Source: Klebsiella phage vB_Kp_Z1. From it: a stretch of DNA of 46,827 nucleotides. Positions 1 to 46,827 of the stretch are shown here, in pieces. How positions within the stretch are numbered: the stretch's first letter is position 1; the number at the start of each line of letters is the position of its first letter. The DNA lies in the sequence record PQ308734.1. One strand, written 5' to 3'. The notes under the pieces were generated by a model, which saw only the letters and a program-made list of their open reading frames with translations, was not told the DNA's origin and made no database searches. Made by a program: the position numbers and the translations under genes.

Positions 1-127
1 CAGCTTCAGCTTTCCCCCATCGGGGGTGGCTGGCTGGCACCTCTTAGGCCGCAGGCAGTTAGAGGGGGTGGGTAGGCTGGCTAGGTAGCTGGCAGCAGCT
101 GGCTGTGGCTAGCGTAAGTCATTGATG
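1..127. repeat. Left direct terminal repeat (127 bp)
   Basis: Bases 1-127 are identical to 46701-46827, as expected for T7-type direct terminal repeats on a linear genome. The repeat itself contains a CTAGGTAGCT motif. Confidence 0.9.
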
Positions 128-620
128 TTGTATCAGCTCACGAGTACATGAGAGCGCTCTACGTGAATATTAGCTGGCTCAGGCTGGCTGTGGCTCACAG
201 AATGCTCCAGAGTGCGCTATACATATCAATGACTTACGCTAGACCGACTGGTCTACTAGTGGCTGGTCAGGCAGCTGCTGTGGGCTGGCTAGGTGGCTTA
301 CGGATAGCTGATTGTGAGCAGCCAGTGAGCCGCTGTGGGCTTCAGCTCCGCTGGGGCTACGGTTGGCTTGCCTGTGGCCTGAGTCGCTCTGTGAGCTGCT
401 GAGGGCTTTGGCTTGCTGTACTCATGAACTAGTACGCTGACAGTGGCTGATTGGCAAGCTGCTAGGTGGCTTGTACTAGCCAGCTAGTACGTTGTGTGCT
501 GCTGGGTGTATCTGTCTTTAGTCTCCTGTTACCAACTACCAGCTTGCAGTAACTCACTAGCAGCTTATTGGGTAGATCATAGGTAGCTTACAAGGCTCAC
601 AGCTTGCTGGTACTACTGAT
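128..620. repeat. Gene-free left-end block of GC-skewed short repeats (GGCTGG / TGGCTAG / GCTGGC series)
   Basis: Dense reiteration of GGCTGG, GCTGTGGCT and GGCTAGG units. The only ORF here (148-402) has repeat-driven composition and is judged spurious. Confidence 0.5.
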
Positions 621-626
621 GGCTTA

Positions 627-975
627 CTAGGTAGCTTACTATCACTGACTAGGTAGCTACTGTTAGTTCACTAGGTAGCTAGCTATGGCTGACTAGGTAG
701 TTACTAGGTGGATTGATGTAAGCTTACTCAAGCTCTCTTAGTGCATCATTCGATGCACAATATAAGAAGAAGAATAAGATACTACAATAAGAATAGAGTA
801 CGCCTTGCCAACAGCTCTCATCAGCTACTTGCAACAGCCTACTCAGCCTACGTATAACCACTAGGTAGCTGCTTGTAGCTATGGTCGGCTGACTAGGTAG
901 CTTTAGTCAGTCTAGTGCACTAGATTAAGCTAATGTGAGCTACATCACTAAAATAGTGTTGACTAGGTAGCTCAC
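627..975. repeat. Cluster of CTAGGTAG(C/T)T motifs (at least 8 copies), often as TGACTAGGTAG
   Basis: Copies start near 627, 648, 669, 691, 700, 860, 891 and 962. The same motif lies inside the DTR (81-96) and near the right end (46545, 46621). By position this is analogous to the SRL/SRR short-repeat arrays next to the T7 terminal repeats. Confidence 0.5.
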
Positions 976-987
976 TGTAGATATAGT
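959..987 (+). promoter_or_regulatory. Candidate host sigma70-type early promoter (TTGACT-17 nt-TATAGT)
   Basis: TTGACT at 959-964, a 17-nt spacer, then TATAGT at 982-987. It lies in the gene-free left end where T7-like phages carry their strong early host promoters. Confidence 0.4.
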
Positions 988-1605
988 TACTTACATCAAG
1001 ACGAAGCAGCGATGCAAAGTAGCTTGATGAGCAGTAAGCTTACAGAACGCTAATCAGCTCAAGTATGTAAGAGTAGTTAAGTGTAAGGACTCCGCTAGAT
1101 GAAACAGGCTAGGGTAGATTGGGTAAGGGTCTTTAAATCCTTCTCCATACATTACGATGATATGGGCTACACTGTGAACTACATCGCTCTTTAACAACAT
1201 GGATAGGAAGTTGAATAGAGCTGATGAAAGCTCTTGTGACCGCTCAAGCGGTTCTAATTAACCTAAGAAGCTCAGCTAGTGCGAGACACACCAGAAAGGT
1301 GCTGAGCAGCTTATTAAGGTGAGCTTGATAGACTAACCACAACCAATAGGTAGCTATCATGAATAGAGAAGTAATTGAGGGTACATTAGTACAATACAAA
1401 GATAATTATGGTTATCGTGTTTGGGGTAAGATTACTCAGCATTACACATCAGCCATGGGCTATGAATGTGTAGAGCTTACTAATGGCACTAGATTAAAAG
1501 TATCTGAGATACTTAAAGTTAAGTATCCATAACAAGGCTAGCCAGCAGCTTGCTGGCAGTCTATCAAGCTTACTTTCAACTGATATAACAACTGGAGATA
1601 CAAAG

Positions 1606-1863
1606 ATGCAAACAGTAACTACTAAATACCTGCCAGCTACTAACACCCGTGGAGCACGTATCAAGGTATCAAGCTGGTTAGGTAATAAAACCTTTAGCTA
1701 TGACTGTGCTGCTAACTGCGCTCACGAGGCAGCTTTTAATGAGTGGTTAGATGGTACTAACAAGGCAATGCACCTTCGGTATGGAGACAATCATGATGGC
1801 TTCAAACTAGTAGCTAAAGGCAGCTTGCCGGATGGTAAGGGTTATGGGTTTATCGTGAAGTAG
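1606..1863 (+). CDS. Early hypothetical protein (85 aa)
   Basis: First clear ORF after the left-end noncoding region. A GGAGA Shine-Dalgarno precedes the ATG. Confidence 0.5.
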   Translation: MQTVTTKYLPATNTRGARIKVSSWLGNKTFSYDCAANCAHEAAFNEWLDGTNKAMHLRYGDNHDGFKLVAKGSLPDGKGYGFIVK

Positions 1864-2043
1864 CAAACTAGCAGCCATTAGCTAATAGTGGCTGCAATGA
1901 TTGTTACTAACTAACGGAGTTTAATATGAAGTCACTACTGGTAAAGCTTACAAGGTATTAAAAGGTTGGTTGTTTTGGGCCGGAGTGATAGTAGTCATCA
2001 CTATCTTGCATACAGGTCTCTTACTATTAGTGAGGGTGGGCTA

Positions 2044-2163
2044 ATGTCATTACTAGTACAAGCTTACGAGGTGTTTATAGGTTGGTTGTTTGCTATCTCA
2101 ATAATGGCAGTCATCATAGGCTTGCCAATATTTTTCATAGTACTTGCGGAGTGGTTATCATGA
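2044..2163 (+). CDS. Small hydrophobic early protein (about 39 aa from an internal ATG; the ORF track gives 1966-2163)
   Basis: One predicted transmembrane segment (FIGWLFAISIMAVIIGLPIFFIVLA). GAGGGTGGG lies upstream of the ATG at 2044. Confidence 0.3.
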   Translation: MSLLVQAYEVFIGWLFAISIMAVIIGLPIFFIVLAEWLS

Positions 2164-2191
2164 CTTACTTATAGCAGCTTGCGGGTGGCTG

Positions 2192-2554
2192 ATGTTTATC
2201 TATAAAGTACGCCGTGACTTTAAGAAAGCCCATGAGCGATACAACATAGTTAAGCGTGGCAATAATTGGGTTGTGAGAGATAGTAAAGGACGCTTTGTTA
2301 CTATCACAGATAACTATTGGAACATCTGCAAACTAGGGCTTAACATGAACTACGATGAGATTATCAAAGAGTGTGAGCGGGTTATGGAAAGGGCTAATGA
2401 GACTACTAGTGCTAACGTAGAGGTTAGCTCAGCCCTGTGGTGGAATGCTTACAATCGCTATGTAGCAGCACTCAGGGCTAGGGAGCAAGCTAAACGTATT
2501 CACTACACCAACTGCGGCTCAGTAGACTTGAGGATAGAAACATGCCTCAACTAA
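2192..2554 (+). CDS. Early hypothetical protein (about 120 aa; the ORF track starts at TTG 2144)
   Basis: Long + strand ORF in the early region. The in-frame ATG at 2192 is preceded by a GGGTGG SD-like sequence. Confidence 0.45.
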   Translation: MFIYKVRRDFKKAHERYNIVKRGNNWVVRDSKGRFVTITDNYWNICKLGLNMNYDEIIKECERVMERANETTSANVEVSSALWWNAYNRYVAALRAREQAKRIHYTNCGSVDLRIETCLN

Positions 2555-2677
2555 TCTACTTGAGCCAGATTGCAGCAGCAGAAAGTAAACTTGCTATAGC
2601 TAACTTCTTAGGTGATAAGAAGATGAGAGGTGAAGCTATTCAGGCCATCAATAAAGCTAAACTGGAGTATAGGAATT

Positions 2678-2848
2678 ATGTCAAAAGATAGTAAGTCAGA
2701 TGGGGCTATATATGCCAGCACCAAGCCCAACTGGACAGTTGAAGAATGGCGGGAATTTAACAGACTCTCTAGGGAAATGGAGCGAGAGTTAGCTAAAGCT
2801 GCTAGTGCGGGCTTGTTCCTGACAGCAGCAGACTTGCGTGAGGAGTGA
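2678..2848 (+). CDS. Small early hypothetical protein (56 aa)
   Basis: ATG at 2678 within the 2630-2848 ORF, with AGGAAT upstream. Confidence 0.3.
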   Translation: MSKDSKSDGAIYASTKPNWTVEEWREFNRLSREMERELAKAASAGLFLTAADLREE

Positions 2849-2918
2849 GAGACTAAAGGCAGCTTGCGAGTTGCCTTTGTGACTATCATTCGATAGCCGT
2901 TAATTTGAGGCAATTACT

Positions 2919-3776
2919 ATGCAAAACATCAATGAGTCACTTCTTACTGAGCTGGAATGCTTAGAGAGTGAGATTAAGGCAACTATAGCTGACGCTGGCA
3001 AGGCAACATTCCACTTAGGTGAATTACTACTGAAAGCTAAGGACGCTCACGAAAGCACACCAGAATTTCTGAAGTGGGTAGATGAGAAGTTCGGCATTAA
3101 GAAAGCTTGGGCTTATCGCTTGATGAAAGTGGCTAGTGTATTCCAAGAGGATGTATGGAAAGCAACTGCTGTTGAGGTGCTGTACACCCTGCAATCTCAA
3201 GCCACTGACAGCCAGCTTGAGCAAGCCAGAGAGCTGGCTGAGGCTGGCAAGCTGAACCGTAAGACGCTATCTGAGCTGCTGGAGCCTGTAGCGCCACCAG
3301 TTAAGCAAGCTGAGCATCCAGAGCCACAGAGCAGCCAGAAGCTACTGCAACAAGCTGCTGAAAGCCTTATAGCAAGCGCTGCTGAGCCACAAGAGGCGGC
3401 TCCCATCTTACCAACATCTTATAGGGCCGTACCTGACCAACCGCAGGAGGATAAAGAAGACTTAATGGAGCTTGTAAGAGATTTACGTGAGCAGCTGGCA
3501 TTGCAGCAGCAGCAGAATGCGGAGCTAATGAATCAAATCATGGAAGCTAACAAGCCACGAATAGCGGCTAGTAACGCTCCTATGCTGCCACAGTTCACAA
3601 GTGCTTGCATGTACGCCCGCTTGGGGCTAGCTGCTGAGGATGCAACAGATAAGGCTAAGATTCTGGAAGCATTCAAGAGCCTTTGTAAAGCTGGTTATGG
3701 TCGCCAGCATGAGGCGTACAGCTTGCTTGATGAGGCCCGCCATAAGCTCATTCACGCTATGGAGGCCGCAGCATGA
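2919..3776 (+). CDS. Early protein (285 aa), Q/A/E-rich with a predicted coiled-coil middle; function unknown
   Basis: Largest early ORF, immediately upstream of the RNAP gene. GAGG precedes the ATG. I recognise no family. Confidence 0.6.
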   Translation: MQNINESLLTELECLESEIKATIADAGKATFHLGELLLKAKDAHESTPEFLKWVDEKFGIKKAWAYRLMKVASVFQEDVWKATAVEVLYTLQSQATDSQLEQARELAEAGKLNRKTLSELLEPVAPPVKQAEHPEPQSSQKLLQQAAESLIASAAEPQEAAPILPTSYRAVPDQPQEDKEDLMELVRDLREQLALQQQQNAELMNQIMEANKPRIAASNAPMLPQFTSACMYARLGLAAEDATDKAKILEAFKSLCKAGYGRQHEAYSLLDEARHKLIHAMEAAA

Positions 3777-3843
3777 AACTTCAGGCTTAAGTAACTACTG
3801 ACGGCTAGCGATAGCCGCTATCAACTCTTTATAAGGAAATCAG

Positions 3844-6477
3844 ATGTACACTAGCGATGAGCTTTACCAGAAACAACTTGAGCTAGAAGGGGAAATGCAC
3901 GGCTATGGTGTCATTCGCTTTGACCGTAACAACCAGCGTGCAATTGACAGCGGTACACCTTCAGACACTGACTGGAACCGCCGCTTACTTTCTAACTTCA
4001 TTGAACCTATGGTGAAGGGTATCAATGCCTATAAGGAGTACTACAAAACTAAAGCTGGACGGCCTACGGTGGCTTTAAAGTACATTCGTCAGGTGCAGCC
4101 AGAGCAAGCAGCTTACATTGCCATTAAGAATATCCTTGATGTGCTGGGGAGTACCACATTTGATGCTAACTGGCTTGTTACCACTATTGGGCGTCGTATA
4201 GAGGATCAAGTGAGATTCACTAAGCTTGAGGAGGCTGCCCCTAAGTATGTTGGCAAGGTTAAGGATAGCTTAGCTAAGCGTAATTCACTACAGTATGCAC
4301 ACCAGCATAAAGTGCTGGTAGCTACTGAGAAGAAACTAGTTGAGAATCCAGAACGTGCGCAGCTTGAGTTACCACGCTGGCAAGAATGGGCGGAGGAGGA
4401 TTGCAAGCACGTTGGTAGCTTGCTGGTCAATATCTTTGAGCAGTGCATTTTGTTTGAAGGTGAGCCAGTAATCCGTAAGGAGGTGCAGACAGTTCGCAAA
4501 GGTACATTGGTTTTCATCAAGCCCACTGAGAAAGTTACCAAGTGGATTCATGAGTTCAGAGAGGCTATTGGTGGGCTTGCTCCGGCTTATGCACCTTGCG
4601 TAGTTCCTCCACTTGATTGGACTTCCCCATTTACTGGCGGGTTCCATACGGAAGCTGTTAGCAGCACTCTGCATCTTGCTAAGGTTCGCAATAAGCGCCA
4701 CTTGCGTAAGCTGACTAAAGAGCAGATGCCAGCAGTTTATAAGGCTGTAAACAATTTGCAGAAAGTACGCTGGCGTATCTCTGAGCGTGTGCTTGCAACT
4801 GCTAACACGCTTGTAGAGCTGGGCTTGCCTTATGCGCTCCCTTCTAAGGATGAAAGTGATTGGAAAGAGAAGAATCCATGCCCTGTGCCTGAGTATCTGC
4901 AAGACCTGCGAGGCGAGCAGCTAAAAGCGGCGCTTACTGCCAGTCAGTGGGAAGCGTTTCAGGAGTGGAAACAGTTGGCACGTCAGAACTACGATGAGGA
5001 GAGTGAGCGCGTAGCAAGCTTTAGGGAAGTTGTACGTACCTTAGGGCAAGCTAACCGCTACGTTGGATTTGATGCAATCTACTTTGTGTACACGCTGGAC
5101 TTTCGCGGACGTGTCTACTGCCAGAGTAGCCTTGTAAGCCCACAGGGTGGCGACTTGCAGAAAGCTCTCATCAAGTTTGCTGATGGAATGAAGCTGGGCG
5201 AGCGTGGTGAATACTGGTTTAAGGTGCATGGTGCTAACGAGTGGGGGTGGGATAAAAAGGAGTTTGACGAGCGCGTAGCCCTTGTAAGTGAGCCTGAATT
5301 CTGCGAGATGTGCCTAGACATTGCAAGTGACCCTGTGACCTTCAATGACTGGATTAAAGCTGATAAGCCGTGGCAGTTCCTCAACTGGTGCTTTGAGTAT
5401 GCTGACTTTCTGAAGCATGTGCAATCAGGCGGCAACCCACAGGACTTTGTAAGTTACATCCCGTGTGCGATGGATGGTTCTTGCTCTGGTATTCAACATT
5501 ATAGTGCCATGCTGCGTGATACAGTTGGTGGTGCTGCTGTTAACTTGGTTAACTCTGACAAGCCTAATGACATCTACGGTGAAGTGTGCAAGGTGGCTAT
5601 TAAGGAGCTGCAAGCAATTGCTGACGGCTCACAAGTATATGATGGCAAGATTGACCCTGTACTAGCACAACAGCTGGCTCAGGAGTGGCTACGTCTGCAA
5701 CCAAATCGCAGCCTGACCAAAAAGCCTGTTATGACCCTGCCGTATGGCAGCACTCAGTTGACTTGCCGCGAGCATGTTAGCCAGTGGCTGAAGGACTTGC
5801 AGAAGGAGGAGAATAAACGAGCTAAGGCAGAGTTTAGGGAGCCCATGAAAGTACACGCTTTCGGTGATGCAGATAGTGCGATGCCGCTCAAGTTTGCTGA
5901 GTCTCTCATGACTAGCATTGTTTGGCACTCTATCGGCAAAGTCGTAGTAGCTGCAAGAGCTGGTATGGCTTACATCAAAGCAGTAACAAGTTCAGTGGCT
6001 AAGATGAATATGCCGCTTGAGTGGACTACACCTACAGGCTTTATTGTCCGTCAGGAGATTTACCAGTTCACAACACGTCAGGTGAACACTCAGCTGCTGG
6101 GTGGGACTAAGTTTGTGGTTAGCACTAAGAGTAAGGATATTGATTATCATCGTATGATTAACTCCTGTGCGCCTAACTTTGTTCACTCAATGGATGCGAG
6201 CCACCTTACACTGGCAACTAACTACTTTGCAGATGCAGGTATTAGCAGCATCGCAGTAATTCATGACAGCTTTGGCACACATGCAGGAGCTACTGACCTG
6301 CTGCGTGAGCGCCTGCGAGCTTCAATGGTGGATATGTACGAACAGCATGATGTTATCACTAACTTCCTTGCTGAAACTGAGGGCAGACTTATGACAGCTT
6401 TTGAGCACATTCGTGTGCCTGAGCGCGGTGAGCTGCAACTTGATAGCATTAATCAAAGTACGTATGCTTTTGCGTGA
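3844..6477 (+). CDS. Single-subunit DNA-directed RNA polymerase (T7/SP6-like, 877 aa)
   Basis: Length and motifs match T7-family RNAPs: DFRGRVYC (motif A region), RSLTKKPVMTLPYGS (motif B), and HDSFGT (motif C with the catalytic Asp). AGGAAATCAG lies upstream of the ATG. Confidence 0.97.
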   Translation: MYTSDELYQKQLELEGEMHGYGVIRFDRNNQRAIDSGTPSDTDWNRRLLSNFIEPMVKGINAYKEYYKTKAGRPTVALKYIRQVQPEQAAYIAIKNILDVLGSTTFDANWLVTTIGRRIEDQVRFTKLEEAAPKYVGKVKDSLAKRNSLQYAHQHKVLVATEKKLVENPERAQLELPRWQEWAEEDCKHVGSLLVNIFEQCILFEGEPVIRKEVQTVRKGTLVFIKPTEKVTKWIHEFREAIGGLAPAYAPCVVPPLDWTSPFTGGFHTEAVSSTLHLAKVRNKRHLRKLTKEQMPAVYKAVNNLQKVRWRISERVLATANTLVELGLPYALPSKDESDWKEKNPCPVPEYLQDLRGEQLKAALTASQWEAFQEWKQLARQNYDEESERVASFREVVRTLGQANRYVGFDAIYFVYTLDFRGRVYCQSSLVSPQGGDLQKALIKFADGMKLGERGEYWFKVHGANEWGWDKKEFDERVALVSEPEFCEMCLDIASDPVTFNDWIKADKPWQFLNWCFEYADFLKHVQSGGNPQDFVSYIPCAMDGSCSGIQHYSAMLRDTVGGAAVNLVNSDKPNDIYGEVCKVAIKELQAIADGSQVYDGKIDPVLAQQLAQEWLRLQPNRSLTKKPVMTLPYGSTQLTCREHVSQWLKDLQKEENKRAKAEFREPMKVHAFGDADSAMPLKFAESLMTSIVWHSIGKVVVAARAGMAYIKAVTSSVAKMNMPLEWTTPTGFIVRQEIYQFTTRQVNTQLLGGTKFVVSTKSKDIDYHRMINSCAPNFVHSMDASHLTLATNYFADAGISSIAVIHDSFGTHAGATDLLRERLRASMVDMYEQHDVITNFLAETEGRLMTAFEHIRVPERGELQLDSINQSTYAFA

Positions 6478-6486
6478 GGTAATAAG

Positions 6487-6690
6487 ATGGAAAGTTTAAC
6501 TAAAGGGCAGACCGTGTGGATTCACAGCTACACAGTAGGCCATGGTAACAACATAAAGCTTAAACAGAGTGTACACACAGATAAAGAAAAGGTCTTGGAA
6601 GCGTGGCGCTTGCTGGGTGGTTGGTTTAATGAGGCTATAATTGTGGGAGCAGGTAACAATGAAACTTGTACTAATCCTAGGGCTTGCTGA
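6487..6690 (+). CDS. Small hypothetical protein (67 aa)
   Basis: ORF directly after the RNAP stop, with GAGG upstream. Confidence 0.35.
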   Translation: MESLTKGQTVWIHSYTVGHGNNIKLKQSVHTDKEKVLEAWRLLGGWFNEAIIVGAGNNETCTNPRAC

Positions 6691-6871
6691 TGGTCGTGTA
6701 ATTGAGTGGCCTGATGATGCTGCACCTAAGTTTGTTAAGCCACCTGTCAACCGTGAAGGTGTTACGCAAACTTATAGCCTTGTAGGTTTCGTAGGCAATG
6801 AGGCTTACTATCTCCCTGAGTACACTACAGCAGCTCAGGCAATCAAACTGCTAGCAGAAAGGGCAAGCTAA
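6659..6871 (+). CDS. Small hypothetical protein (70 aa from ATG 6659)
   Basis: The ORF track gives 6641-6871. The ATG at 6659 is preceded by GGGAGCAGG. Confidence 0.4.
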   Translation: MKLVLILGLADGRVIEWPDDAAPKFVKPPVNREGVTQTYSLVGFVGNEAYYLPEYTTAAQAIKLLAERAS

Positions 6872-6882
6872 CAACAATTACA

Positions 6883-6915
6883 GGCAGCTACTTAAGTGGC
6901 TGCCTTTTCTTTTTA
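6883..6915 (+). terminator. Rho-independent terminator after the RNAP gene block (counterpart of the T7 early terminator TE)
   Basis: GGCAGC-(10-nt loop)-GCTGCC hairpin at 6883-6903, followed by TTTTCTTTTTAT. Confidence 0.6.
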
Positions 6916-6956
6916 TCTGGCTTGTACTAGTTTGATAGTACAGGATTATTGATAAT

Positions 6957-7106
6957 AATTCTCATTAACTCATTAGCTCAGTCTAGTACACTAGACTAGA
7001 CTAGAGCGTAACACCTAACTAGTACAATTTTAGTTGAGAATTATTCTCATTAATCCTCAGTCTAGTATACTAGACTAGACCGGAGCGTACTAGTTGGCTA
7101 GTACAA
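6957..7106. repeat. Two tandem copies of a ~70-bp unit, each containing a GTCTAGTACACTAGAC-type palindrome
   Basis: Copy 1 is 6957-7027 and copy 2 is 7038-7106. The aligned unit is AATT(A)TTCTCATTAA..CAGTCTAGTAyACTAGACTAGAC..AGCG..CTAGTACAA. Confidence 0.6.
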
Positions 7107-7179
7107 CAGGCGTTCCTACGTGAAATCTGAGAAAGTTTGCGGGCAATTGTCCGTCAGAATTTAAAATTTTCTGAAAATA

Positions 7180-7202
7180 ATCAGGCGCTACAATAGGGGG
7201 AG
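7180..7202 (+). promoter_or_regulatory. Phage-RNAP promoter-like 23-mer (divergent copy) inside the origin-like region
   Basis: AGGCGCTACAATAGGGGGAG matches the core CTACAATAGG of the consensus ATTAGGCACTACAATAGGAGAAG. Confidence 0.45.
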
Positions 7203-7206
7203 CCCA

Positions 7207-7253
7207 GTAAGCTATAATAGTAAGCTATAGTAAGCTATAGTAAGCCCTGTAAG
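7207..7253. repeat. Tandem AGTAAGCTAT iterons (3 full copies plus partials)
   Basis: GTAAGCTATAATAGTAAGCTATAGTAAGCTATAGTAAGCC, followed by an AT-rich palindrome TCTCTCTTTATAGAGAGA at 7266-7284. A related TAGTAAGCTAT motif recurs at 39320-39340. Confidence 0.5.
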
Positions 7254-7306
7254 TTTCTCCTTATTCTCTCTCTTTATAGAGAGAATATAATATAGTAAGC
7301 CTTATT

Positions 7307-7346
7307 AGCCCTCTTGAGTGTAGTAGCTCAGGAGGGCTTTATTTTG
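7307..7346 (+). terminator. Rho-independent terminator
   Basis: AGCCCTCTTGAG-(8-nt loop)-CTCAGGAGGGCT hairpin, then TTTATTTTG. Confidence 0.55.
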
Positions 7347-7361
7347 TCTAGTACACTAGAC
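7346..7361. promoter_or_regulatory. GTCTAGTACACTAGAC palindrome (type A member of the CTAGTAC hairpin family)
   Basis: 7-bp arms GTCTAGT / ACTAGAC around a central AC. Other copies lie at 911-924, 6981-6996, 7060-7075, 14802-14817 and 43219-43234, with a related element at 10965-10978. Confidence 0.5.
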
Positions 7362-7367
7362 TGGAGA

Positions 7368-7390
7368 CTTAGGCACTCCAATAGATAACT
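7368..7390 (+). promoter_or_regulatory. Variant phage-promoter-like sequence (CTTAGGCACTCCAATAGATAACT)
   Basis: 17 of 23 positions match the consensus. Key core positions deviate (ACTAC becomes ACTCC, and AGG becomes AGA), so it may be weak or non-functional. Confidence 0.3.
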
Positions 7391-7407
7391 AATCAACGGA
7401 GCAGTTT

Positions 7408-7557
7408 ATGCAAACTAGTATTAAGCCAGAGAAGATGAAATCTAAGAAACTACGTAAGCTGAATGAGAAGGAGCAAGAGGAGCTTGCAATCCGTCAGCAT
7501 AAGGGCAAGCACCATAAGACCCAGCGTGGCAAGCGCCCTGAGTGGGAGGCTTACTAA
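7408..7557 (+). CDS. Small basic protein (49 aa)
   Basis: ATG 7408 follows AACGGAGCAG. The ORF is K/R-rich and its stop overlaps the next start (TAATG). Confidence 0.4.
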   Translation: MQTSIKPEKMKSKKLRKLNEKEQEELAIRQHKGKHHKTQRGKRPEWEAY

Positions 7558-7700
7558 TGAGGTACGTTATTAAGCAGCAACCTGATGGTCTTTGGTATGT
7601 AAAGGATGAGTATCGTAATAAGGTACTAGTATGGGATGCAAGCAGGGAATACTGTGAAGGCTTCTTAGCAGGTGTTGCAGCTGTTGGAGGTGATTGCTAA
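7557..7700 (+). CDS. Small hypothetical protein (47 aa)
   Basis: Translationally coupled ORF between 7408-7557 and the primase start. Confidence 0.4.
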   Translation: MRYVIKQQPDGLWYVKDEYRNKVLVWDASREYCEGFLAGVAAVGGDC

Positions 7701-8883
7701 TGGCTATTGTTATGAACCTACCTTGCCCTGCCTGCCAGAAGAATGGCGCAGACAAGAATGGTAAGTACCTTATGGTGTTTGAGGATGGCGGTAAGCTATG
7801 TATCCATACTCACAACCACGATAACCGTGAGCGCTACTATGAGCCACCTGATGGCAAAGACCCTGTGTTTGACCGTGAGATTGATGGTAAGGTTCAGTAT
7901 TCTCCTGAGCAGTTCCGCAAGCTGGAATCAGATGGCAAGCTGAGTGATTCTTTTACCCGTCATCTTGCTATGTCTGGCATGAGGATGAAAGACCGCTATG
8001 AGATTCTCACTGATGATGAGCGCACAGCTCTGGAGAATGAGTGGCGCATGGACATGGAGTGGTTTGAAGGGCTTTCCTTTAAGTCACTAGCTGACCGTGG
8101 CATACATGGGCTAATCGCCAAGCTATATAATGTGCGAGTAGGTCATGATGAGTCTGGTAAAGTTGTCCGTCATTACTACCCAACTTATGACAGCCAGCTA
8201 AACCTGATTGGCGCTAAGTGTCGAACGTTGCCTAAGGAATTTATGTTCGGGCATCTTGGTCGTCGCTTTGGTGACACTGCACTGTTTGGTATCCACACCC
8301 AGCAAGCTGTACTTGATAGCGGTACTTTCAAGAAAGGTAAGATGGGTAAGCTGCTGGTAGTTGGCGGTGAGTGTGATGCTATGGCAGCTCAGCAGATGCT
8401 GGTTAAGAGTCTTAATAAGCTTGAGCAGTTCAATGGCCTGAAGTCACTTGATGGCTTGCGCCTGGCTCATGTGTGGTCGCCAACTAAAGGGGAGACAGCG
8501 CTAGAGGAGATTGTAGCTAACCGTGAATACCTCAATCAGTTTGAGGAGATTGTATGGGGCTTTGATAACGACGATGTAGGCAACAAGCTTAACCTAGACT
8601 GCTCCCGCTTGTTCAGGCAGAAGTCTAAGTTCTTTAACTACCCAGCTGGATGCAAGGATGCTAATGATTGCTTGCTTAAAGGCAGGGAGAAGGAGTTCAT
8701 GGATTCGTGGTGGCAACCAGCAGAGGCTAGAGTTAAGGGCAAGCTGAGGGAAGCTGGTCACTACGCTAAGCGAGCTAAGCAAGCTGTAGAGATGGGCTTG
8801 TCATACTTCTGTGAAGCTCTCAACATGATTACCTTTGGTATTCGCCTGCGTTACTTGTCTGTGTGGGGTGCTGGTACTGGCGT
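7700..8883 (+). CDS. Primase-helicase, exon 1 (zinc-ribbon plus TOPRIM primase domain, reading into the first half of the helicase Walker A)
   Basis: CPACQ..C.H.H zinc-ribbon motif, then TOPRIM-like GGECDAMAA and FDNDDVGN. The reading frame stops right after SVWGAGTGV, which is half of a P-loop. ATG 7700 lies inside the track ORF 7694-8893. Confidence 0.8.
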
Positions 8884-9659
8884 TAACTTATAGCGCCGTT
8901 AGTCAGGAATGGCTAACGTAAACTGTGTGAATTCGGGGGAAGACTAGACCAGTTAATCCCGAGCCAGAAGACACCTACTAATGGAGGTGTTTATGTTGAA
9001 GAAGCTGATTAAAGGTTATGAGAATTATTGTGTTCGTGAAGATGGTGAAGTATTCAATGTTCGAACAGGAAGGCGGTTAATGCCTGATGTAAGTAACAGA
9101 GGGTACTGGAGGATTACAGTTTGCAAAGATAATAAGCCTAAGAAATTCACTATTCATAGGTTAGTTGCTGAACTGTTTATCCCAAATCCTAACGGATATG
9201 ACACTGTTAATCATATTAATGGTGATAAGTCTGATAACTCAATTGATAACCTTGAATGGATGAGTCAAGAGCAGAACCAAGAGCATGCAAAGCTTACTGG
9301 TCTGTGCCCTAAAGGTGAGCTAAACGGTATGAGTAAGTACAGTGAGCAGTTGATACACAGAGTATGTGAGCTGATCCAATCAGGTAAGGTTCGCAATGAG
9401 GTGTTAGCTGCAACAGGTATTACTAAGTCATCATTTGATGACATTCGACGCAGGAAGACTTGGCGGCACGTGAGCCAAGATTACTGCTGGTAATTAACCG
9501 TGTCTTCTGGTGTAACGACTATTCCGTAAGGAAGTACACTCAAGCGAGTGGAAGCGCACAGCACCCAGAACGGGTGATGATATAGTCTGGTCTGCATGGG
9601 GACATGCAGCAGTTCATAAGAGAACGGGGTGCAACTAGCGACTGCACTCGAACACAACG
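8884..9659 (+). other. Group I intron (776 nt) interrupting the primase-helicase gene inside its Walker A motif
   Basis: P1 is formed by exon GGCGU (8879-8883) and the internal guide GCGCC (8893-8897), with a U-G wobble at the splice site. P-like GAATTCGGGGGAAG and Q-like AATCCCGAGCC precede the ORF. R-like GTGTAACGACTA and S-like GATGATATAGTCT lie 3' of the ORF, followed by a CTGCATG-GGGA-CATGCAG hairpin (GNRA loop). Terminal G 9659 can act as omega-G. The predicted splice restores GAGTGVGKTEITTQHITSL, a good match to the T7 gp4 helicase motif H1. Confidence 0.7.
8993..9493 (+). CDS. Intron-encoded HNH homing endonuclease (NUMOD4-like N-terminus, HNH core, C-terminal HTH)
   Basis: GYENYCVREDGEVFNV matches the NUMOD4 pattern. 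HRLVAELF...VNHINGDKSDNSIDNLEWMSQEQN is an HNH motif. The ATG at 8993 follows GGAGG. The track ORF is 8981-9493. Confidence 0.8.
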   Translation: MLKKLIKGYENYCVREDGEVFNVRTGRRLMPDVSNRGYWRITVCKDNKPKKFTIHRLVAELFIPNPNGYDTVNHINGDKSDNSIDNLEWMSQEQNQEHAKLTGLCPKGELNGMSKYSEQLIHRVCELIQSGKVRNEVLAATGITKSSFDDIRRRKTWRHVSQDYCW

Positions 9660-10488
9660 AGGTAAGACTGAGATTACTACTCAGCATATTACTAGCCTTA
9701 TCAAGCAAGGTAAGCCAGTGGTAGCTATTTACCTTGAGAACAGTCCAGAAGAAGTCCTCAAGATGGTGGCAAGCCAGATGGCTAACAAGGACTTTATGAG
9801 TCCACCACTAGGTGAAGATGATGAGTATGATGCATCGAGGGATTACACCCAAGAGGAGTTAGACGCTACAATAGATGAACTAGTAGCAACTGGATTGCTT
9901 ATCATACCTGACCTTGAAGGTAGCAAGGATGTCAACGTAATCATGGAAGTCCTAGAAGATGCATTAGCATTAGGCTACCAGTATTATGTTATCGACAACC
10001 TGACAGCCTTTGAGCACTACGTAGATGGTAAGGTTCAAGTAGGTGTTGCTGCTATTGACGAGACTATGAAGCGCATAGGTACGTTTAAGGACGAGCATGA
10101 CGTTAACATTATGCTGCTCACTCACTTAAGCAGACCAGAGAAAGGTCGTGACCCCCACGAGCTTGGTGGTGAAGTCTATATCACTGACTTACGTGGTGCA
10201 GGCTCTATCAGCTTTTGGGCTAATGGTGTATGGGGCATCGAGCGTAACACTCAGGCTGAGGCTATTAGCGACAAGTGTACTACACTGCTGCGTAACCTTA
10301 AGTCTCGTGGCGTTGGTCACAAGGTTGGCTCAACAGTTGTGCTCCGCAAGGACATTACTACTGGTGAGTTTGAGTACCTTGAAGGTGTTCATGAGCTGCC
10401 GCAGGTTGGCAGGAAGAAGAAGGAGAGTAAGCGCGATGCGCAAGCTCAACGGTTTATTGAAGATGCAGAAACTGACGGAGAGTTCTGA
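9660..10488 (+). CDS. Primase-helicase, exon 2 (DnaB-family helicase domain with an acidic C-terminal tail ending in Phe)
   Basis: GKTEITTQ completes the Walker A. YYVIDNLTAFEH (H2 / Walker B), IMLLTHLSRPEKG (H3) and LRGAGSISFWANGVWGIERN (H4) follow. The protein ends in ...EDAETDGEF, as in T7 gp4. The track ORF 9604-10488 is in the same frame. Confidence 0.8.
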
Positions 10489-10489
10489 G

Positions 10490-10738
10490 ATGTCTAAGAT
10501 TGAGATTACTGTAGATATATACCCACACAATCACACTGTTGATGGTAATACTATACCTATGACAGTTGTAGATGCATCAGCTGTAGTAGCTAACGAGGTT
10601 ATAGTGGCTCGTAAGGCTTTAATTGATGAAGCAATGGAGTCGCTTGAGGGGATTACAAAAGATGATGTGATTGCAGCAACTAAGCGTGAAGTTCTGCGTG
10701 AGCTGACTGTGAACCTAGTAGCTAACGGAGTGCTGTAA
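10490..10738 (+). CDS. Hypothetical protein (82 aa)
   Basis: ATG 10490 sits 1 nt after the helicase stop. It is in frame with the long track ORF 10148-10738, whose upstream part overlaps the helicase and is judged spurious. Confidence 0.45.
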   Translation: MSKIEITVDIYPHNHTVDGNTIPMTVVDASAVVANEVIVARKALIDEAMESLEGITKDDVIAATKREVLRELTVNLVANGVL

Positions 10739-10935
10739 TGAAGCCAGCAATTCTTACTAATGCTAACGTTGGCCTCAAGATGTCTGACCTTGAGGCTCGT
10801 GCTCGTGCTGGCGACCCTTGGGCGCAGGCTCAGCTGACTAAGCAAGCTATGGGCTTTGCTAATGCCCTGCAAGCTGATGTCCGTGAGGGAGCTGACATGC
10901 AAGACCGCAAGGACTTGCTGCTTATCAATCGCTAA
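10738..10935 (+). CDS. Hypothetical protein (65 aa)
   Basis: ATGA start/stop overlap with the previous gene. A GCCAC-UUCG-GUGGC tetraloop hairpin follows at 10936-10949. Confidence 0.45.
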   Translation: MKPAILTNANVGLKMSDLEARARAGDPWAQAQLTKQAMGFANALQADVREGADMQDRKDLLLINR

Positions 10936-10980
10936 GCCACTTCGGTGGCTTTAGTATAGTGTACTAGACTGGAGTCTATC

Positions 10981-11253
10981 ATGGTTAAAACTACAAGCTG
11001 GCAGGCTTACCAAGAAATCCTGCGTGGTGGTGTAGCTGTTAAGCAAGCTGAGAAGGTCTTGCAAACTATCAACTACTATCCATCTGGTGTAAGCAGGGCA
11101 ACCATTGCTCGTGCTATGGGTATGCCTATCAATGCTGTCTGTGGTCGTGTCAACGAGCTGCTGAAAGCTGAGGTAATCTATGTGTCAGGTACTGGTAAGT
11201 GTCCAGTAACTGGTAGGACTGTTGAGATGCTGAAGGTGGTTGAGTATGACTAA
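10981..11253 (+). CDS. Putative winged-helix DNA-binding protein (90 aa)
   Basis: SRATIARAMGMPINAVCGRVNELL resembles a MarR/winged-HTH recognition segment. A palindromic element lies immediately upstream (10965-10978). Confidence 0.45.
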   Translation: MVKTTSWQAYQEILRGGVAVKQAEKVLQTINYYPSGVSRATIARAMGMPINAVCGRVNELLKAEVIYVSGTGKCPVTGRTVEMLKVVEYD

Positions 11254-11440
11254 GATTATTACACTCAATGTCACTATCCTTGTTGATAGGGATACAGAGG
11301 TTATGGTAACTGGTGACGCTGGCTCAGCTAAGTCTTTTGCTAGAGTGTACAACAGCTACAGTGACACTAACGACGACATTGAGCAAGCTATAGCTGCTGC
11401 ATCAAGAGAAGTTATTAATGAACTAATGCCGGATAACTGA
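11240..11440 (+). CDS. Hypothetical protein (66 aa)
   Basis: Overlaps the previous stop and ends 8 nt before the DNAP start. Confidence 0.45.
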   Translation: MSMTKIITLNVTILVDRDTEVMVTGDAGSAKSFARVYNSYSDTNDDIEQAIAAASREVINELMPDN

Positions 11441-11447
11441 GGTAAAT

Positions 11448-13988
11448 ATGGAACACTTTCCGTCAATGTTTGCCAATAAAGCTGACCGCCCCTCTGGTAA
11501 GGGGCGCTTTCTTGTTGGTGACTTAGAGGGTGTGGGGCTTGTCAGGGCGATTCGTAAGCCGTCTGACATTCATGTCATCACCCTGCAAGATTACTTTAGC
11601 GGTGACTACTGGATTTTCTTCGATCCTATTGAGAAGCGAATCAACCCTAGCGAGCTGCAAATGGAAGGGGAGCAGGATGGCTACATTGAGGATGGTGTTC
11701 GTATGCTCATGGAGTCAGAAGCTTTCTGCTTCCAGAACGGGGTAGGCTTTGACTTGCATGTGTTTGAGAAATGCTTCCCGTGGTTCAGGTATAACTACTG
11801 TGAGTCACGAGCAGCTCGCCCACATGCTGACATCTTCCCGTTTAAGTTTATGGATACCATGCTGGTTAGCCAGCTGACTTATCCAGACCGCCCATTGCCA
11901 CCACAAGCTTACGCCATCGGCGCAGGTAATACTGGGCCGCATAGTATTGCAGCTCATGGTATCCGCATGGGTCGCTACAAGCCTGACCATGAAGACTGGT
12001 CTACTCTTACTGATGCAATGATTCACCGTAACGTGGAAGACGTTGCTATTGGTACTGATATGCTTAAGTGGCTCATGGAAGGTGATTGGGCTGAGCAGAA
12101 AGCTCGTGGCCTTAATAAGACCACTGGCTGTGGCATCGAGACTGCTTATCAGATGGAGCAGCAAGTGGCTCTCATGATTAGCCGTCAGGAGCAGCGGGGG
12201 TTCCGCTTTGATATGGCTCAGGCTTACAAAGACTACTGCGCCATTGACAAGGAGATGGAAGATACAGCAGCTGCTGTTGACCCACTCATACCACTGAGGC
12301 TTGTCACTAAGCCTTACAAGTTTGCTGACCTTAAGTCAAGGTATGATGCAGCTGTCAAGGCTGGGTTCACTGAGGCAGAGCTTAAGCCTGTCTTTAATGG
12401 CATCAATCAGACCATGAAAGCTATGGGTGATGAAGCTCGCATGGGTGACAAGGCTACTATGTGGTCTTTGACAACCAAGAACGGTGACTACAGCAAGCGT
12501 TTGCAAGGTTACTTCCCTGAGATGCGTGGCAACATAAATGACACGCATGACCCTCTTGTAGCTGGTGCATTCACTCCAATTAGCTTTGAGCATATTGGCT
12601 TGGGTAATCTTGACTACATTAAAGAGAAGGTGCTGTATCCACTTGGCTGGCGTGGTGTTAACTTGTCTGACTCTGAGCAAGAGTGGTATGACGAGCATGG
12701 CACAACACGTTATCCGTGGGCTGGTAAGATTGATGATGACTCGCTTGAGCTATGGAAGAAGAAACAGGAAGTACCAGAGTGGGCGCAGCAGGTTGTTAAC
12801 TACTACATCCTACGCTCGCGCCGCTCAGTTATCCTGAACCGAGGCGACCTTGACCACTTCCTTGAGAAAGGTCAGTGGCCTAAGCAGAAGAATGGGCGTC
12901 ATGAATGTCGTGGCTTGCTGGCAGTAGCTTACTGCAAAGAGTATGACATGACGGCTATGGAATACTTTGCTAAGTTCCGTGAGTGGCCTACATCTGAGGA
13001 TGAGGACTGGCGTGTACCAGCAGCAGCTTTCAGCATAGGAACCAATACCTTCCGTATGCGTCATCGCTTTGTGGTTAACATACCTGCTCGTGGGTTGTGG
13101 CCTCTGCGTCACCTGTTCATTGCATCTAAGGGTAAACTTATCTTAGGCTGTGATGGGGCTGGCCTTGAGCTACGTATGCTCAGTCACTTTATGAATGACC
13201 CTGAGTATCAAGACATCATACTTACAGGTGACATCCACACACATAACCAGCTTAAAGCAGGCCTACCTACAAGGGACATGGCGAAAACTTTCATATACGC
13301 CTTTCTCTACGGGTCAGGTATTGATGGGCTTGCCCGACTTGCTGGCATTAGCTTTAGTGAGATGGAGCAGTGTATTGCTCGCTTCAAAGCAGAGCTGCCT
13401 GCACTTGCTAAGCTCATTGAGCGTGTAGAAACTGCTGGTCGTAAGTTTGGCTACCTACAAGCTATTGATGGTCGCTGGGGCCGTATTCGCCGTAAGAATG
13501 GCAAGCCACTGCTGCACACTGCACTTAACGTATTGCTTCAGATGACTGGCTCTCTGGTTATGAAGTATGGTGAGTGCATCGCTGAGACTCAGATGATTGA
13601 GGAAGGGGTTGCATTAGATGATAAAGGCTATCCAGCTTTCGTGGCTAACGTACACGATGAAGTACAGATGGAAGTCCCTGAAGATGAAGTTGATGTTATG
13701 GACTACACGTTGCCATATACACTTGATGGATTCGAGAATGAGAAGAAAGCTATCAAAGCGGTCTTTGATGTTGAGGAGAAGCGAGCACACACTGATGACA
13801 GTGGGCGTAAGTGGTCAGCAGCTATCAAGGTTTCTGCTGCTGATGGTACTATCCATTGTCGCAGGTACTATCATCGAGCTGGTAACATCCTTATGGATGC
13901 TTTCGAAGCTGCTGGTGTTAAGTTCAACATGAGATGCCCACTTGCTGGTGAATATAAGATAGGCCGTAACTGGCATGATACTCACTAG
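11448..13988 (+). CDS. Family A DNA polymerase (846 aa, SP6-size) with a 3'-5' exonuclease domain
   Basis: Exo I FLVGDLEGVG; motif A LGCDGAGLELRML; motif B RDMAKTFIYAFLYGSG; motif C VANVHDEVQMEV. The ORF is continuous with no intron. Confidence 0.95.
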   Translation: MEHFPSMFANKADRPSGKGRFLVGDLEGVGLVRAIRKPSDIHVITLQDYFSGDYWIFFDPIEKRINPSELQMEGEQDGYIEDGVRMLMESEAFCFQNGVGFDLHVFEKCFPWFRYNYCESRAARPHADIFPFKFMDTMLVSQLTYPDRPLPPQAYAIGAGNTGPHSIAAHGIRMGRYKPDHEDWSTLTDAMIHRNVEDVAIGTDMLKWLMEGDWAEQKARGLNKTTGCGIETAYQMEQQVALMISRQEQRGFRFDMAQAYKDYCAIDKEMEDTAAAVDPLIPLRLVTKPYKFADLKSRYDAAVKAGFTEAELKPVFNGINQTMKAMGDEARMGDKATMWSLTTKNGDYSKRLQGYFPEMRGNINDTHDPLVAGAFTPISFEHIGLGNLDYIKEKVLYPLGWRGVNLSDSEQEWYDEHGTTRYPWAGKIDDDSLELWKKKQEVPEWAQQVVNYYILRSRRSVILNRGDLDHFLEKGQWPKQKNGRHECRGLLAVAYCKEYDMTAMEYFAKFREWPTSEDEDWRVPAAAFSIGTNTFRMRHRFVVNIPARGLWPLRHLFIASKGKLILGCDGAGLELRMLSHFMNDPEYQDIILTGDIHTHNQLKAGLPTRDMAKTFIYAFLYGSGIDGLARLAGISFSEMEQCIARFKAELPALAKLIERVETAGRKFGYLQAIDGRWGRIRRKNGKPLLHTALNVLLQMTGSLVMKYGECIAETQMIEEGVALDDKGYPAFVANVHDEVQMEVPEDEVDVMDYTLPYTLDGFENEKKAIKAVFDVEEKRAHTDDSGRKWSAAIKVSAADGTIHCRRYYHRAGNILMDAFEAAGVKFNMRCPLAGEYKIGRNWHDTH

Positions 13989-13989
13989 T

Positions 13990-14012
13990 ATTAAGCACTA
14001 CAATAGGTATAA
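13990..14012 (+). promoter_or_regulatory. Phage RNAP promoter (ATTAAGCACTACAATAGGTATAA)
   Basis: 19 of 23 positions match the consensus, and it lies 25 nt upstream of gene 14037. Confidence 0.6.
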
Positions 14013-14036
14013 CAAACTAACGTTAGGAGAAACACA

Positions 14037-14801
14037 ATGTCTTTAGAAGGTTTTGATTTTGGCGCAGAGCTAGCAGAAGCGTCAGGTGTCAAACGAGTAA
14101 ACCCTGAAGTTGGCTTGCACTTTGCTCGCTTGCGTAGTGTGATTCACTTAGGCTCAATTGCTGCTATGTATCGTGGCAAGCCAAAGCCACCAGTTAACAA
14201 GGCTGCTTTCATCTTCGAACTTAAGGGCGACCTTGATGAGGTTGATGACCTGCACCCTGACAATGGTGAACCGCTGAGCATCGGCATCGGTGTAAACCTG
14301 ACCAAAGGTGACAACGCCAAGCTAACAGAAGTTATGGCAGCTCTCATCTCTAAGAAGGAGATGGAGGAAGGTACTGTCAAAGGTATGGATGACCTGATTG
14401 GTCGTGTATGCCAGCTTGACCTGAAGGGTAGCGATGCCAAGGGTGATGACGGTAAGCCTAAGTACGTTGACATCAAATCACTCAGCCCTGTGGCTAAGGC
14501 ATTCGCCGCACAGATTCCTGAGCTGTCAGTAGCTGGCGTAGGCCACTGCCGCCTGTCTCAGCTGACTATGGCTGCGATGGATGAGCTGAACGTATTCCTT
14601 GACGTCCAAGAGGGCATCATGAAATCTGAGGAGTGGAAAGCAGGAACGCACCCAGCAATCGCTCTGGTCGAGGAAATCCGCAAGGAGCGTCCTAACTATG
14701 CCAAGGCTGAGAAGAAGGCTGACAAAGGCGCTGACGAGCCACAGGGCGAGCAGGAGCCGTCTAAGCCAGTTGAGCAGATGAACACCGATGAGGAGTTCTG
14801 A
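14037..14801 (+). CDS. Putative ssDNA-binding protein (gp2.5-like; 254 aa, acidic C-terminus ending ...NTDEEF)
   Basis: A dedicated promoter, the size, and an acidic C-terminal tail ending in Phe are all typical of T7 gp2.5-class SSBs. Homology is not verified. Confidence 0.5.
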   Translation: MSLEGFDFGAELAEASGVKRVNPEVGLHFARLRSVIHLGSIAAMYRGKPKPPVNKAAFIFELKGDLDEVDDLHPDNGEPLSIGIGVNLTKGDNAKLTEVMAALISKKEMEEGTVKGMDDLIGRVCQLDLKGSDAKGDDGKPKYVDIKSLSPVAKAFAAQIPELSVAGVGHCRLSQLTMAAMDELNVFLDVQEGIMKSEEWKAGTHPAIALVEEIRKERPNYAKAEKKADKGADEPQGEQEPSKPVEQMNTDEEF

Positions 14802-14822
14802 GTCTAGTACACCAGACTGAAG

Positions 14823-14844
14823 CCGTACTAGTTAGCTAGTACGG
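14823..14844. promoter_or_regulatory. CCGTACTAG-TTAG-CTAGTACGG palindrome (type B member of the CTAGTAC hairpin family)
   Basis: 9-bp arms. Type B copies also occur at 473-490 (GTACTAG-CCAG-CTAGTAC), 7088-7105 (GTACTAG-TTGG-CTAGTAC) and 6923-6942 (TGTACTA-GTTTGA-TAGTACA). Confidence 0.5.
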
Positions 14845-14845
14845 T

Positions 14846-14868
14846 ATTAGGCACTACAATAGGAATAG
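14846..14868 (+). promoter_or_regulatory. Phage RNAP promoter (ATTAGGCACTACAATAGGAATAG)
   Basis: 21 of 23 positions match. The predicted +1 G is at 14862, and the transcript begins GGAAUAGCUGAG, reading straight into the tRNA-like element. Confidence 0.65.
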
Positions 14869-14946
14869 CTGAGTAGACTCAATTGGTAGAGCGGTACACC
14901 AGAAATGGCAGTATCGGTTGCTGGTTCAAGTCCAGCCTCAGCGACC
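14867..14946 (+). ncRNA. tRNA-like element lacking a canonical anticodon arm (tRNA pseudogene or structured decoy RNA)
   Basis: 6-bp acceptor stem GCUGAG/CUCAGC. U8-A9. A D-arm with conserved A14, A15, G18, G19 and A21 (ACUC-AAUUGGUA-GAGC). A perfect T-arm GCUGG-UUCAAGU-CCAGC, discriminator A, and CC. In the anticodon position there is a GGUAC-[A-CCA-GAAA-UGG-CA]-GUAUC hairpin with a GNRA tetraloop. I found no 5-bp stem with a 7-nt loop by hand. Confidence 0.35.
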
Positions 14947-14947
14947 T

Positions 14948-14970
14948 ATTAAGCACTACAATAGATATAG
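14948..14970 (+). promoter_or_regulatory. Phage RNAP promoter (ATTAAGCACTACAATAGATATAG)
   Basis: 19 of 23 positions match. It lies 38 nt upstream of gene 15008. Confidence 0.6.
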
Positions 14971-15007
14971 TGAATATCTCTTTCAAACTTTATGAGGAAT
15001 TAATATT

Positions 15008-15367
15008 ATGGCATTTGTAATCAAATCTGATGTATCCCGTCGTATCGTAGCTGGCGCTTTCAAAGAGTCTGAGTTCTTCTATGTAGCTGATGAAGCTACT
15101 GGTGAGCTGATTGGTAAGAAACCTCACGACACTCGTGAAGAAGCTGAGCTGGAGCTGGCTGGTCTGGCAGGTCTGGAAGCTGGTCTGGAGTTCGCTAAGG
15201 CTCAGTTCCCTAAACTGTCTACTAAAGCTCAGGTTGGTAAAGCCAACGTAATCTCCGAGTATCTGGCTTGGGAAGCAGCTGGTAAGCCAGTTAAGTCTGT
15301 TGAAGAAGCAGACGCTGAAGAAGTACAGGAAGCTCCAGAAGCTGCCGCAGAAGACGAAACCTTCTAA
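15008..15367 (+). CDS. Highly expressed small acidic protein (119 aa) with a C-terminal ...AEDETF tail; function unknown
   Basis: It has its own promoter and terminator. An AT-rich leader with GAGGAAT precedes the ATG. Codon choice resembles the capsid gene. The C-terminus is an acidic stretch ending in Phe, like the helicase and the SSB. Confidence 0.7.
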   Translation: MAFVIKSDVSRRIVAGAFKESEFFYVADEATGELIGKKPHDTREEAELELAGLAGLEAGLEFAKAQFPKLSTKAQVGKANVISEYLAWEAAGKPVKSVEEADAEEVQEAPEAAAEDETF

Positions 15368-15373
15368 TAAACT

Positions 15374-15410
15374 GCCCCATTGGTCAATCGACCTTTGGGG
15401 CTTATTTTTG
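15374..15410 (+). terminator. Rho-independent terminator
   Basis: GCCCCA-TT-GGTC-AATC-GACC-TT-TGGGGC hairpin, then TTATTTTTG. The 3' half is almost identical to the post-capsid terminator (GGGGCTTATTTTTGTT-GGAGG). Confidence 0.65.
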
Positions 15411-15421
15411 TTGGAGGGTTT

Positions 15422-15895
15422 ATGTTTAATACTCTATTCTATATAGACGAATCAAGCCCAAGTGGTCTTAAGTGGAAATGCAACAGAGGTAATCAGAAAT
15501 TTAAGGATAAGCCAGCAGGCACTTTGAATAATAGAGGCTACTGGGTTGTTGAGGTAAATCATAAAGGTCTAGTAGTTCATAGGATTATAGCGATACTTAA
15601 CAATTTGTTAGATGATTACTATTGTGATTTAGAGGTAGATCATATTAACAGAGATAGGTCGGATAACAGGTTATCTAACTTAAGGGTTGTTACTAGGAGA
15701 ATAAACCTTACTAACAAGGGTATATACAAGAATAATAAATCTGGTGTAGCTGGTGTCTATTGGTGTAAGGGTAGACCTAAGTTATCTGTTATAATTAGCT
15801 ACAATGGCAAGAAGTATCACTTAGGATACTTTGACACATTACTAGATGCTGTATCAGCGAGGTTAGGTAAGCTTAATGAACTTAAACGAATTTGA
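15422..15895 (+). CDS. Free-standing HNH endonuclease with a C-terminal AP2-type DNA-binding domain (157 aa from ATG 15422)
   Basis: GYWVVEV...HRIIA...LEVDHINRDRSDNRLSNL is an HNH motif. NKSGVAGVYWCKGRPKLSVIISYNGKKYHLGYFDTLLDAVSA looks like an AP2 domain. GGAGGG precedes the ATG. The track ORF 15380-15895 begins with a TTG inside the terminator. Confidence 0.8.
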   Translation: MFNTLFYIDESSPSGLKWKCNRGNQKFKDKPAGTLNNRGYWVVEVNHKGLVVHRIIAILNNLLDDYYCDLEVDHINRDRSDNRLSNLRVVTRRINLTNKGIYKNNKSGVAGVYWCKGRPKLSVIISYNGKKYHLGYFDTLLDAVSARLGKLNELKRI

Positions 15896-16964
15896 TTTTG
15901 GCGCTGAGGTAACTGAGCGAGTAAGCCCTGTCAAGCTGTGGCCTACTGAGGGCAATATAGTTGGCTTAGTGGATGCTGACCTATTACCATATAACATTGC
16001 TTATGGCCTTGACCCGCTGAAGGTACTACGAGCACAGAACAGAGTAGAGTCAGGCTCTTGCTCCTGTATTGCAGAGACACCTGAGTTTATTGATGCTGCT
16101 GAGTCTATGGCTACTCGCATGAACAACTGGCTTGAGGAAGCTGGCTGTGATGCCGCCATTCCATACATGACGAAATCAGATAGCAACTTCAGGCTTGATG
16201 TATCTTTCTCCAGACCATACAAAGGTCAGCGTAAGAAGGAGAAGCCTCCATTCTTCTATGAGTTGCGTGACTTCCTTATCAGCCACATGGGCGCTGTGAT
16301 GTCAGATGGAGAGGAGGCAGATGACCTTATCTCTATGGAAGCTGAGCGGCGCAACAAGCTGCTTGAGGAACAAGGCATTGTACTAGGCTCACCTACTCAT
16401 AAAGAGTTCTGTGACTTTGTGATTATCTCATCTGATAAGGATAGCCGCATCACAGCTGGCAGACACTATGACCCTTATCACATGAAGCTAACCTTCGGTA
16501 CACCTCTCGGTGAGCTTGAGCCTGTCTATAAAGACGGGAAGATTAAGGCTATCAAGGGAAGTGGTTTGCGCTTCTTCTATGCGCAACTCCTCATGGGCGA
16601 CAAGATTGATAACTACACTGGTATCCCTCGTTATAGATTGCAGAAGGTCTACGAGCTGCTCGGTCAGCTTAAGACAGAGCAAGAACTTTATTACACTGTA
16701 CTTGAAGCTTATAAAGATAAGTATGGCAAAGGTATGGTGGTGGAAAACTACCGTGGAACTAAGAAGTTCTATGATGATTACATGGATGACTTTGGAGTAC
16801 CGCCACCTGATTATGAACTTTGGAAAGGCAAGAAAGCTTTCCTCACACCTTATCAGCTGATGGTAGAGCAAGGGAGACTTGCGTACATGCAGAAGTTTAA
16901 GGGTGACATCTGGAGAGCTAATTGCAAGCTTCCATCAGGTGGAGACTTGAATGCATGGAGTTAA
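15876..16964 (+). CDS. 5'-3' exonuclease (T7 gp6 / FEN-like, 362 aa)
   Basis: GLVDADLLPY, IISSDKDSRI and LMGDKIDNYTGIPRY align with T7 gp6 motifs DGDWLVF, IISCDKDF and IKGDITDGYSGI. The start overlaps the HNH gene by 20 nt. Confidence 0.8.
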   Translation: MNLNEFDFGAEVTERVSPVKLWPTEGNIVGLVDADLLPYNIAYGLDPLKVLRAQNRVESGSCSCIAETPEFIDAAESMATRMNNWLEEAGCDAAIPYMTKSDSNFRLDVSFSRPYKGQRKKEKPPFFYELRDFLISHMGAVMSDGEEADDLISMEAERRNKLLEEQGIVLGSPTHKEFCDFVIISSDKDSRITAGRHYDPYHMKLTFGTPLGELEPVYKDGKIKAIKGSGLRFFYAQLLMGDKIDNYTGIPRYRLQKVYELLGQLKTEQELYYTVLEAYKDKYGKGMVVENYRGTKKFYDDYMDDFGVPPPDYELWKGKKAFLTPYQLMVEQGRLAYMQKFKGDIWRANCKLPSGGDLNAWS

Positions 16965-17362
16965 AGAAAACTACTAAAGCCGATTTAGTTTGGATTAAGA
17001 AAGAGCTGCTGGAGAAGCAGCGTTACCGTTGCCCTATTACTGGTAGAGATTTACGGACAATGAAGCCAGCTAACTTGTGTGTTGACCACTGTCACACATC
17101 AGGTGTTATTAGAGCTGTGCTGCCAAAGGGTATCAATGGACTTGAAGGAAAGATTAAAACACTGATGCAACGGTTTGGTGGCTTTGAGGCCACTGATGTA
17201 GTAGGACAGGCCAAGGCCTTATATGCACTAGCAGACTTCATCCTCTTACACAGAGTGCCACAGACACCTTATCTGCATCATACACACCTGTCACCAGCAG
17301 AGCAGAGGGCTAAGCGTAATGCTCAGGCTCGTAAGCGGTATGCTTTGAAGAAGAAGGAGTAA
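16955..17362 (+). CDS. Endonuclease VII-type Holliday-junction resolvase (135 aa from ATG 16955)
   Basis: CPITGRDL...VDHCHTSGVIRAVLPKGINGLEG matches the T4 gp49 endo VII signature (C-x2-G ... DH-H ... RG-L ... N ... G). The track ORF starts at 16922, overlapping the exonuclease. Confidence 0.75.
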   Translation: MELKKTTKADLVWIKKELLEKQRYRCPITGRDLRTMKPANLCVDHCHTSGVIRAVLPKGINGLEGKIKTLMQRFGGFEATDVVGQAKALYALADFILLHRVPQTPYLHHTHLSPAEQRAKRNAQARKRYALKKKE

Positions 17363-18486
17363 TGATGACTAAGATGACTGAGAAGCAGCTAAAGGAATGC
17401 CTTGTAGCTAAGATGACAACCAGTGAGATTGCCAAGAAGTTTGGACTGTCTCATAGGGCTGTTCAGGTTCGCAAGGCAGCTTTAGCCAAGAAAGGCTACA
17501 GCCCTGAGCATGACATGGTGCATCAGGTTCCTGAGGGCTTCTTGCTTAAGGGTCAGTCAACCTTATATGGTAAGGATGGGGATGTTAAGCTGACTTGGGT
17601 TAAGTCATCTATTGACCGTGATAAGCAGCTTGAGCTACTACGCGAGTTCATTGCTGGCATGGGTGATAACTTGCCCCGTGAGCTTCCAGTTACCTGTGGC
17701 GGTGTTGGTAGTGATGATCTGTTAAATCAGTTCACTATTACTGACTACCACTTAGGTATGCTGGCATGGGATGAGGAGTCTGGTGACAATTGGGATATGA
17801 AGATTGCAACTAACCTTATCCTCAAGTGGTTCCAAGAAGCTATCCGCTGTAGCCCTATGGCTAAGACAGCTGTTCTGGCTCAGCTTGGAGACTTCTTGCA
17901 TTGGGATGGCTTGGATGCAGTTACTCCAAGTAGCGGTCATGTGCTTGATGCTGACACACGCTTCCAGAAGCTGGCTCGTGCTGCCATCTACATCACAAGA
18001 GCTGTGATTAAGATGCTGCTTGAGAAGCATGAGAAAGTTCATGTTGTCTTTGCAGAAGGTAATCATGATATGGCTAGCTCAATCTGGATGCGTGAGTTCC
18101 TTACAGTGATGTATGAGAATGAGCCTCGTATTACTATTGACCAAAGTCCAGACCCTTATTATTGCTATGTGCATGGTGATACTACATTGTTCTACCATCA
18201 TGGGCATAAGAAGAAGATGGAGCAGTTGTCTGATGTGTTCGCTGCTAAGTTCCGTAGCGAGTGGGGTGCTAGTAAATACTCCTATGCTCACGTAGGTCAC
18301 TTGCATCATCACAAGGTGATTGAAAGCCCACTGATGAAGGTAGAGCAGCATCAGACTCTTGCAGCTAAGGATGCTTATGCAAGCCGTGGTGGTTGGCTGA
18401 GCAAGCGAGCTGCTACTGTCATCACTTACCATAAGAAGTTTGGGGAAGTATGTAGGGCTACCATCACACCTGAGATGGTGAGTTAG
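17362..18486 (+). CDS. Calcineurin-like metallophosphoesterase with an N-terminal HTH (374 aa)
   Basis: N-terminal TTSEIAKKFGLSHRAVQVRKAAL (a sigma-70 region 4 / LuxR-like HTH). Phosphoesterase motifs VVFAEGNHD (GNH[DE]), HGDT, HHGHKKK and GHLHHH. Confidence 0.6.
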   Translation: MMTKMTEKQLKECLVAKMTTSEIAKKFGLSHRAVQVRKAALAKKGYSPEHDMVHQVPEGFLLKGQSTLYGKDGDVKLTWVKSSIDRDKQLELLREFIAGMGDNLPRELPVTCGGVGSDDLLNQFTITDYHLGMLAWDEESGDNWDMKIATNLILKWFQEAIRCSPMAKTAVLAQLGDFLHWDGLDAVTPSSGHVLDADTRFQKLARAAIYITRAVIKMLLEKHEKVHVVFAEGNHDMASSIWMREFLTVMYENEPRITIDQSPDPYYCYVHGDTTLFYHHGHKKKMEQLSDVFAAKFRSEWGASKYSYAHVGHLHHHKVIESPLMKVEQHQTLAAKDAYASRGGWLSKRAATVITYHKKFGEVCRATITPEMVS

Positions 18487-18504
18487 AAACTACAATAGGA
18501 CTAA
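18482..18504 (+). promoter_or_regulatory. Phage RNAP promoter (GTTAGAAACTACAATAGGACTAA)
   Basis: 17 of 23 positions match, with the core ACTACAATAGGA intact. It overlaps the last codons of gene 17362 and lies 22 nt before gene 18526. Confidence 0.5.
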
Positions 18505-18525
18505 CAACTTAGGAAATTTACTGTA

Positions 18526-19086
18526 ATGAAAGATACTTATATCTTTGACTTGGATGGTACATTAGCTTGTGGTAAGCACCGCTTGCATCTACTGCCAACT
18601 AAGGATACTGCACACCGTACAGAAGCTTGGGATAGTTTCAATCTGGCTGCTGGTGGCGATGCTCCAATCCTTGACAACATCCGACTGATGAATGAACTGT
18701 TCCAGTTTGGTAAGCGTATCATCATCCTGTCTGGTCGTGGCGATGTAGCTAAGGCTATTACTGAGAAGTGGCTGTGGGAACATGGCTGTAACTTCAATCA
18801 GCTTATTATGCGCCCAGTAGCTGACCATCGTCGTGATATTGAGTTCAAGGAAGAAAAGCTGCGTGAGATTGGCCTTGAGCGAATTGTAGCTTGCTTTGAT
18901 GACCTTGAGCACGTAGCTAAGCATATCCGAAGCTTGGGTGTTACTTGTCATCTTGTCACTCACTATGACACTAACTGCGTCTCTGTGAGTCAGCATGTTC
19001 GCTATCCCGGCCTTATTCGTGGAGTAGGTCAGTATGAGCGGGGGTACAACCAAGCCATTGCAGACACCAGGGAGCTTAACAAATGA
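18526..19086 (+). CDS. HAD-superfamily phosphatase (186 aa)
   Basis: Motif I FDLDGTL at residues 7-13, a motif II-like ILSGR, and a C-terminal CFDD. Confidence 0.65.
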   Translation: MKDTYIFDLDGTLACGKHRLHLLPTKDTAHRTEAWDSFNLAAGGDAPILDNIRLMNELFQFGKRIIILSGRGDVAKAITEKWLWEHGCNFNQLIMRPVADHRRDIEFKEEKLREIGLERIVACFDDLEHVAKHIRSLGVTCHLVTHYDTNCVSVSQHVRYPGLIRGVGQYERGYNQAIADTRELNK

Positions 19087-19649
19087 TTGTAATCCTTAAC
19101 GCTCCACCCGCATCTGGTAAAGATACTATTGGTGGAATCTTAGCTGACTGGCATGGCTGGAAAGCACTTAGCTTCAAGAAGCCTATGTTTGACTTAGCTA
19201 AGTCACTGTTAGGTGAAGATAAGTATGCACAGTTCCTTGAGCTGTACAATGACCGCATCACTAAGGACAAGCCTACTAGCATTTGTGGTGGACTGTCACC
19301 TCGTGACTTCTTCATCCATATCTCTGAGAAGATGTGCAAGCCTCTGTTTGGTGAACAATACTTTGGTGAGCGCTTTCTTGAGCTGGTCAGCAATGAGGTA
19401 ACTACTGTAGTTACTGATGGCGGCTTCCATCAAGAGGTTCGTCCTATGCTGGATGCTGGTCATAGGGTTGTCATTGTACGCTTGTTCCGCAAGGGCTATG
19501 ACTTCTCTAATGACTCACGCCGATATTTAACTGAGCAGGACTTCTCATACTTGCCAACTTTCCGTAGCCCTTCATTCCTTGATGTAGAGCTTATAGAGGG
19601 TCAACCATACCGTGCAGCTGATTACATCTTCAATAAGCTAGAGGGTTAA
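19083..19649 (+). CDS. Deoxynucleoside monophosphate kinase (T4 gp1-like, 188 aa)
   Basis: LNAPPASGKDTIGGILA matches T4 gp1 LSGVKRSGKDTTADFI. KKPMFDLAKSLLG matches AGPIKDALAYAWG. VVTDGGFHQEVRPMLDAGHRVVIVR matches YIVPDTRQDHEMDAARAMGATVIHVVR. Confidence 0.7.
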   Translation: MIVILNAPPASGKDTIGGILADWHGWKALSFKKPMFDLAKSLLGEDKYAQFLELYNDRITKDKPTSICGGLSPRDFFIHISEKMCKPLFGEQYFGERFLELVSNEVTTVVTDGGFHQEVRPMLDAGHRVVIVRLFRKGYDFSNDSRRYLTEQDFSYLPTFRSPSFLDVELIEGQPYRAADYIFNKLEG

Positions 19650-19650
19650 T

Positions 19651-20637
19651 ATGAACGTATTTGAGTTCCTTGGGTACCCAGCTGACCATCGCCCCAAGAA
19701 TAAGGTTGTGCAGCTGGTTAAGCATTGGGATGAAGTACCTGAAAGCCGTAAGCTATATCCATACTATGCGCAGGTCAAGAAAGATGGTGTGTTTGGTATT
19801 GTTGTGGTAACTAAGGATGATGATGGCAACATTGCTGTTGCTGTCTTTGGTCGCACTGGTGAGCAGCTCAGTAACACTGAGGCAATCTGCTCACGCTTCC
19901 TTGAAGGCTACATTGCTGAGGGCATCTACATAGGGGAGGTACTGACTCAAGCTCCATGCAGCCTTGAGGAGCTGTCAGGTATCCTCAACCCTAATCGTGT
20001 CAATAAGCTGGACATCAATCAGGAAGTTATCAAGTGGAACTTGTACATTGCTCTGCATGACTGCTTAACTAAGAAGATGTTTATTGCTGGTACATCAGCT
20101 GGCATAAGCTATCACACCAGACACTCCAGCTTGATGAAGCGTATTGCAGGTACTGACCTAGAGGAAAGCGCACTGTCCTATACAGTCATCCACGATGACC
20201 ACCAGAAAGAGCAGTTCACTAAAGCTTGCATTGCTGCTGGTGAGGAGGGTGCAGTCTACAAGCGACCTGGCTGTGAGTGGGAAGCTGGTCATAAGGGCTG
20301 GCATCAGATGAAGGAAGTGCGTGAGGTAACATATGACCTAAAGTGTGTAGGCTACGAGGAAGGGTCAGGCAAGTACAAAGGAAAGGTCGCTAACCTAATC
20401 TTCCAATGGAAAGGTGGTGATACTATCAAAGCTATGCTTGGCAAAGGTTATACACATGCTGATGCTGAGAAGATGTTCATAGCTATCACTAAGCTTGGAT
20501 ATTTTGATGGTGAGCACCTTGAAAGCCCTATTGGAAAAGTCTTCCGTATTCGTGGCCTGCAAGATAGTAGCAAAGGTAAGATTCGCTTACCCAAGGTGCA
20601 GGAGGAGCGCCATGACAAGTCAGAAGGTGACTTTTAA
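19651..20637 (+). CDS. ATP-dependent ligase (nucleotidyltransferase KxDG motif; probably a DNA ligase like T7 gp1.3)
   Basis: Motif I AQVKKDGVFG (the lysine adenylylation site). Length 328 aa. The position matches the DNA-metabolism module. Confidence 0.7.
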   Translation: MNVFEFLGYPADHRPKNKVVQLVKHWDEVPESRKLYPYYAQVKKDGVFGIVVVTKDDDGNIAVAVFGRTGEQLSNTEAICSRFLEGYIAEGIYIGEVLTQAPCSLEELSGILNPNRVNKLDINQEVIKWNLYIALHDCLTKKMFIAGTSAGISYHTRHSSLMKRIAGTDLEESALSYTVIHDDHQKEQFTKACIAAGEEGAVYKRPGCEWEAGHKGWHQMKEVREVTYDLKCVGYEEGSGKYKGKVANLIFQWKGGDTIKAMLGKGYTHADAEKMFIAITKLGYFDGEHLESPIGKVFRIRGLQDSSKGKIRLPKVQEERHDKSEGDF

Positions 20638-20803
20638 GAGTAAGCAGCAAGCTATGGAGTTTGCCATCAACACTTTTGTAGATGGCAATCAACTCACATC
20701 AGCTGAGCAGGAAGCTGTTCAAGCTGCTGGTGTTAACATCAAACAGGTAGAGGACTATGTCAGACAAGCACTCGGTTCCAATGAACCTGAAGGAGAGGAT
20801 TAG
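20612..20803 (+). CDS. Hypothetical protein (63 aa)
   Basis: ATG 20612 inside the track ORF 20495-20803. It overlaps the ligase 3' end. Confidence 0.35.
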   Translation: MTSQKVTFKSKQQAMEFAINTFVDGNQLTSAEQEAVQAAGVNIKQVEDYVRQALGSNEPEGED

Positions 20804-20987
20804 TGACGATGAGTACCCGAATCCTAAAAACCCTACGGCTCTTGATTTACCTACATACTCCTTCTTGGATGATGCACTACGCACCCCGACAACTAACTAC
20901 CGTTCGGAGATGCATGAGTTCATCCGTAAGGAAGTTATCCAAGAACTACGAGGGATTATCTTCTCATGCCTCAAACTCCGCAAGTAA
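20757..20987 (+). CDS. Hypothetical protein (76 aa; an alternative start is at 20781)
   Basis: Protein-like composition. The competing ORF 20803-21033 is R/S-rich and is judged spurious. Confidence 0.3.
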   Translation: MSDKHSVPMNLKERISDDEYPNPKNPTALDLPTYSFLDDALRTPTTNYRSEMHEFIRKEVIQELRGIIFSCLKLRK

Positions 20988-21427
20988 GAGATGCAGGCCA
21001 CCTAGACCTGCTTATACTAGCAAGCCTTGCTAATGAGTACGCGCAAGAAGTTACTGAGATGAAACAGCATCCGGTGGACGCGAATGTACTCATGCAGGGA
21101 TTGGCAGCTACCTTAGGTAATCCAACGGGATACCTGAAGGTCTTAACTGTTGATGGTAAGGTGGTAGGTGGCTTTTGGGGCTGCTTAACCCACATGCCTT
21201 GGTCAGCGACATTAGTTGCACAGGACATTATCATCTTTGTTAATAAGGACTTCAGGGGTTATGGTAGGCTGCTGATAGATGACTGGCTCAAGTGGGCTAA
21301 GTCAGTGGGCGCAAAGGAAGTGTGCCTTAGCACAGCCTCAGGTATTGCAACAGAAACTACCTGCAAGCTGTTTGAAAGATTAGGATTCCGCAAAGTAGGC
21401 TATATGTATTCTAAGGAGGTTACATGA
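20966..21427 (+). CDS. GNAT-family N-acetyltransferase (153 aa)
   Basis: Acetyl-CoA-binding segment FRGYGRLLIDDWLKWAKSVGAKEV and LFERLGFRKVGY in the usual GNAT arrangement. Confidence 0.7.
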   Translation: MPQTPQVRDAGHLDLLILASLANEYAQEVTEMKQHPVDANVLMQGLAATLGNPTGYLKVLTVDGKVVGGFWGCLTHMPWSATLVAQDIIIFVNKDFRGYGRLLIDDWLKWAKSVGAKEVCLSTASGIATETTCKLFERLGFRKVGYMYSKEVT

Positions 21428-21630
21428 GCATGAGTAAACCTAAGGTTCCAGCATACAACCCGCCAGCTGCTAAGCCTGAGCGTCAGGTTGATGTTGAGCC
21501 TGAGGACGTACAGCTGGGGGATGAAGCCAGCCAAGATACAACTAAGAAAGGTAAACGTGCTCTTATGCGCCCAAGTGGTGTTATGAGCGGTGCAAACGCT
21601 GGTGGCGGTGGTGCTGGCTTAGCAGTCTAA
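21424..21630 (+). CDS. Small protein (68 aa), Gly-rich C-terminus; possibly a minor virion protein
   Basis: ATGA overlap with the GNAT gene. It lies immediately upstream of the portal gene, where T7 carries gp6.7/gp7.3-type small virion proteins. Confidence 0.45.
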   Translation: MSMSKPKVPAYNPPAAKPERQVDVEPEDVQLGDEASQDTTKKGKRALMRPSGVMSGANAGGGGAGLAV

Positions 21631-21639
21631 GGAGGGCTT

Positions 21640-23232
21640 ATGAGAGGGTATAGCCCTATCATCACTAAAGGTGGTGATGTTCCTTATATGAACAATCGCA
21701 TGAAGGTTAAGGAAGAATCTGGCAAGCCAAAGTCAACCCTAGCTGAGCGATACAAAACCCTCTCAGCTAAGAGGGAGACACAGCTCTCACGAGCTAAGAT
21801 GTATGCAAAGATTACCTTGCCTGCTCTGTTCACTGAAGACCAGAGTACTGACCAAGGTGATGCATACACTCAGAATAGCTGGCAGAGCTTAGGTGCGCAG
21901 GGTGTCAATCATCTGGCTAACAAGTTGGTTATGACTTGGTTCCCGCCACAGCGTTCTTTCTTTAAGCTAGAGTTTACCGATGAAGCTAAGCAGGCCTTGT
22001 ATGATGCTGGCACAAGTGATGTTGACTTGCTAAGTATTATGGCTAGAGCTGAGAACAAAGCTAGGCTGCTGCATGAACAAATCCAAGGACGCATTGCATG
22101 GACACAAGCTGCTAAGCATTTAATTGTTTCTGGCAATGCTATGTTGTATGCGCCACTTAATGATAGTCTTGTATGCTATCCAATGGATAAGTATGTAGTT
22201 AAGCGTTCAAAGACTGGACGTGTAACTCAGATGATTCTGGAAGAAGTCAAGTGCTTAAGTGAGTTCCCTCCAGCTGTTCAGGCTATCATCAAGGCTAAGC
22301 GTTTTAACATCAAGCAAGATGATACTGTTGAGTTGTACACACAAGCTAAGTGGGATGGCAGTATGTATGTCATCACCCAGGAAGCTGTGGATACCACAAT
22401 AGGTAAGGAATACCGAGTCAAGCCTGAGGAGTCACCATTCATCGTTCTAACTTGGGAGCGTCTGTATGGTGAGGACTATGGCCGTGGCTTGGTAGAATCT
22501 TGCTACGGTGATTTGTTCACTTATGCTTTCCTGTCTAAAGCTGTTGCTAAAGGCTGTGCGCTTATGTCAGAGGTTAAGTTCCTCGTCAAGCGTGGTTCAG
22601 CTACTTCACCTACTGCACATGCTAAAGCCGAAACAGGTGATTATGTATGGGGCGAGGAAGGGGATGTAAGTGTTGTACAGCTAGAGAAGTACGGTGACTA
22701 CCAGACAGTCTTATCAGTTCTTGAAACATACTCTAAGCGACTAGGACAGGCATTCCTTCTAGCATCTGCTAACCGCAGGGATGCAGAGCGAGTGACAACC
22801 TATGAGCTGCGTATGGATGCAATGGAGCTGGAGACATCATTAGGTGGAACCTATTCTCAGATTGCTGTATCAGGTCAGCTACCTTATGCTAACCTGTTGC
22901 TCAAGCGCTCTGGCTTTAAGCTACCTGCTACTGATGCTGTACCGATTATCATCACAGGTATTGAGGCGCTTGGTAAAGCTGGTGAGCTTGATAAGCTTAT
23001 GCAACTGTCAGAGATGATGGCAATCCCTAATAGCTGGTCGCCAGCTGCACAGGAGCGCATCAAGTGGTCTGACTATATCGCATTCATCGCAGCTAACCTT
23101 AACATGGAGACTAGCTGGCTGATGACTGAGGATGAGTACAACAAGATGAAGCAGGCGCAGCAACAGCAAATGCAGCAACAGCAACTTATGGAAGCTGCTG
23201 GTAAAGCTGCTCCACAAATGATGAAACAATAA
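21640..23232 (+). CDS. Portal (head-tail connector) protein (gp8-like, 530 aa)
   Basis: Size (T7 gp8 is 536 aa), position at the head of the structural module, a Q-rich C-terminus, and GGAGGG upstream. Confidence 0.85.
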   Translation: MRGYSPIITKGGDVPYMNNRMKVKEESGKPKSTLAERYKTLSAKRETQLSRAKMYAKITLPALFTEDQSTDQGDAYTQNSWQSLGAQGVNHLANKLVMTWFPPQRSFFKLEFTDEAKQALYDAGTSDVDLLSIMARAENKARLLHEQIQGRIAWTQAAKHLIVSGNAMLYAPLNDSLVCYPMDKYVVKRSKTGRVTQMILEEVKCLSEFPPAVQAIIKAKRFNIKQDDTVELYTQAKWDGSMYVITQEAVDTTIGKEYRVKPEESPFIVLTWERLYGEDYGRGLVESCYGDLFTYAFLSKAVAKGCALMSEVKFLVKRGSATSPTAHAKAETGDYVWGEEGDVSVVQLEKYGDYQTVLSVLETYSKRLGQAFLLASANRRDAERVTTYELRMDAMELETSLGGTYSQIAVSGQLPYANLLLKRSGFKLPATDAVPIIITGIEALGKAGELDKLMQLSEMMAIPNSWSPAAQERIKWSDYIAFIAANLNMETSWLMTEDEYNKMKQAQQQQMQQQQLMEAAGKAAPQMMKQ

Positions 23233-23242
23233 GAGGTGTTAA

Positions 23243-24121
23243 ATGAGCTACGAAATCCTTTCAGTTGGCGACCAGCCTGCTAATAACAATGGTACTAATG
23301 GCAACCTGTCAACTGCACCAGAAGAGACTCCAGCTACCACTGTAGAGGACAGCAACGGTAATGCTGTAGAGACTACCCAAGCAACCACTGAGACTCAGAC
23401 AACTGAGCAGGAAACTGAACAGACTACTGATGAACCTCAGGAGATTGTGCCTGAATACTTCTTTGGTGAAGACCAAGTTGAGGTTGAAGTACCTGAAGAT
23501 ATTGCAGCTGCTTTTGCTGAGAAGGGTATTGATAGCAATCAGGTACTGTCAGAGCTGTTTGCCAAGGGTGGTAAGTTTGAGCTTACACCTGAGACTAAAG
23601 CTAAGCTTGATGAAGCTTTTGGCAAGCCTCTGGTAGATGGCTACCTGAACCTCTACCGCCAGCAGAACAAGCTGGCTGTTGACCAGTTTAAGTCTGATGC
23701 AGCAGCTCAGGAGAAGTTGCACACTGAGATTACTGGTGACTTTAACACGCTGGTGGGCGGTGATGAGGGCTGGTCTGAGCTTGACAAGTGGGCTGCTGAG
23801 AACATGAGTGAAGCTGAGCTGGCATCCTTCAACGCTGTTATGCAGCTGCCGCCAGAAAACTGGAAAGCTCAACGGGCTGTCATTGAGGCCATGCAAATCA
23901 AGCGCGGTGCTGTTGTCGAGAAGACAGAGGGTACTGGCATGGGCGAGCTGATTGGTGATGACGGAGAAGCTGGCAAGCGCAATTCTGAGGGGTTGCCGCA
24001 AACTCTGACAATGGCTGAGTTCCAGAGCATGATGGGTACAGAGAAGTACCGGAAAGACCCCGCCTACGCTGCCCGTGTTGACGCCATCCGTCGAGCCTCT
24101 AAGCAAGCTGGTATTGCTTAA
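23243..24121 (+). CDS. Scaffolding protein (gp9-like, 292 aa)
   Basis: Highly acidic, T/E/Q-rich N-terminus with a helical C-terminus, lying between the portal and capsid genes. Confidence 0.75.
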   Translation: MSYEILSVGDQPANNNGTNGNLSTAPEETPATTVEDSNGNAVETTQATTETQTTEQETEQTTDEPQEIVPEYFFGEDQVEVEVPEDIAAAFAEKGIDSNQVLSELFAKGGKFELTPETKAKLDEAFGKPLVDGYLNLYRQQNKLAVDQFKSDAAAQEKLHTEITGDFNTLVGGDEGWSELDKWAAENMSEAELASFNAVMQLPPENWKAQRAVIEAMQIKRGAVVEKTEGTGMGELIGDDGEAGKRNSEGLPQTLTMAEFQSMMGTEKYRKDPAYAARVDAIRRASKQAGIA

Positions 24122-24138
24122 ATTTCAACCACTTAATA

Positions 24139-24161
24139 ATTAGGCACTACAATAGGAGAAG
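24139..24161 (+). promoter_or_regulatory. Phage RNAP promoter, exact consensus (ATTAGGCACTACAATAGGAGAAG); the major late promoter for the capsid gene
   Basis: Identical 23-mer to 39261-39283. The downstream leader has an AGCU-GAAAGU-AGCU hairpin and AAGGAGA before the ATG. Confidence 0.7.
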
Positions 24162-24221
24162 CTGAAAGTAGCTTTGTGGGCTAGTGCCTACCTAATAAAT
24201 TTATAAGGAGACAACTAACAT

Positions 24222-25340
24222 ATGTCTAGCGTTAACAATCTGGTAAACCCTGCTGTCTCAGTCTCTGGTGAGGTAGACACACTACTCATTGAGAAGTTTG
24301 ATGGTCAGGTTAAGTTGGCCTATAAAGAGATGGTCAACATGATGCGCTACTTCGACCTGAAGGAAGTGGTAGGCACTAACTCCGTCTCTAACAAATACAT
24401 GGGTACTACCCAAGTTCAGGGCTTAGCTCCCGGTGCTGATGTAAAAGGCACACAAGTTGAGTTCGACAAAAACCAGCTGGTAATCGACACTGTTGTTATT
24501 GCACGTAACAACGTAGGTATTCTGGCTGATGTTCAGGATGACATCAATACCAAAGGTAAACTGGCAGTAGACCAAGTAGAACAGCTGGGTATGATGGAAG
24601 ACCGTATGCTTATCCAGCAGATTGCTTATGGTGCTATCAAGAACACCAGTGCTAAGCGTACCAAACCTCGTGTACGTGGTCACGGCTTCTCTGTTGATGT
24701 TAAAGTCAAGGCAGAGACTATGGAGTACCCTAACGCTGTTCAGGCTTCTCTTGAGGCTGTTCTGGAAGCTATGGTCAAGCAGAATGTACCTATCCAGAAG
24801 ATTGCAGCAATTATGGATTGGACATACTTCAATACCCTGCGTGATGCAGAGCGTATTGTAAATGCCACCTACACCACTGCCTCTGGTACTACCGTCAATG
24901 GCTTTGTACTGAAGTCTTACAACCTGCCAATCATTCCTACTAACCAGATGCCTAATAAGGCTCGTGACCAACAGGACTTGGATGGCAATACTTCAGCACA
25001 CCACTTGCTGTCTAACGCCAACAACGGCTATCGTTATGACGTGATCTCTGATAAGGGTAATGATGACAATATGGAGAACGTAGTAGCTGTCCTGTTCGGC
25101 TCTGAGGGCCTGATGGTTGGTCGTTCGATCTCACTGCAGGGTAAGATTTGGATGAACGATAATAACAAAACTTGGTACATTGACTCTTGGATGTCTGAGG
25201 GTGCTATTCCTGACCGTTGGGAGCACCTTGGCATTGTGCGTGTGGTAAAAGATGAAAAAGCCTCTGAGGACACTGCAGTCCGTAAGCGTGCTAACCGTAA
25301 GGTTATTCCAGTGTCTAATACCCCACTGACTATTGCTTAA
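24222..25340 (+). CDS. Major capsid protein (gp10-like, 372 aa)
   Basis: Consensus promoter upstream, strong terminator downstream, strong SD, strongly biased codon usage, and a size and position matching T7 gp10. Confidence 0.9.
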   Translation: MSSVNNLVNPAVSVSGEVDTLLIEKFDGQVKLAYKEMVNMMRYFDLKEVVGTNSVSNKYMGTTQVQGLAPGADVKGTQVEFDKNQLVIDTVVIARNNVGILADVQDDINTKGKLAVDQVEQLGMMEDRMLIQQIAYGAIKNTSAKRTKPRVRGHGFSVDVKVKAETMEYPNAVQASLEAVLEAMVKQNVPIQKIAAIMDWTYFNTLRDAERIVNATYTTASGTTVNGFVLKSYNLPIIPTNQMPNKARDQQDLDGNTSAHHLLSNANNGYRYDVISDKGNDDNMENVVAVLFGSEGLMVGRSISLQGKIWMNDNNKTWYIDSWMSEGAIPDRWEHLGIVRVVKDEKASEDTAVRKRANRKVIPVSNTPLTIA

Positions 25341-25356
25341 TTATAAGTGCCATTTT

Positions 25357-25388
25357 GCCCCGTCCTCTTGGATGGGGCTTATTTTTGT
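25357..25388 (+). terminator. Rho-independent terminator after the capsid gene (T-phi analogue)
   Basis: GCCCCGTCC-(5-nt loop)-GGATGGGGC hairpin, then TTATTTTTG. Confidence 0.7.
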
Positions 25389-25399
25389 TAGGAGGCTGA

Positions 25400-26029
25400 A
25401 TGCAGCTCTATGTCAACACAAGACTAGATGCAATTAACTTTGTCCTTAGCTGTATTGGGCTTGCACCAGTTGACTCAGAAGATGATTACAACTTGGATGT
25501 TGCTCAAGCTGGCGGGATGGTTGATAAGGTTTCTAGGACCATTCAAAACAATAAGGGTAGAGGCTATTGGTTTAATCGAGAGGCTAACCACAAGCTTGCT
25601 CCTGACCCTGTAACTGGTAACGTGCTTGTCCCCAATAACACATTAGCTGTCTATCGTTTTGACAACTTCAACAGGCCAGCAAAGATTGCTACTAGAGGGA
25701 GGGCTTTATATGATACAGCTACTCATGGATTTGATATGCGCGGACTTGTTAACAGTGATGGCTTTGTTCACCTAATGCTGGTGACACAGCTTGAGTATGG
25801 TGATTTGCCACAGACTGCTAAGGATGCCATTGCTGCTCAGGCTGGTATGATGTTTGCACGTAGCAATGAGATGGATATGAACCGCATTAAAGTTCTTGCT
25901 GGTGAGGCTGAAGAAGCTATGTGGGGCCTTGAGTGTGAGGAAACCACACAGTCTCAGGCTAATGCTTTCAAAGATAGCAGGAGCATGGCGCAGTTTAACT
26001 TTGTTGTTGGTGGGTATAACGACATTTAG
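25400..26029 (+). CDS. Tail tubular protein A (gp11-like, 209 aa)
   Basis: Size and order after the capsid gene, with AGGAGG upstream. Confidence 0.8.
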   Translation: MQLYVNTRLDAINFVLSCIGLAPVDSEDDYNLDVAQAGGMVDKVSRTIQNNKGRGYWFNREANHKLAPDPVTGNVLVPNNTLAVYRFDNFNRPAKIATRGRALYDTATHGFDMRGLVNSDGFVHLMLVTQLEYGDLPQTAKDAIAAQAGMMFARSNEMDMNRIKVLAGEAEEAMWGLECEETTQSQANAFKDSRSMAQFNFVVGGYNDI

Positions 26030-26034
26030 GAGGT

Positions 26035-28428
26035 TTGATGGCCTATGTAACTACCAGCTATGGCAGACCTATACAGGGTGTGTCACAGCAACCTGACAGG
26101 ATTAGGCTAGAGGGCCAGTGTACCCTACAGGAGAACTTTATACCTGATGTAGTCAAGGGTCTGATTAAGAGGCCATCTACTTATCTTGTCAATAAAATAG
26201 CTGATAAAAGTATAAGCAGTCTGTCTAAGTTCCACTCATATGACAGAGGCGATGAGTCGTACTTCATGCTTATTGAGCCATCCTCTACTACTATAAAAGT
26301 CTTCAACGCAAAGGGAGAACCACAGGTTGTGAATGGCTCTGTAAACTATATACAGACGCAAGACCCTTGGAAGACTTTGGACATGAGGACAATAGGCGAT
26401 TTTACATTCATTACCAATAAGACTGTCCCTGTTAAGATGTCTAGTGAGAGGTCACCAGTTCAGTCAACCTTGGGTATTGTATACTGCCAGTATGCCACCT
26501 ATGGAAAGACTTATAAGATAATGGCTGACGGGGCGACTCTTGCGACCTACACCACAAAGGATGGTGGGTCATCATCTGATATTAATGATGTTGCAACCGA
26601 TAATGTAGCTTTGCAGCTTTATAAGCAGATTCACGGCGACCCAGCAGCTAGCCCTGCCATACCTGCTAACCCCACATATGATGCAGAGTTGCATGATAAT
26701 GTTATATACATAACTAAGAGAGATGGCAGTGACTTTAAACTAACAACAAGTGACTCTCAGAAGGGTGAGGACTTGATTGCAGCAAAAGGCTCTGTTAAAT
26801 CTGTTAACCAGTTACCACCTATTGCACCTAATGGGTTTGTCTTGAGGATTACTGGCGAGGGTAAATCTACTAAGGATGACTACTGGCTTAAGGCTGAGGT
26901 TAGTAATGACTCTAAGATTAGATGGGTGGAATCTGTTCAGCCAAACATCTTAATAGCCTTTGATGCCAACACAATGCCACATGTACTAATTAGGGAATCC
27001 ATTAGTAATGGTGTAGCTACTTTCACGCTAAAGCCAGCTGATTGGGATAAACGTCAAGTGGGTGGCGAGGATAGTAACCCATTGCCAAGCTTTATAGATG
27101 AAGACAACCCAATGCCGATTCAGGCAACTGGCGTATTTCAGAACAGACTATTTTTCCTAGCTGGTGAGGCTTGGATAGCTTCAAGGTCTAATCTGTTCTT
27201 CAACTTCTGGCGTGAGTCAACACAGGCTGAGGTCGATACAGACCCGCTAGATGGGTATGCAGATACCGATAGGGTTAATAGTCTTTATCAGTACCAGATA
27301 CTTAATGGCTCCTTGGCTATATTTGCTGACCAAGCTCAGTTTATTATTGATGGCTCTAAGCCAGTGACCAAAGCTAACTTGACACTACAGCAAGTTACTG
27401 CATACCCAAACAACATCCATGTACAACCGCAGGCTGGTGGCGAGAATATCTTCTTTGCTTATGATGCAAGTGGGTTTACTGGAATCCGTGAGCTGTTCAC
27501 TGATAACTACACAGATACCAAGAAAGCCTACCCAATAACTGACTATGTTAGTAAGTACATAGAAGGTCAATGCACACAGCTGCTCGCTTCCCCTAACTTC
27601 AACTCTATGATGATTAGAACAGAAGCTAATCCATCTGTTGTATATGTGTATGACTGGCTGTGGCAAGCTGAACAGAAGGTTCAAAGTGCTTGGCATAAGT
27701 GGGTATTTGATGGGAATGTATTGTTCCTGTTCTACCTATCAGACTTGATGTATGTCGTGTACAGCAAGGATAATAAGACCTATGTAGACTACTTACATAT
27801 GGTTAATGACCCTTCTGACTATGGGCTTGATTACTCTATTAAGCTAGACCACAAAGTATCTGTGACTGCTGTATATGATGCAGCTACTAAGAGCTACTCA
27901 ATACAGTTGCCATATAGTAGGGGTGATGTTGTATTCACTGTAGGTGATGGTGGGTATGAGGCTATGATAGGTTCAGCATTTGTTGCTACTTACAAAGGTA
28001 ATGGTCTGTGGGCAACTACAGAACGTATATCCGACAAGAAAGACCTTACAGTAGTTTGTGGGGTTAAGTATAAGTCTAGGTACATTCCTACACAGCCTGT
28101 GGTTAAAGATGCTCGTGACAGAGTTATAGGTCTTGATAGCATTATCATGAGCAACATGTATGTTCATTATGAGCTTACTGGATTCTTGGAAATGGTTGTC
28201 AAACCTAAGCAGGGTCAGGGGCGTGAGTATAGATTCTTTGGCAGGTGGATGGGTTCTGCTAATAACTTAGTAGGCTCACCCATACTGGAGAATGGTACTT
28301 ACAGGGCACCTATCAGACAACGTGCAGAAGACCTTCAGATTATCATCCAATCTGATAGCCATTACCCACTAACCATACGTGACATCGAAATAGATGGCAC
28401 TTTCCACTCACGTAGTAAACGTATATAA
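26035..28428 (+). CDS. Tail tubular protein B (gp12-like, 797 aa)
   Basis: 797 aa against 794 aa for T7 gp12. It immediately follows the gp11-like gene, with AGGAGG upstream. Confidence 0.85.
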   Translation: MMAYVTTSYGRPIQGVSQQPDRIRLEGQCTLQENFIPDVVKGLIKRPSTYLVNKIADKSISSLSKFHSYDRGDESYFMLIEPSSTTIKVFNAKGEPQVVNGSVNYIQTQDPWKTLDMRTIGDFTFITNKTVPVKMSSERSPVQSTLGIVYCQYATYGKTYKIMADGATLATYTTKDGGSSSDINDVATDNVALQLYKQIHGDPAASPAIPANPTYDAELHDNVIYITKRDGSDFKLTTSDSQKGEDLIAAKGSVKSVNQLPPIAPNGFVLRITGEGKSTKDDYWLKAEVSNDSKIRWVESVQPNILIAFDANTMPHVLIRESISNGVATFTLKPADWDKRQVGGEDSNPLPSFIDEDNPMPIQATGVFQNRLFFLAGEAWIASRSNLFFNFWRESTQAEVDTDPLDGYADTDRVNSLYQYQILNGSLAIFADQAQFIIDGSKPVTKANLTLQQVTAYPNNIHVQPQAGGENIFFAYDASGFTGIRELFTDNYTDTKKAYPITDYVSKYIEGQCTQLLASPNFNSMMIRTEANPSVVYVYDWLWQAEQKVQSAWHKWVFDGNVLFLFYLSDLMYVVYSKDNKTYVDYLHMVNDPSDYGLDYSIKLDHKVSVTAVYDAATKSYSIQLPYSRGDVVFTVGDGGYEAMIGSAFVATYKGNGLWATTERISDKKDLTVVCGVKYKSRYIPTQPVVKDARDRVIGLDSIIMSNMYVHYELTGFLEMVVKPKQGQGREYRFFGRWMGSANNLVGSPILENGTYRAPIRQRAEDLQIIIQSDSHYPLTIRDIEIDGTFHSRSKRI

Positions 28429-28437
28429 GGAGGCACT

Positions 28438-29043
28438 ATGGCAGCAACAGCAGCAATAGGTGCATGGGCTGCTGCTAACGCTGGTACTATTGCAGCTGTA
28501 TCTACTGCTGTTTCAGTGGCGGCTACAGCTTCTCAATTTTACTCACAGAGCCAGCAGGCAAAGGCACAAGCTGAAGCAGTTAGCCAGCAGAATGAGCAGC
28601 TAGCAAAGCAGGCCGTTGAGTCCTATGATGACCTGACACCTGCTGAGATTGATGCTCAGCGTAATGCAGCTGACATGGAGCTACAGCAACAAGCTGAGGC
28701 TCTACAAGCTAAGGGTAGGGTTAACGTATTCGCAGCAGCATCCGGTACGGCTGGTCAAAGTGTTGATAGTATGCTTTTCAATATCGACGCTATTAGGGCT
28801 CGCAATACTAATGAGATACTCAAACAGCGTGAGGCAGGCTTGTTTAGCATTAAGCAGCAAGCTGAACAATCACGCCAAGGTGCGATAAGTAATATGAGCC
28901 GAGGGGCTATCCAGCGTCCATCATGGATCGAGGCTGGCCTTAAGATGGGTACTCAGGCTGTAAGTGGGTTGTCCAGCTACAATCAGAAGTATCAAGACAC
29001 CTTCAGTAAGCAAGAGAAGGCAACAGTGAGGAGTAGCGTTTAA
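28438..29043 (+). CDS. Internal virion protein (gp14-like, 201 aa)
   Basis: Ala-rich hydrophobic N-terminus followed by a Q/A-rich helical region. Position and size fit T7 gp14. Confidence 0.6.
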   Translation: MAATAAIGAWAAANAGTIAAVSTAVSVAATASQFYSQSQQAKAQAEAVSQQNEQLAKQAVESYDDLTPAEIDAQRNAADMELQQQAEALQAKGRVNVFAAASGTAGQSVDSMLFNIDAIRARNTNEILKQREAGLFSIKQQAEQSRQGAISNMSRGAIQRPSWIEAGLKMGTQAVSGLSSYNQKYQDTFSKQEKATVRSSV

Positions 29044-31187
29044 TGGTGCAGCGTACAGAAGTTCAGGGTATGCAGCAGCTAGCAACGGGGCAGGTTAGTA
29101 GACCTGCTCAGGTTGTTCGCAGAGCTGTTGAGCCTATTGATGATTCTAAGGTAAAGAGCTATGAAACAACTAACCGCATCTTAGGTGCGCTTGGTGAGTT
29201 TGTAGATGCATCAAGTGAAGCTGCTTACAAGCAAGCTCAGATTGATGTAGAGAAGAAGAAGATTAGCGGTATGGCTACCGCAGTCTCTGGTGGAAAGTTA
29301 GGTGAGGAAGCCACCAAAGCTGAGTTGATGGGCTATGACTTAGTTCAGTCTCAATCTGAGTTGGCAGCAGTTAACGAGGAGTTATCCAAAGCTATCATGG
29401 CTCAGCCTGATATGGATGATGAGACTTACTCTAAGATGCGTGATGCTAAGTACGGTGACTTGCTGTCTAAGTATCAAGACCGTGACCCTAATGTGTTCAA
29501 GGCCATTTCTATCAAGGCTCAGGAAAGCCAAAGTGTCCTGTTCAACATCAGAACAAGAGCACAGAAAGAGTACAGGGATTACAAGGCTAAAGAAACCTTA
29601 AACTATAATATCAATAGTCAGCTTGATGGGGCTAGGTCCGTTGAGCAAGGTATTAACTTAATCCACCAGTACATGCATCAGGGCATGGCTATGGGATTGA
29701 GCGAACCTGTTATTAAGGACATGCTTTTCCAGAATATGAAGCTGACAGCAGCTAACGGTGACAATCGCCTGCTTACATTCATGCAGAATATGGACTGGAG
29801 TAAATATGCACCTGATACACAGCAAGCTCAGAAGCTCTATAAATCTTATGTGGATGAAGCCCAAGCCAAGTATGAAGCTGCGCTACAGAAGCAGAATGTA
29901 TTTGCTTATGGGGCTATGTATGCTGAGCTAGAGACAGCTGCTAAGAATGGTACTCCACCAGAGCAGCTTATGCAGATGATGCAGGGTATGCAGGCTAAGG
30001 GTCTTAAGTTCACGCCTTCAAGTGTGGCTAGCTACCTAACAATGGGGCAGAACATTAGCAAGTCTGAGGCTGCCTTACGTGGTAATGTGGCTACATGGCA
30101 ACAGAATCGTGGTCAGTTTAATCTAGCACAGAATCCATTCATTCCCACTGATGATAAGAAGAAGGTGCTAGATGCTGCTGAGTCTGCTGTGATTGAGCAA
30201 TCGCAGAATGTTCCAGATGAGCAGCGTGGTGACTTTGTTATATCTAACCTTATTCGCTTGTCAGCTCAAGAGGGTATGCCAGTTAAGACTATTGGCACTG
30301 CATTGCAAAGTCTAGCAACACTAGACACTAACGCTACTATGACCCCATCCACCCAGCTTTGGACTAAGTACCTTATGGCTGCTGATGACCAGACTATCAG
30401 GATGAATGTACCTAGCGAGCAAGACCAAGCATTCCTGTTTGGGTTGCGTGATGTTCTGGCTAATAACCAAGGTCAGGATGGGGACTTGATGCTTAAGACT
30501 GCAATTACCCGTGGGCAGCAGGTTAGGGATAATAAGGTTCCACTAACGACACAGCAGACTAACACCTTGCGTAGTAAGTCACTGTCTAATGTTAAGGACT
30601 TTAAAGACCCTACTCAAACCACTTGGTATTTCCGAGCTGAGAGCCTACCTACACAGGTTAGGGATTATGTGGCTAATCGGGTTAATGCAAAAGCTAAGAG
30701 TCTGTATGCAGTAACTGGTAACACTGACAAAGCTGTTGAGCTTGCAACCAAAGAGTTCAAGAATAACAACATGATTCTTAGTGGTGGTGTGGTAGCTAAC
30801 ATTGGTGTTAGGCAGCTTGCTGGGTTCATCCCTGAGTTTGCCCAGAAGGGTGATGATGCTGAGATGGTTCAACGTAGAGCTGTATCCGCATTGGACTATA
30901 AGCTCGATAACATCATCAAACAGCAATCTAAGTCTGATGGTATTGATTACAAGCGTGAGGATGTAAATGTCATGTTCTCCAACTCTGGTCATACTTATCA
31001 GGTTAACGTGGGTGGACTAACAGTTGGCACATACTTCACAAGCGACTTAAAGAATGACTTCAATGAACAATTCTTTAAGCAGTGGAATGCTGAACAGGAT
31101 AAGCAGCTCGGTATTTCCAAGCGGTTCCGTCAGTTTGAGGAAACTAAAGACCTTCAACGCAAGGTGCAGCAGATAATGCCTAAATAA
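29043..31187 (+). CDS. Internal virion protein (gp15-like, 714 aa)
   Basis: ATGG overlap with the previous gene. Size close to T7 gp15 (747 aa). Confidence 0.75.
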   Translation: MVQRTEVQGMQQLATGQVSRPAQVVRRAVEPIDDSKVKSYETTNRILGALGEFVDASSEAAYKQAQIDVEKKKISGMATAVSGGKLGEEATKAELMGYDLVQSQSELAAVNEELSKAIMAQPDMDDETYSKMRDAKYGDLLSKYQDRDPNVFKAISIKAQESQSVLFNIRTRAQKEYRDYKAKETLNYNINSQLDGARSVEQGINLIHQYMHQGMAMGLSEPVIKDMLFQNMKLTAANGDNRLLTFMQNMDWSKYAPDTQQAQKLYKSYVDEAQAKYEAALQKQNVFAYGAMYAELETAAKNGTPPEQLMQMMQGMQAKGLKFTPSSVASYLTMGQNISKSEAALRGNVATWQQNRGQFNLAQNPFIPTDDKKKVLDAAESAVIEQSQNVPDEQRGDFVISNLIRLSAQEGMPVKTIGTALQSLATLDTNATMTPSTQLWTKYLMAADDQTIRMNVPSEQDQAFLFGLRDVLANNQGQDGDLMLKTAITRGQQVRDNKVPLTTQQTNTLRSKSLSNVKDFKDPTQTTWYFRAESLPTQVRDYVANRVNAKAKSLYAVTGNTDKAVELATKEFKNNNMILSGGVVANIGVRQLAGFIPEFAQKGDDAEMVQRRAVSALDYKLDNIIKQQSKSDGIDYKREDVNVMFSNSGHTYQVNVGGLTVGTYFTSDLKNDFNEQFFKQWNAEQDKQLGISKRFRQFEETKDLQRKVQQIMPK

Positions 31188-31201
31188 TAGAGAGGTGAGT
31201 T

Positions 31202-34200
31202 ATGGCAGATACAAGCGTACCCCAAGAGCAAAGCTTTGGCGACCTCTTTGGGGCTGCTGCTCGTAATAATTGGATATTACAGCAAAAGCAACAATCAGAG
31301 GACTTGATGACTTATGGTACGCCTGTTGAGGGCTACAAGCCTAGCTATGAGGATGTCAGCAAGATCACAACTGATTACAAGCTAACAGATGAGCAATCAA
31401 AAGTCCTCTCAGGCTCTATGAGTCCTGAGGAGCTACAGTACCGAGCTAAGGTATTTAAGGACAACAACGACAGAAAGAAGACTCTGGATAATGCTGGATG
31501 GAAAGGTGTGGCAGCTGAGGTTCTCAGCTATGCAGCTGACCCTGTGGTGTTGCCAACATATGCACTGAAGACACCTATGGTAGTAGGTCAAATTGCTACT
31601 AAGCTTGGCTTCCAGTTCTCCAAGACTGCTGTCACGGGAGCCATTGAAAGGGCTGTTGGTGCAGGTATCGTAGGTGGTGCAACTGGCTTAGGTCAGGAAG
31701 CTGTTCTGTCTATGTACGACCCTAACCGTGATGTCAATGATGTTGTGTTAGCTGGCATATCGGGTGTGATTGGTGGTGCTGCATTCTCCAGCTTAGCTGA
31801 TGGTGGTGCAGCTATCTTTGAGCGGCTAACAGCTAAGCGTCAGCTTGGTAGGGCTATGGATGAAGCTGTTGAAGCATTTGATTGGGATAACAGCATTAAC
31901 CTAGTTAACTCAGCTGACCATGAGCTTACTGGAGCCTCTATGGGTCGCATCGAGAATACTCAGTATGGCAAATACTTTGACATGCTTCAGGGTGAGATAC
32001 CCGATGAACTAGCTCGCAAGCGTGTGCTAACAGAGGGAGATGCAATCAACAAACTGATTGATGACCTCACACCAACTGCTGAGGCTCGTATGTCTCGCGG
32101 TCAGCGTATGGAGGCAGAGGCACAGATTAAGGCCACCTCTCACGACATAGAGCTTATCGCACAAAGACTAGCAGAGGTTGAGGCAACTGTTCCAGTTGGC
32201 TCTGGTAAGATATTGTCTAAGGCTAGACAGGATAGGGCTGCTGAGCTTAGCAGCTTGCGGTCACAACTTGATAACTTACGAGCACAGGTTGTTACCAAGC
32301 AAACTGAGCTTGCCCCTCACACAACTGGTGAGTATGCAGAGGCTGTTGGTGACATCAGCAGGCTTAAACAGGGCATTATCCCTGATAGGCTTAAAGAGCG
32401 ATACCTTGACCTGATAACACCAGAAGACCCTGCACCAGCTTTCAATGAGGCTGTTACTGGCTTACCACCAGTTAAAGAGGAGCAGGTTGTATTACCTGAG
32501 CAAGCAGCACAAGAAGCTGCTAAGCCAGTTGAGCAGCCAGATACATCAATTGGTGCAGCAGAGGTTAAGGATTCCATCATCTTCCCTGACACTGAGGGAA
32601 AGGAGATTAGTGATACTTACGCTAATGTGCTTGGTGGATTACAGAAGATTGGTGAGAAGATTCCAGTAACTAAGGTTGCTGGCTCAACTGCCCTGTATAC
32701 CAGAGTCATGGCGGGTACTAAGGATAATACCCTGCGCGGTATAGCTTCTCTTGTATTCAATGACCCTCATGGCATCAAGGGTGCTCCACAATCTGCTATC
32801 GCTTTCTCTGACACTATGCGTACCTCTATCATGCCTAAGGCATTCTTTATTGAGAATACAGCCAAGGAACAGTACCTCAAGCAGCTTGGGGTTAATCCAT
32901 TATTCCAAGCTGGTAAGTACAATGAGGAGCTTATTAAGTTCGACCGCAACATTATGCTACGCATGACAGAGCTGACTGACACTGTTATTGGTGATGCAGA
33001 TGATGCAATTACCAGAGCTGCTAAAGCCCGTGCTCAGGCTTATGCTGAATCACTTAAGCTTATGAAGCGTTATGGTGTTCGTGGTTTTGAGAATGTGGGG
33101 GAACGTGCAAGCTATACACCAGTGACCTTCGGCAAGAACGACATCACATCAGCCCTCGACCAGTTTGGGGAAGACGCTGTACGTGAGGTTCTGGCTCGTG
33201 GTTATATGACAGGTAAGATTCCTCTGTCAGCTAAGTCAGCTCGCTTGGTAGCTGATAACACACTTGAGCGTTACTACCGTAAGTCAGGTAAGGTAGCAGC
33301 AGTCAAGCCTACTGAATCTATCAGTGGTAAGATTGCTGAGGCTGTCAATGAATTACGCGAGGGCGGTGTATCTGATAGTGAAATCAGGACTGTTATTAAT
33401 ATGCTTCAGGATAAGGCGCATGATGAGTCCATCTCCGCTCGTGCCATGCAATCACTACACCCTAACTTAGCAGCTGAAACCGCTGATGGCTTGCGATTCG
33501 TTGACTTGGTGGACTCATCAACAGCTGGTGTGGATAAGTATGTACGAGATGCAGCAGCACAGGCTGCCTTTGCCAAGTATGGTATGCGCTCACGCCGTCA
33601 GGTGGAGGATACCATCACCGAGGCATTCAAGCGCCATCGCCAGCAGCTTACTGAGCTAACTGACAACTATAATCGAGCTAAGGAAAGGTTATCAAAGATT
33701 GACCGTAGTAAAGCCTTACCTTCTATTGTTTCAGAACTTGAGAAGACTATTAAGGACTATGAGCGCTTGGGTGATATTAACAAGTATCGTAAGTTTTTAG
33801 ATAGCTATGAAGAAGACTTCTTCAATGGTGTCAAGGTTACTTTTGGTGAACCCGTTGAGCAGGCTAACAGCATTGCTTATGCCGCTAGCTCTACTGGTAA
33901 ACTGGTTAACCTTATGATGCTGGGCTTCTCTGGACTTGCTCAGGTAGCTGACTTGGGAGTGACCATAGCTCGTAGTGGTGTTGGTGCTACTCTGCGTAAC
34001 TTGCCAACTACTCTGTATCATGGCGTCAGGTCATTGCTGCCGTCTGCTCGTTACTTTGAAACTAATAATCAGCTCAGCAATATGGCTGAGATATTTGGAA
34101 CTGTTAGTCATCAAGACTATCTGTTTGGTCACAAGATGTTGAAAGGTGCTGAGTATGGTGATGCGGTTATTGGACAGGTATCTAAAGCTGATAAGGTTCT

Positions 34201-35065
34201 GGACAACATTGGTTGGCTGCAAAGCACTATGTCATTCCTTCGACCGATGCAGGGTATGATTGATGAGCTATCTGCTCGTAGCATCATGACCAATATAGTT
34301 GACCTGTCTAAGAATGGGATGTTCACTGGCAAAGTTCGCAAGAGCTTCCTTGAGCTTGGTAAAATGTCCGAGGATTCACTTGATGCCAGTATGACTCACA
34401 TCAAGTCTCAGATGGGTTCTGGTAAGGACATCTTTGAAGCTATCCGCACTCTTGACCCTAAGCTGCGTGATGAGCTTGGTACAGCTATTCGCACCATCCA
34501 CACATTCAACATCGGCCGCTCTTACTACGGTGAGCTTCCAGCATTTACTAACCAATCGCTTGGTAAGATTTTCATGAAGCTTCAGTCATTCGCACTGGTA
34601 GCTTATGAGAAGTCCATTCAGCGTGGTTTCCGTAATGACCAAGCCGGACTAGTCGCAGCAACTGCTTGGTCAGCTGGGTTGGCCTACCTGTGGTCTGAGG
34701 TAGATGTTCGTGCTCAGTCACTCAAGCAGCCTGAGGCTAAGCGTGATGAGTACGTTCGTAAGCGCCTTGAGGATGAGATGGCTTATACAGTGGCAGGCCG
34801 TATGTCCCAGCTGGCTGTGCTGAGTACACTTGCTCAGGTTATGAACGTAGCTAACCCGTATCAGGATAGCGTACTCAAACCGTTTGGTGAGTATCGCGGT
34901 GTTGCAGCAGGTGGCGCTATCAGCAAGGTTGGTCAGGCAGCAGCTGCTGGCACACGGCTTGCAACAGACCAGTCAGTAGACCCTGATGCTGATATGTATA
35001 AAGTCTATGGAGCTGTACCGCTATTGAACACTGCAATAGGTATGGCAATCCTCAACACATTATAG
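31202..35065 (+). CDS. Internal virion / ejection protein (gp16-like, 1287 aa), with no recognisable N-terminal SLT motif
   Basis: Size close to T7 gp16 (1318 aa). The N-terminus lacks the TES..GLMQ transglycosylase signature; that signature is found instead in the separate gene 43250. Confidence 0.8.
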   Translation: MADTSVPQEQSFGDLFGAAARNNWILQQKQQSEDLMTYGTPVEGYKPSYEDVSKITTDYKLTDEQSKVLSGSMSPEELQYRAKVFKDNNDRKKTLDNAGWKGVAAEVLSYAADPVVLPTYALKTPMVVGQIATKLGFQFSKTAVTGAIERAVGAGIVGGATGLGQEAVLSMYDPNRDVNDVVLAGISGVIGGAAFSSLADGGAAIFERLTAKRQLGRAMDEAVEAFDWDNSINLVNSADHELTGASMGRIENTQYGKYFDMLQGEIPDELARKRVLTEGDAINKLIDDLTPTAEARMSRGQRMEAEAQIKATSHDIELIAQRLAEVEATVPVGSGKILSKARQDRAAELSSLRSQLDNLRAQVVTKQTELAPHTTGEYAEAVGDISRLKQGIIPDRLKERYLDLITPEDPAPAFNEAVTGLPPVKEEQVVLPEQAAQEAAKPVEQPDTSIGAAEVKDSIIFPDTEGKEISDTYANVLGGLQKIGEKIPVTKVAGSTALYTRVMAGTKDNTLRGIASLVFNDPHGIKGAPQSAIAFSDTMRTSIMPKAFFIENTAKEQYLKQLGVNPLFQAGKYNEELIKFDRNIMLRMTELTDTVIGDADDAITRAAKARAQAYAESLKLMKRYGVRGFENVGERASYTPVTFGKNDITSALDQFGEDAVREVLARGYMTGKIPLSAKSARLVADNTLERYYRKSGKVAAVKPTESISGKIAEAVNELREGGVSDSEIRTVINMLQDKAHDESISARAMQSLHPNLAAETADGLRFVDLVDSSTAGVDKYVRDAAAQAAFAKYGMRSRRQVEDTITEAFKRHRQQLTELTDNYNRAKERLSKIDRSKALPSIVSELEKTIKDYERLGDINKYRKFLDSYEEDFFNGVKVTFGEPVEQANSIAYAASSTGKLVNLMMLGFSGLAQVADLGVTIARSGVGATLRNLPTTLYHGVRSLLPSARYFETNNQLSNMAEIFGTVSHQDYLFGHKMLKGAEYGDAVIGQVSKADKVLDNIGWLQSTMSFLRPMQGMIDELSARSIMTNIVDLSKNGMFTGKVRKSFLELGKMSEDSLDASMTHIKSQMGSGKDIFEAIRTLDPKLRDELGTAIRTIHTFNIGRSYYGELPAFTNQSLGKIFMKLQSFALVAYEKSIQRGFRNDQAGLVAATAWSAGLAYLWSEVDVRAQSLKQPEAKRDEYVRKRLEDEMAYTVAGRMSQLAVLSTLAQVMNVANPYQDSVLKPFGEYRGVAAGGAISKVGQAAAAGTRLATDQSVDPDADMYKVYGAVPLLNTAIGMAILNTL

Positions 35066-35072
35066 GAGGCGT

Positions 35073-35993
35073 ATGAACTTCTCTTTTACTCGTGATACTG
35101 GTGATGGGATTAAAACCACATTCACAATGTCCTTTGCTGGACAGGATGAGGGCTATCTGAATGACTCTAATATCCATGTATACGTTAATGGTACTGAGGT
35201 TCCATTCACAATTAACCCATCAGACCCTAATAAGGTTTACCTCTCAGCTGCCCCAGCTAGTGGGGCTGATGTTCTAATTAGGCGAATCATGCCTAAGAAC
35301 GTGCCATACTCTGACTTTAAGAATGGTAACCCATTCAGTCAGGATACACTGAACTACACTCAGCTACAGCAGCTGTATGTAACTCAAGAGCTTCTTGATG
35401 GGTTCCTACCAGATGGCTTTTACTTTAAGCAAGATGTCAATATGGGTGGTCATAACATTAAGAACCTTGGCGATGCCACTGACCCTGATGATGCTGTTAA
35501 GAAGAAGGTAACTGATGACTTGATTAACAGAGTATCATCACTTGAGGATAACCTTGATGACATTGCAAGTCGTATTGCACCTTGGCGTATAGTAGCAGTT
35601 GGTGGTGAGACTGAAATATCACCCCCATATCACTTTACTACAGCACTTATTGCCATAAATGGAGTTCTGCAAACACTAGGTGATGGCTATGCTTACAAAG
35701 TTGAAGATAACAAGATTAAGCTTGCAGAGCCTCTAAGGGCTGGTGATGAGGTATTTGCACTAATTGGCAGCTACCCTGCTGAGCCAGTCGATGCAGTATC
35801 GGCAGATGAGGTTGGCCTGCTCTATGCAGCATTCTCCTCTGGTACTCCAATAGGGCAAACTTTTCTAGCAAGGGTTGGTGAAAAGGTTACTAATGCCAAG
35901 GCGTTCTTTGATGGTAGCAATGTATATACATCACCTGTACCCCTTACAGGTACTATTACAGCTATCAACTGGCCTGACATAACTATTGTATAG
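35073..35993 (+). CDS. Tail-fibre adaptor protein (T7 gp17 N-terminal-domain-like, 306 aa)
   Basis: GDGIKTTFTMSFAG...IHVYVNGTEV parallels the T7 gp17 N-domain DGSNRDFNIPFEY...VVVTLIGVD. This is the SP6/K1-5 arrangement, in which an adaptor carries separate tailspikes. Confidence 0.7.
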   Translation: MNFSFTRDTGDGIKTTFTMSFAGQDEGYLNDSNIHVYVNGTEVPFTINPSDPNKVYLSAAPASGADVLIRRIMPKNVPYSDFKNGNPFSQDTLNYTQLQQLYVTQELLDGFLPDGFYFKQDVNMGGHNIKNLGDATDPDDAVKKKVTDDLINRVSSLEDNLDDIASRIAPWRIVAVGGETEISPPYHFTTALIAINGVLQTLGDGYAYKVEDNKIKLAEPLRAGDEVFALIGSYPAEPVDAVSADEVGLLYAAFSSGTPIGQTFLARVGEKVTNAKAFFDGSNVYTSPVPLTGTITAINWPDITIV

Positions 35994-36001
35994 GAGGTGC
36001 T

Positions 36002-36235
36002 TTGATTCATGAGAAAGTAGGAGAGGTTGCAGCTGAAGCATTTAAGGCCACGCCACCAACAGTGGTTGTTGGCCTCAACATCTTAGGTTACTCAATCTCT
36101 GAGTGGGTTCAGGTAGCTACACTTATCTACATCTTCTTACAGATGCATGTGTTGGCTGTTAAAAATATAAGTTCATATAAGTCCATGTGGGATTATATTA
36201 AGGAGGTTATTTGTGGCAAGCGTAAGCAAGAGTAA
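36002..36235 (+). CDS. Small membrane protein at the gp17.5 position (holin candidate, 77 aa, TTG start)
   Basis: Two hydrophobic segments (TVVVGLNILGYSI and VATLIYIFLQMHVLAV). AGGAGG lies 6 nt before TTG 36002. Its placement between fibre adaptor and small terminase matches T7 gene 17.5. Confidence 0.45.
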   Translation: MIHEKVGEVAAEAFKATPPTVVVGLNILGYSISEWVQVATLIYIFLQMHVLAVKNISSYKSMWDYIKEVICGKRKQE

Positions 36236-36542
36236 TAAGAATTCAGCCACAGAGGATGATGTTGGTCTTATCCATAAGCTTGTTACTAAGGTCATTACTA
36301 AGAAGCTTGAGAAGTGGTTAGAGCTTATTGATAAAGGTGGTGATGTAGACTTGGTTGTAGATATGAAACAGCTTAAGTCTGCCATTGACTGGTGTGACAA
36401 GAATGGCATCGTATGTGCTGACCCAGCTGAACAAAGCGATAATGAACTTGGTGATAAGCTCTCTGAGATTCGCAAGGCTCAACATGCTCGTGGTGTAGTT
36501 GTTCCATTCAAAGAAGATGATGAGGAGGGCTATGGAACATGA
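36213..36542 (+). CDS. Terminase small subunit (gp18-like, 109 aa, GTG start)
   Basis: AGGAGG before GTG 36213, and an ATGA overlap with the large terminase start. Size and position fit T7 gp18. Confidence 0.5.
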   Translation: MASVSKSNKNSATEDDVGLIHKLVTKVITKKLEKWLELIDKGGDVDLVVDMKQLKSAIDWCDKNGIVCADPAEQSDNELGDKLSEIRKAQHARGVVVPFKEDDEEGYGT

Positions 36543-37078
36543 GGCGTGTTAACAGGAACGACAAGAAGGCACAGTTAGAAATGTGGGAGGAGCTTGAAGC
36601 GATACAGAAAGCTTTCCCCTTCACTGTGCAAGGCTTGTGGCTGTTTGCCTCACTTGTGCTTGAGAAGACTATCGTAGGCTCTCCTCACCTTAATCGCACA
36701 CAGAAAGATATTCTGAGCTTCCTGCTTAACGGTGGGAAGTATATAGGCATACAGGCAAGCCGTGGCATGACCAAGACAGTTATGGCAGCTATCCTCTGCT
36801 GCTTCTGCCTTATTCATATGCCGCACTACCGTATCATTGTATTCTCACAGAACGGCAAGCGAGCTAAGGAGATTGCAGGGTGGGTTGTAAAAATCTTCTA
36901 TGCTATCGACATCCTTGAGGTATTGCAGCCAGATACCTATGCTGGCGACCGTTCATCTATTGAAGCTTTTGACATTCATTGGTGTTTCCGTGGTGCTGAT
37001 AAGTCACCATCAGTTACTTGCTACTCTATTGAGTCGGGTGCTCAGGGTGCTCGTGCTGACCTTATACTCGCAGACGAT
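36539..37078 (+). CDS. Terminase large subunit, exon 1 (ATPase domain through Walker B)
   Basis: GIQASRGMTKT (Walker A-like) and LILADD (Walker B) align with T7 gp19 TSRQIGKST and IYIEDC. The ORF stops 3 codons after the Walker B motif, at 37087. Confidence 0.85.
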
Positions 37079-37928
37079 AAACTTTAACAATGTCGTCTAT
37101 AAACCATTTTAATTCGGTGGAACTCAGCCCTAACATGGGAAGACAATACCGAGCTAGGGCTAACGCCCGAGTGTAACGACTAGCCGAAAGGCGTAGGGCC
37201 AAGTGGCTCGAAACTTATGGGTGCAGTTATATGCACAAGATATAGTCTACTCTGCATAGAGATATGCAGCATCTCTTAAGGAGGTCTAACATGACCAAGC
37301 GTAATAGTGTTAAAGATACATCAGCATTTCGTACCAGAAAGTATGATGTAGGAAGTATCATCAAGACTAAATATGGTGATGTAAAGATACTAGAAATAAT
37401 TAAAGGTTATACAGATAGTGCTGGTAAGAGGTTTCGCACTAGGTGTGTTTGTATCTTCCTAGCCACTGGTTATGTAACTAATTGCCAACTATCTAACCTT
37501 ACTGTCGGTAAGGTGAAGGATATGAGGATGCCAACAGTGTATGGCGTTGGTTACATAGGGTCTGACATCAAGATAACAGCTCGCGGAACTTATGTTCGTA
37601 GGTTATATGACCTATGGGCTAACATGCTTAAGCGTTGTTATTTTAAGTCTGGTACAAGAAATGATGAAATTTACAAGGATGTAAAAGTTGATACAAGATG
37701 GCACAGTTTCACAAACTTTATGAACACTATACAAGACGTAGAGGGGTTTGAGCTGTTTGAAGCAGGGCTTGATGTTGCACTTGATAAAGATATAAAGGTC
37801 AAGGGTAATAAAGTCTACTCAAGAGATACCTGCATGTTTGTATCAACAAGGGATAACACTATTGCAGCACTTAATAAGAGGTGGCATGGAAAGTAACGAA
37901 GCCATGTTAATAAAGGATTGAAAGTTTG
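37079..37928 (+). other. Group I intron (about 850 nt) splitting the large terminase gene, related to the primase-helicase intron
   Basis: P1 is formed by exon GACGAU (37073-37078) and the guide GUCGUC (37092-37097), with a U-G wobble at the splice site. P-like AATTCGGTGGAAC, Q-like AATACCGAGC, R-like GTGTAACGACTAG and S-like AAGATATAGTCTAC follow, then a CTGCATA-GAGA-TATGCAG hairpin. This is the same core as intron 1. The ORF sits 3' of the core. The 3' splice site is predicted after G 37928 (G 37916 is the alternative), which rejoins ADD|QNSRTAQSREWLLEQ with the same D-to-W spacing as T7 gp19. Confidence 0.65.
37291..37896 (+). CDS. Intron-encoded homing-endonuclease-like / DNA-binding protein (201 aa from ATG 37291)
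   Basis: AAGGAGG precedes the ATG. The motif YGVGYIG...RRLYDLWANMLKRCY...VKVDTRWHSFTNFMNTI resembles the W..M..RC / W..F.NF DNA-binding module of phage homing endonucleases. No HNH or GIY-YIG catalytic motif is evident. Confidence 0.55.
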   Translation: MTKRNSVKDTSAFRTRKYDVGSIIKTKYGDVKILEIIKGYTDSAGKRFRTRCVCIFLATGYVTNCQLSNLTVGKVKDMRMPTVYGVGYIGSDIKITARGTYVRRLYDLWANMLKRCYFKSGTRNDEIYKDVKVDTRWHSFTNFMNTIQDVEGFELFEAGLDVALDKDIKVKGNKVYSRDTCMFVSTRDNTIAALNKRWHGK

Positions 37929-39227
37929 CAAAACTCCCGTACAGCTCAGAGTCGTGAGTGGTTGCTTGAGCAGTCATTAGAGTTTGAGTCAATCAACCAG
38001 TACGGTCGTATCATCTACCTAGGCACACCTCAGGGTGTTGAGTCTATCTATAACACACTCCCAGCTCGTGGTTACGTTATGCGTATCTGGCCTGGCCGCT
38101 ATCCAACAGCTGAGCAGCTTGAGTTTTATGGAAAGGCTCTGGCTCCCTTATTCCGTAAGGATATTGAAGCTGACCCAAGCTTGCAAAGTGGCGGTGGGCT
38201 TGATGGTACTATGGGCAAGCCAACAACACCTGCTATGTATGATGAGGAATTGTTGCAAGAGAAGGAGATGAGGCAAGGTCTTGCTAAGTTCATGTTGCAG
38301 TTCATGGTTCATACTGGTATGTCTGACCGTGACCGCTTCAAGCTTAAGCTAGAGAATCTGGTACTCATGAACTTCAATGCCATGCAAGGTGCTGTTATGC
38401 CTGTGTGGAACAGCGACCAGCGTAGCATGTGGCAAGCTGCCCCTCGCTTTGGTACACGTCCACAAGACAGATTTTACTTTGCCATGCAGCAGCCATACAT
38501 CATGCGTGACTTCGACCTAACTGTTATGTTCATTGACCCAGCTGGAGGTGGCTCTCGCTCACAGGATGAGATGGGTTATGCTATAACTAAGCTGTTAGGT
38601 ACTTATGTCTACATATATGATGTTGATGGTGTCAAGGGTGGTTATGAGCAATCAGAGCTGATGAAGCTTGTGCAAGCTGCTAAGGATGCTAAGGTCAACG
38701 TTTGCTATGTGGAAAAGAACTATGGTAACGGTGCTCACTTTGCAATGCTCAAGCCACTGTTTGAGAAGTTCTATCCGGAGTGTAGGCTAGAGGAGATTAA
38801 CTCCTCAGGTCAAAAGGAACTACGTATCATTGATACACTGGAACCACTGCTAGGCCAGCATCGCTTGGTAGTCTCACAGACAGCTGTTATGAAGGATTAC
38901 AACAGCATTCAGAAGTACCCAGCAGAGGTCAAGATGACTTACAGCTGCTTCTACCAACTTGCTCACATAACGAGCGACCGTGGGGCGCTTAGGCATGATG
39001 ACCGCTTAGACGCGCTGGCTGGGGCTGTGGCGCAGATTGTCAACTACATCGACTATGACCAAGAGAAAGCCGAGAAAGAGCGGCAGGCAGAGGCTGACAA
39101 GCATTTCTTTGAGGTTATGGCTAACCCCAATGGATTCGTTCACACGATGATGCATGGTGGTGATTTTATGAGCTATGTTGAGCAACAAAACACCGGAGCC
39201 AACGCCCTCAAGAAATACTTTAATTAA
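37929..39227 (+). CDS. Terminase large subunit, exon 2 (nuclease / C-terminal domain)
   Basis: REWLLEQSLEFESINQYGRIIYLGTPQG aligns with T7 gp19 DSWLAIQPVISSGRRSKIIITTTPNG. The track ORF 37926-39227 starts at a TTG that is unlikely to be real. Confidence 0.85.
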   Translation, partial: QNSRTAQSREWLLEQSLEFESINQYGRIIYLGTPQGVESIYNTLPARGYVMRIWPGRYPTAEQLEFYGKALAPLFRKDIEADPSLQSGGGLDGTMGKPTTPAMYDEELLQEKEMRQGLAKFMLQFMVHTGMSDRDRFKLKLENLVLMNFNAMQGAVMPVWNSDQRSMWQAAPRFGTRPQDRFYFAMQQPYIMRDFDLTVMFIDPAGGGSRSQDEMGYAITKLLGTYVYIYDVDGVKGGYEQSELMKLVQAAKDAKVNVCYVEKNYGNGAHFAMLKPLFEKFYPECRLEEINSSGQKELRIIDTLEPLLGQHRLVVSQTAVMKDYNSIQKYPAEVKMTYSCFYQLAHITSDRGALRHDDRLDALAGAVAQIVNYIDYDQEKAEKERQAEADKHFFEVMANPNGFVHTMMHGGDFMSYVEQQNTGANALKKYFN

Positions 39228-39260
39228 TTGTAATTTTCTCTTAGTTTTCAGGCGTTTGGT

Positions 39261-39283
39261 ATTAGGCACTACAATAGGAGAAG
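39261..39283 (+). promoter_or_regulatory. Phage RNAP promoter, exact consensus (ATTAGGCACTACAATAGGAGAAG), for the tail-fibre gene
   Basis: Identical to the capsid promoter 24139-24161. Confidence 0.7.
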
Positions 39284-39289
39284 CTATAA

Positions 39290-39392
39290 GAAGAACAGTA
39301 AGTATACAGTAGCTATAGTAAGCTATTGTTAGCCCTAGTAGCTACTGTACTTCTTCCTTATTATTTCTTATATCTTATTATAGAGGAGCTAT
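39290..39392. repeat. Imperfect inverted repeat containing TAGTAAGCTAT motifs in the 5' leader of the fibre gene
   Basis: ACAGTAAGTATACAGTAGCTATAGTAAGCTATTGTTAGCCCTAGTAGCTACTGTACTTCTTCC. The arms CAGTAGCTA / TAGCTACTG pair, and the motif echoes the 7207-7253 iterons. Confidence 0.4.
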
Positions 39393-42300
39393 ATGACTAC
39401 ATATAAGCTTAAGCAAGTTAAAACATCAGAGAGCTTTGTAGGGCTTTCTGATACCCCAGCAACCCTTGCTGGAAGTGGTGGTAAAATCCTTAAGGTTAAC
39501 TCATCTGGTACAGGTATTATACTATCTGATGAGAGTAAGTTAGCTCTCTATGAGGATGGTGTATTCCAACCACCTGTTGATGGAATTAACGTAGTTGGTA
39601 TTAGTGTAGATAAAGAGGAGAATGGCATCGCTACAATTAGCGGTGTAGGTCTTCCACTAGCTAACTTACAAGTTGGTGAAGTCATTGCAATTGACCCCGT
39701 CTCAAAGAGAGCTAAGGGTACTGGCATCGTATCTAACGAGAAAGGTGTTTCTGTTGGTGCTGATGGTGTTATTGTAGGACAGCACCGTATAAGCTCCATT
39801 GGTGAGGCTGTAGGTGTTACTAACGTAGCTACTGGTGGAACTACGGTTTCCATTGGTATGCCACTCTCTAGCACTGGTCAGGCTAAGCCAACTTACATCA
39901 GCTTTACCTCAGCACTTACTGAGGTTGTTAGAAATGCTGATGTCACTAACACTATCAAAGACCCTGAGTGGTATGTAGGTCAGCCACAGCTTGATGAAGT
40001 CCTGTTTGGAATCACAATCAAGGATGTTGTATACCCTCAGTCTAATGTGTACTTATATGGCTTTGGGGATGGCAAGGAGCTGTTTAAGGTTCTCCTTGGT
40101 GACTTTGTTGCAGGTACTAATACCTTTGTACTAAGTACACCTGTGGTTATTAAGAATGTTAACTCTATCCAAGTTGCCCTGCTATCTGATTATGGTTCTG
40201 TTTATGTTAAGGGTGATTCAAGTGGAGTACCCGCATACTCAGCTAAGCTCCGCACCTTTGAATACAAACAGCTTATATCTGAACTAGGTATCAAGCAAGC
40301 TGTAGGTGGTACGCCAATAAGTGCAAATAACTTGGTGTTCCCTTCTGCTTCTGTATTTGTTGATAATGTAAGTGGTGATGTAGTAGTTGATACAAGCTTT
40401 GGGGTTGACGATGAGACTACATCTATCCAAGGTGTTGGTAGCCTTAAGTTCAAAGGCGCTACAGTTAAGTCTACAACAGCTTCTAATGGAGAGGTTACAG
40501 CTGAGGTTACAATACCTCCACCAGAAGGTATCACTATCAACAGTGAAGGTTCTACTTTAACTAATGTTGGTGAGATTAACTTACTGCCACCACTTAAGGT
40601 GTCTAGTGACAACACTGGCTCTGCTCGTATTGCCATTGATCATAATGCCTACCAGCAGATGCTACCGCCATCTCATCTGGCTTATTTGACAGAAGAAGTT
40701 AGCTTAGTTGGAAAGATTGGCGACCAGCGTAATCTTCACACTGGAGCAATCTGGTTTGATGACATCATTACACAGAGTGGTGACATCTACACAAGTCGTG
40801 ATGAGAAGGTTTACGGCATCCAAGAGGTTGATGGTCTTGACCCAAACATCACAGGTGGTAATGACTTCCTTATAGCTTACAAGCTTTGTTTTGATGGTGT
40901 TGCACCAGCTGATGGCATTGTACGTATTGCACTTGCTGACCCCACCACAGGCGACTACTTGGTTGATGCCAATGGGTTTGCAATGGTTGCACAGCGTCAG
41001 TATGTAGCTGGTGAAGTCCTTGGTGAGCTACTTGTAGTTGGTGTTGTTAGGGCAACTGCCATCACACCATTCAAGTGTCTGTGCCTTGATAACTTCCAAG
41101 CTAACCTGTTGACTATCAAAGACCGCGGTGAATCTACATCTGGCCTTATGATTCAGTGTATGCTGACTAATGGTAAGACTGGTGAGGCTATCAAGCAGTT
41201 TGAGCTTGATACAGGTTCAAATATAGCTGTTGATAGCCACTACTTTGGTAACATCATTGACAGCCTTGCATATGCATCAAGTCAGAGCATGCCAGCAACA
41301 ACAATACCTGCACTAACAGGTATCAGAGAGGGTGACGGCTGGTTCTTAAACAACACAACTAGTGTTACCCTGTCATCTGGCAGTGGGCTATTTAAGGTAT
41401 CTAGTAGTGGTCAGAATACTGCATACTTCTCATTAGGTAAGATTTTCAATGCTGATAAAACTCAGCTTCTTCGAAACAAGGGGCTGTCAGTAATCAGTAC
41501 ACTAGGGACACCTGATTGTGGGTTCTTGATTAAACTTGCATATTGGACAGGTGCGCCTGATGAGTGCCCAAGTAATATCTTTACAGGGTCACTTAATGAT
41601 AACCCTGTTCTGGCGCAAGGTTGGAACCTGCTAAGTAGCAGTATCTCTTGCCCTGAGGATGTTGTTAATGAGTTCAACACACTTACTGGAAGTTTTGTTG
41701 TACCACCAACAGCAAATAACTTTGCAATCCTAATCTATCCAGTGTCTCAGCAAAATCCTATTAATCTTACTATTAGTAAGTTTGAGATTGGTGCTGTTGA
41801 CCCCTTCACTGGTTACTATGTTAAAGATAGCAAGCTTGTTAGTGAGCAGCATCTTTATAAGGACATAAACTACAACCAGTTGTATATGAACTCAGAGGGC
41901 TACTCTGCACTTCGATATACCATTAACAGCACACCTGTTACTGGTCTACCTATGCCAGTTGGTCATGTTGGTAAAGGCTCAGCTGGTGTTACTATTGATA
42001 GGTCTATTAACCATGTTAGTGGTTTTAATGGCGAAGGTGCTATCAAGTTTAATACTGATGGCAATGTGACAATCAGCACACAGCTGCGTGTTTATGCAGG
42101 TGAATCTGTTCCAGCTGGGACTATGTCTTCAGTAACCTTCTGGTATTCTACTGTAAGCTCAACTGGTGTATTCACTAAGATAGCTGACTCAGAGACTACC
42201 TTCAATGTTACTGGTGGTGACAAGGTTCCCCTGTCAATCCTCATGAAGAAGTTTAAGCTGAGTGTTAAGGCAGGGGATAGAATTGCTTTGTTTGCTAAAG

Positions 42301-42914
42301 CAGCCATCAATGGTGGTGCTTACATACAGGCAGAAGCTGGCTCACCTTCACTTATCACTACTGATATTGTTTATAGTGAATACGTCCCTGTTAACGTACC
42401 AGCAGTTAATGATGCTTTCAGGGCAGTTTACCTAACTGGTACGGCATCTGACATCACACAACAGCTTGCAGCTAACAACACCCCATTGACAGCTATATTT
42501 AGTGCAGTACAGCTGGATTCACAGTCAGTCTCACTTAACACTGCAACTGGAGTTATAACCTTCAATAGGGAAGGTAGCTATAACCTCTCTCTATTAGCAG
42601 ATGTACGTGTTGCATTAACGGGAAGTGTACTCTCGTGGGCTATGTTCCTTGAGACATCAACTGACAATGGTACAACTTGGACAGCTGTAGATGGTTCTAC
42701 CCGTAGGCTTGTATTTGATGGCCAGAATGCAAATGACCAAAAGTCTGCTAATTTAATAATGCCAATCAAGGTTGTTGTAGGCCAGCTGTTCAGAGTTCGC
42801 CATGTAACAACTGCATCTAACCGTCAGGTATCTATTGTATCAAGAGCAGCAAGTGGTGGTGCGCCATCATCAGCTGGTTTGATTCTAGGCATATCTAGCG
42901 TATATGACATCTAA
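39393..42914 (+). CDS. Tail fibre / receptor-binding protein (1173 aa)
   Basis: Long ORF, rich in G/T/S/V/N, behind a consensus late promoter. It has no gp17-like N-domain, consistent with attachment through the adaptor 35073-35993. Confidence 0.8.
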   Translation: MTTYKLKQVKTSESFVGLSDTPATLAGSGGKILKVNSSGTGIILSDESKLALYEDGVFQPPVDGINVVGISVDKEENGIATISGVGLPLANLQVGEVIAIDPVSKRAKGTGIVSNEKGVSVGADGVIVGQHRISSIGEAVGVTNVATGGTTVSIGMPLSSTGQAKPTYISFTSALTEVVRNADVTNTIKDPEWYVGQPQLDEVLFGITIKDVVYPQSNVYLYGFGDGKELFKVLLGDFVAGTNTFVLSTPVVIKNVNSIQVALLSDYGSVYVKGDSSGVPAYSAKLRTFEYKQLISELGIKQAVGGTPISANNLVFPSASVFVDNVSGDVVVDTSFGVDDETTSIQGVGSLKFKGATVKSTTASNGEVTAEVTIPPPEGITINSEGSTLTNVGEINLLPPLKVSSDNTGSARIAIDHNAYQQMLPPSHLAYLTEEVSLVGKIGDQRNLHTGAIWFDDIITQSGDIYTSRDEKVYGIQEVDGLDPNITGGNDFLIAYKLCFDGVAPADGIVRIALADPTTGDYLVDANGFAMVAQRQYVAGEVLGELLVVGVVRATAITPFKCLCLDNFQANLLTIKDRGESTSGLMIQCMLTNGKTGEAIKQFELDTGSNIAVDSHYFGNIIDSLAYASSQSMPATTIPALTGIREGDGWFLNNTTSVTLSSGSGLFKVSSSGQNTAYFSLGKIFNADKTQLLRNKGLSVISTLGTPDCGFLIKLAYWTGAPDECPSNIFTGSLNDNPVLAQGWNLLSSSISCPEDVVNEFNTLTGSFVVPPTANNFAILIYPVSQQNPINLTISKFEIGAVDPFTGYYVKDSKLVSEQHLYKDINYNQLYMNSEGYSALRYTINSTPVTGLPMPVGHVGKGSAGVTIDRSINHVSGFNGEGAIKFNTDGNVTISTQLRVYAGESVPAGTMSSVTFWYSTVSSTGVFTKIADSETTFNVTGGDKVPLSILMKKFKLSVKAGDRIALFAKAAINGGAYIQAEAGSPSLITTDIVYSEYVPVNVPAVNDAFRAVYLTGTASDITQQLAANNTPLTAIFSAVQLDSQSVSLNTATGVITFNREGSYNLSLLADVRVALTGSVLSWAMFLETSTDNGTTWTAVDGSTRRLVFDGQNANDQKSANLIMPIKVVVGQLFRVRHVTTASNRQVSIVSRAASGGAPSSAGLILGISSVYDI

Positions 42915-42927
42915 GGAGATTTAATTT

Positions 42928-43206
42928 ATGCCACGTAACGTAACTGGTGATTCACCAAAGTCTGTACAAACTCAGTCTGTTTCTATGCTGCCAGTGGCTA
43001 TTGTCACTCAGGTTGACTTGGCTAGCGCAGTTCACCCTATCAACGATACTACCAAGTCTGGTAAGCAAGTTGGTGGCCTCGTCTACGTCAAGCTTACGGA
43101 TGGTGGTCATGTATGCATCGCAATCGCTCAAGGTTCTGCCGCTACTGATAAGTGGCTCATCCTTGGTATGGCTGCAACTGGCTCCATCGAAGTAGAACCA
43201 GCTTAA
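42928..43206 (+). CDS. Hypothetical protein (92 aa), possibly a fibre-associated or assembly factor
   Basis: Follows the fibre gene by 13 nt, with AAGGAGA upstream. Confidence 0.5.
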   Translation: MPRNVTGDSPKSVQTQSVSMLPVAIVTQVDLASAVHPINDTTKSGKQVGGLVYVKLTDGGHVCIAIAQGSAATDKWLILGMAATGSIEVEPA

Positions 43207-43249
43207 TAAGGTTGGTCAGTCTAGTACGCTAGACTGGCCTCTTTCTATT

Positions 43250-43807
43250 ATGAATACATTGTTAATACTACTTGCGTTAATAAATCCTGTTCAGCAGTTA
43301 GAGCAAGATTTATCAAAGCACCTAGAAATTTATACACACCAAGGAGGTTCCGAGTTGAATCGCAGGCAATTCCAGCGCTATGTATTGCGCCCATCCCTTG
43401 AGAAGCTTGGTCTATACTCACCACAAGCAGAGCGACTGCTGACGATGATTGTAGCTCATGAGTCCCTCAAGGGTCATTATATTGTACAGACAACTGGACA
43501 GGCTAAAGGCTTGTATCAGATGGAGAATGCAACGCATGATGATGTTCTGCGTTGGGTACATAAGAACCGCCCTGAGCTGTATCGTCAGATTGTTGAGATG
43601 GGTGATGGTCAGCCGTCAGCAGTTAAGATGATCACTGACATGGACTATGCAACAGCTATGGCTCGCGCATTCTTCCTCCGCTTTCCAGAAGCGTTGCCGA
43701 CAGGCAACGACGAGGAGCTTGCTGCTTATGCTAAGAAGCGTTGGAACACTCACTTAGGTAAGGCCACTCCTGATGACTACTTGAAGGCTTACCGGTCTTG
43801 GAAGTAA
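43250..43807 (+). CDS. Lytic transglycosylase (SLT-domain) endolysin candidate (185 aa)
   Basis: AHESLKGHYIVQTTGQAKGLYQM fits the SLT signature (catalytic E-S, then G..GL.Q). A short hydrophobic N-terminus (LLILLALI) is present. A GTCTAGTACGCTAGAC palindrome lies 15 nt upstream. Confidence 0.6.
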   Translation: MNTLLILLALINPVQQLEQDLSKHLEIYTHQGGSELNRRQFQRYVLRPSLEKLGLYSPQAERLLTMIVAHESLKGHYIVQTTGQAKGLYQMENATHDDVLRWVHKNRPELYRQIVEMGDGQPSAVKMITDMDYATAMARAFFLRFPEALPTGNDEELAAYAKKRWNTHLGKATPDDYLKAYRSWK

Positions 43808-43919
43808 ATTGCAGCAGCTGGTGTCAGCTTAAGTGGCAGGAGGCAGTTGAGTCAGGTGATGATGAAGCTGCTAATAACTATCTACAGCTCTTTGAGCTAT
43901 GGACTAGTAGAGGTATGTA

Positions 43920-44069
43920 ATGGGTAAGATTTTTAAGAGTAAGAAGGTTATTGCAGCTTTCGTTACCTTAGTTGTCGTTGTGCTTGGAGCAGCACTAGGG
44001 ACTGACTTGGGTGCAGATACTGCAAATACTATTACTGAGCTTGTCTGCACTATCGTGAGCTGCCAGTAA
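43920..44069 (+). CDS. Small single-TM protein (49 aa), a holin or antiholin candidate
   Basis: Charged N-terminus MGKIFKSKK, then the TM segment VIAAFVTLVVVVLGAALG. The stop overlaps the Rz start (TAATG). Not in the ORF track because it is under 60 aa. Confidence 0.45.
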   Translation: MGKIFKSKKVIAAFVTLVVVVLGAALGTDLGADTANTITELVCTIVSCQ

Positions 44070-44281
44070 TGATTAAAGCTCTCCTTGAAGTTCTGGCAAC
44101 CCTGCTCCGAGCTATTGAAAGGAAGCAAGCAAAGGAGGAGCAGCAAGATGCGCAAGCTGAAGCTGACCGTATTAGCACCAATCCTACTGAGTGGTTTAAT
44201 GACCACTTCAGGGTGCGTGATGCAGAAAGAAACAAGAAAGATGCCAGTAAAGCCATCCCTGACAACAGTCACACAAGTTGA
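44069..44281 (+). CDS. Rz-like inner-membrane spanin (70 aa)
   Basis: N-terminal TM segment IKALLEVLATLL, then a charged coiled-coil region. Rz1 overlaps it in the +1 frame. Confidence 0.6.
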   Translation: MIKALLEVLATLLRAIERKQAKEEQQDAQAEADRISTNPTEWFNDHFRVRDAERNKKDASKAIPDNSHTS

Positions 44282-44357
44282 CGGTCAGATGTGTATGAGC
44301 CTACTTGATGCAACTAGTCTTGGTCTCTACATCCTTGGATTAGAAAGAGGCTACTAA
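44148..44357 (+). CDS. Rz1-like outer-membrane lipoprotein spanin (from the internal ATG of ORF 44085-44357)
   Basis: MRKLKLTVLAPILLSGLMTTSGC is a lipoprotein signal with a lipobox (TSGC). It starts inside Rz in the +1 frame and extends past the Rz stop, the classic overlapped spanin pair. Confidence 0.55.
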   Translation: MRKLKLTVLAPILLSGLMTTSGCVMQKETRKMPVKPSLTTVTQVDGQMCMSLLDATSLGLYILGLERGY

Positions 44358-44419
44358 TGTAGCCTTATAACTCATAGCCATTCACAGTGAGTGGCTAGCA
44401 GTTATAAGGAGAGAATGAA

Positions 44420-46366
44420 ATGGCTTTAACAAGGCTTACATCACCTACTCGCTCATTTGATACAATACAGCAAGCCATTTCTTATGGCCCTAAATTTAGA
44501 GTTGGTGACAGGATCTTTATATATGGTGAGGAAGGTGTATCTTTCGATTATAAGGTTGGGTCTTATTTAGTAGATAATGGAACAGTATTTCAGGCAGGCT
44601 CAGGTTATCTAGTAAGATCATTTGAAGGTGCTGCTAGATCTTCTTGGTTCTCATCATGGTCAGGTCTGGTTACTTACATGTCATTACCGGGAAGATCTCT
44701 TATTGTGGACAATGAAGTTAAGGCAACATCTGTTATGTACTTAAAATCTTTATCATCCCTTAAGTTCACACCATCAGGTGTTATTGTACCAAATGACACA
44801 CCCTCTCAAGTTATTAATATCTTAGGTACAGAGCCAACAGCTTTCTCAAGTCTTGCTGGGGATATGAAGGCAAGCAGTGCGCTTGTAACATTCAGTGATA
44901 GCGTTGGTATTGTAGCAGGTGATAACGTAGTAATTAAATCTGACAGACCTTGTGACGGTGGCCCTAACTCTTATGGCGTAAGAGCCTCCGTCCTAAGGAC
45001 GGTTCTGGCAACAACTTCATCTGGCGGTATTACAACTGCACTATTAGACCAGACAGTGCACTATCCATTCCTTGTTTCAGAGAATGCTGTTATTGGCAAA
45101 TATTACCCAGTTAGTGATGTTGAGCTTGTTGATGTTAAGATAAATAAACAAGCTAATGTAACTACACCATTTACACTTGGTATATCAATGCAGTATTGCA
45201 ACAATATCAAGATTAAGGGTGGTGTACTTCAAGGCAGTAAGCCAGCTGGCACAGGTGATATAACAGGTAGATCAGCTATCAAGTTTAATAACTGCCGTAA
45301 CTCTTTTGTTGATGGAACTCATTTCTACTCTATTGGTTGGTACGGGGTAGAGGTACTTGGGGCTTCAGAGGATATACAGGTTAATAGGATTAAGGCGTGG
45401 GATGTACGACACGCTATTAGTCTTAACTGGCAGACTACAACAGATGGCCCTAAGTGGGGTGAGCCTATCACATTTAAGGCGAAGGACTGCATTGCTTATA
45501 ACACTGTTCAATCCGGGTTTGATACACATGATATTGGTAAGCGTATCCAGTTTATCAACTGCATTTCATATGATGCAGGTGATGACGGGTTCCAAGCCAG
45601 AACAAATGGTGTTGAATATATAGGATGTAAGGCATATAGACCTAAGCTAGATGGGTTTGCATCTAATACCGGTGTAGCTTTCCCTATTTATAGGGAATGT
45701 GTAGCATACAATGCACCACGAGCAGGCTTCAATACATCTTATGGCGGAGGTTATATATATGACTGTGAAGCACACTTCTGTGCAGATGGTGTAAGGACTA
45801 ATGGTGGAATTGTAGAGGGTGGCAGATACACTAATATATCTAAGGCTGAAATCTTTATAACTAAAGATGTTTCAGGGACTCAGCAGCTTCCTCTTGTTAT
45901 TAGAGATGTAGGTCTGAAGTATGATGGCAATGGGAGGGCTATATATTTCCATGGGACAATGGGAATTGACCCAACATTAGTGACTATTGAAGGTTGCGAC
46001 ATGACAGGTCATGGATTGGCTTGGGCACTTTTGTCTGGATACTCAACACAGCCAACACCACCTAGAATGAGTAGGAATATACTAGATGATGTCAATGTTC
46101 GTGGCGTAGCTACTTTAGTAGCTGGTACTGCAACTGTAAATGCTAGGGTTCGGGGGCAGTTTAGTTCTAATGCTAACACATTCAAGTGGGTATCTGAGAT
46201 TAAACTTACAAGGCTTACATACCCAAGTAATGCTGGCCCTATTTCTGTTACGGCAGTTACTCAAGATGCAAGTGTACCAACACCTAACCCAGACTTAAAC
46301 TCTTTCACTATAAAGAGTTCTAATTCGGCAGATACTTCACAAGTTATGTGGGAGATATTCCTCTAA
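44420..46366 (+). CDS. Tailspike with a right-handed beta-helix (pectate-lyase-like) fold; probable depolymerase-type receptor-binding protein (648 aa)
   Basis: Repetitive beta-helix-rung motifs (NNIKIKGGVLQG, IKFNNCRNSFVDGTHFY, NRIKAWDVRHAIS, FINCISYDAGDDGF). Its location at the right genome end after the lysis genes matches SP6/K1-5-type tailspike genes. Confidence 0.75.
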   Translation: MALTRLTSPTRSFDTIQQAISYGPKFRVGDRIFIYGEEGVSFDYKVGSYLVDNGTVFQAGSGYLVRSFEGAARSSWFSSWSGLVTYMSLPGRSLIVDNEVKATSVMYLKSLSSLKFTPSGVIVPNDTPSQVINILGTEPTAFSSLAGDMKASSALVTFSDSVGIVAGDNVVIKSDRPCDGGPNSYGVRASVLRTVLATTSSGGITTALLDQTVHYPFLVSENAVIGKYYPVSDVELVDVKINKQANVTTPFTLGISMQYCNNIKIKGGVLQGSKPAGTGDITGRSAIKFNNCRNSFVDGTHFYSIGWYGVEVLGASEDIQVNRIKAWDVRHAISLNWQTTTDGPKWGEPITFKAKDCIAYNTVQSGFDTHDIGKRIQFINCISYDAGDDGFQARTNGVEYIGCKAYRPKLDGFASNTGVAFPIYRECVAYNAPRAGFNTSYGGGYIYDCEAHFCADGVRTNGGIVEGGRYTNISKAEIFITKDVSGTQQLPLVIRDVGLKYDGNGRAIYFHGTMGIDPTLVTIEGCDMTGHGLAWALLSGYSTQPTPPRMSRNILDDVNVRGVATLVAGTATVNARVRGQFSSNANTFKWVSEIKLTRLTYPSNAGPISVTAVTQDASVPTPNPDLNSFTIKSSNSADTSQVMWEIFL

Positions 46367-46374
46367 AGGTAATT

Positions 46375-46530
46375 ATGCCACTTATCAAATCATTAAGTAA
46401 GAAAGCAGTTCAGCAGAACACAGCTGAGCTTATCGCAAGTGGTAGGCCAGCTGAACAAGCTTATGCTATTGCTAAAGATGTACAAAGAGATGCTAGGAAG
46501 CTTAAGAAGCCTTCTGGTGTCAAATCGTAA
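46375..46530 (+). CDS. Small basic protein (51 aa from ATG 46375)
   Basis: Last ORF before the right terminal repeat. The track gives 46348-46530, which would overlap the tailspike stop. Confidence 0.3.
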   Translation: MPLIKSLSKKAVQQNTAELIASGRPAEQAYAIAKDVQRDARKLKKPSGVKS

Positions 46531-46544
46531 CCAATTGGCAGCTT

Positions 46545-46632
46545 GCTAGGTAGTTAGGGTAAGCTGCTGTTAACTGGAGTAAGCTATATGATAGGTTATG
46601 GAGAAGGTTAAGTAAGCTAGCTAGGTAGCCAT
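46545..46632. repeat. Right-end CTAGGTAG motifs and TAAGCT repeats adjacent to the terminal repeat
   Basis: GCTAGGTAGTT at 46545 and GCTAGCTAGGTAGCC at 46617. The same motif family occurs near the left end and inside the DTR. Confidence 0.45.
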
Positions 46633-46700
46633 TAGTGGTTACTGTAAGCTGGCCTTGAACTAAAATTAGGTTGGGCAGCTAAGGCAGTTCCCGCCGCCGC

Positions 46701-46827
46701 CAGCTTCAGCTTTCCCCCATCGGGGGTGGCTGGCTGGCACCTCTTAGGCCGCAGGCAGTTAGAGGGGGTGGGTAGGCTGGCTAGGTAGCTGGCAGCAGCT
46801 GGCTGTGGCTAGCGTAAGTCATTGATG
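46701..46827. repeat. Right direct terminal repeat (127 bp)
   Basis: Exact copy of 1-127 at the far right end of the window. Confidence 0.9.

Follow-up and report, generated by a model that had tools for sequence, protein, structure and literature searches.

What is the function of the half kilobase of non-coding DNA that separates the early genes of Klebsiella phage vB_Kp_Z1 from its replication genes? The window, i.e. the whole stretch of 46,827 nucleotides analyzed here (record PQ308734.1), is a complete Gajwadongvirus-like genome with a terminal repeat of 127 bp. Its RNA polymerase (RNAP) gene spans 3844-6477, and the primase-helicase gene, with Toprim and DnaB_C domains, starts at 7694. 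The RNAP gene is separated from the control region by two small ORFs and an early terminator; the intergenic region covers 6872-7407, and the next ATG is at 7408. The elements are ordered as the early terminator (TE), three palindrome types, a phage promoter (P1), an AT-rich leader with a ATAGTAAGCT repeat, a second terminator (T2), a second promoter (P2) and the replication genes. The region is best explained as the switch from early to middle genes in a T7-like phage of the Gajwadongvirus type. It is a real conserved control region, which, judged from its sequence, could also be a T7-style replication origin.

The layout is kept in 12 relatives with hosts in Klebsiella, E. coli, Pectobacterium, Vibrio and Edwardsiella, and it is seen alike in independently sequenced isolates and metagenomes. 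The intergenic identity to Edwardsiella phage DT115P1 is 74%, compared with 53% at the third codon positions of the RNAP gene, and by this measure the region is under purifying selection. The locus had been described as non-coding, and this agrees with our analysis: there is no ORF of 40 aa or longer in the unit from P1 to T2, the ATAGTAAGCT repeat has stop codons in every frame, and a GTG ORF of 14 codons at 7120 is broken in PP99. No tRNA was found in the control region, and an Rfam search of 6700-7600 at E <= 10 returned sub-threshold noise alone, with nothing near a gathering score.

All the elements listed in the preliminary description were found in the region, far beyond chance and with small coordinate shifts. 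Its early and second terminators correspond to TE (6882-6915, + strand), which would stop host RNAP after the last early ORF, and T2 (7307-7346, + strand), a strong intrinsic terminator that would close the P1 unit. TE has a 10-bp stem (6882-6905) with 6 GC pairs followed by TTTCTTTTTA, with the T-run directly 3' of the stem, and is kept in all relatives. T2 has a 13-bp stem (7307-7338) followed by TTATTTT and is the most conserved segment, being 100% identical to ECBP5 and 93% identical to DT115P1; its hairpin is specific to the + strand owing to G-U pairs, and a terminator after the capsid gene at 25357 is built in the same way. The activity of both terminators is predicted from these features. 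Nufs112, a Pantoea phage, has no T2, and its homologous P1 leader runs directly into an RBS and an HNH gene.

A phage promoter consensus of about TATTAGGCACTACAATAGGAGA recurs before genes, with 6 matches where 0.07 are expected. P1 (7180-7202, + strand; core CGCTACAATAGG), the first site on the genome that makes a convincing phage-RNAP promoter, had been noted as a promoter-like site and matches the 12-base core CACTACAATAGG with one mismatch, and its orthologues in ECBP5, MR4 and JSF38 match the core perfectly. Upstream it reads ATCAGG in this phage instead of ATTAGG. By analogy with T7 promoters, transcription would start at about G7196. The conserved 73-bp spacer before P1 (7107-7179, + strand) holds a small hairpin at 7140-7153 (CGGGC-AATT-GTCCG) and, just 5' of P1, the AT-rich palindrome CAGAATTTAAAATTTTCTG; it is 86% identical to ECBP5 and 68% to DT115P1, and is still recognizable in Nufs112. 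P2 (7367-7390, + strand; CACTCCAATAGATAAC; predicted +1 at G7384) is a putative variant promoter for the DNA-metabolism genes, with an RBS (GGAG, 7398-7401) and the ATG at 7408 downstream. All 12 relatives in which this segment is retained share its core and 3' flank without change, and variation is seen 5' of the core (GAGACTTAGG; UViG28890 has GAGCTTTAGG, the Edwardsiella phages CAGCTGTTAGG). With the palindrome before it (PAL-A3) and the RBS, P2 forms a segment 100% identical to ECBP5 and 82% to DT115P1. The variant promoter previously noted within 7346-7390 is strictly conserved among the relatives.

The predicted P1 leader contains a hypervariable 10-bp minisatellite, (ATAGTAAGCT)n, at 7203-7256 on the + strand. 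Exact copies of AGTAAGCTAT lie at 7206-7215, 7219-7228 and 7229-7238, followed by a truncated copy at 7239-7246, and TRF delimits 7217-7245 with period 10, 2.9 copies and 100% match. There are 3 copies in the window, 6 in UViG17271, 10 in RCIP0089, 11 in Roth32 and 19 in RCIP0053, and the phages with 3 to 19 copies are 92-97% identical to the window. ECBP5, PP99, MR4, JSF38, the Edwardsiella phages and Nufs112 have 5-6 degenerate units. One metagenome contig is broken inside the array; the minisatellite breaks assemblies, and it could be a strain-typing marker. After the array comes hairpin 2 (7262-7287, + strand), the AT-rich palindrome that had already been pointed out, whose 10-nt arms (TATTCTCTCT ... 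AGAGAGAATA; 7262-7271 and 7278-7287) are 100% complementary and which takes a CCCTCT...AGAGGG form in relatives. The conserved stretch between hairpin 2 and T2 (TATAATATAGTAAGCCTTATT; 7288-7306, + strand) is predicted to be unpaired in both the MFE and the consensus folds, and the homologous position in Nufs112 holds an RBS and an ATG.

The leader as a whole is predicted to fold more stably than shuffled sequences (z = -4.3). The consensus RNA fold starts with a closing stem at the 5' end, followed by a second hairpin and the hairpin of the terminator. G-U variation is seen on the + strand, and double changes occur in 3 of the 35 pairs, in sequences that are very alike. In non-expanded relatives the repeat region is predicted to be a long irregular 5' hairpin in which the 5' end of the transcript pairs just past the array (z = -6.0 in ECBP5). 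A long hairpin of the RNase III type is plausible in these relatives, but the main reading does not build on it, as the expanded arrays have lost it.

The origin of T7 is defined by phage promoters plus an AT-rich stretch (PMC8373140), and the preliminary description had recognized the same combination here, at the position of the T7 primary origin. Both observations are supported: the RNAP gene precedes the region and the primase-helicase gene follows it, and the region has rightward phage promoters, identified by sequence, followed by 68% AT over 7203-7306 against 54% for the genome. The segment 7208-7307, at 71% AT, is among the five most AT-rich 100-bp windows of the genome, although it is not unique and is less AT-rich than its counterpart in T7. 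The AT-rich stretch of the T7 origin is about 61 bp long with about 79% AT. In position and anatomy the region is best read, by analogy, as a T7-type transcription-primed origin at P1, a tentative reading to which we give slightly less than an even chance.

According to this reading, host RNA polymerase would halt at TE, and a block of protein-binding palindromes would come next. The unit of P1 and its leader would be the primary origin of the phage: P1 would transcribe only the AT-rich non-coding leader of about 150 nt ending at T2, phage RNAP would open the AT-rich repeat DNA from about 7196, and the phage DNA polymerase would take over the short transcript to prime the first leading strand. 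T2 would clear the polymerases that are not used for priming, and the repeats would be easily melted non-coding filler rather than binding sites for an initiator. P2 would then drive the primase-helicase and the remaining replication genes. Since the origins of T7-like phages beyond T7 and T3 are essentially unmapped, P1 (7196), the leader and T2 make a precise and testable candidate, for which the natural alleles of 3-19 repeats are a ready-made mutant series.

When compared to the T7 primary origin (phi1.1A/phi1.1B plus an AT-rich region, gene 1-1.1), the phage region likewise lies 3' of the RNAP gene and 5' of the replication genes, has two rightward phage promoters with an AT-rich non-coding stretch after the first, and would involve no initiator protein. 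The differences are that two small ORFs and TE separate it from the RNAP gene, that its AT-rich stretch, with 68-71% AT, consists of a hairpin and a 10-bp minisatellite that varies, and that the strong T2 and a palindrome stand between the two promoters. To our knowledge the T7 origin has no terminator after its promoters, which counts against the origin reading, as does the ATCAGG mismatch upstream of P1. Moreover, comparable AT-rich windows follow the phage promoters at 14947, 18487 and 39324. The GC skew of the genome is flat, with a monotonic cumulative curve that has no inflection, and the searchable literature on Gajwadongvirus holds nothing on origins, repeats or TrpR sites.

A second promoter-plus-leader cassette, which counts both for and against the origin reading, lies at 39260-39395 (+ strand), flanked by the genes for the large terminase and the tail needle-knob/spike. 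It has a perfect consensus promoter with +1 at 39277, GTAAGCT-type repeats, a pyrimidine tract, an RBS and an ATG, and is conserved in ECBP5, PP99, RCIP0089 and DT115P1. The repeat motif had been reported to reappear just past the fibre promoter; there is indeed a copy at 39317, and the local alignment between the two leaders scores 55, compared with 15.2 +/- 2.3 for shuffles. By this alignment 39277-39395 is a true paralogue of the P1 leader, and it is also simply the 5' leader of the tail gene. The secondary origins or 'replication promoters' of T7 are phiOR, phiOL and phi6.5 (PMC8373140). The cassette sits right after the large terminase gene, the place of phiOR in T7, but an RBS and a tail gene of 1173 aa directly adjoin it, and it is therefore at least an mRNA leader. 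For phiOL, the phage site at 780 is a weak promoter match only.

Because the same type of leader serves an ordinary mRNA at 39277-39395 and feeds the HNH gene in Nufs112, leader function alone could explain the conservation. A rival reading is an ordinary middle-gene leader or attenuator with no role in replication, which we regard as possible but improbable. P1 would then be no more than the first promoter of class II. T2, terminating in part, would set how much transcription passes on into the replication genes and would also catch read-through by host RNAP, and P2 would be a source of additional expression; the 10-bp array would have arisen neutrally by slippage within a 5' leader, the conserved part of which is a stabilizing 5' stem-loop. 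Besides the paralogue and Nufs112, the long irregular 5' hairpin of the non-expanded relatives, the unconstrained repeat copy number and the likeness of T2 to the late terminator at 25357 are consistent with this. On the other hand, it leaves unexplained why a strong terminator with 93-100% conservation stands between two promoters aimed at the same genes, and why all Gajwadongvirus relatives have non-coding sequence where Nufs112 has an RBS. Attenuator and origin are compatible with each other, since T7 promoters serve as both mRNA promoters and origin.

The promoter and terminator around a non-coding unit would also suit a stand-alone small RNA gene, an explanation we judge unlikely. The RNA from P1 to T2, about 150 nt long (about 310 nt in RCIP0053), would act in trans through its AGUAAGCUAU repeats, which could sequester a host nuclease or RNA-binding protein like a decoy or sponge, and repeat expansion would be adaptive, for which the expanded pseudo-ToxI repeats of phage phiTE are a model. 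Such a gene would fit a unit with its own promoter and terminator and no ORF, a fold more stable than shuffles, a consensus structure of three stems with G-U variation on the + strand, and the fast copy-number shifts between near-identical phages. Against it, no Rfam family matched, the covariation is thin, at 10 nt and without structure the unit falls short of those in known repeat-RNA antitoxins, and repeats of the same kind occur in an mRNA leader elsewhere. The sole candidate target was an 11-nt perfect pairing of 6801-6811 with 7292-7302, which was rejected as a conserved coding motif with no covariation in the Edwardsiella phages or UViG28890.

The repeats had been taken for iterons in the preliminary description. 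In a classical iteron-type origin, of the plasmid or lambda type, the AGTAAGCTAT copies would be bound by an initiator protein of the phage or the host, which melts the AT-rich palindrome next to them. The direct repeats do adjoin such a palindrome, and the motif is enriched over the genome (22 matches at up to one mismatch against 6.6 expected) and recurs near the right end at 46559-46644. However, iterons are units of about 17-22 bp, set apart from each other, with fixed number and phasing, whereas the unit here is 10 bp, contiguous and head-to-tail, with 3 to 19 copies, and the array lies within a transcribed leader. A scan of the small ORFs against Pfam and PHROGs turned up no Rep- or initiator-like protein, there are no DnaA or IHF boxes within 6872-7407, and we know of no initiator protein used by T7-like phages. 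The repeats are thus real but form a transcribed minisatellite, and an iteron origin is very improbable. The last explanation, a degraded-gene remnant (which the preliminary description had named as a finding that would undo its proposal) or an assembly artefact, is suggested by the differing number of small ORFs after the RNAP gene among relatives, but it is scarcely credible, since a tblastn search of 6872-7407 with the additional small proteins that ECBP5, PP99, JSF38 and Nufs112 encode found no match, the region is better conserved than synonymous sites, and the layout is found in independent isolates and metagenomes.

We now turn to the palindromes between TE and P1. They had been described as two tandem units of about 70 bp, each carrying a palindrome. 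The tandem units are real and each has that palindrome, but they measure about 80 bp: the first (6943-7027) contains PAL-C at 6950-6964 (TGATAATAATTCTCA), PAL-A at 6981-6996 (GTCTAGTACACTAGAC) and a degenerate PAL-B at 7008-7025, and the second, ancestral one (7028-7106) contains PAL-C at 7035-7049 (TGAGAATTATTCTCA), PAL-A at 7060-7075 (GTCTAGTATACTAGAC) and PAL-B2 at 7087-7104 (GTACTAGTTGGCTAGTAC). Their sub-blocks are 82-90% identical at a spacing of 79-85 bp. The extra copy is confined to the window, RCIP0089 and RCIP0053, and nine other relatives have one unit; all relatives keep the arrangement of the second unit, in the Edwardsiella phages with symmetrically changed arms. What the preliminary description missed is that several of these palindromes look, from their sequence, like operators for the host TrpR and for a phage winged-helix protein. 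Hexamer pairs at 6932-6959 and 7044-7071 were considered as a conserved sigma-70 promoter among the palindromes and rejected, as their spacing varies among relatives and their count does not exceed that in shuffles.

The TrpR-like sites are the less expected result, as the two in the region and the four elsewhere match native E. coli operators in quality. A TrpR PWM was built solely from the five native E. coli K-12 operators (trpEDCBA, aroH, trpR, mtr and aroL), which score 16.8-23.9 bits on it. Six sites in the phage genome reach at least 16.8 bits, the score of the weakest native operator, where 0.06 are expected; they score 17.2-25.3 bits, follow the pattern GTACTAG-N4-CTAGTAC and fall into three non-coding clusters. 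In the control region these are PAL-B1 (6924-6941; GTACTAGTTTGATAGTAC), which scores 22.0 bits, is conserved in ECBP5 and is identical to the aroL operator GTACTAGTTTGATGGTAT at 16 of 18 positions, and PAL-B2, also with 22.0 bits; the degenerate PAL-B has 15.3 bits. Both lie about 100 bp upstream of P1. The site at 14825-14842 is identical at 17 of 18 positions to the 1TRO operator, TGTACTAGTTAACTAGTACA (PMC2504314), and stops 2 bp short of position -17 in a phage promoter, a spacing that is conserved. Orthologous sites are present in ECBP5 and DT115P1, and the sites are thus conserved across Klebsiella, E. coli and Edwardsiella phages. Like the E. coli operators, they share GTACT-N8-AGTAC with CTAG cores, within the native range of CTAG/CTCG; unlike these, they are found in a lytic genome and do not overlap a conserved sigma-70 promoter.

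The two control-region palindromes therefore look like consensus-grade candidate operators for the host TrpR, and with sites of operator grade on the phage DNA, TrpR with tryptophan would dock there. The phage does not appear to encode the protein itself: the best tblastn hit with K-12 TrpR has an E-value of 0.29 and lies inside a virion gene, and Pfam and PHROGs gave nothing for it. A phage protein of TrpR-like specificity may still be an alternative binder of the PAL-B sites, although it would not be a TrpR homologue. Evidence against the host reading comes from MR4, which carries the same TrpR-like sites and is reported on Pseudomonas syringae (PMC7415359). If TrpR binds, a host amino-acid sensor would be wired into the control region of a lytic phage, and phage replication or transcription could be coupled to the tryptophan status of the host; alternatively, replicating phage DNA could titrate TrpR and derepress the supply of aromatic amino acids. 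We found no report in the searchable literature of TrpR sites in such phage control regions. The full combination, namely a lytic T7-like phage with operator-grade TrpR sites flanking its putative origin, at its left end and abutting its own promoter, together with a P1-driven, terminator-bounded and repeat-expandable non-coding RNA that primes replication, is doubtful as a whole.

PAL-A, GTCTAGTA[C/T]ACTAGAC, occurs a third time as PAL-A3 (7346-7361; GTCTAGTACACTAGAC), which ends 6 bp before position -17 of P2, and with up to 3 mismatches allowed the genome has 16 strand-hits where 0.55 are expected. In the Edwardsiella phages PAL-A3 is swapped for GTATAGCATACTATAC, in which both arms are altered symmetrically. 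A further PAL-A (GTCTAGTACACTAGAC) lies directly upstream of the RBS of the gene at 10981-11253 (90 aa), whose product is predicted to have a winged-helix fold of the MarR/ArsR type (pLDDT 86); its similarity to MarR/ArsR-type proteins at the sequence level was not significant. PAL-A is probably the operator of this protein, to which it is linked by adjacency. The arrangement resembles autoregulated repressors of the MarR/ArsR type, with the 16-bp palindrome upstream of the winged-helix gene and also beside other promoters, but the phage protein is shorter than MarR proteins and is without their dimerization helices. A FadR operator was rejected for PAL-A on inspection against the 1H9T DNA (PMC2504314), as the spacing is one base short, although the half-sites are alike. 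For PAL-C, a comparison with the Fur-box consensus gave a match of 16/19 at 6951-6969.

The window proved to be a complete phage genome, with its first 127 bases exactly repeated at the end (direct terminal repeat, 1-127 and 46701-46827). Over the queried 1.5 kb (6400-7900), it is 89-97% identical to Klebsiella phages RCIP0089, RCIP0053 and Roth32, Escherichia phage ECBP5, Pectobacterium phage PP99, "Pseudomonas" phage MR4 and Vibrio phage JSF38, all of the genus Gajwadongvirus, family Autographiviridae. The single-subunit RNA polymerase (RNAP) gene (3844-6477) is followed by two small conserved ORFs and then by the gap under study (6872-7407, 536 bp), 3' of which come a pair of tiny ORFs and a primase-helicase gene with Toprim and DnaB_C domains. 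The gap is non-coding, with any ORF shorter than 40 aa and no Rfam family in it, and its conservation shows purifying selection. It is 74% identical to that of Edwardsiella phage DT115P1 and 85% to that of ECBP5, compared with 53% and 78%, respectively, at RNAP third codon positions; against these two phages the identity is 93-100% for the second terminator, T2 (7307-7346), and 82-100% for the segment with palindrome PAL-A and promoter P2. The suggestion that the repeats are remnants of a degraded gene is dismissed by this excess over third codon positions and by the absence from the gap of any trace of the relatives' extra genes.

The homologous gap was gathered from 12 relatives, and the order of elements is common to all Gajwadongvirus-type genomes and three Edwardsiella phages. 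It runs from the early terminator, TE (6882-6915), through palindromes PAL-B, PAL-C, PAL-A and PAL-B and a conserved spacer of ~73 bp to P1, a predicted phage-RNAP promoter (7180-7202, + strand). GTAAGCT-type repeats, a pyrimidine tract with a short hairpin, a conserved stretch predicted to be unpaired and T2 come next, and then PAL-A, the variant promoter P2 (7367-7390, + strand), an RBS and the first middle gene. Both terminators, the two promoter-like sites, the 10-bp repeats, the AT-rich palindrome and all three copies of GTCTAGTA[C/T]ACTAGAC were found within one base of where the preliminary description had placed them. It needs real correction only for the tandem units: these are present, but each is ~80 bp (6943-7027 and 7028-7106) instead of 70, and the possession of two is a lineage-specific duplication, seen in the window, RCIP0089 and RCIP0053 alone. 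Observed and expected counts were 6 vs 0.07 for the promoter consensus, 16 vs 0.55 for strand-hits of the PAL-A palindrome GTCTAGTACACTAGAC, and 22 vs 6.6 for AGTAAGCTAT with at most one mismatch.

When the points for and against are weighed, a T7-type origin at the gap, as originally proposed, has slightly less than an even chance. The primary origins of T7 are phi1.1A/B and phiOR is among its secondary ones; every origin requires a phage promoter (PMC8373140). The gap matches the T7 primary origin in position, P1 is the first convincing phage promoter along the genome, and the non-coding stretch directly 3' of it is 68-71% AT, among the top five windows of the genome. The transcription unit from P1 has no coding content and ends at a very conserved terminator, T2, and a paralogous promoter-leader cassette stands at the place of T7 phiOR. 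On the other hand, AT-richness is found elsewhere in the genome too, a leader of this type serves as an mRNA leader elsewhere, and T7 is not known to have a terminator at the place equivalent to T2. GC skew is flat across the genome.

The cassette at the phiOR place comprises a perfect consensus promoter at 39267 and a leader of the P1-leader kind; with the promoters excluded, the two leaders align with a score of 55, against 15.2 +/- 2.3 for shuffles. The stretch at 39290-39392, once offered as a secondary origin, belongs to a paralogous leader at the T7 phiOR position, but this leader, which is conserved in relatives, also serves the mRNA of the tail needle-knob/spike gene, whose RBS follows it. 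Nufs112, a Pantoea phage, lacks T2, and there the P1 leader continues into an RBS and an HNH gene. That the gap holds just such a plain leader or attenuator is possible but rather unlikely, and that its closed, non-coding unit yields a trans-acting small RNA is doubtful. The origin, leader and small-RNA readings are not mutually exclusive because T7 origin promoters also make mRNA.

The 10-bp unit ATAGTAAGCT is arranged head to tail in widely variable copy number, with 3 exact copies in the window, 6 in IMG/VR contig UViG17271, 10 in RCIP0089, 11 in Roth32 and 19 in RCIP0053, the flanks in these three named phages being 92-97% identical to the window. One metagenome contig terminates within the array, and in more distant relatives the units are degenerate, 5-6 in number and 9-11 bp in length. 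The array spans +8 to +60 of the predicted P1 transcript and closes all reading frames, since TAG and TAA recur at the 10-bp period. RNA folding gives a long irregular hairpin for the repeat region in non-expanded relatives, and in every genome the P1 transcript 5' end pairs with the sequence just 3' of the array. No initiator gene was found among the small ORFs scanned against Pfam or PHROGs, nor DnaA or IHF boxes in the gap. Taken together with the unit length, unconstrained copy number and transcribed position, this does not fit a reading of the repeats as classical iterons. The G-run at the predicted P1 start (7196-7202 and orthologous sites) also varies among close relatives (GGGGGAG, AGGGAG, GGGGGGAG, GGGAG), and is a second slippage-prone tract, at the transcript 5' end.

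The literature searched on the genus Gajwadongvirus contains predicted promoters only, with no origin, 10-bp repeats or TrpR sites. We class the gap as a T7-style promoter-plus-AT-rich unit to which a bounding terminator, a hypervariable minisatellite and host-repressor-like operators are added. In the proposed mechanism, early transcription by host RNAP would stop at TE, as the terminator structure suggests, and newly made phage RNAP would fire P1 with +1 at ~7196, as the consensus match suggests. By analogy with T7, transcription would open the AT-rich repeat DNA, and the phage DNA polymerase would extend the short P1 RNA as the first rightward primer. RNAPs unused for priming would end at T2, whose build is that of the late terminator at 25357, and P2 would express the primase-helicase and remaining replication genes. 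TrpR and a phage winged-helix protein might bind the flanking palindromes and modulate these priming or transcription events.

Judged by sequence, the gap palindromes are probably bound by proteins. PAL-B (GTACTAG-N4-CTAGTAC) differs little from the operator of the Trp repressor crystal structure, TGTACTAGTTAACTAGTACA (PMC2504314). With a weight matrix from five native E. coli K-12 operators alone (trp, aroH, trpR, mtr and aroL), six sites in the phage genome (130, 418, 473, 6924, 7087 and 14825; 17.2-25.3 bits) score at least as high as the weakest native operator, where 0.06 are expected in random genomes. Site 6924-6941 is identical to the E. coli aroL operator at 16/18 positions, and sites 130-147, 418-435 and 473-490 lie in the non-coding left end. 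Site 14825-14842, which with 25.3 bits scores higher than every native E. coli operator under the same matrix, stops 2 bp short of position -17 of the phage promoter at 14852. Orthologous sites, including those at 130, 418, 473 and 14825, are kept in ECBP5 and DT115P1; their variants with CTCG/CGAG cores break the hairpin symmetry and are still within native operator variation, and therefore protein recognition is favoured over an RNA hairpin. A search of 2.9 million viral contigs gave several exact GTACTAG-N4-CTAGTAC sites per contig only for Gajwadongvirus-like ones, and CTAG tetranucleotides number 15-24 per kb in three regulatory gaps vs 2.9 per kb elsewhere. No phage-encoded TrpR homologue was detectable. 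A caveat to the TrpR reading is that MR4, which keeps the sites, was reported on Pseudomonas syringae (PMC7415359).

A phage protein may have PAL-A as its operator. Its seven copies (910, 6981, 7060, 7346, 10954, 14802 and 43219) are always in non-coding DNA at conserved places, and in the Edwardsiella phages the arms are altered symmetrically and genome-wide. The copy at 10954-10969 is directly 5' of the RBS of gene 10981-11253 (90 aa), the product of which is, with good confidence, a predicted winged helix-turn-helix protein (pLDDT 86, pTM 0.77) with MarR/ArsR regulators as best structural matches. By adjacency only, this product is a candidate PAL-A binder; it is also a candidate for an autoregulated phage repressor with all PAL-A sites as possible targets. 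A further copy lies in a hairpin with an 11-bp stem, and the hairpin and the T-rich tract behind it (43214-43239) form a terminator-like site 3' of ORF 42928-43206 that is conserved in ECBP5. PAL-C as a Fur box is a lead only: against the E. coli Fur-box consensus, it matches at 16/19 positions at 6951-6969 and 17/19 in Roth32 (0.025 expected per genome at 15/19 or better), and it is a perfect 7-1-7 TGATAATnATTATCA in Roth32 and DT115P1, but the Fur-box match is lost in the clade of ECBP5, MR4 and JSF38. The match also covers the Edwardsiella phages and Nufs112.

The left end (560-990) holds CTAGGTAGCT in more than 10 copies, some of them in a 22-bp-period array (626-706), upstream of a strong sigma-70-like promoter (TTGACT-17-TATAGT, 959-987), and GTAAGCT motifs cluster at the right end (46559-46644). 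The AT-rich left end also has a weak phage-promoter-like site, TACTACAATAAG (780-791), reminiscent of T7 phiOL in position; its counterparts in ECBP5 (CACTACAATAAG) and DT115P1 (GACTACAATAGG) match better. Two phage promoters flank a tRNA-like element (14867-14944) that scores 35.3 bits against Rfam tRNA (gathering score 29) with a 13-nt anticodon loop and no ARAGORN call; the sequence is annotated as tRNA-Ser in Roth32, and the leaders at this position in ECBP5 and DT115P1 are unrelated to it. The primase-helicase gene is split into a Toprim part (7694-8893) and a DnaB_C part (9604-10488) that are separated by an HNH endonuclease ORF (8981-9493), and is a single continuous gene of ~2 kb in PP99, ECBP5 and DT115P1; a second HNH ORF is at 15380-15895. 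The large terminase gene (36539-39227) also looks interrupted, its T7-type nuclease domain lying within 37926-39227 (433 aa) downstream of an unrelated, very AT-rich 210-aa ORF (37264-37896). In ECBP5 it is one 617-aa gene, and in DT115P1 it is annotated with the same split as in the window.

Follow-up and report, generated by a model that had tools for sequence, protein, structure and literature searches.

Interrupted primase-helicase gene

The window, a 46,827-nt stretch of DNA from Klebsiella phage vB_Kp_Z1 (PQ308734.1), contains a primase-helicase gene in two parts, and the gene, the insert and their parts described here lie on its plus strand. The upstream part (exon 1, 7700–8883) encodes the primase zinc-finger/TOPRIM region, the linker and the first half of the Walker A motif (...GAGTG plus the GT of a Val codon), as assigned from the ORF list, a Toprim_2 match and collinearity with PP99 gp16 and RCIP0053. 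The downstream part (exon 2, 9660–10488) begins with the A of the Val codon, continues with GKTEITTQ... and provides the remainder of Walker A and helicase motifs H1a–H4, based on a DnaB_C match, an alignment with T7 gp4 and collinearity with PP99. The two parts are separated by 776 nt (8884–9659) that harbor a 166-aa ORF (8993–9493). The initial annotation described a primase ORF ending in half a P-loop and a separate helicase ORF, and the ORF list agrees: ORF 7694/7700–8893 terminates in ...SVWGAGTGVNL-stop, and GKTEITTQHITSLIKQGKPVVAIYLENS is found in ORF 9604–10488.

The join of U8883 to A9660, also suggested at the outset, excises exactly 776 nt and restores the P-loop in an open 2013-nt frame of 670 codons that reads GAGTGVGKTEITTQ. 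The interruption is thereby located in the Val codon of GAGTGV/GKT (a slash marks a splice junction or insertion site throughout). What does the uninterrupted gene look like in relatives? Pectobacterium phage PP99 (gp16) and Klebsiella phage RCIP0053 have uninterrupted genes that are collinear with the conceptually spliced gene, share its length of 2013 nt and encode near-identical proteins. The corresponding region reads ACTGGTGTAGGTAAGAC in RCIP0053 and ACTGGTGTGGGTAAGAC in PP99, both in agreement with the join, and the spliced GT/A matches RCIP0053. The ligated mRNA is predicted to read GGCGU/AGGUAAGACU across the junction. The last intron nucleotide is G9659, which had been put forward as omega-G, and the 3' splice site lies directly after it, as this is the sole junction that yields the intron-less GT/A together with a G-ending intron and a U-ending exon 1. 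Splice junctions shifted by one base are rejected; the 8884+9661 join also gives Val, but its intron would end in A. These comparisons establish the intron boundaries.

Only after conceptual splicing does the gene display the T7 gp4-like (SF4) primase-helicase architecture, in which TOPRIM is combined with a RecA-type helicase bearing Walker A GxxxxGK[ST]. The spliced product aligns with T7 gp4 (PDB 5IKN) over residues 267–614 in a single stretch that crosses the junction (E=3.6e-22), with its GVGKT on GMGKS of T7 gp4, and this continuity bears out the proposed alignment of the spliced protein. The unspliced ORFs each fall under the Pfam cut-offs (Toprim_2, 21.4 versus 22.1; DnaB_C, 23.3 versus 27).

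DnaB inteins at insertion point b likewise place a homing-endonuclease element in the P-loop of an SF4 replicative helicase (PMC4760082). Such inteins are in frame and are spliced at the protein level, whereas the exon-1 frame of the window stops at UAG (8891–8893), 8 nt into the insert. An intein reading is rejected on this ground, and removal of the insert must occur at the RNA level.

Could the gene instead be truly split, with a free-standing endonuclease cassette between separately translated genes whose primase and helicase products assemble post-translationally? Phage Aeh1 nrdA-a/nrdA-b exemplify a split gene with polypeptides that assemble after translation. In the window, an in-frame ATG at 9604 starts a 294-aa ORF, and GenBank presents the gene as two separate genes in phages Roth32, RCIP0089 and VL73, with no intron annotated in the Roth32 and RCIP0089 entries. 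However, the break falls within a P-loop codon, and neither fragment would thus possess Walker A. ATG 9604 is not preceded by a credible ribosome-binding site or Shine-Dalgarno sequence and lies in the 3' strand of an RNA helix (P9, see below). Moreover, in alleles without the endonuclease ORF the insert is 250 nt of non-coding RNA with a group I intron score of 75.8–84.7 bits, and the intron helices covary. We consider a split gene very improbable.

Group I fold of the intervening RNA

The 776-nt insert has a subgroup-IA group I architecture that extends from P1 to P9.2 and includes P7.1 and P7.2. This identification is based on a match to RF00028, on ORF-free alleles and on the exact absence of the stretch from intron-less relatives. 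The covariance-model search suggested in the initial annotation succeeds in part. RF00028 matches the intron with 31.7 bits (E=4.7e-6) when a 981-nt region is searched and with E=2.2e-4 when the whole window is searched, and the score remains under the curated threshold of 50 bits, so that Rfam at its gathering threshold gives no match in the whole window. The ~520-nt ORF insert lowers the score, and group I membership by score therefore depends on ORF-free relatives. At the same site, Klebsiella phages RCIP0089 and Roth32 have 250/251-nt alleles whose scores of 75.8 and 84.7 bits, respectively, identify them as group I introns. In the RF00028 alignment, the splice-site U of the model falls on U8883. 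Rfam places the R element upstream of the ORF (ACACCUACUA); this placement is wrong, as the ORF-free alleles put R at 9510–9521.

The 5' splice site follows U8883 and lies in P1 (8878–8898), in which exon UGGCGU (8878–8883) plus UA pairs with 8891–8898. The proposed pairing of GGCGU with GCGCC and its U-G wobble at the splice site are reproduced by the Rfam alignment: the guide GCGCCG (8893–8898) forms a U8883·G8893 wobble, and the exon-1 stop codon UAG (8891–8893) lies inside the P1 3' strand. A pairing check at five different insertion sites reveals that the guide changes in step with the exon and that the U·G wobble is retained. P2 (8899–8916), read from the sequence, is a UUAGUC/GGCUAA hairpin with an AGGAAU loop. 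ULINTec6 and PVP-SE1 have hairpins of unrelated sequence at this position, introns at a second site in the gene (JSF38 and VL73) have no P2, and P2 of Cronobacter phage 009 has a 2-nt bulge that was left out of the strings used for its pairing check.

The core is divided by the ORF into two halves, which are assigned from RNAalifold and pair counts. The 5' half (8923–8964) comprises the P3 5' strand (8923–8929), P4 (8933–8938/8957–8962), P5 (8942–8945/8951–8954) and the P6 5' strand (8963–8964). The 3' half (9510–9587) comprises the P6 3' strand (9510–9511), the P7 5' strand GACUA (9517–9521), P7.1 (9522–9525/9530–9533, GUAA loop), P7.2 (9537–9541/9546–9550), the P3 3' strand (9555–9561), P8 (9562–9566/9572–9576) and the P7 3' strand UAGUC (9583–9587). 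The P- and Q-like elements noticed earlier correspond to the two P4 strands, and the R- and S-like elements to the two P7 strands, so that the conserved P3–P8 core is present with both P4 (P/Q) and the P7 (R/S) pseudoknot. The previously noted GNRA-capped hairpin is P9 (9592–9609, CUGCAUG-GGGA-CAUGCAG), assigned from the Rfam alignment and pair counts; its 3' strand contains ATG 9604, which opens the apparent helicase ORF. P9.1 (9612–9615/9622–9625) and P9.2 (9627–9633/9643–9649) follow at 9612–9649, again from RNAalifold and pair counts. The ORF resides in a loop closed by the 8-bp P6a, whose 5' strand GAAGACAC (8967–8974) is the perfect complement of its 3' strand GUGUCUUC (9500–9507). In all ORF-carrying relatives, the ORF is flanked by long stems of unrelated sequence.

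RNAalifold recovers P3–P9.2 from nine related introns. In these nine introns, 96.5% of the cells in the proposed helices pair (30–44% in slid controls) and 31 of 60 pairs exhibit compensatory double changes (3–9 in slid controls), in an alignment that has three near-identical rows and from which the structure was partly drawn; none of 500 shuffles reaches the observed pairing and double-change values. Compensatory changes occur in P3, P7.1, P7.2 and P8 and in five of the seven P9.2 pairs, which demonstrates covariation of these helices, and every helix pairs in the window intron's own alignment row. P7 does not vary among the nine introns, and covariation thus speaks neither for nor against it. 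Since the MAFFT alignment of P1, P2 and P6a is not structural, these helices were examined sequence by sequence, as in the P6a strand check. A search for P10 yielded no convincing helix but only a 4-bp CUUA/UAAG pairing that is offset from the splice site and is not conserved in ULINTec6.

Subgroup IA is defined by two additional hairpins, P7.1 and P7.2, that separate P7 from the P3 3' strand, and the T4 td, nrdB and sunY introns are of the IA2 type with such a core. The window intron possesses both hairpins (9522–9533 and 9537–9550), each with compensatory changes, and its core is one that we take to be IA-type (IA2-like) in terms of the Michel-Westhof classes.

Endonuclease ORF and alleles at the insertion site

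The ORF at 8993–9493 encodes a 166-aa HNH homing endonuclease of the I-HmuI-like family. It matches Pfam HNH_3 (E=1.7e-10, 40.8 bits versus a cut-off of 24.8), phrog_59 (E=3e-46) and, over residues 8–114, I-HmuI (PDB 1U3E, E=7.4e-15). The His and Asn residues of the HNH motif align with those of I-HmuI, and residues 8–50 align with its N-terminal part. These matches establish the family, and of the earlier label "NUMOD4-HNH" the HNH half stands; the NUMOD4 half is dropped, as Pfam gives no NUMOD4 match in the ORF even at E<=10. Translation most likely starts at ATG 8993 rather than at 8981, because GGAGG is located 5 nt upstream and the ULINTec6 homologue, which is 59% identical across all 166 residues, is also 166 aa long.

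A local hairpin (8969–8976/8985–8992) covers this Shine-Dalgarno sequence (GGAGG, 8983–8987) with a minimum free energy of -9.6 kcal/mol (z=-1.8). The hairpin, spanning 8969–8992, and P6a are mutually exclusive. Comparable hairpins are observed in ULINTec6, JSF38, VL73 and PVP-SE1, and the structure may delay endonuclease translation. None of the 11 promoter-like motifs of the window is located within 8884–9659.

How widespread is the intron at this site? The site had been called distinct and unusual, and this view does not hold: the identical site is occupied by the same intron in Roth32, RCIP0089 and ULINTec6/7, and P-loop introns also interrupt the primase/helicase genes of Cronobacter phage vB_CsaP_009 and Salmonella phage PVP-SE1. 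In Klebsiella phages Roth32 (PQ657801) and RCIP0089 (OR532883), the insertion site and P1 are the same, the core is ~96% identical outside P6 and the flanking genes are 98% identical. Unlike the window intron, these introns have no 166-aa endonuclease ORF, and their P6a consists of a short hairpin, CCUA-GUAA-UAGG, similar to the Shine-Dalgarno hairpin region of the window. Intron-less, ORF-free and endonuclease-carrying alleles all exist among phages that are ~98% identical.

Escherichia phages ULINTec6/7 (MZ997840/1, Vectrevirus) belong to a different Autographiviridae subfamily from the window phage and contain an intron at the same site (GGCGT/.../AGGTAAGAC) with the same P1 and an ORF in P6a. 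Their intron is 68.7% identical overall to that of the window and differs from it by compensatory changes in P2, P3, P4, P6a, P7.1, P7.2, P9 and P9.2. The ULINTec6 ORF is annotated as "HNH homing endonuclease" and "Phage intron", and two primase/helicase CDSs are still listed. A 98.4%-identical IMG/VR contig also has the endonuclease-carrying allele. When IMG/VR was scanned for exact matches to the P1 pattern, 55 loci were returned, with the intron core downstream at this one only; the other 54 lack a downstream core and are chance matches. An IMG/VR search with the endonuclease found the protein in the same contig only, every other match being at most 48% identical. An assembly artefact or chimera that put an unrelated intron/endonuclease fragment into the gene would have to account for the same arrangement in this independently sequenced contig and in Roth32, RCIP0089 and ULINTec6/7, as well as for a base-exact insertion whose removal restores the reading frame and a guide that fits the flanking exon. 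The probability of such an artefact is vanishingly small.

A further alternative is that the element descends from group I introns but no longer self-splices, through decay or through reliance on a protein cofactor, with a limited helicase supply or a defective genome as the outcome. The sub-threshold Rfam score is compatible with this alternative, and the endonuclease ORF has been lost in relatives, which indicates that the element is turning over. Nonetheless, the core outside P6 is ~96% identical to those of the well-scoring ORF-free alleles, each helix pairs in the window's own row, and the same allele recurs in a metagenomic contig of independent origin. The endonuclease has an intact ORF, its HNH histidine and asparagine align with I-HmuI, and the host gene is essential in T7-like phages. 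We thus regard a non-splicing copy as quite improbable.

The intron-less relatives, the RF00028 match, the covariation and the T7 gp4 alignment uphold the central claim of the initial annotation that a group I intron with an HNH endonuclease splits the gene in its Walker A codons. With high probability, 8884–9659 is a mobile IA-type group I intron, and the Klebsiella podophage that carries it in the Walker A codons of a T7 gp4-like primase-helicase gene is Gajwadongvirus-like.

Proposed splicing and homing, and the wider intron family

We propose that upstream phage promoters (candidates at 7181 and 7369) drive a single pre-mRNA covering the whole gene and that the mobile intron is capable of self-splicing. 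The intron fold would pair exon UGGCGU with the guide GCGCCG, an external guanosine would attack after U8883, and the freed exon-1 end would then attack after G9659. Translation of the ligated mRNA (GGC GUA GGU AAG) would yield a primase-helicase of 670 aa in which the P-loop, GAGTGVGKT, is intact. On unspliced RNA, ribosomes would halt at UAG 8891–8893, short of the catalytic core. The 166-aa endonuclease in the P6a loop would be co-transcribed with the primase-helicase gene, and the local hairpin could mask its ribosome-binding site. The probable target of the endonuclease in a mixed infection is the intron-less allele, which it would nick or cut near GGTGT(A/G)GGTAAGAC, and repair of the cut allele would copy the intron in. 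The putative target in RCIP0053/PP99-type alleles is ACTGGTGT(A/G)GGTAAGAC. I-HmuI is a nicking enzyme.

The 3' core of the intron matches 693 phage records; many of these matches lie within genes for DNA polymerase or other replication functions, and some carry the annotation Intron_gpI. The same core family is present in the DNA-polymerase genes of Providencia PS3 and of the Pseudomonas Pakpunavirus phages ZGC and PaGz-1, and probably also in that of RCIP0053, where the intron region was located by a match to the window's DNA polymerase. The window itself contains a second intron within the large terminase gene.

In Salmonella phage PVP-SE1 (GU070616, genes 13/14), a 146-kb myovirus, a group I intron whose core belongs to this family has an I-HmuI-like HNH ORF in P6a and interrupts P-loop codons of a gp4d-type helicase, the CDS of which GenBank already gives as joined. 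Its endonuclease is 38% identical to that of the window, and the splice would fall between GGU and AAA (G/K of GGGKS), a point 4 nt farther downstream than in the window. JSF38 and VL73 use a second site 175 nt upstream in the gene, which shares ...GCGU/ and has a re-tuned guide.

Among other known systems, the Bacillus phage SPO1 DNA-polymerase intron encodes I-HmuI, a member of the same endonuclease family with an N-terminal beta-sheet DNA-binding part and HNH. The SPO1 case likewise concerns a group I intron that a phage carries in a replication gene, but its host gene and phage group differ. DNA-polymerase genes of T7-like phages also carry group I introns, such as K1F gp5.3 (PMC4925675). 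Like the window intron, the T7-like polymerase introns and those of T4 td, nrdB and sunY reside in replication or nucleotide-metabolism genes and hold an endonuclease in a peripheral loop; the window intron is set apart by its host gene and site, the helicase P-loop. No account of a group I intron in the primase-helicase P-loop of T7-like phages emerged from the literature searched, with PVP-SE1 judged from its GenBank annotation.

The intron is an ordinary kind of phage mobile element that is already present at the same spot in related phages, and the known workings of group I introns and HNH homing endonucleases are unaltered by this finding. A tentative and rather doubtful extension is that the GxGK[ST] codons of SF4 helicases (...GGTAAGAC...), which are near-universal, serve as the landing pad for a single lineage of intron and I-HmuI-like endonuclease. 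If true, the element would cross among Gajwadongvirus-like and Vectrevirus podophages, a 92-kb Grimontviridae phage and a 146-kb Vequintavirinae myovirus, and would also be retargeted inside the gene, as at the second site of JSF38 and VL73. In that case, the homing cycle would be caught in progress in the three alleles of the 98%-identical Klebsiella phages, and the element could be a weapon when phages compete during co-infection.

The finding also bears on annotation. The gene is entered as two unrelated "hypothetical" or "DnaB-like" genes in Roth32, RCIP0089, VL73, JSF38 and Cronobacter phage 009, and the last record labels the endonuclease "major capsid protein". Recognition of the intron would restore a single 670-aa primase-helicase in such annotations. 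Near-identical, therapeutic-type Klebsiella phages that represent all three stages of the homing cycle would suit experiments. The helicase P-loop favored by DnaB inteins is also struck by mobile elements that act at the RNA level.

The split primase-helicase gene and its natural alleles

A genuine group I intron occupies 8884-9659 and encodes a homing endonuclease of the HNH type that resembles I-HmuI. Three consecutive plus-strand ORFs cover this part of the window: ORF 1 (7694/7700-8893; Pfam Toprim_2), which ends in ...SVWGAGTGVNL-stop, ORF 2 (8981/8993-9493; HNH_3, E=1.7e-10) and ORF 3, the apparent 'helicase ORF' (9604-10488; DnaB_C), which contains GKTEITTQHITSLIKQGKPVVAIYLENS. When 8883 is joined to 9660, 776 nt are lost and what remains is an open frame of 2013 nt whose P-loop reads GAGTGVGKT; the initial annotation, which had described these ORFs and this join, was correct at single-base level. 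After conceptual splicing, the 670-aa product aligns with T7 gp4 (PDB 5IKN) in a single stretch across the junction (residues 267-614, E=3.6e-22), as had been anticipated, and its GVGKT falls on GMGKS of gp4. ATG 9604, which lacks a ribosome-binding site, sits within P9 (3' strand), and the 'helicase ORF' start at this position is an ORF-calling artefact.

The intron boundaries are fixed because natural intron-less and ORF-free alleles exist at the same point. The source phage is a Gajwadongvirus-like Klebsiella podophage (taxonomy via Pectobacterium phage PP99). The unsplit primase/helicase gene of PP99, exactly 2013 nt, lines up collinearly with the window gene after splicing and encodes a nearly identical protein. 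Klebsiella phage RCIP0053 also has an unsplit gene, with flanks 98% identical to the window and ACTGGTGTAGGTAAGAC at the site; the splice sites originally proposed, U8883 and A9660, are supported by both alleles. Klebsiella phages RCIP0089 and Roth32 carry an ORF-free insert of 250/251 nt at this point, and the window insert is equivalent to such an insert plus a ~520-nt segment bearing the ORF. Only the junction 8883|9660 gives GT|A together with an exon 1 ending in U and an insert ending in G. The junction 8884|9661 was rejected because the last intron base would be A. All intron-containing alleles have GGC, not GGT, immediately 5' of the site, a change that converts a P1 U·G pair to C-G.

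Group I architecture and covariation

P1 (8878-8885/8891-8898) holds the guide GCGCCG (8893-8898) and an exon-frame stop UAG (8891-8893) in its 3' strand. It is followed by P2 (8899-8904/8911-8916), P3 (8923-8929/9555-9561), P4 (8933-8938/8957-8962), P5 (8942-8945/8951-8954), P6 (8963-8964/9510-9511) and P6a (8967-8974/9500-9507), which encloses the ORF. Downstream are P7 (9517-9521/9583-9587), P8 (9562-9566/9572-9576), P9 (9592-9598/9603-9609; loop GGGA), P9.1 (9612-9615/9622-9625), P9.2 (9627-9633/9643-9649) and omega-G at 9659. The hairpins P7.1 (9522-9525/9530-9533) and P7.2 (9537-9541/9546-9550) are positioned between P7 and the P3 3' strand, a placement that we take to be the mark of Michel-Westhof subgroup IA, to which the T4 td intron also belongs.

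The Rfam search suggested in the initial annotation succeeded in part: a default run on the window gave no match for the intron, but a permissive run matched the group I family RF00028 at 8874-9609 (E=4.7e-6 for the region, 2.2e-4 for the whole window) with 31.7 bits, below the curated threshold of 50 bits. The ORF-free alleles exceed this threshold (Roth32, 84.7 bits; RCIP0089, 75.8 bits). The model places the splice-site U on U8883, pairing with G8893, in agreement with the U-G wobble previously proposed for P1.

Nine related introns were aligned with their ORF loops trimmed off (window, Roth32, RCIP0089, ULINTec6, JSF38, VL73, Cronobacter phage 009, PVP-SE1 and Pseudomonas phage ZGC). Unguided RNAalifold found P3, P4, P5, P6/P6a, P7.1, P7.2, P8, P9, P9.1 and P9.2, with compensatory changes in 31 of 59 predicted pairs. 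Removal of four spurious pairs and addition of the P7 pseudoknot gave 60 pairs, across which 96.5% of cells are paired (30-44% in slid controls) and 31 pairs show double changes (3-9 in slid controls); none of 500 shuffles matched either value, in an alignment that has three near-identical rows and a structure partly drawn from these same sequences. P7 (GACUA/UAGUC) is invariant and provides no covariation information. In P1, examined sequence by sequence, the splice-site U·G is constant and the guide shifts to fit five exon contexts. The RF00028 match, the scores of the ORF-free alleles and the covarying helices bear out the group I assignment, and we infer splicing and homing of the intron.

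The endonuclease, its expression and its proposed loss

The endonuclease likely starts at ATG 8993, with GGAGG at 8983-8987, giving 166 aa. The ULINTec6 homologue has the same length and is 59% identical end to end. The window protein matches phrog_59 (E=3e-46) and resembles I-HmuI, an endonuclease of solved structure from the DNA-polymerase intron of SPO1 (PDB 1U3E; E=7.4e-15, residues 8-114); the histidine and asparagine of the HNH motif align in the two proteins. Of the earlier designation 'NUMOD4-HNH', the HNH part stands on HNH_3 and I-HmuI, but NUMOD4 has no Pfam match; the C-terminal third gives a faint helix-turn-helix signal in Pfam and nothing more.

The motif TTARGCACTACAATAG occurs 11 times in the window against ~1.5 expected by chance, nearly always on the plus strand and mostly in intergenic regions (7181, 7369, 9859, 13991, 14847, 14949, 18483, 24140, 35024 and 39262, +; 37859, -), and these copies are probably phage RNA-polymerase promoters. 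None of the 11 lies in the primase-helicase intron and two (7181, 7369) are upstream of the gene; therefore, the endonuclease is transcribed together with its host gene. The endonuclease Shine-Dalgarno is masked by a local hairpin (8969-8976/8985-8992) that competes with P6a, and four further introns with an ORF have similar hairpins of differing sequence (z-scores -1.7 to -2.9). I-TevI of T4 is under translational control and, by analogy, the hairpin may delay endonuclease translation.

The P6a hairpin of Roth32/RCIP0089 (CCUAGUAAUAGG) is similar to the window's Shine-Dalgarno hairpin region (8964-8992, CCUACUAAUGGAGG), and the ORF-enclosing P6a stem is gone on both sides. This likeness and absence suggest that the short alleles arose by endonuclease gene loss and then P6 tidying.

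A different site in the primase-helicase gene, 175 nt further upstream (window 8708|8709; ...GAUGCGU|GGUGG...), is occupied by the same intron lineage in sister phages JSF38 (locus positions 1510-2235) and VL73 (about 2515-3243). These introns are ~88% identical to the window intron in P9-P9.2, lack P2, carry an HNH endonuclease only 31% identical to the window's and have a re-tuned guide (GCGCAU versus GCGCCG); ...GCGU| precedes the cut at both sites.

Occupancy of the P-loop site and intron mosaicism

The intron 3' core matches 693 phage records, many within DNA-polymerase genes, and a putative group I intron is mentioned for the DNA-polymerase gene of a T7-like phage (K1F gp5.3; PMC4925675). 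DnaB inteins favour the same P-loop (PMC4760082), and the literature searched yielded no account of an intron in the P-loop of a T7-like primase-helicase. The view that the insertion site is distinct and unusual does not hold, as the identical site is occupied in Roth32, RCIP0089 and Escherichia phages ULINTec6/7 (Vectrevirus). The latter read GGCGT|...|AGGTAAGAC, with the same P1 and an endonuclease labelled 'Phage intron'. P-loop introns are also present in Salmonella phage PVP-SE1 (GU070616), whose annotated primase/helicase CDS is a join that flanks an I-HmuI-like gene and whose splice would, from sequence, be placed at GGGGGT|...|AAAAGT within GPSGGGKS, and in Cronobacter phage vB_CsaP_009 (LC519601), which has a related intron and endonuclease with GGT|GGTAAGACA as the best reading of the junction. 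In LC519601, the endonuclease is labelled 'major capsid protein', and the coordinate origin falls within the split region. Elsewhere, the window's endonuclease-carrying allele was found in only one IMG/VR contig (98.4% identical).

A second group I intron (37079-37916, +; RF00028 37.8 bits, E=3.4e-6, at 37053-37269) interrupts the large terminase gene between exon 1 (36539-37078, +; ...ADLILADD) and exon 2 (from 37917, +; IESLQNS...). Its P1 pairs GACGAU with GUCGUC, and its HNH-type ORF (37291-37896, +; phrog_2081) follows P9. It is present in RCIP0053, RCIP0089 and Edwardsiella phages and absent from Roth32, ECBP5, PP99, MR4 and JSF38. RCIP0053, without the primase-helicase intron, probably has at least one same-family intron in its DNA-polymerase gene (within record region 18804-21949), which starts past the point corresponding to window ~13055; the window polymerase gene (11448-13988) is unsplit. 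Therefore, intron content is mosaic among 98%-identical phages.

A tRNA-like element (14867-14944, +; RF00005 35.3 bits, threshold 29) has good acceptor, D and T arms, a 13-nt anticodon loop and exact promoter-like motifs on both sides; it received no ARAGORN call and is absent from the default Rfam run.

The primase-helicase intron is a well-known kind of element at a site already filled in deposited genomes. Its main value lies in the corrected annotation and in a naturally occurring set of alleles, some intron-less, some ORF-free and some carrying the endonuclease.

Follow-up and report, generated by a model that had tools for sequence, protein, structure and literature searches.

Positions 14867-14946 of the T7-like Klebsiella phage vB_Kp_Z1 (PQ308734.1; the window is the whole stretch of 46,827 nucleotides analysed) are best read from their sequence as encoding an L-shaped tRNA mimic that would be incapable of decoding. 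The element, here called type T1, lies between two promoters for a phage RNA polymerase, in a slot flanked by a 254-aa gene and a 119-aa gene which, in Gajwadongvirus and allies, carries at least 17 unrelated cargo types. The slot is probably a swappable module of small structured RNAs handled by host tRNA-processing enzymes, and not a working tRNA. We tentatively favour an explanation in which host RNase P and 3'-end enzymes cut T1, a non-decoding mimic, out of the transcript, so that it serves as a module for transcript processing. Coordinates are listed in Table 1.

Table 1. Features in and around the T1 slot of the window, in order of position.
Feature	Coordinates	Strand	Evidence or remark
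First palindromic hairpin	14801-14818	+	Directly 3' of the 254-aa gene stop codon; AGTCTAGTACACCAGACT
Second hairpin, CCGTACTAG-TTAG-CTAGTACGG	14823-14844	+	Inverted repeat I1
Phage RNA polymerase promoter 1, -17 to +6	14845-14867	+	Consensus match, direct repeat D1; +1 = G14862
tRNA-like RNA, type T1	14867-14946	+	Rfam tRNA score, cloverleaf energy, L042 substitutions
T1 acceptor stem	14867-14873 pairing with 14937-14943	+	
T1 U8 A9	14874-14875	+	
T1 D arm	14876-14892	+	
T1 non-canonical arm in place of the anticodon arm, GGUAC-A-CCA-GAAA-UGG-CA-GUAUC	14893-14915	+	Folding, Rfam alignment
T1 variable loop	14916-14919	+	
T1 T arm	14920-14936	+	
T1 A73-C74-C75	14944-14946	+	
Phage RNA polymerase promoter 2, -17 to +6	14947-14969	+	Consensus match, direct repeat; +1 = G14964
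AT-rich leader of the 119-aa gene	14965-15009	+	80% A+T
119-aa gene, phrog_4429, function unknown	15008-15367	+	Homologues across SP6-like phages
Terminator-like hairpin GCCCCA...UGGGGC, then UUAUUUUU	15374-15409	+	Closes the transcription unit of the 119-aa gene

In a sensitive Rfam search, 14867-14944 matched the tRNA family RF00005 at 35.3 bits, above the gathering score of 29. The alignment spanned the full model (positions 1-71) with E = 4e-6 locally; for the identical element in Klebsiella phage Roth32, searched in 45 kb, E was 8e-4. With the default fast filters, a scan of the whole 46.8-kb window missed T1. By sequence and model alignment the tertiary core was canonical at every position (U8-A14, A15-U48, G18G19 with U55C56, and U54-A58), as were the triples 10-25-45, 13-22-46 and 9-23-12, and A21, the T loop UUCAAGU and A73-C74-C75 were also present. 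A sequence-only reading of this DNA had listed U8, A14, A15, G18G19, A21, the same T loop and a discriminator A followed by CC, all of which we found as described, and the near-perfect acceptor, D and T arms that it saw are borne out by the Rfam match and the canonical core. It had, however, passed over a bulged A in the D stem (G10-a-C11) and an A.G mismatch at pair 1-72 in most copies, both of which depart from a canonical tRNA, as does the U at position 76, which coincides with position -17 of promoter 2. The tRNA-like domains of YrlA and tmRNA share with T1 the mimicry of a D/T elbow without an anticodon, whereas T1 has no Ro-binding stem, tag reading frame or G3.U70 pair. T1 scored only 13.9 bits against the YrlA model (RF02553, Y RNA-like; gathering score 69), and ARAGORN found no tmRNA in T1 at its default or 80% threshold.

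The arm that replaces the anticodon arm is predicted to fold as a GGUAC/GUAUC stem, an A/CA internal loop, a CCA/UGG helix and a GAAA loop. It can be described as a 5-bp stem around a 13-nt loop, the loop itself consisting of 3 bp with a GNRA tetraloop cap, and the Rfam alignment needed a 13-nt insert at a stretch of 9 model positions to accommodate it. The only U in this loop is not position 33 of any possible 7-nt loop. The arm was invariant in 16/16 T1 copies, so its fold cannot be probed by covariation. ARAGORN called no tRNA at T1, either by default or with introns allowed, and a 5-bp stem with a 7-nt loop, U33 and a readable anticodon could not be drawn in T1; the earlier observation that no 5-bp stem with a 7-nt loop exists here is therefore upheld, and T1 is not a plain tRNA. 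At the 80% threshold ARAGORN forced a 'tRNA-Leu(cag)' with a 6-nt 'intron' onto T1. No bacterial enzyme is known that removes a 6-nt insert from an anticodon loop by splicing.

That T1 nevertheless decodes as a true tRNA, its anticodon loop being unusual or carrying a mini-intron, is implied by the Roth32 record, which annotates tRNA-Ser on the identical element, and the Rfam score of T1 does exceed the gathering threshold. The authors of that record retained tRNAscan-SE calls even without ARAGORN confirmation (PMC12629751). We find this reading barely credible: besides the missing U33 loop, the forced Leu(cag) call conflicts with the Ser annotation, and other tRNA-like cargoes in the slot have faulty loops too, with a 5-nt 'anticodon' loop in relative L011 (30.2 bits as tRNA) and a G33 in L050 (28.3 bits). 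The same three points, with the negative ARAGORN result, weigh strongly against the initial suggestion of a tRNA with a non-standard anticodon loop. The interpretation given in the sequence-only reading is, overall, supported in part.

Natural variants suggest, at the level of sequence, that selection acts on the acceptor stem and T arm. T1 of relative L042 differs from the window at three positions and scored 40.2 bits as a tRNA: C50>A with G64>U changes a T-stem C-G pair to A-U, a compensatory change, and G72>U converts the A1.G72 mismatch to A1-U72. The sole difference in L025 fell in the unpaired variable loop, and all T1 substitutions at paired positions keep or improve the cloverleaf. 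A second tRNA-like type, T2, has a compensatory difference of its own (GCUGG/CCAGC in L050 versus GGUGG/CCACC in L049). The covariation evidence comes from one informative variant per type, L042 alone in the case of T1, for which a shuffle control (177/500) was not significant. All 13 of 13 aligned T1 copies were identical to the window or differed at one unpaired base, and that of RCIP0053 was a 100% BLAST match. Variable sites numbered 1/80 in T1 and 38/765 in the neighbouring 254-aa gene among 14 near-identical genomes, selected by an identical neighbouring protein; the difference was not significant, and we rejected T1 conservation as evidence of function.

These data bear on whether T1 is a decaying tRNA gene or neutral spacer, that is, an ancestral phage tRNA between the promoters which lost decoding and is drifting, with at most a hairpin-forming spacer being required. 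Several cargo types do resemble eroded relatives: L010 retains CAAUUGGUAAAG and UAGAC, the RCIP0089 type retains AGAAAUGGC (borderline similarity, p about 0.02 per pair) and Nufs112 has a T loop without a match to the tRNA model. The slot can also be empty, and the variation of T1 is not significantly below that of the 254-aa gene. Decay is unlikely in our view, however. By our estimate, random placement would yield the L042 compensatory pair and mismatch repair with a probability of about 1e-4; T2 has a compensatory T-stem change; the tertiary-core nucleotides of T1 are all intact; and T arms are retained, with varying middle arms, in lineages old enough for promoter specificity to have changed. 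Nor did BLAST of the 86-nt unit find a close parent: in phages the matches, to tRNA-Ile, tRNA-Thr and tRNA-Trp, were merely generic at about 73% identity, and across 5,426 E. coli genomes no match exceeded a 21-nt word. The pseudogene that had been proposed to have hitch-hiked here is thus disfavoured by structure-keeping substitutions and by T arms in five unrelated cargo types.

A different structure was also considered. The minimum-energy fold of T1 in nearest-neighbour prediction is not the cloverleaf (-24.2 kcal/mol) but a nearly continuous 28-bp rod (-27.6 kcal/mol), and the 3.4 kcal/mol difference raises the idea that T1 is a double-stranded hairpin serving as an RNase III site like R1.1 of T7, its tRNA resemblance being historical. 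T1 occupies the same place as R1.1, between tandem promoters, and long hairpins occur among the other cargoes, ECBP5-a for instance with a z-score of -6.7. We consider this reading highly unlikely. C50>A with G64>U in L042 is compensatory in the cloverleaf T stem alone; in the rod, where C50 is paired to the D-loop region and G64 has no partner, the change would weaken the structure. Many cargoes (Tola, KL01, L045) are, moreover, far shorter than the roughly 20 bp required by RNase III.

Among relatives the contents of the slot range from nothing (L048) through a 20-nt spacer (L045) and structured RNAs of 20-130 nt to a 67-aa protein; the ORF of the latter, in L044, belongs to phrog_9565, a real protein family. 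Exact-protein look-ups were a far richer source of loci than scans anchored on the conserved hairpin, which yielded only four loci in a viral collection and two in a metagenome collection. No canonical tRNA was present in 29 related loci, and the other cargo types had no Rfam match to known RNA families. A T arm, defined as a stem of >=4 bp with a UU[CU]RAN[UC] loop, occurred in 5/17 cargo types, always at the 3' end and adjoining an acceptor-like closing strand; 0.05 were expected from shuffles, and both strands of the whole window held three matches. In phages with the promoter type of the window or a close variant, 10/11 cargo types had one design, with a 5-6-nt leader, a closing stem from +6 or +7 and N-ACC right before promoter 2. 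Acceptor stem, T arm and 3' ACC are kept across cargo types and the middle arm varies freely.

Cargoes could not be aligned between phages whose flanks are about 81-97% identical. Each type was private to its own lineage among GenBank phages, and on this ground we rejected the idea that they are widespread mobile cassettes; the RCIP0089 type was found in one Klebsiella phage and one Pectobacterium phage by listed host genus. Pairwise cargo alignments had borderline shared words (p about 0.01-0.02), a hint, and not a result, of common ancestry.

The promoter 17-mer, ATTARGCACTACAATAG, occurs 11 times in the window, compared with 0.48 expected, and 10/11 copies are on the + strand. Perfect copies begin at 14846 and 14948, and promoters 1 and 2 form a 24-nt direct repeat (D1) with a spacing of 102 nt. 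We assigned +1 positions by alignment with the T7 promoter register. The initial description of two phage promoters about 100 nt apart, with a start at G14862 and T1 exactly between them, proved correct, except that T1 position 1 (14867) is +6 of transcript 1, where +5 had been given. C75 (14946) is one base ahead of position -17 of promoter 2, and in folding the cargo forms a self-contained domain within the promoter 1 transcript. Abundant production of T1 is plausible.

Upstream, the first hairpin is imperfect in the window phage and perfect (GTCTAGTACACTAGAC) in most relatives; it has a 10-mer, GTACACCAGA, in common with the odd arm of T1. The second hairpin is kept in L002-L011, L021 and L039-L062, including relatives with a different promoter. 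Because it has no U tract, it probably protects the 3' end of the upstream mRNA. Downstream, the AT-rich leader that follows promoter 2 is the most AT-rich 45-mer of the 46.8-kb window, and the 119-aa gene is the sole gene of its short transcription unit. The flanking proteins had no Pfam match above the curated cut-off and belong to PHROG families of unknown function. Masking of the ribosome binding site of the 119-aa gene by the 3' ACCU/CCUC in promoter 1 transcripts was rejected, as the cassette folds alone and pairing at this site does not exceed that in promoter 2 transcripts. We also discarded ACC as a component of promoter 2, since other promoters in the window are without it.

These elements can be assembled into the processing module that we favour, in which all enzymatic steps, and any advantage that the phage may gain, are inferred. 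Promoter 1 would transcribe T1 with a 5-nt leader, GGAAU, and read-through from upstream genes would do so as well. With its acceptor stem stacked on the T arm, an intact D/T elbow and a 3' A73-C74-C75, T1 would be a substrate for the host tRNA-end machinery. The predicted RNase P site is the U14866/A14867 junction; on the 3' side, an endonuclease would cleave within the AU-rich UAUUAAG that directly follows C75, after which exonucleases would trim the end and the CCA-adding enzyme would complete it, giving a stable RNA of about 80 nt. The cuts would also detach the message of the 119-aa gene from the upstream mRNA, leaving both conserved hairpins at the 3' end of the latter, and the module would thereby do the job of the T7 RNase III site R1.1 between phi1.1A and phi1.1B.

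Bacterial RNase P needs just an acceptor stem, a T stem-loop and a 3' RCC, and processes non-tRNA phage RNAs. T1 has the corresponding sequence features: the GGAAU leader with U at -1, a 7 + 5 bp stack and the 3' A73-C74-C75. Tagging the element as a mimic or decoy, the sequence-only reading had offered both an RNase P processing signal, which fits best because acceptor stem, T arm and 3' ACC are kept while the middle arm varies, and a bait for PrrC, RloC or similar anticodon nucleases, which fits poorly because T1 has no anticodon loop to offer. Elements of this kind act as 'punctuation' in other genomes, as in mitochondrial tRNA punctuation, plant mitochondrial t-elements, mascRNA and the viral tRNA-likes of MHV68. 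T1 resembles them in placing an acceptor/T-arm module with a 3' RCC inside a longer transcript where decoding is unneeded, cleavage being only predicted for T1. It differs in belonging to a dsDNA phage, in its predicted use of the bacterial host's RNase P and in being swappable cargo between phage promoters.

Some observations count against a processing module. The slot may be empty or hold only a 20-nt spacer, so processing there is dispensable, and the need for it is doubtful because promoter 2 already gives the 119-aa gene its own transcript. Swapping between close relatives is not obviously needed by a processing signal; such turnover looks more like that of an accessory or arms-race locus. 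The 3' ACC could also have been kept for pairing with the GG at +1/+2 of transcript 1, as in minimum-energy folds. The U at position 76 and a rod predicted to be more stable than the cloverleaf are further points against this model.

It is possible, if on balance doubtful, that T1 acts in trans: as a small RNA made in abundance, it would bind or titrate a host factor that recognises the tRNA elbow and acceptor end. Candidates are the CCA-adding enzyme, RNase P itself, LeuRS and a defence effector by which the 3' ends of tRNAs are modified or cleaved. The slot behaves like an accessory locus, with unalignable, lineage-private cargo, presence/absence polymorphism (L048) and a protein in L044; T1 has a dedicated strong promoter and a fully intact tRNA core. 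Against this, tRNA features are altogether lacking in many cargo types, which makes a single shared target unlikely, and the RCIP0089 type occurs in phages of different listed host genera.

In one version of the trans-acting reading, LeuRS would charge T1 with leucine, making it a non-decoding Leu donor or sink. E. coli LeuRS needs A73, A15-U48, G18G19 and D/T tertiary pairs, and needs neither the anticodon arm nor the long variable arm (PMC9976931). All of these required features are in the T1 sequence, and T1 has the D-loop string AAUUGGUAGA, the T loop GGUUCAAGUCC and A73 in common with E. coli tRNA-Leu(CAG). Minimalist tRNA-Leu substrates of the E. coli enzyme (Larkin et al. 2002, summarised in PMC9976931) likewise share A73, A15-U48, G18G19, U54-A58 and the D/T loop pairs with T1, but they are engineered molecules, whereas T1 is natural and its acceptor stem and D-stem register are unlike those of tRNA-Leu. 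The A20a identity element of tRNA-Leu is not unambiguously assignable in T1, whose D stem is bulged, and the mismatched pair 1-72 of most copies also weighs against this reading.

A bolder proposal, to which we give little credence, is that these phages maintain the slot as a promoter-flanked 'RNA cargo bay', with recombination at the promoter repeats swapping one cargo for another. The tRNA-shaped cargoes, types T1-T5, would then be processed, CCA-tailed, trans-acting mimics that divert or block a host factor for the acceptor end, for example a defence toxin modifying the 3' CCA or an aminoacyl-tRNA-dependent transferase, and T1 would be charged by LeuRS.

The layout has its closest parallel in phi1.1A - R1.1 - phi1.1B of T7. 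In both, tandem phage-polymerase promoters lie 75-102 bp apart (75 bp in T7), a self-contained structured RNA exactly fills the gap, and a very AT-rich stretch and a small gene come next. Unlike R1.1, an RNase III hairpin, the intervening RNA of the window phage is a tRNA-shaped cloverleaf; its slot follows the DNA polymerase and 254-aa genes, whereas that of T7 follows the RNA polymerase gene, and window-type cargo is hypervariable among close relatives. The phi1.1A/phi1.1B region is the primary T7 replication origin (PMC8373140). Applied to T7, our 45-mer AT measure picked regions downstream of phiOL, phi6.5, phi1.1B, phi10 and phiOR; four of these five promoters are named as origins, and the phi10 promoter is also referred to as from an origin (PMC8373140). 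The window has the same arrangement of promoters followed by its AT-richest 45-mer (14965-15009), which makes the tandem promoters and this segment a candidate replication origin of the phage group.

For a phage group with an unmapped origin, this candidate is a concrete one. The tRNA-Ser annotation in Roth32 is almost certainly wrong as regards decoding, and it would skew work on Autographiviridae tRNA content and codon usage. T7-like phages provide the classic example of transcripts punctuated by RNase III. If the processing module is real, a sister lineage does this with tRNA-shaped modules, presumably through RNase P, and the processing logic would be conserved while the host nuclease is changeable. 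The slot also offers a compact, easily tested case of cassette exchange at promoter repeats. Should its RNAs act in trans, the slot would be a new place to find small effector RNAs of phages, and if the cargo-bay proposal held they would represent a new class of RNA-based factors for counter-defence or host takeover by phages.

A sensitive Rfam search of window positions 14780–15020 matched the full tRNA model (RF00005) to 14867–14944 with 35.3 bits (gathering score 29, E = 4 × 10−6), and the identical element of Klebsiella phage Roth32 was recovered in a 45-kb search (E = 8 × 10−4). The default fast-filter Rfam scan of the whole window missed the element, and ARAGORN reported no tRNA for it. 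In the alignment, a 7-bp acceptor stem with A.G as its first pair is followed by U8, A9 and a D stem of 4 bp from which a single A bulges, with AAUUGGUA as its loop; the T stem, 5 bp long, closes UUCAAGU, and the 3′ end reads A73-C74-C75. All nucleotides that build the L shape are canonical (U8-A14, A15-U48, G18G19 opposite U55C56, U54-A58), as are the triples 10-25-45, 13-22-46 and 9-23-12. The tRNA-like element is real, and the sequence-only reading, which had described almost perfect acceptor, D and T arms, is confirmed. Small corrections are that an A bulges from the D stem, that A1 and G72 are mismatched and that the element begins at transcript position +6.

The window is an essentially complete T7-like phage genome, 98–99% identical to Roth32 across the 13–18 kb region compared; for the intergenic region of 600 bp, Roth32 and RCIP0053 (both of the genus Gajwadongvirus, Autographiviridae) show 99.8% identity. 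Almost all long ORFs lie on the + strand, among them one of 877 aa that we take, on size and position, to be a putative single-subunit RNA polymerase. The 254-aa protein has an acidic C-terminus (...MNTDEEF), which may resemble that of gp2.5, the single-stranded-DNA-binding protein of T7. Homing endonuclease positions differ from relative to relative. The window has an HNH insertion between the 119-aa gene terminator and the exonuclease gene, and in Roth32 a weak group I intron match spans an HNH-type ORF interrupting the DNA polymerase gene.

Features of the slot, of the rest of the window and of related loci
Feature	Coordinates	Remark
DNA polymerase gene	11448–13988	unbroken, unlike that of Roth32
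254-aa protein gene	14037–14801	phrog_862
TGAGTCTA	14799–14806	at stop codon
Two palindromic hairpins	14801–14844	directly 3′ of 254-aa gene
GTACACCAGA, first copy	14807–14816	in first upstream hairpin
Promoter 1	14846	transcription start G14862
tRNA-like element (T1)	14867–14946 (+)	
TAGACTCA	14874–14881	in D arm
Middle arm	14893–14915	in place of anticodon arm
GTACACCAGA, second copy	14894–14903	in middle arm
Promoter 2	14948	transcription start G14964
Leader	14965–15009	directly 3′ of promoter 2
HNH endonuclease insertion	15432–15890	~459 bp relative to Roth32; PF13392, phrog_99
AGTAAGCTAT copies	7206–7238, 39317–39326, 46578–46620, 619–640 (−)	
Roth32 DNA polymerase region (L001), intron match	741–1405	26.3 bits; gathering score 50
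ECBP5 (L002), first cargo	1767–1888	
Related locus L044, protein cargo	384–587	phrog_9565

On sequence grounds, the promoters on either side of the element are real. The 17-mer ATTARGCACTACAATAG occurs 11 times in the window against 0.48 expected, 10 of the 11 copies being on the + strand, and those copies whose flanks were read precede genes. The copies forming promoters 1 and 2 are perfect and make up a 24-nt direct repeat with a spacing of 102 nt, and their transcription starts were placed by the T7 promoter register. The second upstream hairpin, CCGTACTAG-N4-CTAGTACGG, is without a U tract and is kept even where phage promoter specificity differs; its role may be to bind a protein or to stabilise the 3′ end of the mRNA. 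The 10-mer GTACACCAGA occurs twice (chance expectation for such repeats in 241 nt ~0.03, our own estimate), and TGAGTCTA is complementary to TAGACTCA, which could reflect how the arm arose, a competing pairing in read-through transcripts, or coincidence. AGTAAGCTAT clusters close to the ends of the window and shortly 3′ of two promoters, those at 7180 and 39261, with 22 matches at ≤1 mismatch against 6.6 expected.

At the anticodon loop position there are 13 nt (ACCAGAAAUGGCA) where the model expects 7 nt, folding as CCA/UGG with a GAAA cap, and none of the 7-nt windows of this loop has U at position 33. The Roth32 record labels the identical element tRNA-Ser; this label stems from tRNAscan-SE calls, which its authors retained even without ARAGORN confirmation (PMC12629751). 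ARAGORN still found no tRNA in the element with introns allowed, and only when forced at an 80% threshold did it return a 'tRNA-Leu(cag)' containing an 'intron' of 6 nt. The loop and the ARAGORN results therefore confirm that a standard anticodon arm is missing, and the plain tRNA gene named as the contrary outcome did not appear in either ARAGORN mode. To the extent that sequence can tell, a decoding tRNA is ruled out. The suggested role as a bait for anticodon nucleases is improbable, since the RNA lacks an anticodon loop.

Identical elements were present in ten more contigs, from different samples, and in Roth32, RCIP0053 and IMG/VR contig L008; metagenome contig L025 has one change, in the variable loop. 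Element diversity was not significantly lower than that of the neighbouring gene. In L042, a phage whose 119-aa protein is only 88% identical, the element carries three substitutions: C50>A together with G64>U makes a T-stem C-G pair A-U, and G72>U converts the A1.G72 mismatch to A1-U72, with the Rfam score rising to 40.2 bits. We estimate a probability of roughly 10−4 that three random substitutions would yield a compensatory pair and a mismatch repair; a formal shuffle test with three sequences was not significant. The minimum-energy nearest-neighbour fold is a rod (−27.6 kcal/mol, vs −24.2 kcal/mol for the cloverleaf), as a rod-shaped RNase III substrate would be, but that reading is disfavoured by the L042 changes, which are compensatory in the cloverleaf only. 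The middle arm, the fold of which is predicted, is invariant.

Every relative has the same frame between the 254-aa and 119-aa genes: stop codon, one or two hairpins (the window's two palindromes in core relatives), promoter 1, cargo, promoter 2 and an AT-rich leader. The cargo was unalignable between phages with flank identities of ~81–97%, and 17 RNA cargo types of 20–130 nt were catalogued. In place of an RNA cargo, L044 has an ORF of 67 aa that comes with a ribosome-binding site of its own, L048 has no cargo and one hybrid promoter, and Escherichia phage ECBP5 has three promoters and two cargoes. L044 and L047 belong to one lineage in which this protein gene fills the slot between the tandem promoters; in the sister contigs L045 and L046 the slot is just a spacer of 20 nt with ACCT at its end. 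The ECBP5 promoters are in tandem; its first cargo, an RNA of 130 nt, folds into a very stable Y shape (−57.7 kcal/mol, z = −6.7) and matched no Rfam family, and its second is short. Among GenBank phages every cargo type is private to its own lineage. One ~105-nt type (AAGGUGA.AGCCAAUGUCAG...UGAC.UAACCUU) is common to Klebsiella phage 6939 (L018) and loci L060–L062, the carriers having different promoters (TTACACAATAG vs GCACTACAATAG); it either moved between lineages or predates the change in promoter specificity. One leader type was found with differing cargo types. Taken together, the private cargoes, the cargo shared across promoters and the mixing of leaders and cargoes point to a probable exchange of cargo via recombination at the promoter repeats.

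A T arm, defined as a UU[CU]RAN[UC] loop on a stem of 4 bp or more, was found in five of the 17 cargo types (0.05 in shuffled cargoes), always 3′-terminal and adjoining the closing strand; of three matches on both strands of the window, only the one in the element has a stem of five Watson-Crick pairs. The L011 element, whose phage uses a T3-like promoter, scored 30.2 bits as a tRNA, with a 5-nt 'anticodon' loop and no G18G19. That of L050, a second tRNA-like type (T2), scored 28.3 bits and has G33, and its partial variant L049 shows a compensatory T-stem change (GCUGG/CCAGC vs GGUGG/CCACC). ARAGORN found no canonical tRNA in 29 related loci. Thus, the acceptor stem and T arm were kept, in T1 and T2 with the D/T elbow, and the anticodon arm was lost. 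Of 11 cargo types from phages that use the promoter type of the window or one closely similar to it, ten have a 5–6-nt leader, a closing stem from +6 or +7, and N-ACC abutting promoter 2; none of the window's other promoters is preceded by ACC. Closing stems show compensatory changes within types. The structure-preserving substitutions and the recurrence of T arms speak against a neutral, decaying pseudogene, so the hitch-hiking degenerate tRNA proposed earlier is disfavoured.

Bacterial RNase P, 3′-trimming nucleases and the CCA-adding enzyme recognise exactly the parts that are conserved here, and none of these enzymes is known to depend on the anticodon arm. Excision by the host tRNA-end machinery, every enzymatic step of which we infer, is therefore the most likely mechanism. 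RNase P would cleave between 14866 and 14867, and an endonuclease within the AU-rich sequence 3′ of C75. A stable small RNA would thereby be set free, and the upstream mRNA, its 3′ end retaining the two conserved hairpins, would be parted from that of the 119-aa gene. Slot turnover, presence/absence polymorphism and occasional protein cargo resemble an accessory locus, so a trans-acting role is a serious rival to excision. Moreover, the D-loop string, T-loop string and A73 of T1 are the same as in E. coli tRNA-Leu(CAG); LeuRS requires neither anticodon arm nor variable arm (PMC9976931), and leucylation of T1 is conceivable.

T7 has the same arrangement, with φ1.1A and φ1.1B 75 bp apart and a hairpin-forming sequence between them. 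We take this hairpin to be R1.1, a known RNase III substrate. The φ1.1A–φ1.1B region is also the primary replication origin of T7 (PMC8373140). The window's leader is the genome's most AT-rich 45-mer (80% A+T), and the same measure in T7 picks regions downstream of φOL, φ6.5, φ1.1B, φ10 and φOR, four of which are named as origins (PMC8373140). Because its tandem promoters and AT-richest leader match the T7 primary origin architecture, the site is a candidate replication origin of this phage group. The element itself is a real, unusual feature with a putative function, which we class as a novel form among two known kinds, the tRNA mimics of viruses and, in T7-type phages, the modules for intercistronic processing.

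Follow-up and report, generated by a model that had tools for sequence, protein, structure and literature searches.

Promoters of related phages

The genus Gajwadongvirus (Autographiviridae) includes the phages ECBP5, PP99 and Pseudomonas phage MR4. The authors of the Klebsiella phage vB_Kp_Z1 genome (PQ308734.1) placed it in the same genus, in a paper that does not contain the word "promoter" (PMC13469291). Phage-specific promoters have been proposed for two other members. In the 2020 PP99 paper, 10 such promoters are predicted and a consensus logo is drawn (PMC6989608). In Table 2 of a 2024 review, TAGGCACTACAATA is given as the promoter of the 877-aa ECBP5 RNA polymerase (RNAP; YP_009146377.1), with patent WO 2020/243026 as the source, and alternative RNAPs of this kind are called not yet well characterised (PMC11617373). 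The PhageProm pipeline found no promoters in ECBP5. Transcription start-site or in vitro data for members of the genus were not found in the searchable open literature.

The promoters of T7, T3 and K11 consist of an AT-rich upstream part, a specificity region, a melting region and a G at +1. These phages have degenerate (class II) and consensus (class III) promoters, a terminator after the capsid gene and tandem promoters after the RNAP gene. The SP6 promoter (ATTTAGGTGACACTATAGAAG) is a contiguous block of about 18 bp plus an initial G. In the SP6 genome, promoters at 6118 and 6287 lie after the RNAP gene, the one at 22413 is a perfect copy ahead of the capsid gene, and another (37773) comes after the terminase gene. 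The repeated motif described here for vB_Kp_Z1 has this architecture and an equivalent layout. It is very probably the promoter of the phage's own T7/SP6-type RNAP, is found throughout the genus and is the promoter already reported for ECBP5 and predicted for PP99.

Motif copies in the vB_Kp_Z1 genome

The window is the whole 46,827-nucleotide stretch of PQ308734.1, with a GC content of 45.62%. When repeated 18-mers are sought without reference to the motif (15 or more of 18 positions matching), the 23-mer motif ATTAGGCACTACAATAGGAGAAG is the top repeated element of the genome. There are 11 sites, nine strong and two weak (774 and 35023), and all are on the + strand, in the same direction as the genes (Table 1). 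With up to three mismatches, the 23-mer has three matches, compared with none expected (100 dinucleotide-preserving shuffles, all 0). The 9-mer core CTACAATAG occurs eight times, on the + strand only, compared with 0.69 expected, and no shuffle reached eight. Exact matches to the 14-mer given in the review for the ECBP5 RNAP lie at 14848, 24141 and 39263, within the copies at 14846, 24139 and 39261, and the other strong sites differ from it by one to three changes.

The sequence-only reading had described seven to eight copies. All eight sites that it listed (7180, 7368, 13990, 14846, 14948, 18482, 24139 and 39261) are present, and the two that it called perfect, at 24139 and 39261, are exact 23-mer matches. 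The repeat is real, but the count was too low: the strong site at 9858 and the weak site at 35023 had been missed. A partial match given for the early region at 776-800 also exists, but in a different register, at 774-796. The perfect copies had been said to precede the capsid and fibre genes. This agrees with the gene content, in which the major capsid gene is identified by a match to phrog_267 (2e-74) and ORF 39393-42914 encodes a 1173-aa protein with a C-terminus resembling tail fibre proteins.

The +1 position is taken as the G after CAATA, which is position 17 of the 23-mer; this register is set by homology with SP6 and T7. In this register, positions -15, -14, -13, -8 to -1 and +1 are invariant or nearly so among the sites. 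The two consensus copies have the predicted initial transcribed sequence GGAGAAG in common. The promoter stretch predicted as the substrate of the 877-aa RNAP is AATTAGGCACTACAATAGGAGAAG.

Table 1. Predicted promoters, RNAP gene and candidate terminators of vB_Kp_Z1. Mismatches to ATTAGGCACTACAATAGGAGAAG are from a Hamming scan; the SP6 column gives the syntenic SP6 promoter.
Feature	Coordinates	Strand	Predicted +1 G	Mismatches	SP6	Context
Weak variant ATAAGATACTACAATAAGAATAG	774-796	+				Non-coding early region; A at predicted +1; kept in 5 of 5 relatives
Single-subunit T7-type RNAP, 877 aa	3844-6477	+				Early region; enzyme predicted to read the motif
Strong intrinsic terminator	6882-6905	+				After RNAP operon; 10-bp stem, 6 GC pairs, tail TTTCTTTTTA
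First phage promoter ATCAGGCGCTACAATAGGGGGAG	7180-7202	+	7196	4	6118	3' of RNAP gene and early terminator
Hairpin and T-run	7307-7338	+				13-bp; between tandem promoters; kept in all relatives
Second promoter of tandem pair CTTAGGCACTCCAATAGATAACT	7368-7390	+	7384	7	6287	Small ORF at 7408 begins 24 nt downstream
Internal promoter GTTAGACGCTACAATAGATGAAC, strong	9858-9880	+	9874			Within helicase part of split primase/helicase gene
Promoter	13990-14012	+	14006	5		Begins 2 nt past DNA polymerase stop codon; ORF 14037 31 nt downstream
Near-consensus promoter	14846-14868	+	14862	2		tRNA-like element 5 nt past predicted +1
Promoter	14948-14970	+	14964	5		ORF 15008 44 nt downstream; conserved island in otherwise unalignable spacer
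Promoter	18482-18504	+	18498	6	17428	Overlaps last codons of ORF 17362-18486; polynucleotide kinase gene 28 nt downstream
Consensus ("class III"-like) promoter	24139-24161	+	24155	0	22413 (perfect; before SP6 capsid gene)	Ahead of major capsid gene 24222-25340
GC-rich hairpin and T-run	25357-25378	+				Directly after capsid gene; 9-bp stem, 7 GC pairs, tail TTATTTTTGT
Weak conserved site ATTGAACACTGCAATAGGTATGG	35023-35045	+				In 3' end of internal virion protein gene; tail-fibre adaptor gene 34 nt on
Consensus promoter	39261-39283	+	39277	0	37773	3' of large terminase gene; ORF 39393-42914 116 nt downstream

Placement of the sites and transcription landmarks

Although non-coding DNA makes up only about 13% of the genome, eight of the 11 sites are fully intergenic. 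Of the other three, two lie within genes and one overlaps a gene's last codons. At most sites, a start codon follows 24-146 nt after the predicted +1. All strong sites are 3' of the RNAP gene, and the first of them, at 7180, lies past the terminator at 6882. A whole-genome scan found no strong site upstream of the RNAP gene or in the early region. Copies that are co-oriented, mostly intergenic and, when strong, downstream of the RNAP gene are placed as T7-supergroup promoters are.

The hexamer TACAAT, which the motif contains, differs from the sigma-70 consensus TATAAT at one position, and a consensus scan flagged 13975-14004 (ATGATA-18-TACAAT) as promoter-like. The motif could accordingly be read as a host element in which TACAAT serves as the -10 box for the Klebsiella RNA polymerase. 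This is very improbable. No -35 element is conserved at a distance of 16-18 bp upstream of TACAAT, and the sequence upstream of about -17 varies both between sites and between genomes. Instead, a contiguous conserved block of 17-18 bp directly abuts TACAAT, as in promoters of single-subunit RNAPs. Sigma-70-like matches are not enriched over shuffles anywhere in the genome, the early region, where host promoters would be expected, has no strong motif site, and the motif varies across lineages in step with the specificity loop of the phage RNAP (see below). Some host RNAP activity at the sites may still occur, since TACAAT is a good sigma-70 -10 hexamer.

With the motif read as the promoter of the phage RNAP, the landmarks in Table 1 suggest the following order of transcription. 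The early region and the RNAP gene would be read by the host RNA polymerase up to the terminator at about 6882-6905, which probably ends early host transcription. The phage RNAP would then start at the G following CAATA at about 9-11 sites. Degenerate sites would drive the DNA-metabolism genes. The two consensus sites would drive the capsid gene and the tail and lysis genes after the terminase gene, with GGAGAAG as the initial transcript. The hairpin directly after the capsid gene is, by position and form, the analogue of the T7 T-phi terminator.

In the non-coding early region (620-990), (C/T)TGACTAGGTAGCT units are present at about 643, 689, 889 and 959. The unit at 959 makes up the best sigma-70-like promoter of the genome (TTGACT-17-TATAGT, 959-987). 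These units are probably the early promoters of the host RNAP.

The two weak sites are less certain. The site at 774, which lies upstream of the sigma-70-like promoter at 959-987, may be a left-end promoter by analogy with T7 phiOL. The role of the 35023 site as a promoter is uncertain, because coding constraint could account for its conservation. Given the A at +1 in the first and the coding location of the second, both may be non-functional.

An inverted repeat (TAGGCACTA/TAGTGCCTA) flanks the capsid promoter. It was dropped as a candidate structured element because folding of the capsid leader transcript (24155-24224) is no better than that of shuffles (z = -1.4).

Conservation within the genus

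The RNAP gene and capsid region of vB_Kp_Z1 are 99-100% identical to those of Klebsiella phages RCIP0089 and Roth32, 95-99.7% to RCIP0053, and 92-98% to ECBP5, PP99, MR4 and Vibrio phage JSF38. For the RNAP gene by itself, nucleotide identity is 92% to ECBP5 and PP99 and 99% to RCIP0089. By sequence similarity, the genome is that of a Gajwadongvirus, which agrees with its published placement.

A matrix built from the vB_Kp_Z1 sites was used to scan the genomes of PP99, ECBP5, MR4, RCIP0089, the more distant Edwardsiella phage DT115P1, and SP6. In each of the five relatives, the matrix finds 10-12 sites on the coding strand, with the motif at 9-11 syntenic positions in common with vB_Kp_Z1, and the number found in PP99 agrees with the published count of 10. 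The sites stand out as conserved islands from spacers that otherwise cannot be aligned. In the SP6 genome, nothing scores above 10.5 bits. The 30-mer at the capsid promoter and the 7368 promoter sequence are each identical in PP99, ECBP5, MR4 and RCIP0089. The 9858 site is kept at the orthologous place in all relatives, and the Edwardsiella phage has GACTACAATAGG at the place of the 774 site.

Differences between vB_Kp_Z1 and its Gajwadongvirus relatives are limited to individual degenerate sites and to spacers. Where vB_Kp_Z1 has GGAGAAGC after the terminase gene, the relatives have GGAGAAAGC. The 14846 and 14948 sites are conserved blocks within one spacer, and the DNA between and after them cannot be aligned among the genomes; in vB_Kp_Z1, a tRNA-like insert lies between the two promoters.

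Across 54 orthologous sites (30 distinct sequences), -13A, -7T, -5C, -4A, -3A, -2T, -1A and +1G are invariant. Positions -15T, -14T, -8C and -6A are almost invariant. There is no conservation between sites or between genomes upstream of about -17.

The 16-mer TAGGCACTACAATAGG was found in 33 stretches in IMG/VR. Only the contigs with Gajwadongvirus-like capsid genes, at four loci, are real relatives, and one of these is PP99 itself. The many single-match contigs are probably chance matches, as is suggested by roughly estimating how often a 16-mer would match by chance in so large a collection. For that reason, the IMG/VR scan with this 16-mer gives no evidence of a widespread promoter.

Comparison with SP6 and other T7-like promoters

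The earlier description of the architecture as SP6-like and closer to SP6 than to T7 is borne out. From -17 to +1, the motif is identical to the SP6 promoter at 12 of 18 positions, including TTAGG (-15 to -11), AC (-6 and -5) and ATAG (-3 to +1), compared with 10 of 18 for T7. Identity to K11 is 13 of 18. The motif differs from SP6 at -10 to -7 (CACT in vB_Kp_Z1, TGAC in SP6) and at -4 (A rather than T). These differences fall inside the specificity region, and no site in the genome is within six mismatches of the SP6 21-mer. On this comparison, the motif is too far from the SP6 consensus to count as an SP6 promoter proper. In comparison with T7, T3 and K11, position -7 is T rather than C and the melting region is AATA rather than TATA.

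Two further promoter sets, of Aeromonas phage Tola (ATTAAGGTTGCACAATAGA) and Pantoea phage Nufs112 (ATTAACCCTCACAATAGA), were found de novo. Both have the unusual CAATAG melting region, with A at -4, in common with vB_Kp_Z1. Their RNAPs are 66-68% identical to that of vB_Kp_Z1 and their promoters have the same syntenic placement. In contrast, positions -12 to -7 are unlike those of vB_Kp_Z1 in both phages, and the specificity-loop residues change in step.

Between -16 and -5, the Nufs112 promoter (for example, at 16163, 17140 and 25757) is identical to that of T3. Like T3 RNAP, the Nufs112 enzyme carries Asp where T7 has N748, yet it belongs to the SP6-like branch. On sequence, recognition of the T3 type appears to have been reached by convergence.

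Repeated intergenic elements in phages can also be binding sites of other phage proteins, replication or packaging signals, or RNA processing signals. For this motif, such a role in place of a promoter is hardly credible: it has no dyad symmetry, its orientation is strictly that of the genes, and it matches SP6 and K11 at the positions common to the T7 supergroup (ATTAGG..AC..ATAG). The sites are moreover placed like SP6 promoters and track the specificity-loop residues of the RNAP. A second, palindromic repeat family (GTCTAGTACACTAGAC) is present in the same spacers. The tandem pair after the RNAP gene is also similar to the primary origin of T7, in which promoters act as origin elements as well. 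These two points favour a non-promoter role.

RNA polymerase and specificity loop

The 877-aa RNAP aligns with T7 RNAP structures over residues 5-877 (phmmer, E=2e-115) and retains the HDSFGT motif. Its identity is 99% to the PP99 and ECBP5 RNAPs, 45-46% to SP6 RNAP (BLASTP and alignment) and 35% to T7 RNAP. In T7 RNAP, R746, N748, R756 and Q758 contact promoter bases. The equivalents of the first three were taken from a multiple alignment. The position of Q758 falls within a 3-residue deletion that shortens the specificity loop in both the 877-aa RNAP and SP6 RNAP.

At 746, 748 and 756, Gajwadongvirus RNAPs have Q/N/K, or Q/K/K in the Edwardsiella phage, and their promoters have T at -7 and G at -11. 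SP6 RNAP has R/R/K and its promoter has C at -7. In Tola, R/K/W is found with C at -7 and G at -11. In Nufs112, R/D/Q goes with C at -7 and, at -11 to -9, a T3-like CCC. The loop of the vB_Kp_Z1 enzyme thus differs from those of SP6 and T7 (R/N/R). Among the phages compared, Q at 746 and T at -7 occur only in this genus; position -7 is C in T7, T3, SP6, Tola and Nufs112.

In a survey of hundreds of mined RNAP-promoter pairs, R746 was found with C at -7 in 91%, and residue 748 was coupled to -11, where D goes with C and both N and K go with G (PMC11880802). All four lineages obey these rules wherever they apply. For example, Asn748 in vB_Kp_Z1 is found with G at -11, as predicted. Because the loop-promoter pairings follow the coupling rules, they support the promoter reading, the +1 register and a specificity unlike that of SP6 or T7.

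By analogy with T7, the AT-rich recognition loop would contact about -17 to -13 (ATTA), the specificity loop would contact -12 to -5 (GGCACTAC) in the major groove, and AATA (-4 to -1) would be melted. The distinctive T at -7 would be read by the Gln that replaces T7 Arg746, through a Gln-adenine contact, on an alignment in which the loop of this clade is three residues shorter than that of T7. It is possible, though less likely than not, that Gln746 with T:A at -7 is a rare loop solution that is fully orthogonal to T7, T3, K11 and SP6, in a pair that is biochemically uncharacterised beyond the patent-table entry and was missed by at least one current promoter-mining pipeline.

Novelty

The sequence-only reading had proposed a new promoter class that matched no described promoter. 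This is contradicted by the ECBP5 RNAP entry TAGGCACTACAATA (PMC11617373) and by the consensus predicted and drawn in the PP99 paper (PMC6989608). Novelty was said to be lost if the same 23-mer had already been described for a known phage, and it is lost because the promoter is already listed for ECBP5 and predicted for PP99. The motif set is a correct annotation of a known, genus-wide promoter and not a new class.

Several results would nevertheless fit a truly new class read by an RNAP of uncharacterised, orthogonal specificity. No genome site is within 6-7 mismatches of the SP6, T7 or T3 consensus. Gln746 with T at -7 lies outside the Arg-C pairing of most mined pairs, the ECBP5 promoters were missed by PhageProm, and a full-text search of the open literature for the string CACTACAATAGG returned no paper. 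On the other side are the core tabulated for ECBP5 from a 2020 patent application, the PP99 prediction of the same year and an architecture that is ordinary for T7 and SP6. A new class is therefore unlikely, and a known promoter of the genus is the preferred reading. Only the pairing of Gln746 with T at -7 is mildly novel.

The sites give a transcription map for vB_Kp_Z1, which is lacking in its published description, and the RNAP with its promoter could plausibly serve as an orthogonal expression module. As a discovery, this has little value because a company has already claimed the pair and the promoter had already been predicted in sister phages. As a natural exception to the near-universal Arg746/C(-7) rule, the Gln746/T(-7) pairing is of modest scientific interest.

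Other elements in the genome

The palindrome GTCTAGTACACTAGAC is present at seven loci (910, 6981, 7060, 7346, 10954, 14802 and 43219), with 16 strand matches compared with 0.55 expected. The copies lie between listed ORFs, often just upstream of a phage promoter. De novo searches found analogous GTCT...AGAC palindromes in Tola (TGTCTCTTATAGGAGACA), Nufs112 (TGTCCACTGTAGGAGACA) and SP6 (GTCTAACATGTTGGACA, about 10 copies). From their sequences, these look like a conserved class of element in SP6-like phages.

The decamer ATAGTAAGCT is present in about three copies just 3' of the 7180 promoter (7206-7245) and in about 8-10 copies in RCIP0089. Related AGTAGCTAT/AGTAAGCT units follow the 39261 promoter (39295-39348), and AGTAAGCT occurs 16 times compared with four expected. 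By a speculative analogy, the decamers, tandem promoters, AT-rich stretch and hairpin after the RNAP gene recall the T7 primary replication origin.

The tRNA-like element (14867-14944, + strand) sits exactly between promoters 14846 and 14948. Against the Rfam tRNA model (gathering score 29), a local search gives it 35.3 bits. A whole-genome Rfam search at the gathering threshold and ARAGORN found nothing, including at 14867-14944. The anticodon-loop region is 13 nt long (ACCAGAAAUGGCA) and could extend a stem under a GAAA loop. No relative has the same spacer, which makes the element a vB_Kp_Z1-specific insert. It probably corresponds to the "tRNA-Ser" reported with the genome from tRNAscan-SE (PMC13469291), and it is doubtful as a functional tRNA.

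Bases 1-127 are repeated exactly at 46701-46827. Since assemblers commonly use k-mers of this length, 127, the repeat probably reflects circularisation overlap rather than a true terminal repeat. If so, the unique length would be 46,700 bp and the ends of the record would differ from the physical ends.

Two HNH homing-endonuclease ORFs interrupt essential genes. The ORF at 8981-9493 splits the primase/helicase gene into 7694-8893 (Toprim) and 9604-10488 (DnaB-like), and the ORF at 37264-37896 splits the large terminase gene into 36539-37087 and 37926-39227. Both genes are intact in PP99, ECBP5 and MR4 and both are split in RCIP0089. The terminase gene is also split in the Edwardsiella phage.

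The tailspike (44420-46366) contains all three Pfam domains of the K1 capsule-specific polysaccharide lyase, which agrees with the K1-specific host range reported for vB_Kp_Z1 (PMC13469291).

Follow-up and report, generated by a model that had tools for sequence, protein, structure and literature searches.

A predicted self-splicing IA2 group I intron in the large terminase gene of Klebsiella phage vB_Kp_Z1

The large terminase gene, terL, of Klebsiella phage vB_Kp_Z1 is very probably a single gene interrupted by a group I intron that splices itself, belongs to subgroup IA2, lacks P2 and extends over 838 nt, from 37079 to 37916 of the 46,827-nucleotide stretch of DNA analyzed here (PQ308734.1, hereafter the window). 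The insertion is precise, it displays the RNA architecture of a group I core with covariation in its helices, and it is patchily distributed among related phages. A preliminary description had proposed that terL is broken, directly behind the Walker-B-like LILADD, by a group I intron bearing an endonuclease-like ORF, and this central reading is upheld by the precise insertion, a covariance-model match, the core fold, covariation, and the occurrence of such introns at the same codon in distant phages. Note that a HEG-bearing group I intron in terL is an element type already well known. All features of terL and its intron given below lie on the plus strand.

Exon 1, taken from the ORF list, is located at 36539..37078 and encodes the ATPase's N-terminal part in 180 codons ending in ...ADLILADD, with the break falling after codon 180. 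As had been noted beforehand, the ATPase-domain ORF stops soon after Walker B (ORF 36539..37087 in the list ends ...LILADDKL-stop), and the remainder of TerL is found downstream in another frame, ∼0.84 kb away ((37917-36539) mod 3 = 1). Exon 1 is colinear with the intron-less terL genes of Roth32 and ECBP5 and can be aligned with 8dgc_E, a T7-type terminase of solved structure. Exon 2, delineated by intron-less alleles, the terminase alignment and Pfam, lies at 37917..39227, begins with IESLQNSRTAQSREW, and comprises 436 codons plus the stop; it matches Pfam Terminase-T7_RNaseH-like at 1e-34. In five intron-less relatives (Klebsiella phage Roth32, ECBP5, PP99, MR4 and JSF38) terL is contiguous, with 1851 nt and 616 aa, and removal of 37079-37916 from the window yields a terL of 1851 nt that corresponds to these codon for codon. 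Because the intron-less relatives carry a contiguous 616-aa terL, the ligated exons are predicted to read ...GACGAU|AUUGAAAGU... (the bar marks the junction) and to encode ...LILADD|IESLQNSR... in a protein of 616 aa, which aligns without gaps over the junction with the solved T7-type terminases 8dgc and 4bij. The predicted mRNA junction may also be written as ...GCAGACGAU|AUUGAAAGUUUG... and ...CUCGCAGACGAU|AUUGAAAGUUUGCAAAAC.... Around the junction the window's own spliced gene would be GCAGACGAT|ATTGAAAGTTTG, and the intron-less terL of Roth32 and ECBP5 is ...CTTGCTGATGAT|ATTGAGTCACTT... around the insertion point.

The assignment of the intron rests on the intron-less alleles, on a match to Rfam RF00028 at 37053-37269, and on covariation. 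P1 (37072..37098), seen in the sequence and in the MFE fold, is formed by AGACGAU of the exon (37072-78) and the guide GUCGUCU (37092-98), and the U37078.G37092 wobble is positioned at the 5' splice site, as the preliminary description had it. The P1 loop contributes CAAU (37088-91) to a four-base-pair P10 with AUUG of exon 2 (37917-20); this helix co-varies in relatives, being CCAU/GUGG in L019 and UUAU/GUAG in L074. The 5' strand of P3, CCAUUUU at 37104..37110, was placed by an alignment of related cores and pairs with 37211-37220 (AAA-CUU-AUGG) to give 4 bp, a 3-nt bulge and then 3 bp. P4 (UCGGU 37114-18 with ACCGA 37148-52) encloses P5 (37124-30 with 37137-43), together spanning 37114..37152 according to the Rfam alignment, the MFE fold and covariation. 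RNAalifold, covariation and the MFE fold agree on both the P6 hairpin, CUAGGGC-UAAC-GCCCGAG (37154..37171), and the P8 hairpin (37221..37236). The guanosine-binding helix, P7, is composed of GACUA (37178..37182) and UAGUC (37243-47), which occupy the most conserved Rfam columns, and J8/7 is AAGAUA (37237-42). What had been called P-, Q-, R- and S-like elements are indeed the two strands of P4 (P, Q) and of P7 (R, S), and they align to Rfam Intron_gpI. Members of subgroup IA2 are recognized by the extra helices P7.1 and P7.2, linked by G-U-A, between P7 and P3' (PMC3428280). That signature is present at 37183..37209 as GCCGAAAGGC-GUA-GGGCCAAGUGGCUC, with P7.1 folding as GCC-GAAA-GGC and P7.2 as GGGCC-AAGU-GGCUC; fold, coordinates and covariation in helices 7-9 are in accord. 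Finally, P9 at 37252..37269 is the hairpin CUGCAUA-GAGA-UAUGCAG with a GAGA tetraloop, already singled out in the preliminary description and recovered by Rfam, RNAalifold, covariation and the MFE fold.

A covariance-model search, which the preliminary description had proposed, gave the RF00028 match a score of 37.8 bits (E 8.7e-8 for the region alone), under the curated gathering cut-off of 50 bits; a scan of the whole window at default gathering thresholds returned no match, and group I matches were obtained only in local E-value mode. The core alone has an MFE of -64.9 kcal/mol (z = -4.28), a stability equaled by 0 of 200 shuffles, and its MFE fold recovers P1, P4-P6, P7, P7.1, P7.2, P8 and P9. 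When 50 related cores from viral contigs were submitted to RNAalifold, P3, P4, P5, P6, P7.1, P8 and P9 were predicted de novo, with compensatory changes in 29 of their 36 pairs. With P7 and P7.2 included, and thus the entire P3-P9 core with its P3/P7 pseudoknot, 92.1% of cells are paired versus 70.5% in shuffles (none of 500 reaches 92.1%), changes on both sides are observed in 34 of the 46 pairs, and sliding of the partner strands lowers the paired cells to 35-42%. The P3 columns (alignment A1) are 96.5% paired, with compensatory changes in five of six pairs. Because the family was gathered with a sequence pattern that fixes P7, this helix is invariant by construction and provides no covariation evidence.

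Positioned between P9 and a 3' peripheral hairpin is an ORF of 201 aa (37291..37896), preceded by the Shine-Dalgarno sequence AAGGAGG at 37278-84. It lies 3' of the core, whereas the ORF of the other intron in this genome, intron 1, precedes the R and S elements, exactly as first described. The ORF encodes a putative homing endonuclease on the basis of its profile matches to PHROG 2081 (7e-44), 953 and 374, all labeled 'HNH endonuclease' and ranging from 7e-44 to 3e-15. Sequence searches with the ORF matched nothing among Pfam HNH models, NCBIfam and the PDB, a canonical HNH motif was not found in it, and none of its 242 homologues carries a Pfam domain. The AF2 model has a pLDDT of 87. The family is characterized by an invariant LDKD...N and a predicted N-terminal SH3-like barrel, and it may be devoid of the HNH catalytic histidine; its members are many in phages, and none has been characterized. 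Most likely the product cuts or nicks intron-less terL alleles of co-infecting relatives.

Of the close relatives, RCIP0053, RCIP0089 and three Edwardsiella phages carry the terL intron, whereas Roth32, ECBP5, PP99, MR4 and JSF38 do not. Over a 222-nt comparison covering the core and the ORF start (37079-37300), the cultured phages RCIP0053 and RCIP0089 are 100% identical to the window, and for the three cultured Edwardsiella phages the figure is 96-97%. Against an Edwardsiella phage, identity reaches 96.7% in the core and 83-86% in the exons. Of the 30 differences from the Roth32 terL, ten lie no more than 12 nt from the junction; these are all synonymous and include Ser TCA -> AGT. The presence/absence polymorphism and the co-converted flanks are those of a mobile intron. 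In 10 viral contigs, the TerL tblastn HSPs split at residues 180/181 even though TerL there is just 28-38% identical, and an ORF 39-51% identical to the intron ORF sits at the break in 11 contigs, namely those 10 and L082, in which exon 1 gave no separate HSP. In every contig terL intron whose ends were read, the 5' exon closes with GACGAU, the guide is GUCGUC, and the last nucleotide is G. The T7-like Yersinia phage fPS-50 likewise carries the same intron and ORF family at the same terL codon. Indeed, the introns of RCIP0053, RCIP0089, vB_EtA_WAG25P1, DT115P1, WCT72P1 and fPS-50 share the codon (ADD|), guide, core and ORF family, and these Klebsiella, Edwardsiella and Yersinia phage introns do not differ in kind from that of the window. 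The records of RCIP0053, RCIP0089, the Edwardsiella phages and fPS-50 show split CDSs with no intron annotated, and none is mentioned in the papers checked. A literature search, with subscription journals mostly outside its scope, found no terL intron described in Gajwadongvirus-like or T7-like phages. It is conceivable, though rather doubtful, that this copy stands for a widespread, unannotated P2-less IA2 lineage at the Asp-Asp codons of Autographiviridae terL genes, possibly with a distinct class of homing endonuclease. Such a lineage, with 5' exon GACGAU and guide GUCGUC, may have settled repeatedly at two catalytic motifs, ADD of Walker B and HDD of the nuclease domain; if so, one guide at two sites would suggest spread by guide-directed reverse splicing, beyond endonuclease homing alone.

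It is unlikely that the element is a decayed remnant that needs host or phage factors to splice, or that terL is non-functional in this genome. P3 is weak, the Rfam score is under the cut-off, and some phage introns splice in vivo only (PMC11878797), but the core helices are all intact, the ORF is intact and conserved, and the intron is kept at 100% (222 nt) or 96-97% in cultured phages that must package their DNA.

Deposited annotation would suit a different view, in which a free-standing endonuclease gene was inserted and terL became fractured into two polypeptides, of 182 aa and of 433 aa from TTG 37926, with no RNA splicing. The GenBank record of RCIP0053 lists a 'hypothetical protein' and a 'terminase large subunit' from the TTG, the Edwardsiella phage records carry two 'terminase large subunit' CDSs, and the TTG at 37926 has an AAGGA 8 nt ahead of it. 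This is nonetheless very unlikely. A complete group I core with covariation flanks the ORF, the insertion is bounded exactly by the U.G pair and a G, with P10, and the break would sit within the ATPase core, straight after the Walker-B strand. Moreover, the sequence ahead of exon 2 in homologous introns has no conserved ribosome-binding site.

For the 3' splice site of the group I intron, the preliminary description had preferred a junction after G37928 (ADD|QNSR), said to reproduce the T7 spacing, with G37916 as an alternative omega-G. It is the alternative that the intron-less alleles bear out. These read ...GAT GAT|ATT GAG TCA CTT CAA AAC... (ADD|IESLQNSR), and the window has ATTGAAAGTTTG, coding for IESL with synonymous codons, at 37917-37928; therefore the intron ends at G37916. 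All homologous terL introns likewise end in G. The expected junction as cDNA is then ...GACGAU|CAAAACUCC.... Splicing of a real intron after G37928 is highly improbable: this position too holds a G, and the frame beyond it would be preserved, but four conserved residues, IESL, present in all intron-less alleles, would be removed. The T7-type terminase keeps its counterparts of them (ADDVEVPGNS), and homologues continue directly after DD with VEVP.. (contigs), VEIP.. (fPS-50) or IESL.. (Edwardsiella phage). Furthermore, P10 (AUUG/CAAU) matches 37917, not 37929.

Just upstream, at 37885..37906, comparison with relatives places the 3' peripheral hairpin (P9.1/P9.2-like), in which CAUGG and CCAUG enclose a loop with UAACGA; it overlaps the final codons of the ORF and its stop codon. 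L019, L074 and fPS-50 also have a hairpin at this position, and its loop shares the motif; that of L127 has another loop, and the Edwardsiella phage displays a compensatory change, CACGG/CCGUG. One might speculate that UAACAUG in the ORF start region (37286-92) pairs over a long range with CAUGUUA (37903-09), which, if true, could hide the start codon and draw the 3' splice site to the core. This pairing would rival the 3' hairpin with its compensatory change in the Edwardsiella phage, and the corresponding sequences of L019-type introns are not complementary.

That the gene is instead interrupted by an intein or by a group II intron has nothing in its favor beyond the interruption itself and is scarcely credible: in a local search at E up to 10 no Rfam family besides RF00028 was matched, the ORF is not a reverse transcriptase, and the insertion shifts the frame and has in-frame stops from the third codon and is therefore not an intein.

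Given a group I intron, splicing would proceed as follows. As the late transcript folds, the guide GUCGUCU would pair with the end of exon 1 to form P1 with the U.G pair at the splice site, and free guanosine bound in P7 would attack after U37078. P10 (CAAU/AUUG) and omega-G37916 would then place exon 2, and exon ligation would give ...GACGAU|AUUGAAAGU... and the 616-aa TerL. On unspliced RNA, ribosomes would halt three codons into the intron. Repair of a cut allele from an intron-bearing copy would presumably spread the intron along with a few flanking exon bases, that is, by homing.

The gene terL is a standard marker for phage phylogeny and for prediction of the packaging mechanism. In RCIP0053, RCIP0089, the Edwardsiella phages and fPS-50 the deposited records split it into two or three unrelated CDSs, and databases therefore contain truncated TerL sequences; correct annotation of the intron provides a 616-aa protein. 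The locus also offers a tidy set of natural variants in which to study homing, co-conversion and the competition that introns mediate among co-infecting phages (compare PMC11620839). Genomes >93% identical carry both introns (one), the terL intron only (several), an ORF-less helicase intron only (one) or neither (several).

Intron 1, at 8884..9659 in the primase/helicase gene (RF00028, 31.7 bits), is inserted at the Walker A NTPase motif (GVGKT). It shares with the terL intron the IA2 architecture and conserved P4, P7, J8/7 and P9 motifs, but it contains P2, its ORF is a Pfam HNH_3 protein located in the P6 loop and unrelated to that of the terL intron (hhalign probability 1%), and its distribution among relatives is independent. 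The description of the two cores as near-copies was overstated, since pairwise their P3-P9 identity is only 54%; when the 49 family members are ordered by similarity to the terL intron, intron 1 comes 24th. The two are not close siblings but unremarkable representatives of a single large IA2 family. Nor is the finding as striking as was thought: HEG-bearing group I introns are well documented for essential phage genes, terL among them (PMC8541194, PMC11878797, PMC3428280).

The IA2 introns of T7-like phages (PMC3428280) have the P7.1-GUA-P7.2 signature in common with the terL intron, as well as the host group, Autographiviridae. P2 is likewise missing from the Pf-WMP3 intron, in which a U.G pair, an omega-G and a P10 of 4 bp are also found; those of PhiI and W31 are considered as cited in PMC3428280. 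The P7-P8 region is 76-79% identical (110 nt) to stretches, unannotated or DNA-polymerase-associated, in T7-like Yersinia phages (Berlin, Yepe2, Yep-phi) and in Pectobacterium phages. The known T7-like IA2 introns reside in the DNA polymerase gene with their ORF in P6 (PMC3428280), whereas that of the window resides in terL with its ORF after P9, and this ORF belongs to another protein family, without the canonical HNH motif. In terL itself, the Shewanella phage KASIA has a group I intron whose splicing was demonstrated by RT-PCR (PMC8541194), and group I introns are found in the terL genes of the Bastillevirinae SIOphi and phiAGATE (PMC11878797), a subfamily in which PHROG 2081 ORFs are also intron-borne (PMC11878797). 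Their phage families and TerL lineages are unrelated to those of the window, where splicing is predicted. Multi-intron terL genes occur both in those phage groups and among the relatives found here. KASIA, SIOphi and phiAGATE each present what is proposed for vB_Kp_Z1: a HEG-bearing group I intron in the large terminase gene, with the frame restored by splicing.

The genome of vB_Kp_Z1 is that of a member of the Autographiviridae, with a single-subunit RNA polymerase and a T7-type gene order. It is Gajwadongvirus-like, and its nearest relative is Klebsiella phage RCIP0053 (98% identity). The remainder of the large terminase (TerL), including the Pfam Terminase-T7 RNaseH-like domain, is encoded by a downstream plus-strand reading frame (37926..39227). 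Positioned between the two parts of terL, on the same strand, is a 201-residue ORF (37291..37896) that is preceded by AAGGAGG. In GenBank, the RCIP0053 "terminase large subunit" begins at the TTG corresponding to 37926 (1388 of the fetched locus), with exon 1 listed as a hypothetical protein, and thus the TerL sequences deposited for this lineage are 183 residues short.

The boundaries of the insertion were defined by a megablast search against 50,697 phage records. Five records (RCIP0053, RCIP0089, and three Edwardsiella phages) covered the whole query, and seven, representing the phages Roth32, ECBP5, PP99, MR4, and JSF38, gave two separate matches that lacked the middle part. In the two-piece group terL is a single annotated CDS of 1851 nt. 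Upon alignment of the flanks, the intron-less junction (↓) reads ...GCT GAT GAT↓ATT GAG TCA CTT CAA AAC TCC..., and that of vB_Kp_Z1 reads ...GCA GAC GAT(37078)↓AAACTTT...AATAAAGG(37916)↓ATT GAA AGT TTG CAA AAC TCC.... The insertion thus comprises the 838 nt from 37079 to 37916, with 37917 as the first nucleotide of exon 2, and the predicted ligated product is ...LILADD↓IESLQNSRTAQSREW. The preliminary description had favored a 3' end at G37928, which would delete IESL; its alternative, G37916, is the correct one according to the intron-less alleles. The spliced TerL of 616 residues can be aligned across the junction, with no gap, to the solved T7-type large terminases 8dgc_E (E 5e-84) and 4bij, with "radliladdieslqns" lying opposite "radiiiaddvevpgns".

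The default Rfam scan gave no match at gathering scores. In a local search, the full RF00028 group I intron model matched 37053-37269 with 37.8 bits (E 8.7e-8), and no other family was found at E-values up to 10. The helices, read from the sequence and all on the plus strand, begin with P1, formed by AGACGAU (37072-78) and GUCGUCU (37092-98) with a U.G pair at the splice site. There is no P2. P3 pairs CCAUUUU (37104-10) with 37211-20, P4 pairs 37114-18 with 37148-52, and P5 pairs 37124-30 with 37137-43, followed by P6 (37154-71). P7 consists of GACUA (37178-82) and UAGUC (37243-47) and is accompanied by P7.1-GUA-P7.2 (37183-37209), P8 (37221-36), and P9 with a GAGA loop (37252-69). P10 is formed by CAAU (37088-91) and the exon-2 AUUG (37917-20). 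The joining of P7.1 and P7.2 by G-U-A is the criterion for subgroup IA2 (PMC3428280). When folded in isolation, 37069-37272 yields P1, P4, P5, P6, P7, P7.1, P7.2, P8, and P9 at -64.9 kcal/mol, as compared to -47.5 ± 4.1 for shuffled sequences (z = -4.28; none of 200 equally stable).

A scan of IMG/VR with GTAACGACTA-N45-70-GATATAGTCT returned at least 120 loci, and 50 nonidentical, ORF-free cores among the matches listed were aligned with MAFFT. Without a prior structure, RNAalifold predicted P3, P4, P5, P6, P7.1, P8, and P9, and for 29 of the 36 pairs both sides had changed with pairing retained in at least one sequence. After addition of P7 and P7.2, standard pairs occupied 92.1% of the cells, versus 70.5 ± 0.6% in column shuffles (0 of 500 as high) and 35-43% when the 3' partners were slid by one to three columns. 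Double changes were found in 34 of 46 pairs, and the covariation score was 0.51 versus 0.16. Note that P7 is invariant in this set because the search pattern fixed it, and it thus contributes no covariation evidence. The proposal that a group I intron splits terL is supported, with its 3' boundary corrected to G37916.

The same intron is found in other phages. In tblastn searches of the fetched loci with the spliced TerL and the intron ORF, the TerL match was broken at residues 180/181 in L019, L026, L028, L074, L094, L101, L115, L122, and L127, contigs whose TerL proteins are just 28-38% identical to that of vB_Kp_Z1. In L070 and L118 the contig end cuts the locus, leaving only an exon-1 match up to residue 180; in L082 the match downstream begins at residue 168, with no separate exon-1 match reported. 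The ORF at the break is 39-51% identical to that described here. All of these introns share ...GACGAU↓ and the guide GUCGUC, and a final G where the 3' end was read. P10 co-varies (CAAU/AUUG in vB_Kp_Z1, CCAU/GUGG in L019, UUAU/GUAG in L074). The ORF stop is overlapped by a 3' hairpin with a UAACGA-type loop motif, the loop in L127 being different. In the Edwardsiella phage this hairpin (37885..37906; L004 ~1982..2003) shows a compensatory pair change from CAUGG/CCAUG to CACGG/CCGUG, and on the 5' strand this change affects a conserved codon at the ORF C-terminus (RWHGK).

Yersinia phage fPS-50, a cultured T7-like Helsettvirus (LT961843, 2262..3040 of locus L129), carries a terL intron with an ORF of this family at the identical codon, with junctions ...ATT GCA GAC GAT↓AAACTCTAATGTCGTC...ACAAACG↓GTT GAG ATT CCA.... 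In its record, terL appears as two "Phage DNA packaging" CDSs flanking a "hypothetical protein", and the word intron is absent from the paper describing this phage and from the Edwardsiella phage paper. Immediately upstream of terL in fPS-50 is a distinct gene, g044, labeled "homing endonuclease".

Related introns with the 5' exon hexamer GACGAU and the guide GUCGUC occur in the viral contigs L103, L119, L039, L042, and L044. For L103 and L119 the TerL match is contiguous up to its end near residue 542, past the HDD motif of the nuclease domain; the others were placed at this site from the 5' exon sequence only (...CA[TC]GACGAT↓). Their ORFs belong to the same family (34-39% identity), none being detected for L042. 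One guide sequence thus serves two Asp-Asp sites, ADD and HDD, in terL. In L028, L074, L082, and L122 the TerL match is interrupted a second time, around residue 395 or 450, by gaps of 0.7-0.8 kb, and L082 contains two IA2 cores; these genes appear to hold two introns. The 44 nt encompassing P7, P7.1, and P7.2 (37171..37214) recur in unannotated gaps of unrelated podophage genomes: unchanged at ~13.1 kb in Erwinia phages phiEa1H and phiEa100, and with 95.5% identity at ~13.2 kb in Ralstonia phage DU_RP_I. These are probably additional unannotated IA2 introns. Stretches 79% identical to 37171-37280, again with no annotated feature, are present in approximately 40 Pectobacterium phage records (PP90, Clickz, Nobby, and others).

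Among genomes 93-99% identical in terL, the presence of the intron is independent of that of intron 1, which lies in the primase/helicase gene. vB_Kp_Z1 has both, RCIP0053 has the terL intron only, Roth32 has only an ORF-less copy of intron 1, and ECBP5, PP99, and MR4 have neither. Identity to the Edwardsiella phage is 96.7% for the core and 89.6% for the ORF, but only 83-86% for the exons. The spliced terL differs from that of Roth32 at 30 nucleotides, 10 of which are located no more than 12 nt from the junction (chance expectation ~0.4). All 10 are synonymous, and among them a serine codon is switched from TCA to AGT. In the 5' flank GCUGAUGAU is replaced by GCAGACGAU, which strengthens P1 and matches the exon flank of distant intron-bearing phages. 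Such a pattern would be expected of a co-conversion tract, or of a target site that was recoded and thereby protected.

Intron 1 (8884..9659; ORF 8981..9493) lies inside the Walker A motif, with the junction GGCGU↓...CACAACG↓AGGUAAG; its removal restores GAGTGVGKT and a product of 672 residues. It is an IA2 intron (RF00028, 31.7 bits, E 6e-6) with P2 present and its ORF inside the P6 loop. The product of that ORF is a genuine member of Pfam HNH_3 (1.7e-10), unrelated to that of the terL intron ORF (hhalign probability 1%). The two cores, initially viewed as near-copies, are 54% identical over P3-P9, and intron 1 ranks 24th of 49 family members in similarity to the terL intron, to which the other terL-site introns are nearest. 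They are two members of a single large family that share this genome, and not recent duplicates. Vibrio phage JSF38, a close relative, lacks both; its primase/helicase gene is interrupted elsewhere by an insertion with a 159-residue ORF (L008 1220..1905).

The terL intron ORF matches PHROG families 2081 (7e-44), 953, and 374, all labeled HNH endonuclease; PHROG 2081 proteins are also borne by Bastillevirinae DNA-polymerase introns (PMC11878797). Among 5.8 billion proteins, 242 relatives of ~185-200 residues were found, many on 40-45-kb contigs and none with a Pfam domain. Invariant residues include YDLWxNM..R.Y, VD.RW, LDKD, Y176, F183, N189, and RW, and there is no conserved histidine in the LDKD...N region. 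In the AlphaFold model (pLDDT 87), an SH3/Tudor-like barrel at the N-terminus is followed by a helical part and then by a beta-beta-alpha unit at the C-terminus. Foldseek gave no significant match with this model, and profile searches of the PDB and Pfam gave none. The term "endonuclease-like" thus holds on the basis of family labels and intron context, with no recognized active site.

By analogy with the established group I mechanism, as applied to this anatomy, guanosine would attack at the U.G pair, and docking of P10 and the omega-G would precede exon ligation. The early in-frame stop (GAU↓AAA CUU UAA) would bar ribosomes from the core, and the ORF has a ribosome-binding site of its own beyond P9. 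The distribution of the intron and its flank recoding suggest homing via cleavage of intron-less alleles.

No description of this Autographiviridae terL intron lineage was found in the literature searched, the coverage of which is incomplete, and the inspected public records carry no intron annotation. Its value lies in annotation, in a useful natural homing series, and in an uncharacterized, putative endonuclease family. IA2 introns bearing homing endonuclease genes are established in T7-like phages, namely in the cyanophage Pf-WMP3, where an intron without P2 and with a 4-bp P10 self-splices (PMC3428280), and, as cited therein, in PhiI/W31. Group I introns are likewise established within terL: that of Shewanella phage KASIA has been shown by RT-PCR (PMC8541194), and those of the Bastillevirinae SIOphi and phiAGATE have been demonstrated both in vitro and in vivo (PMC11878797).
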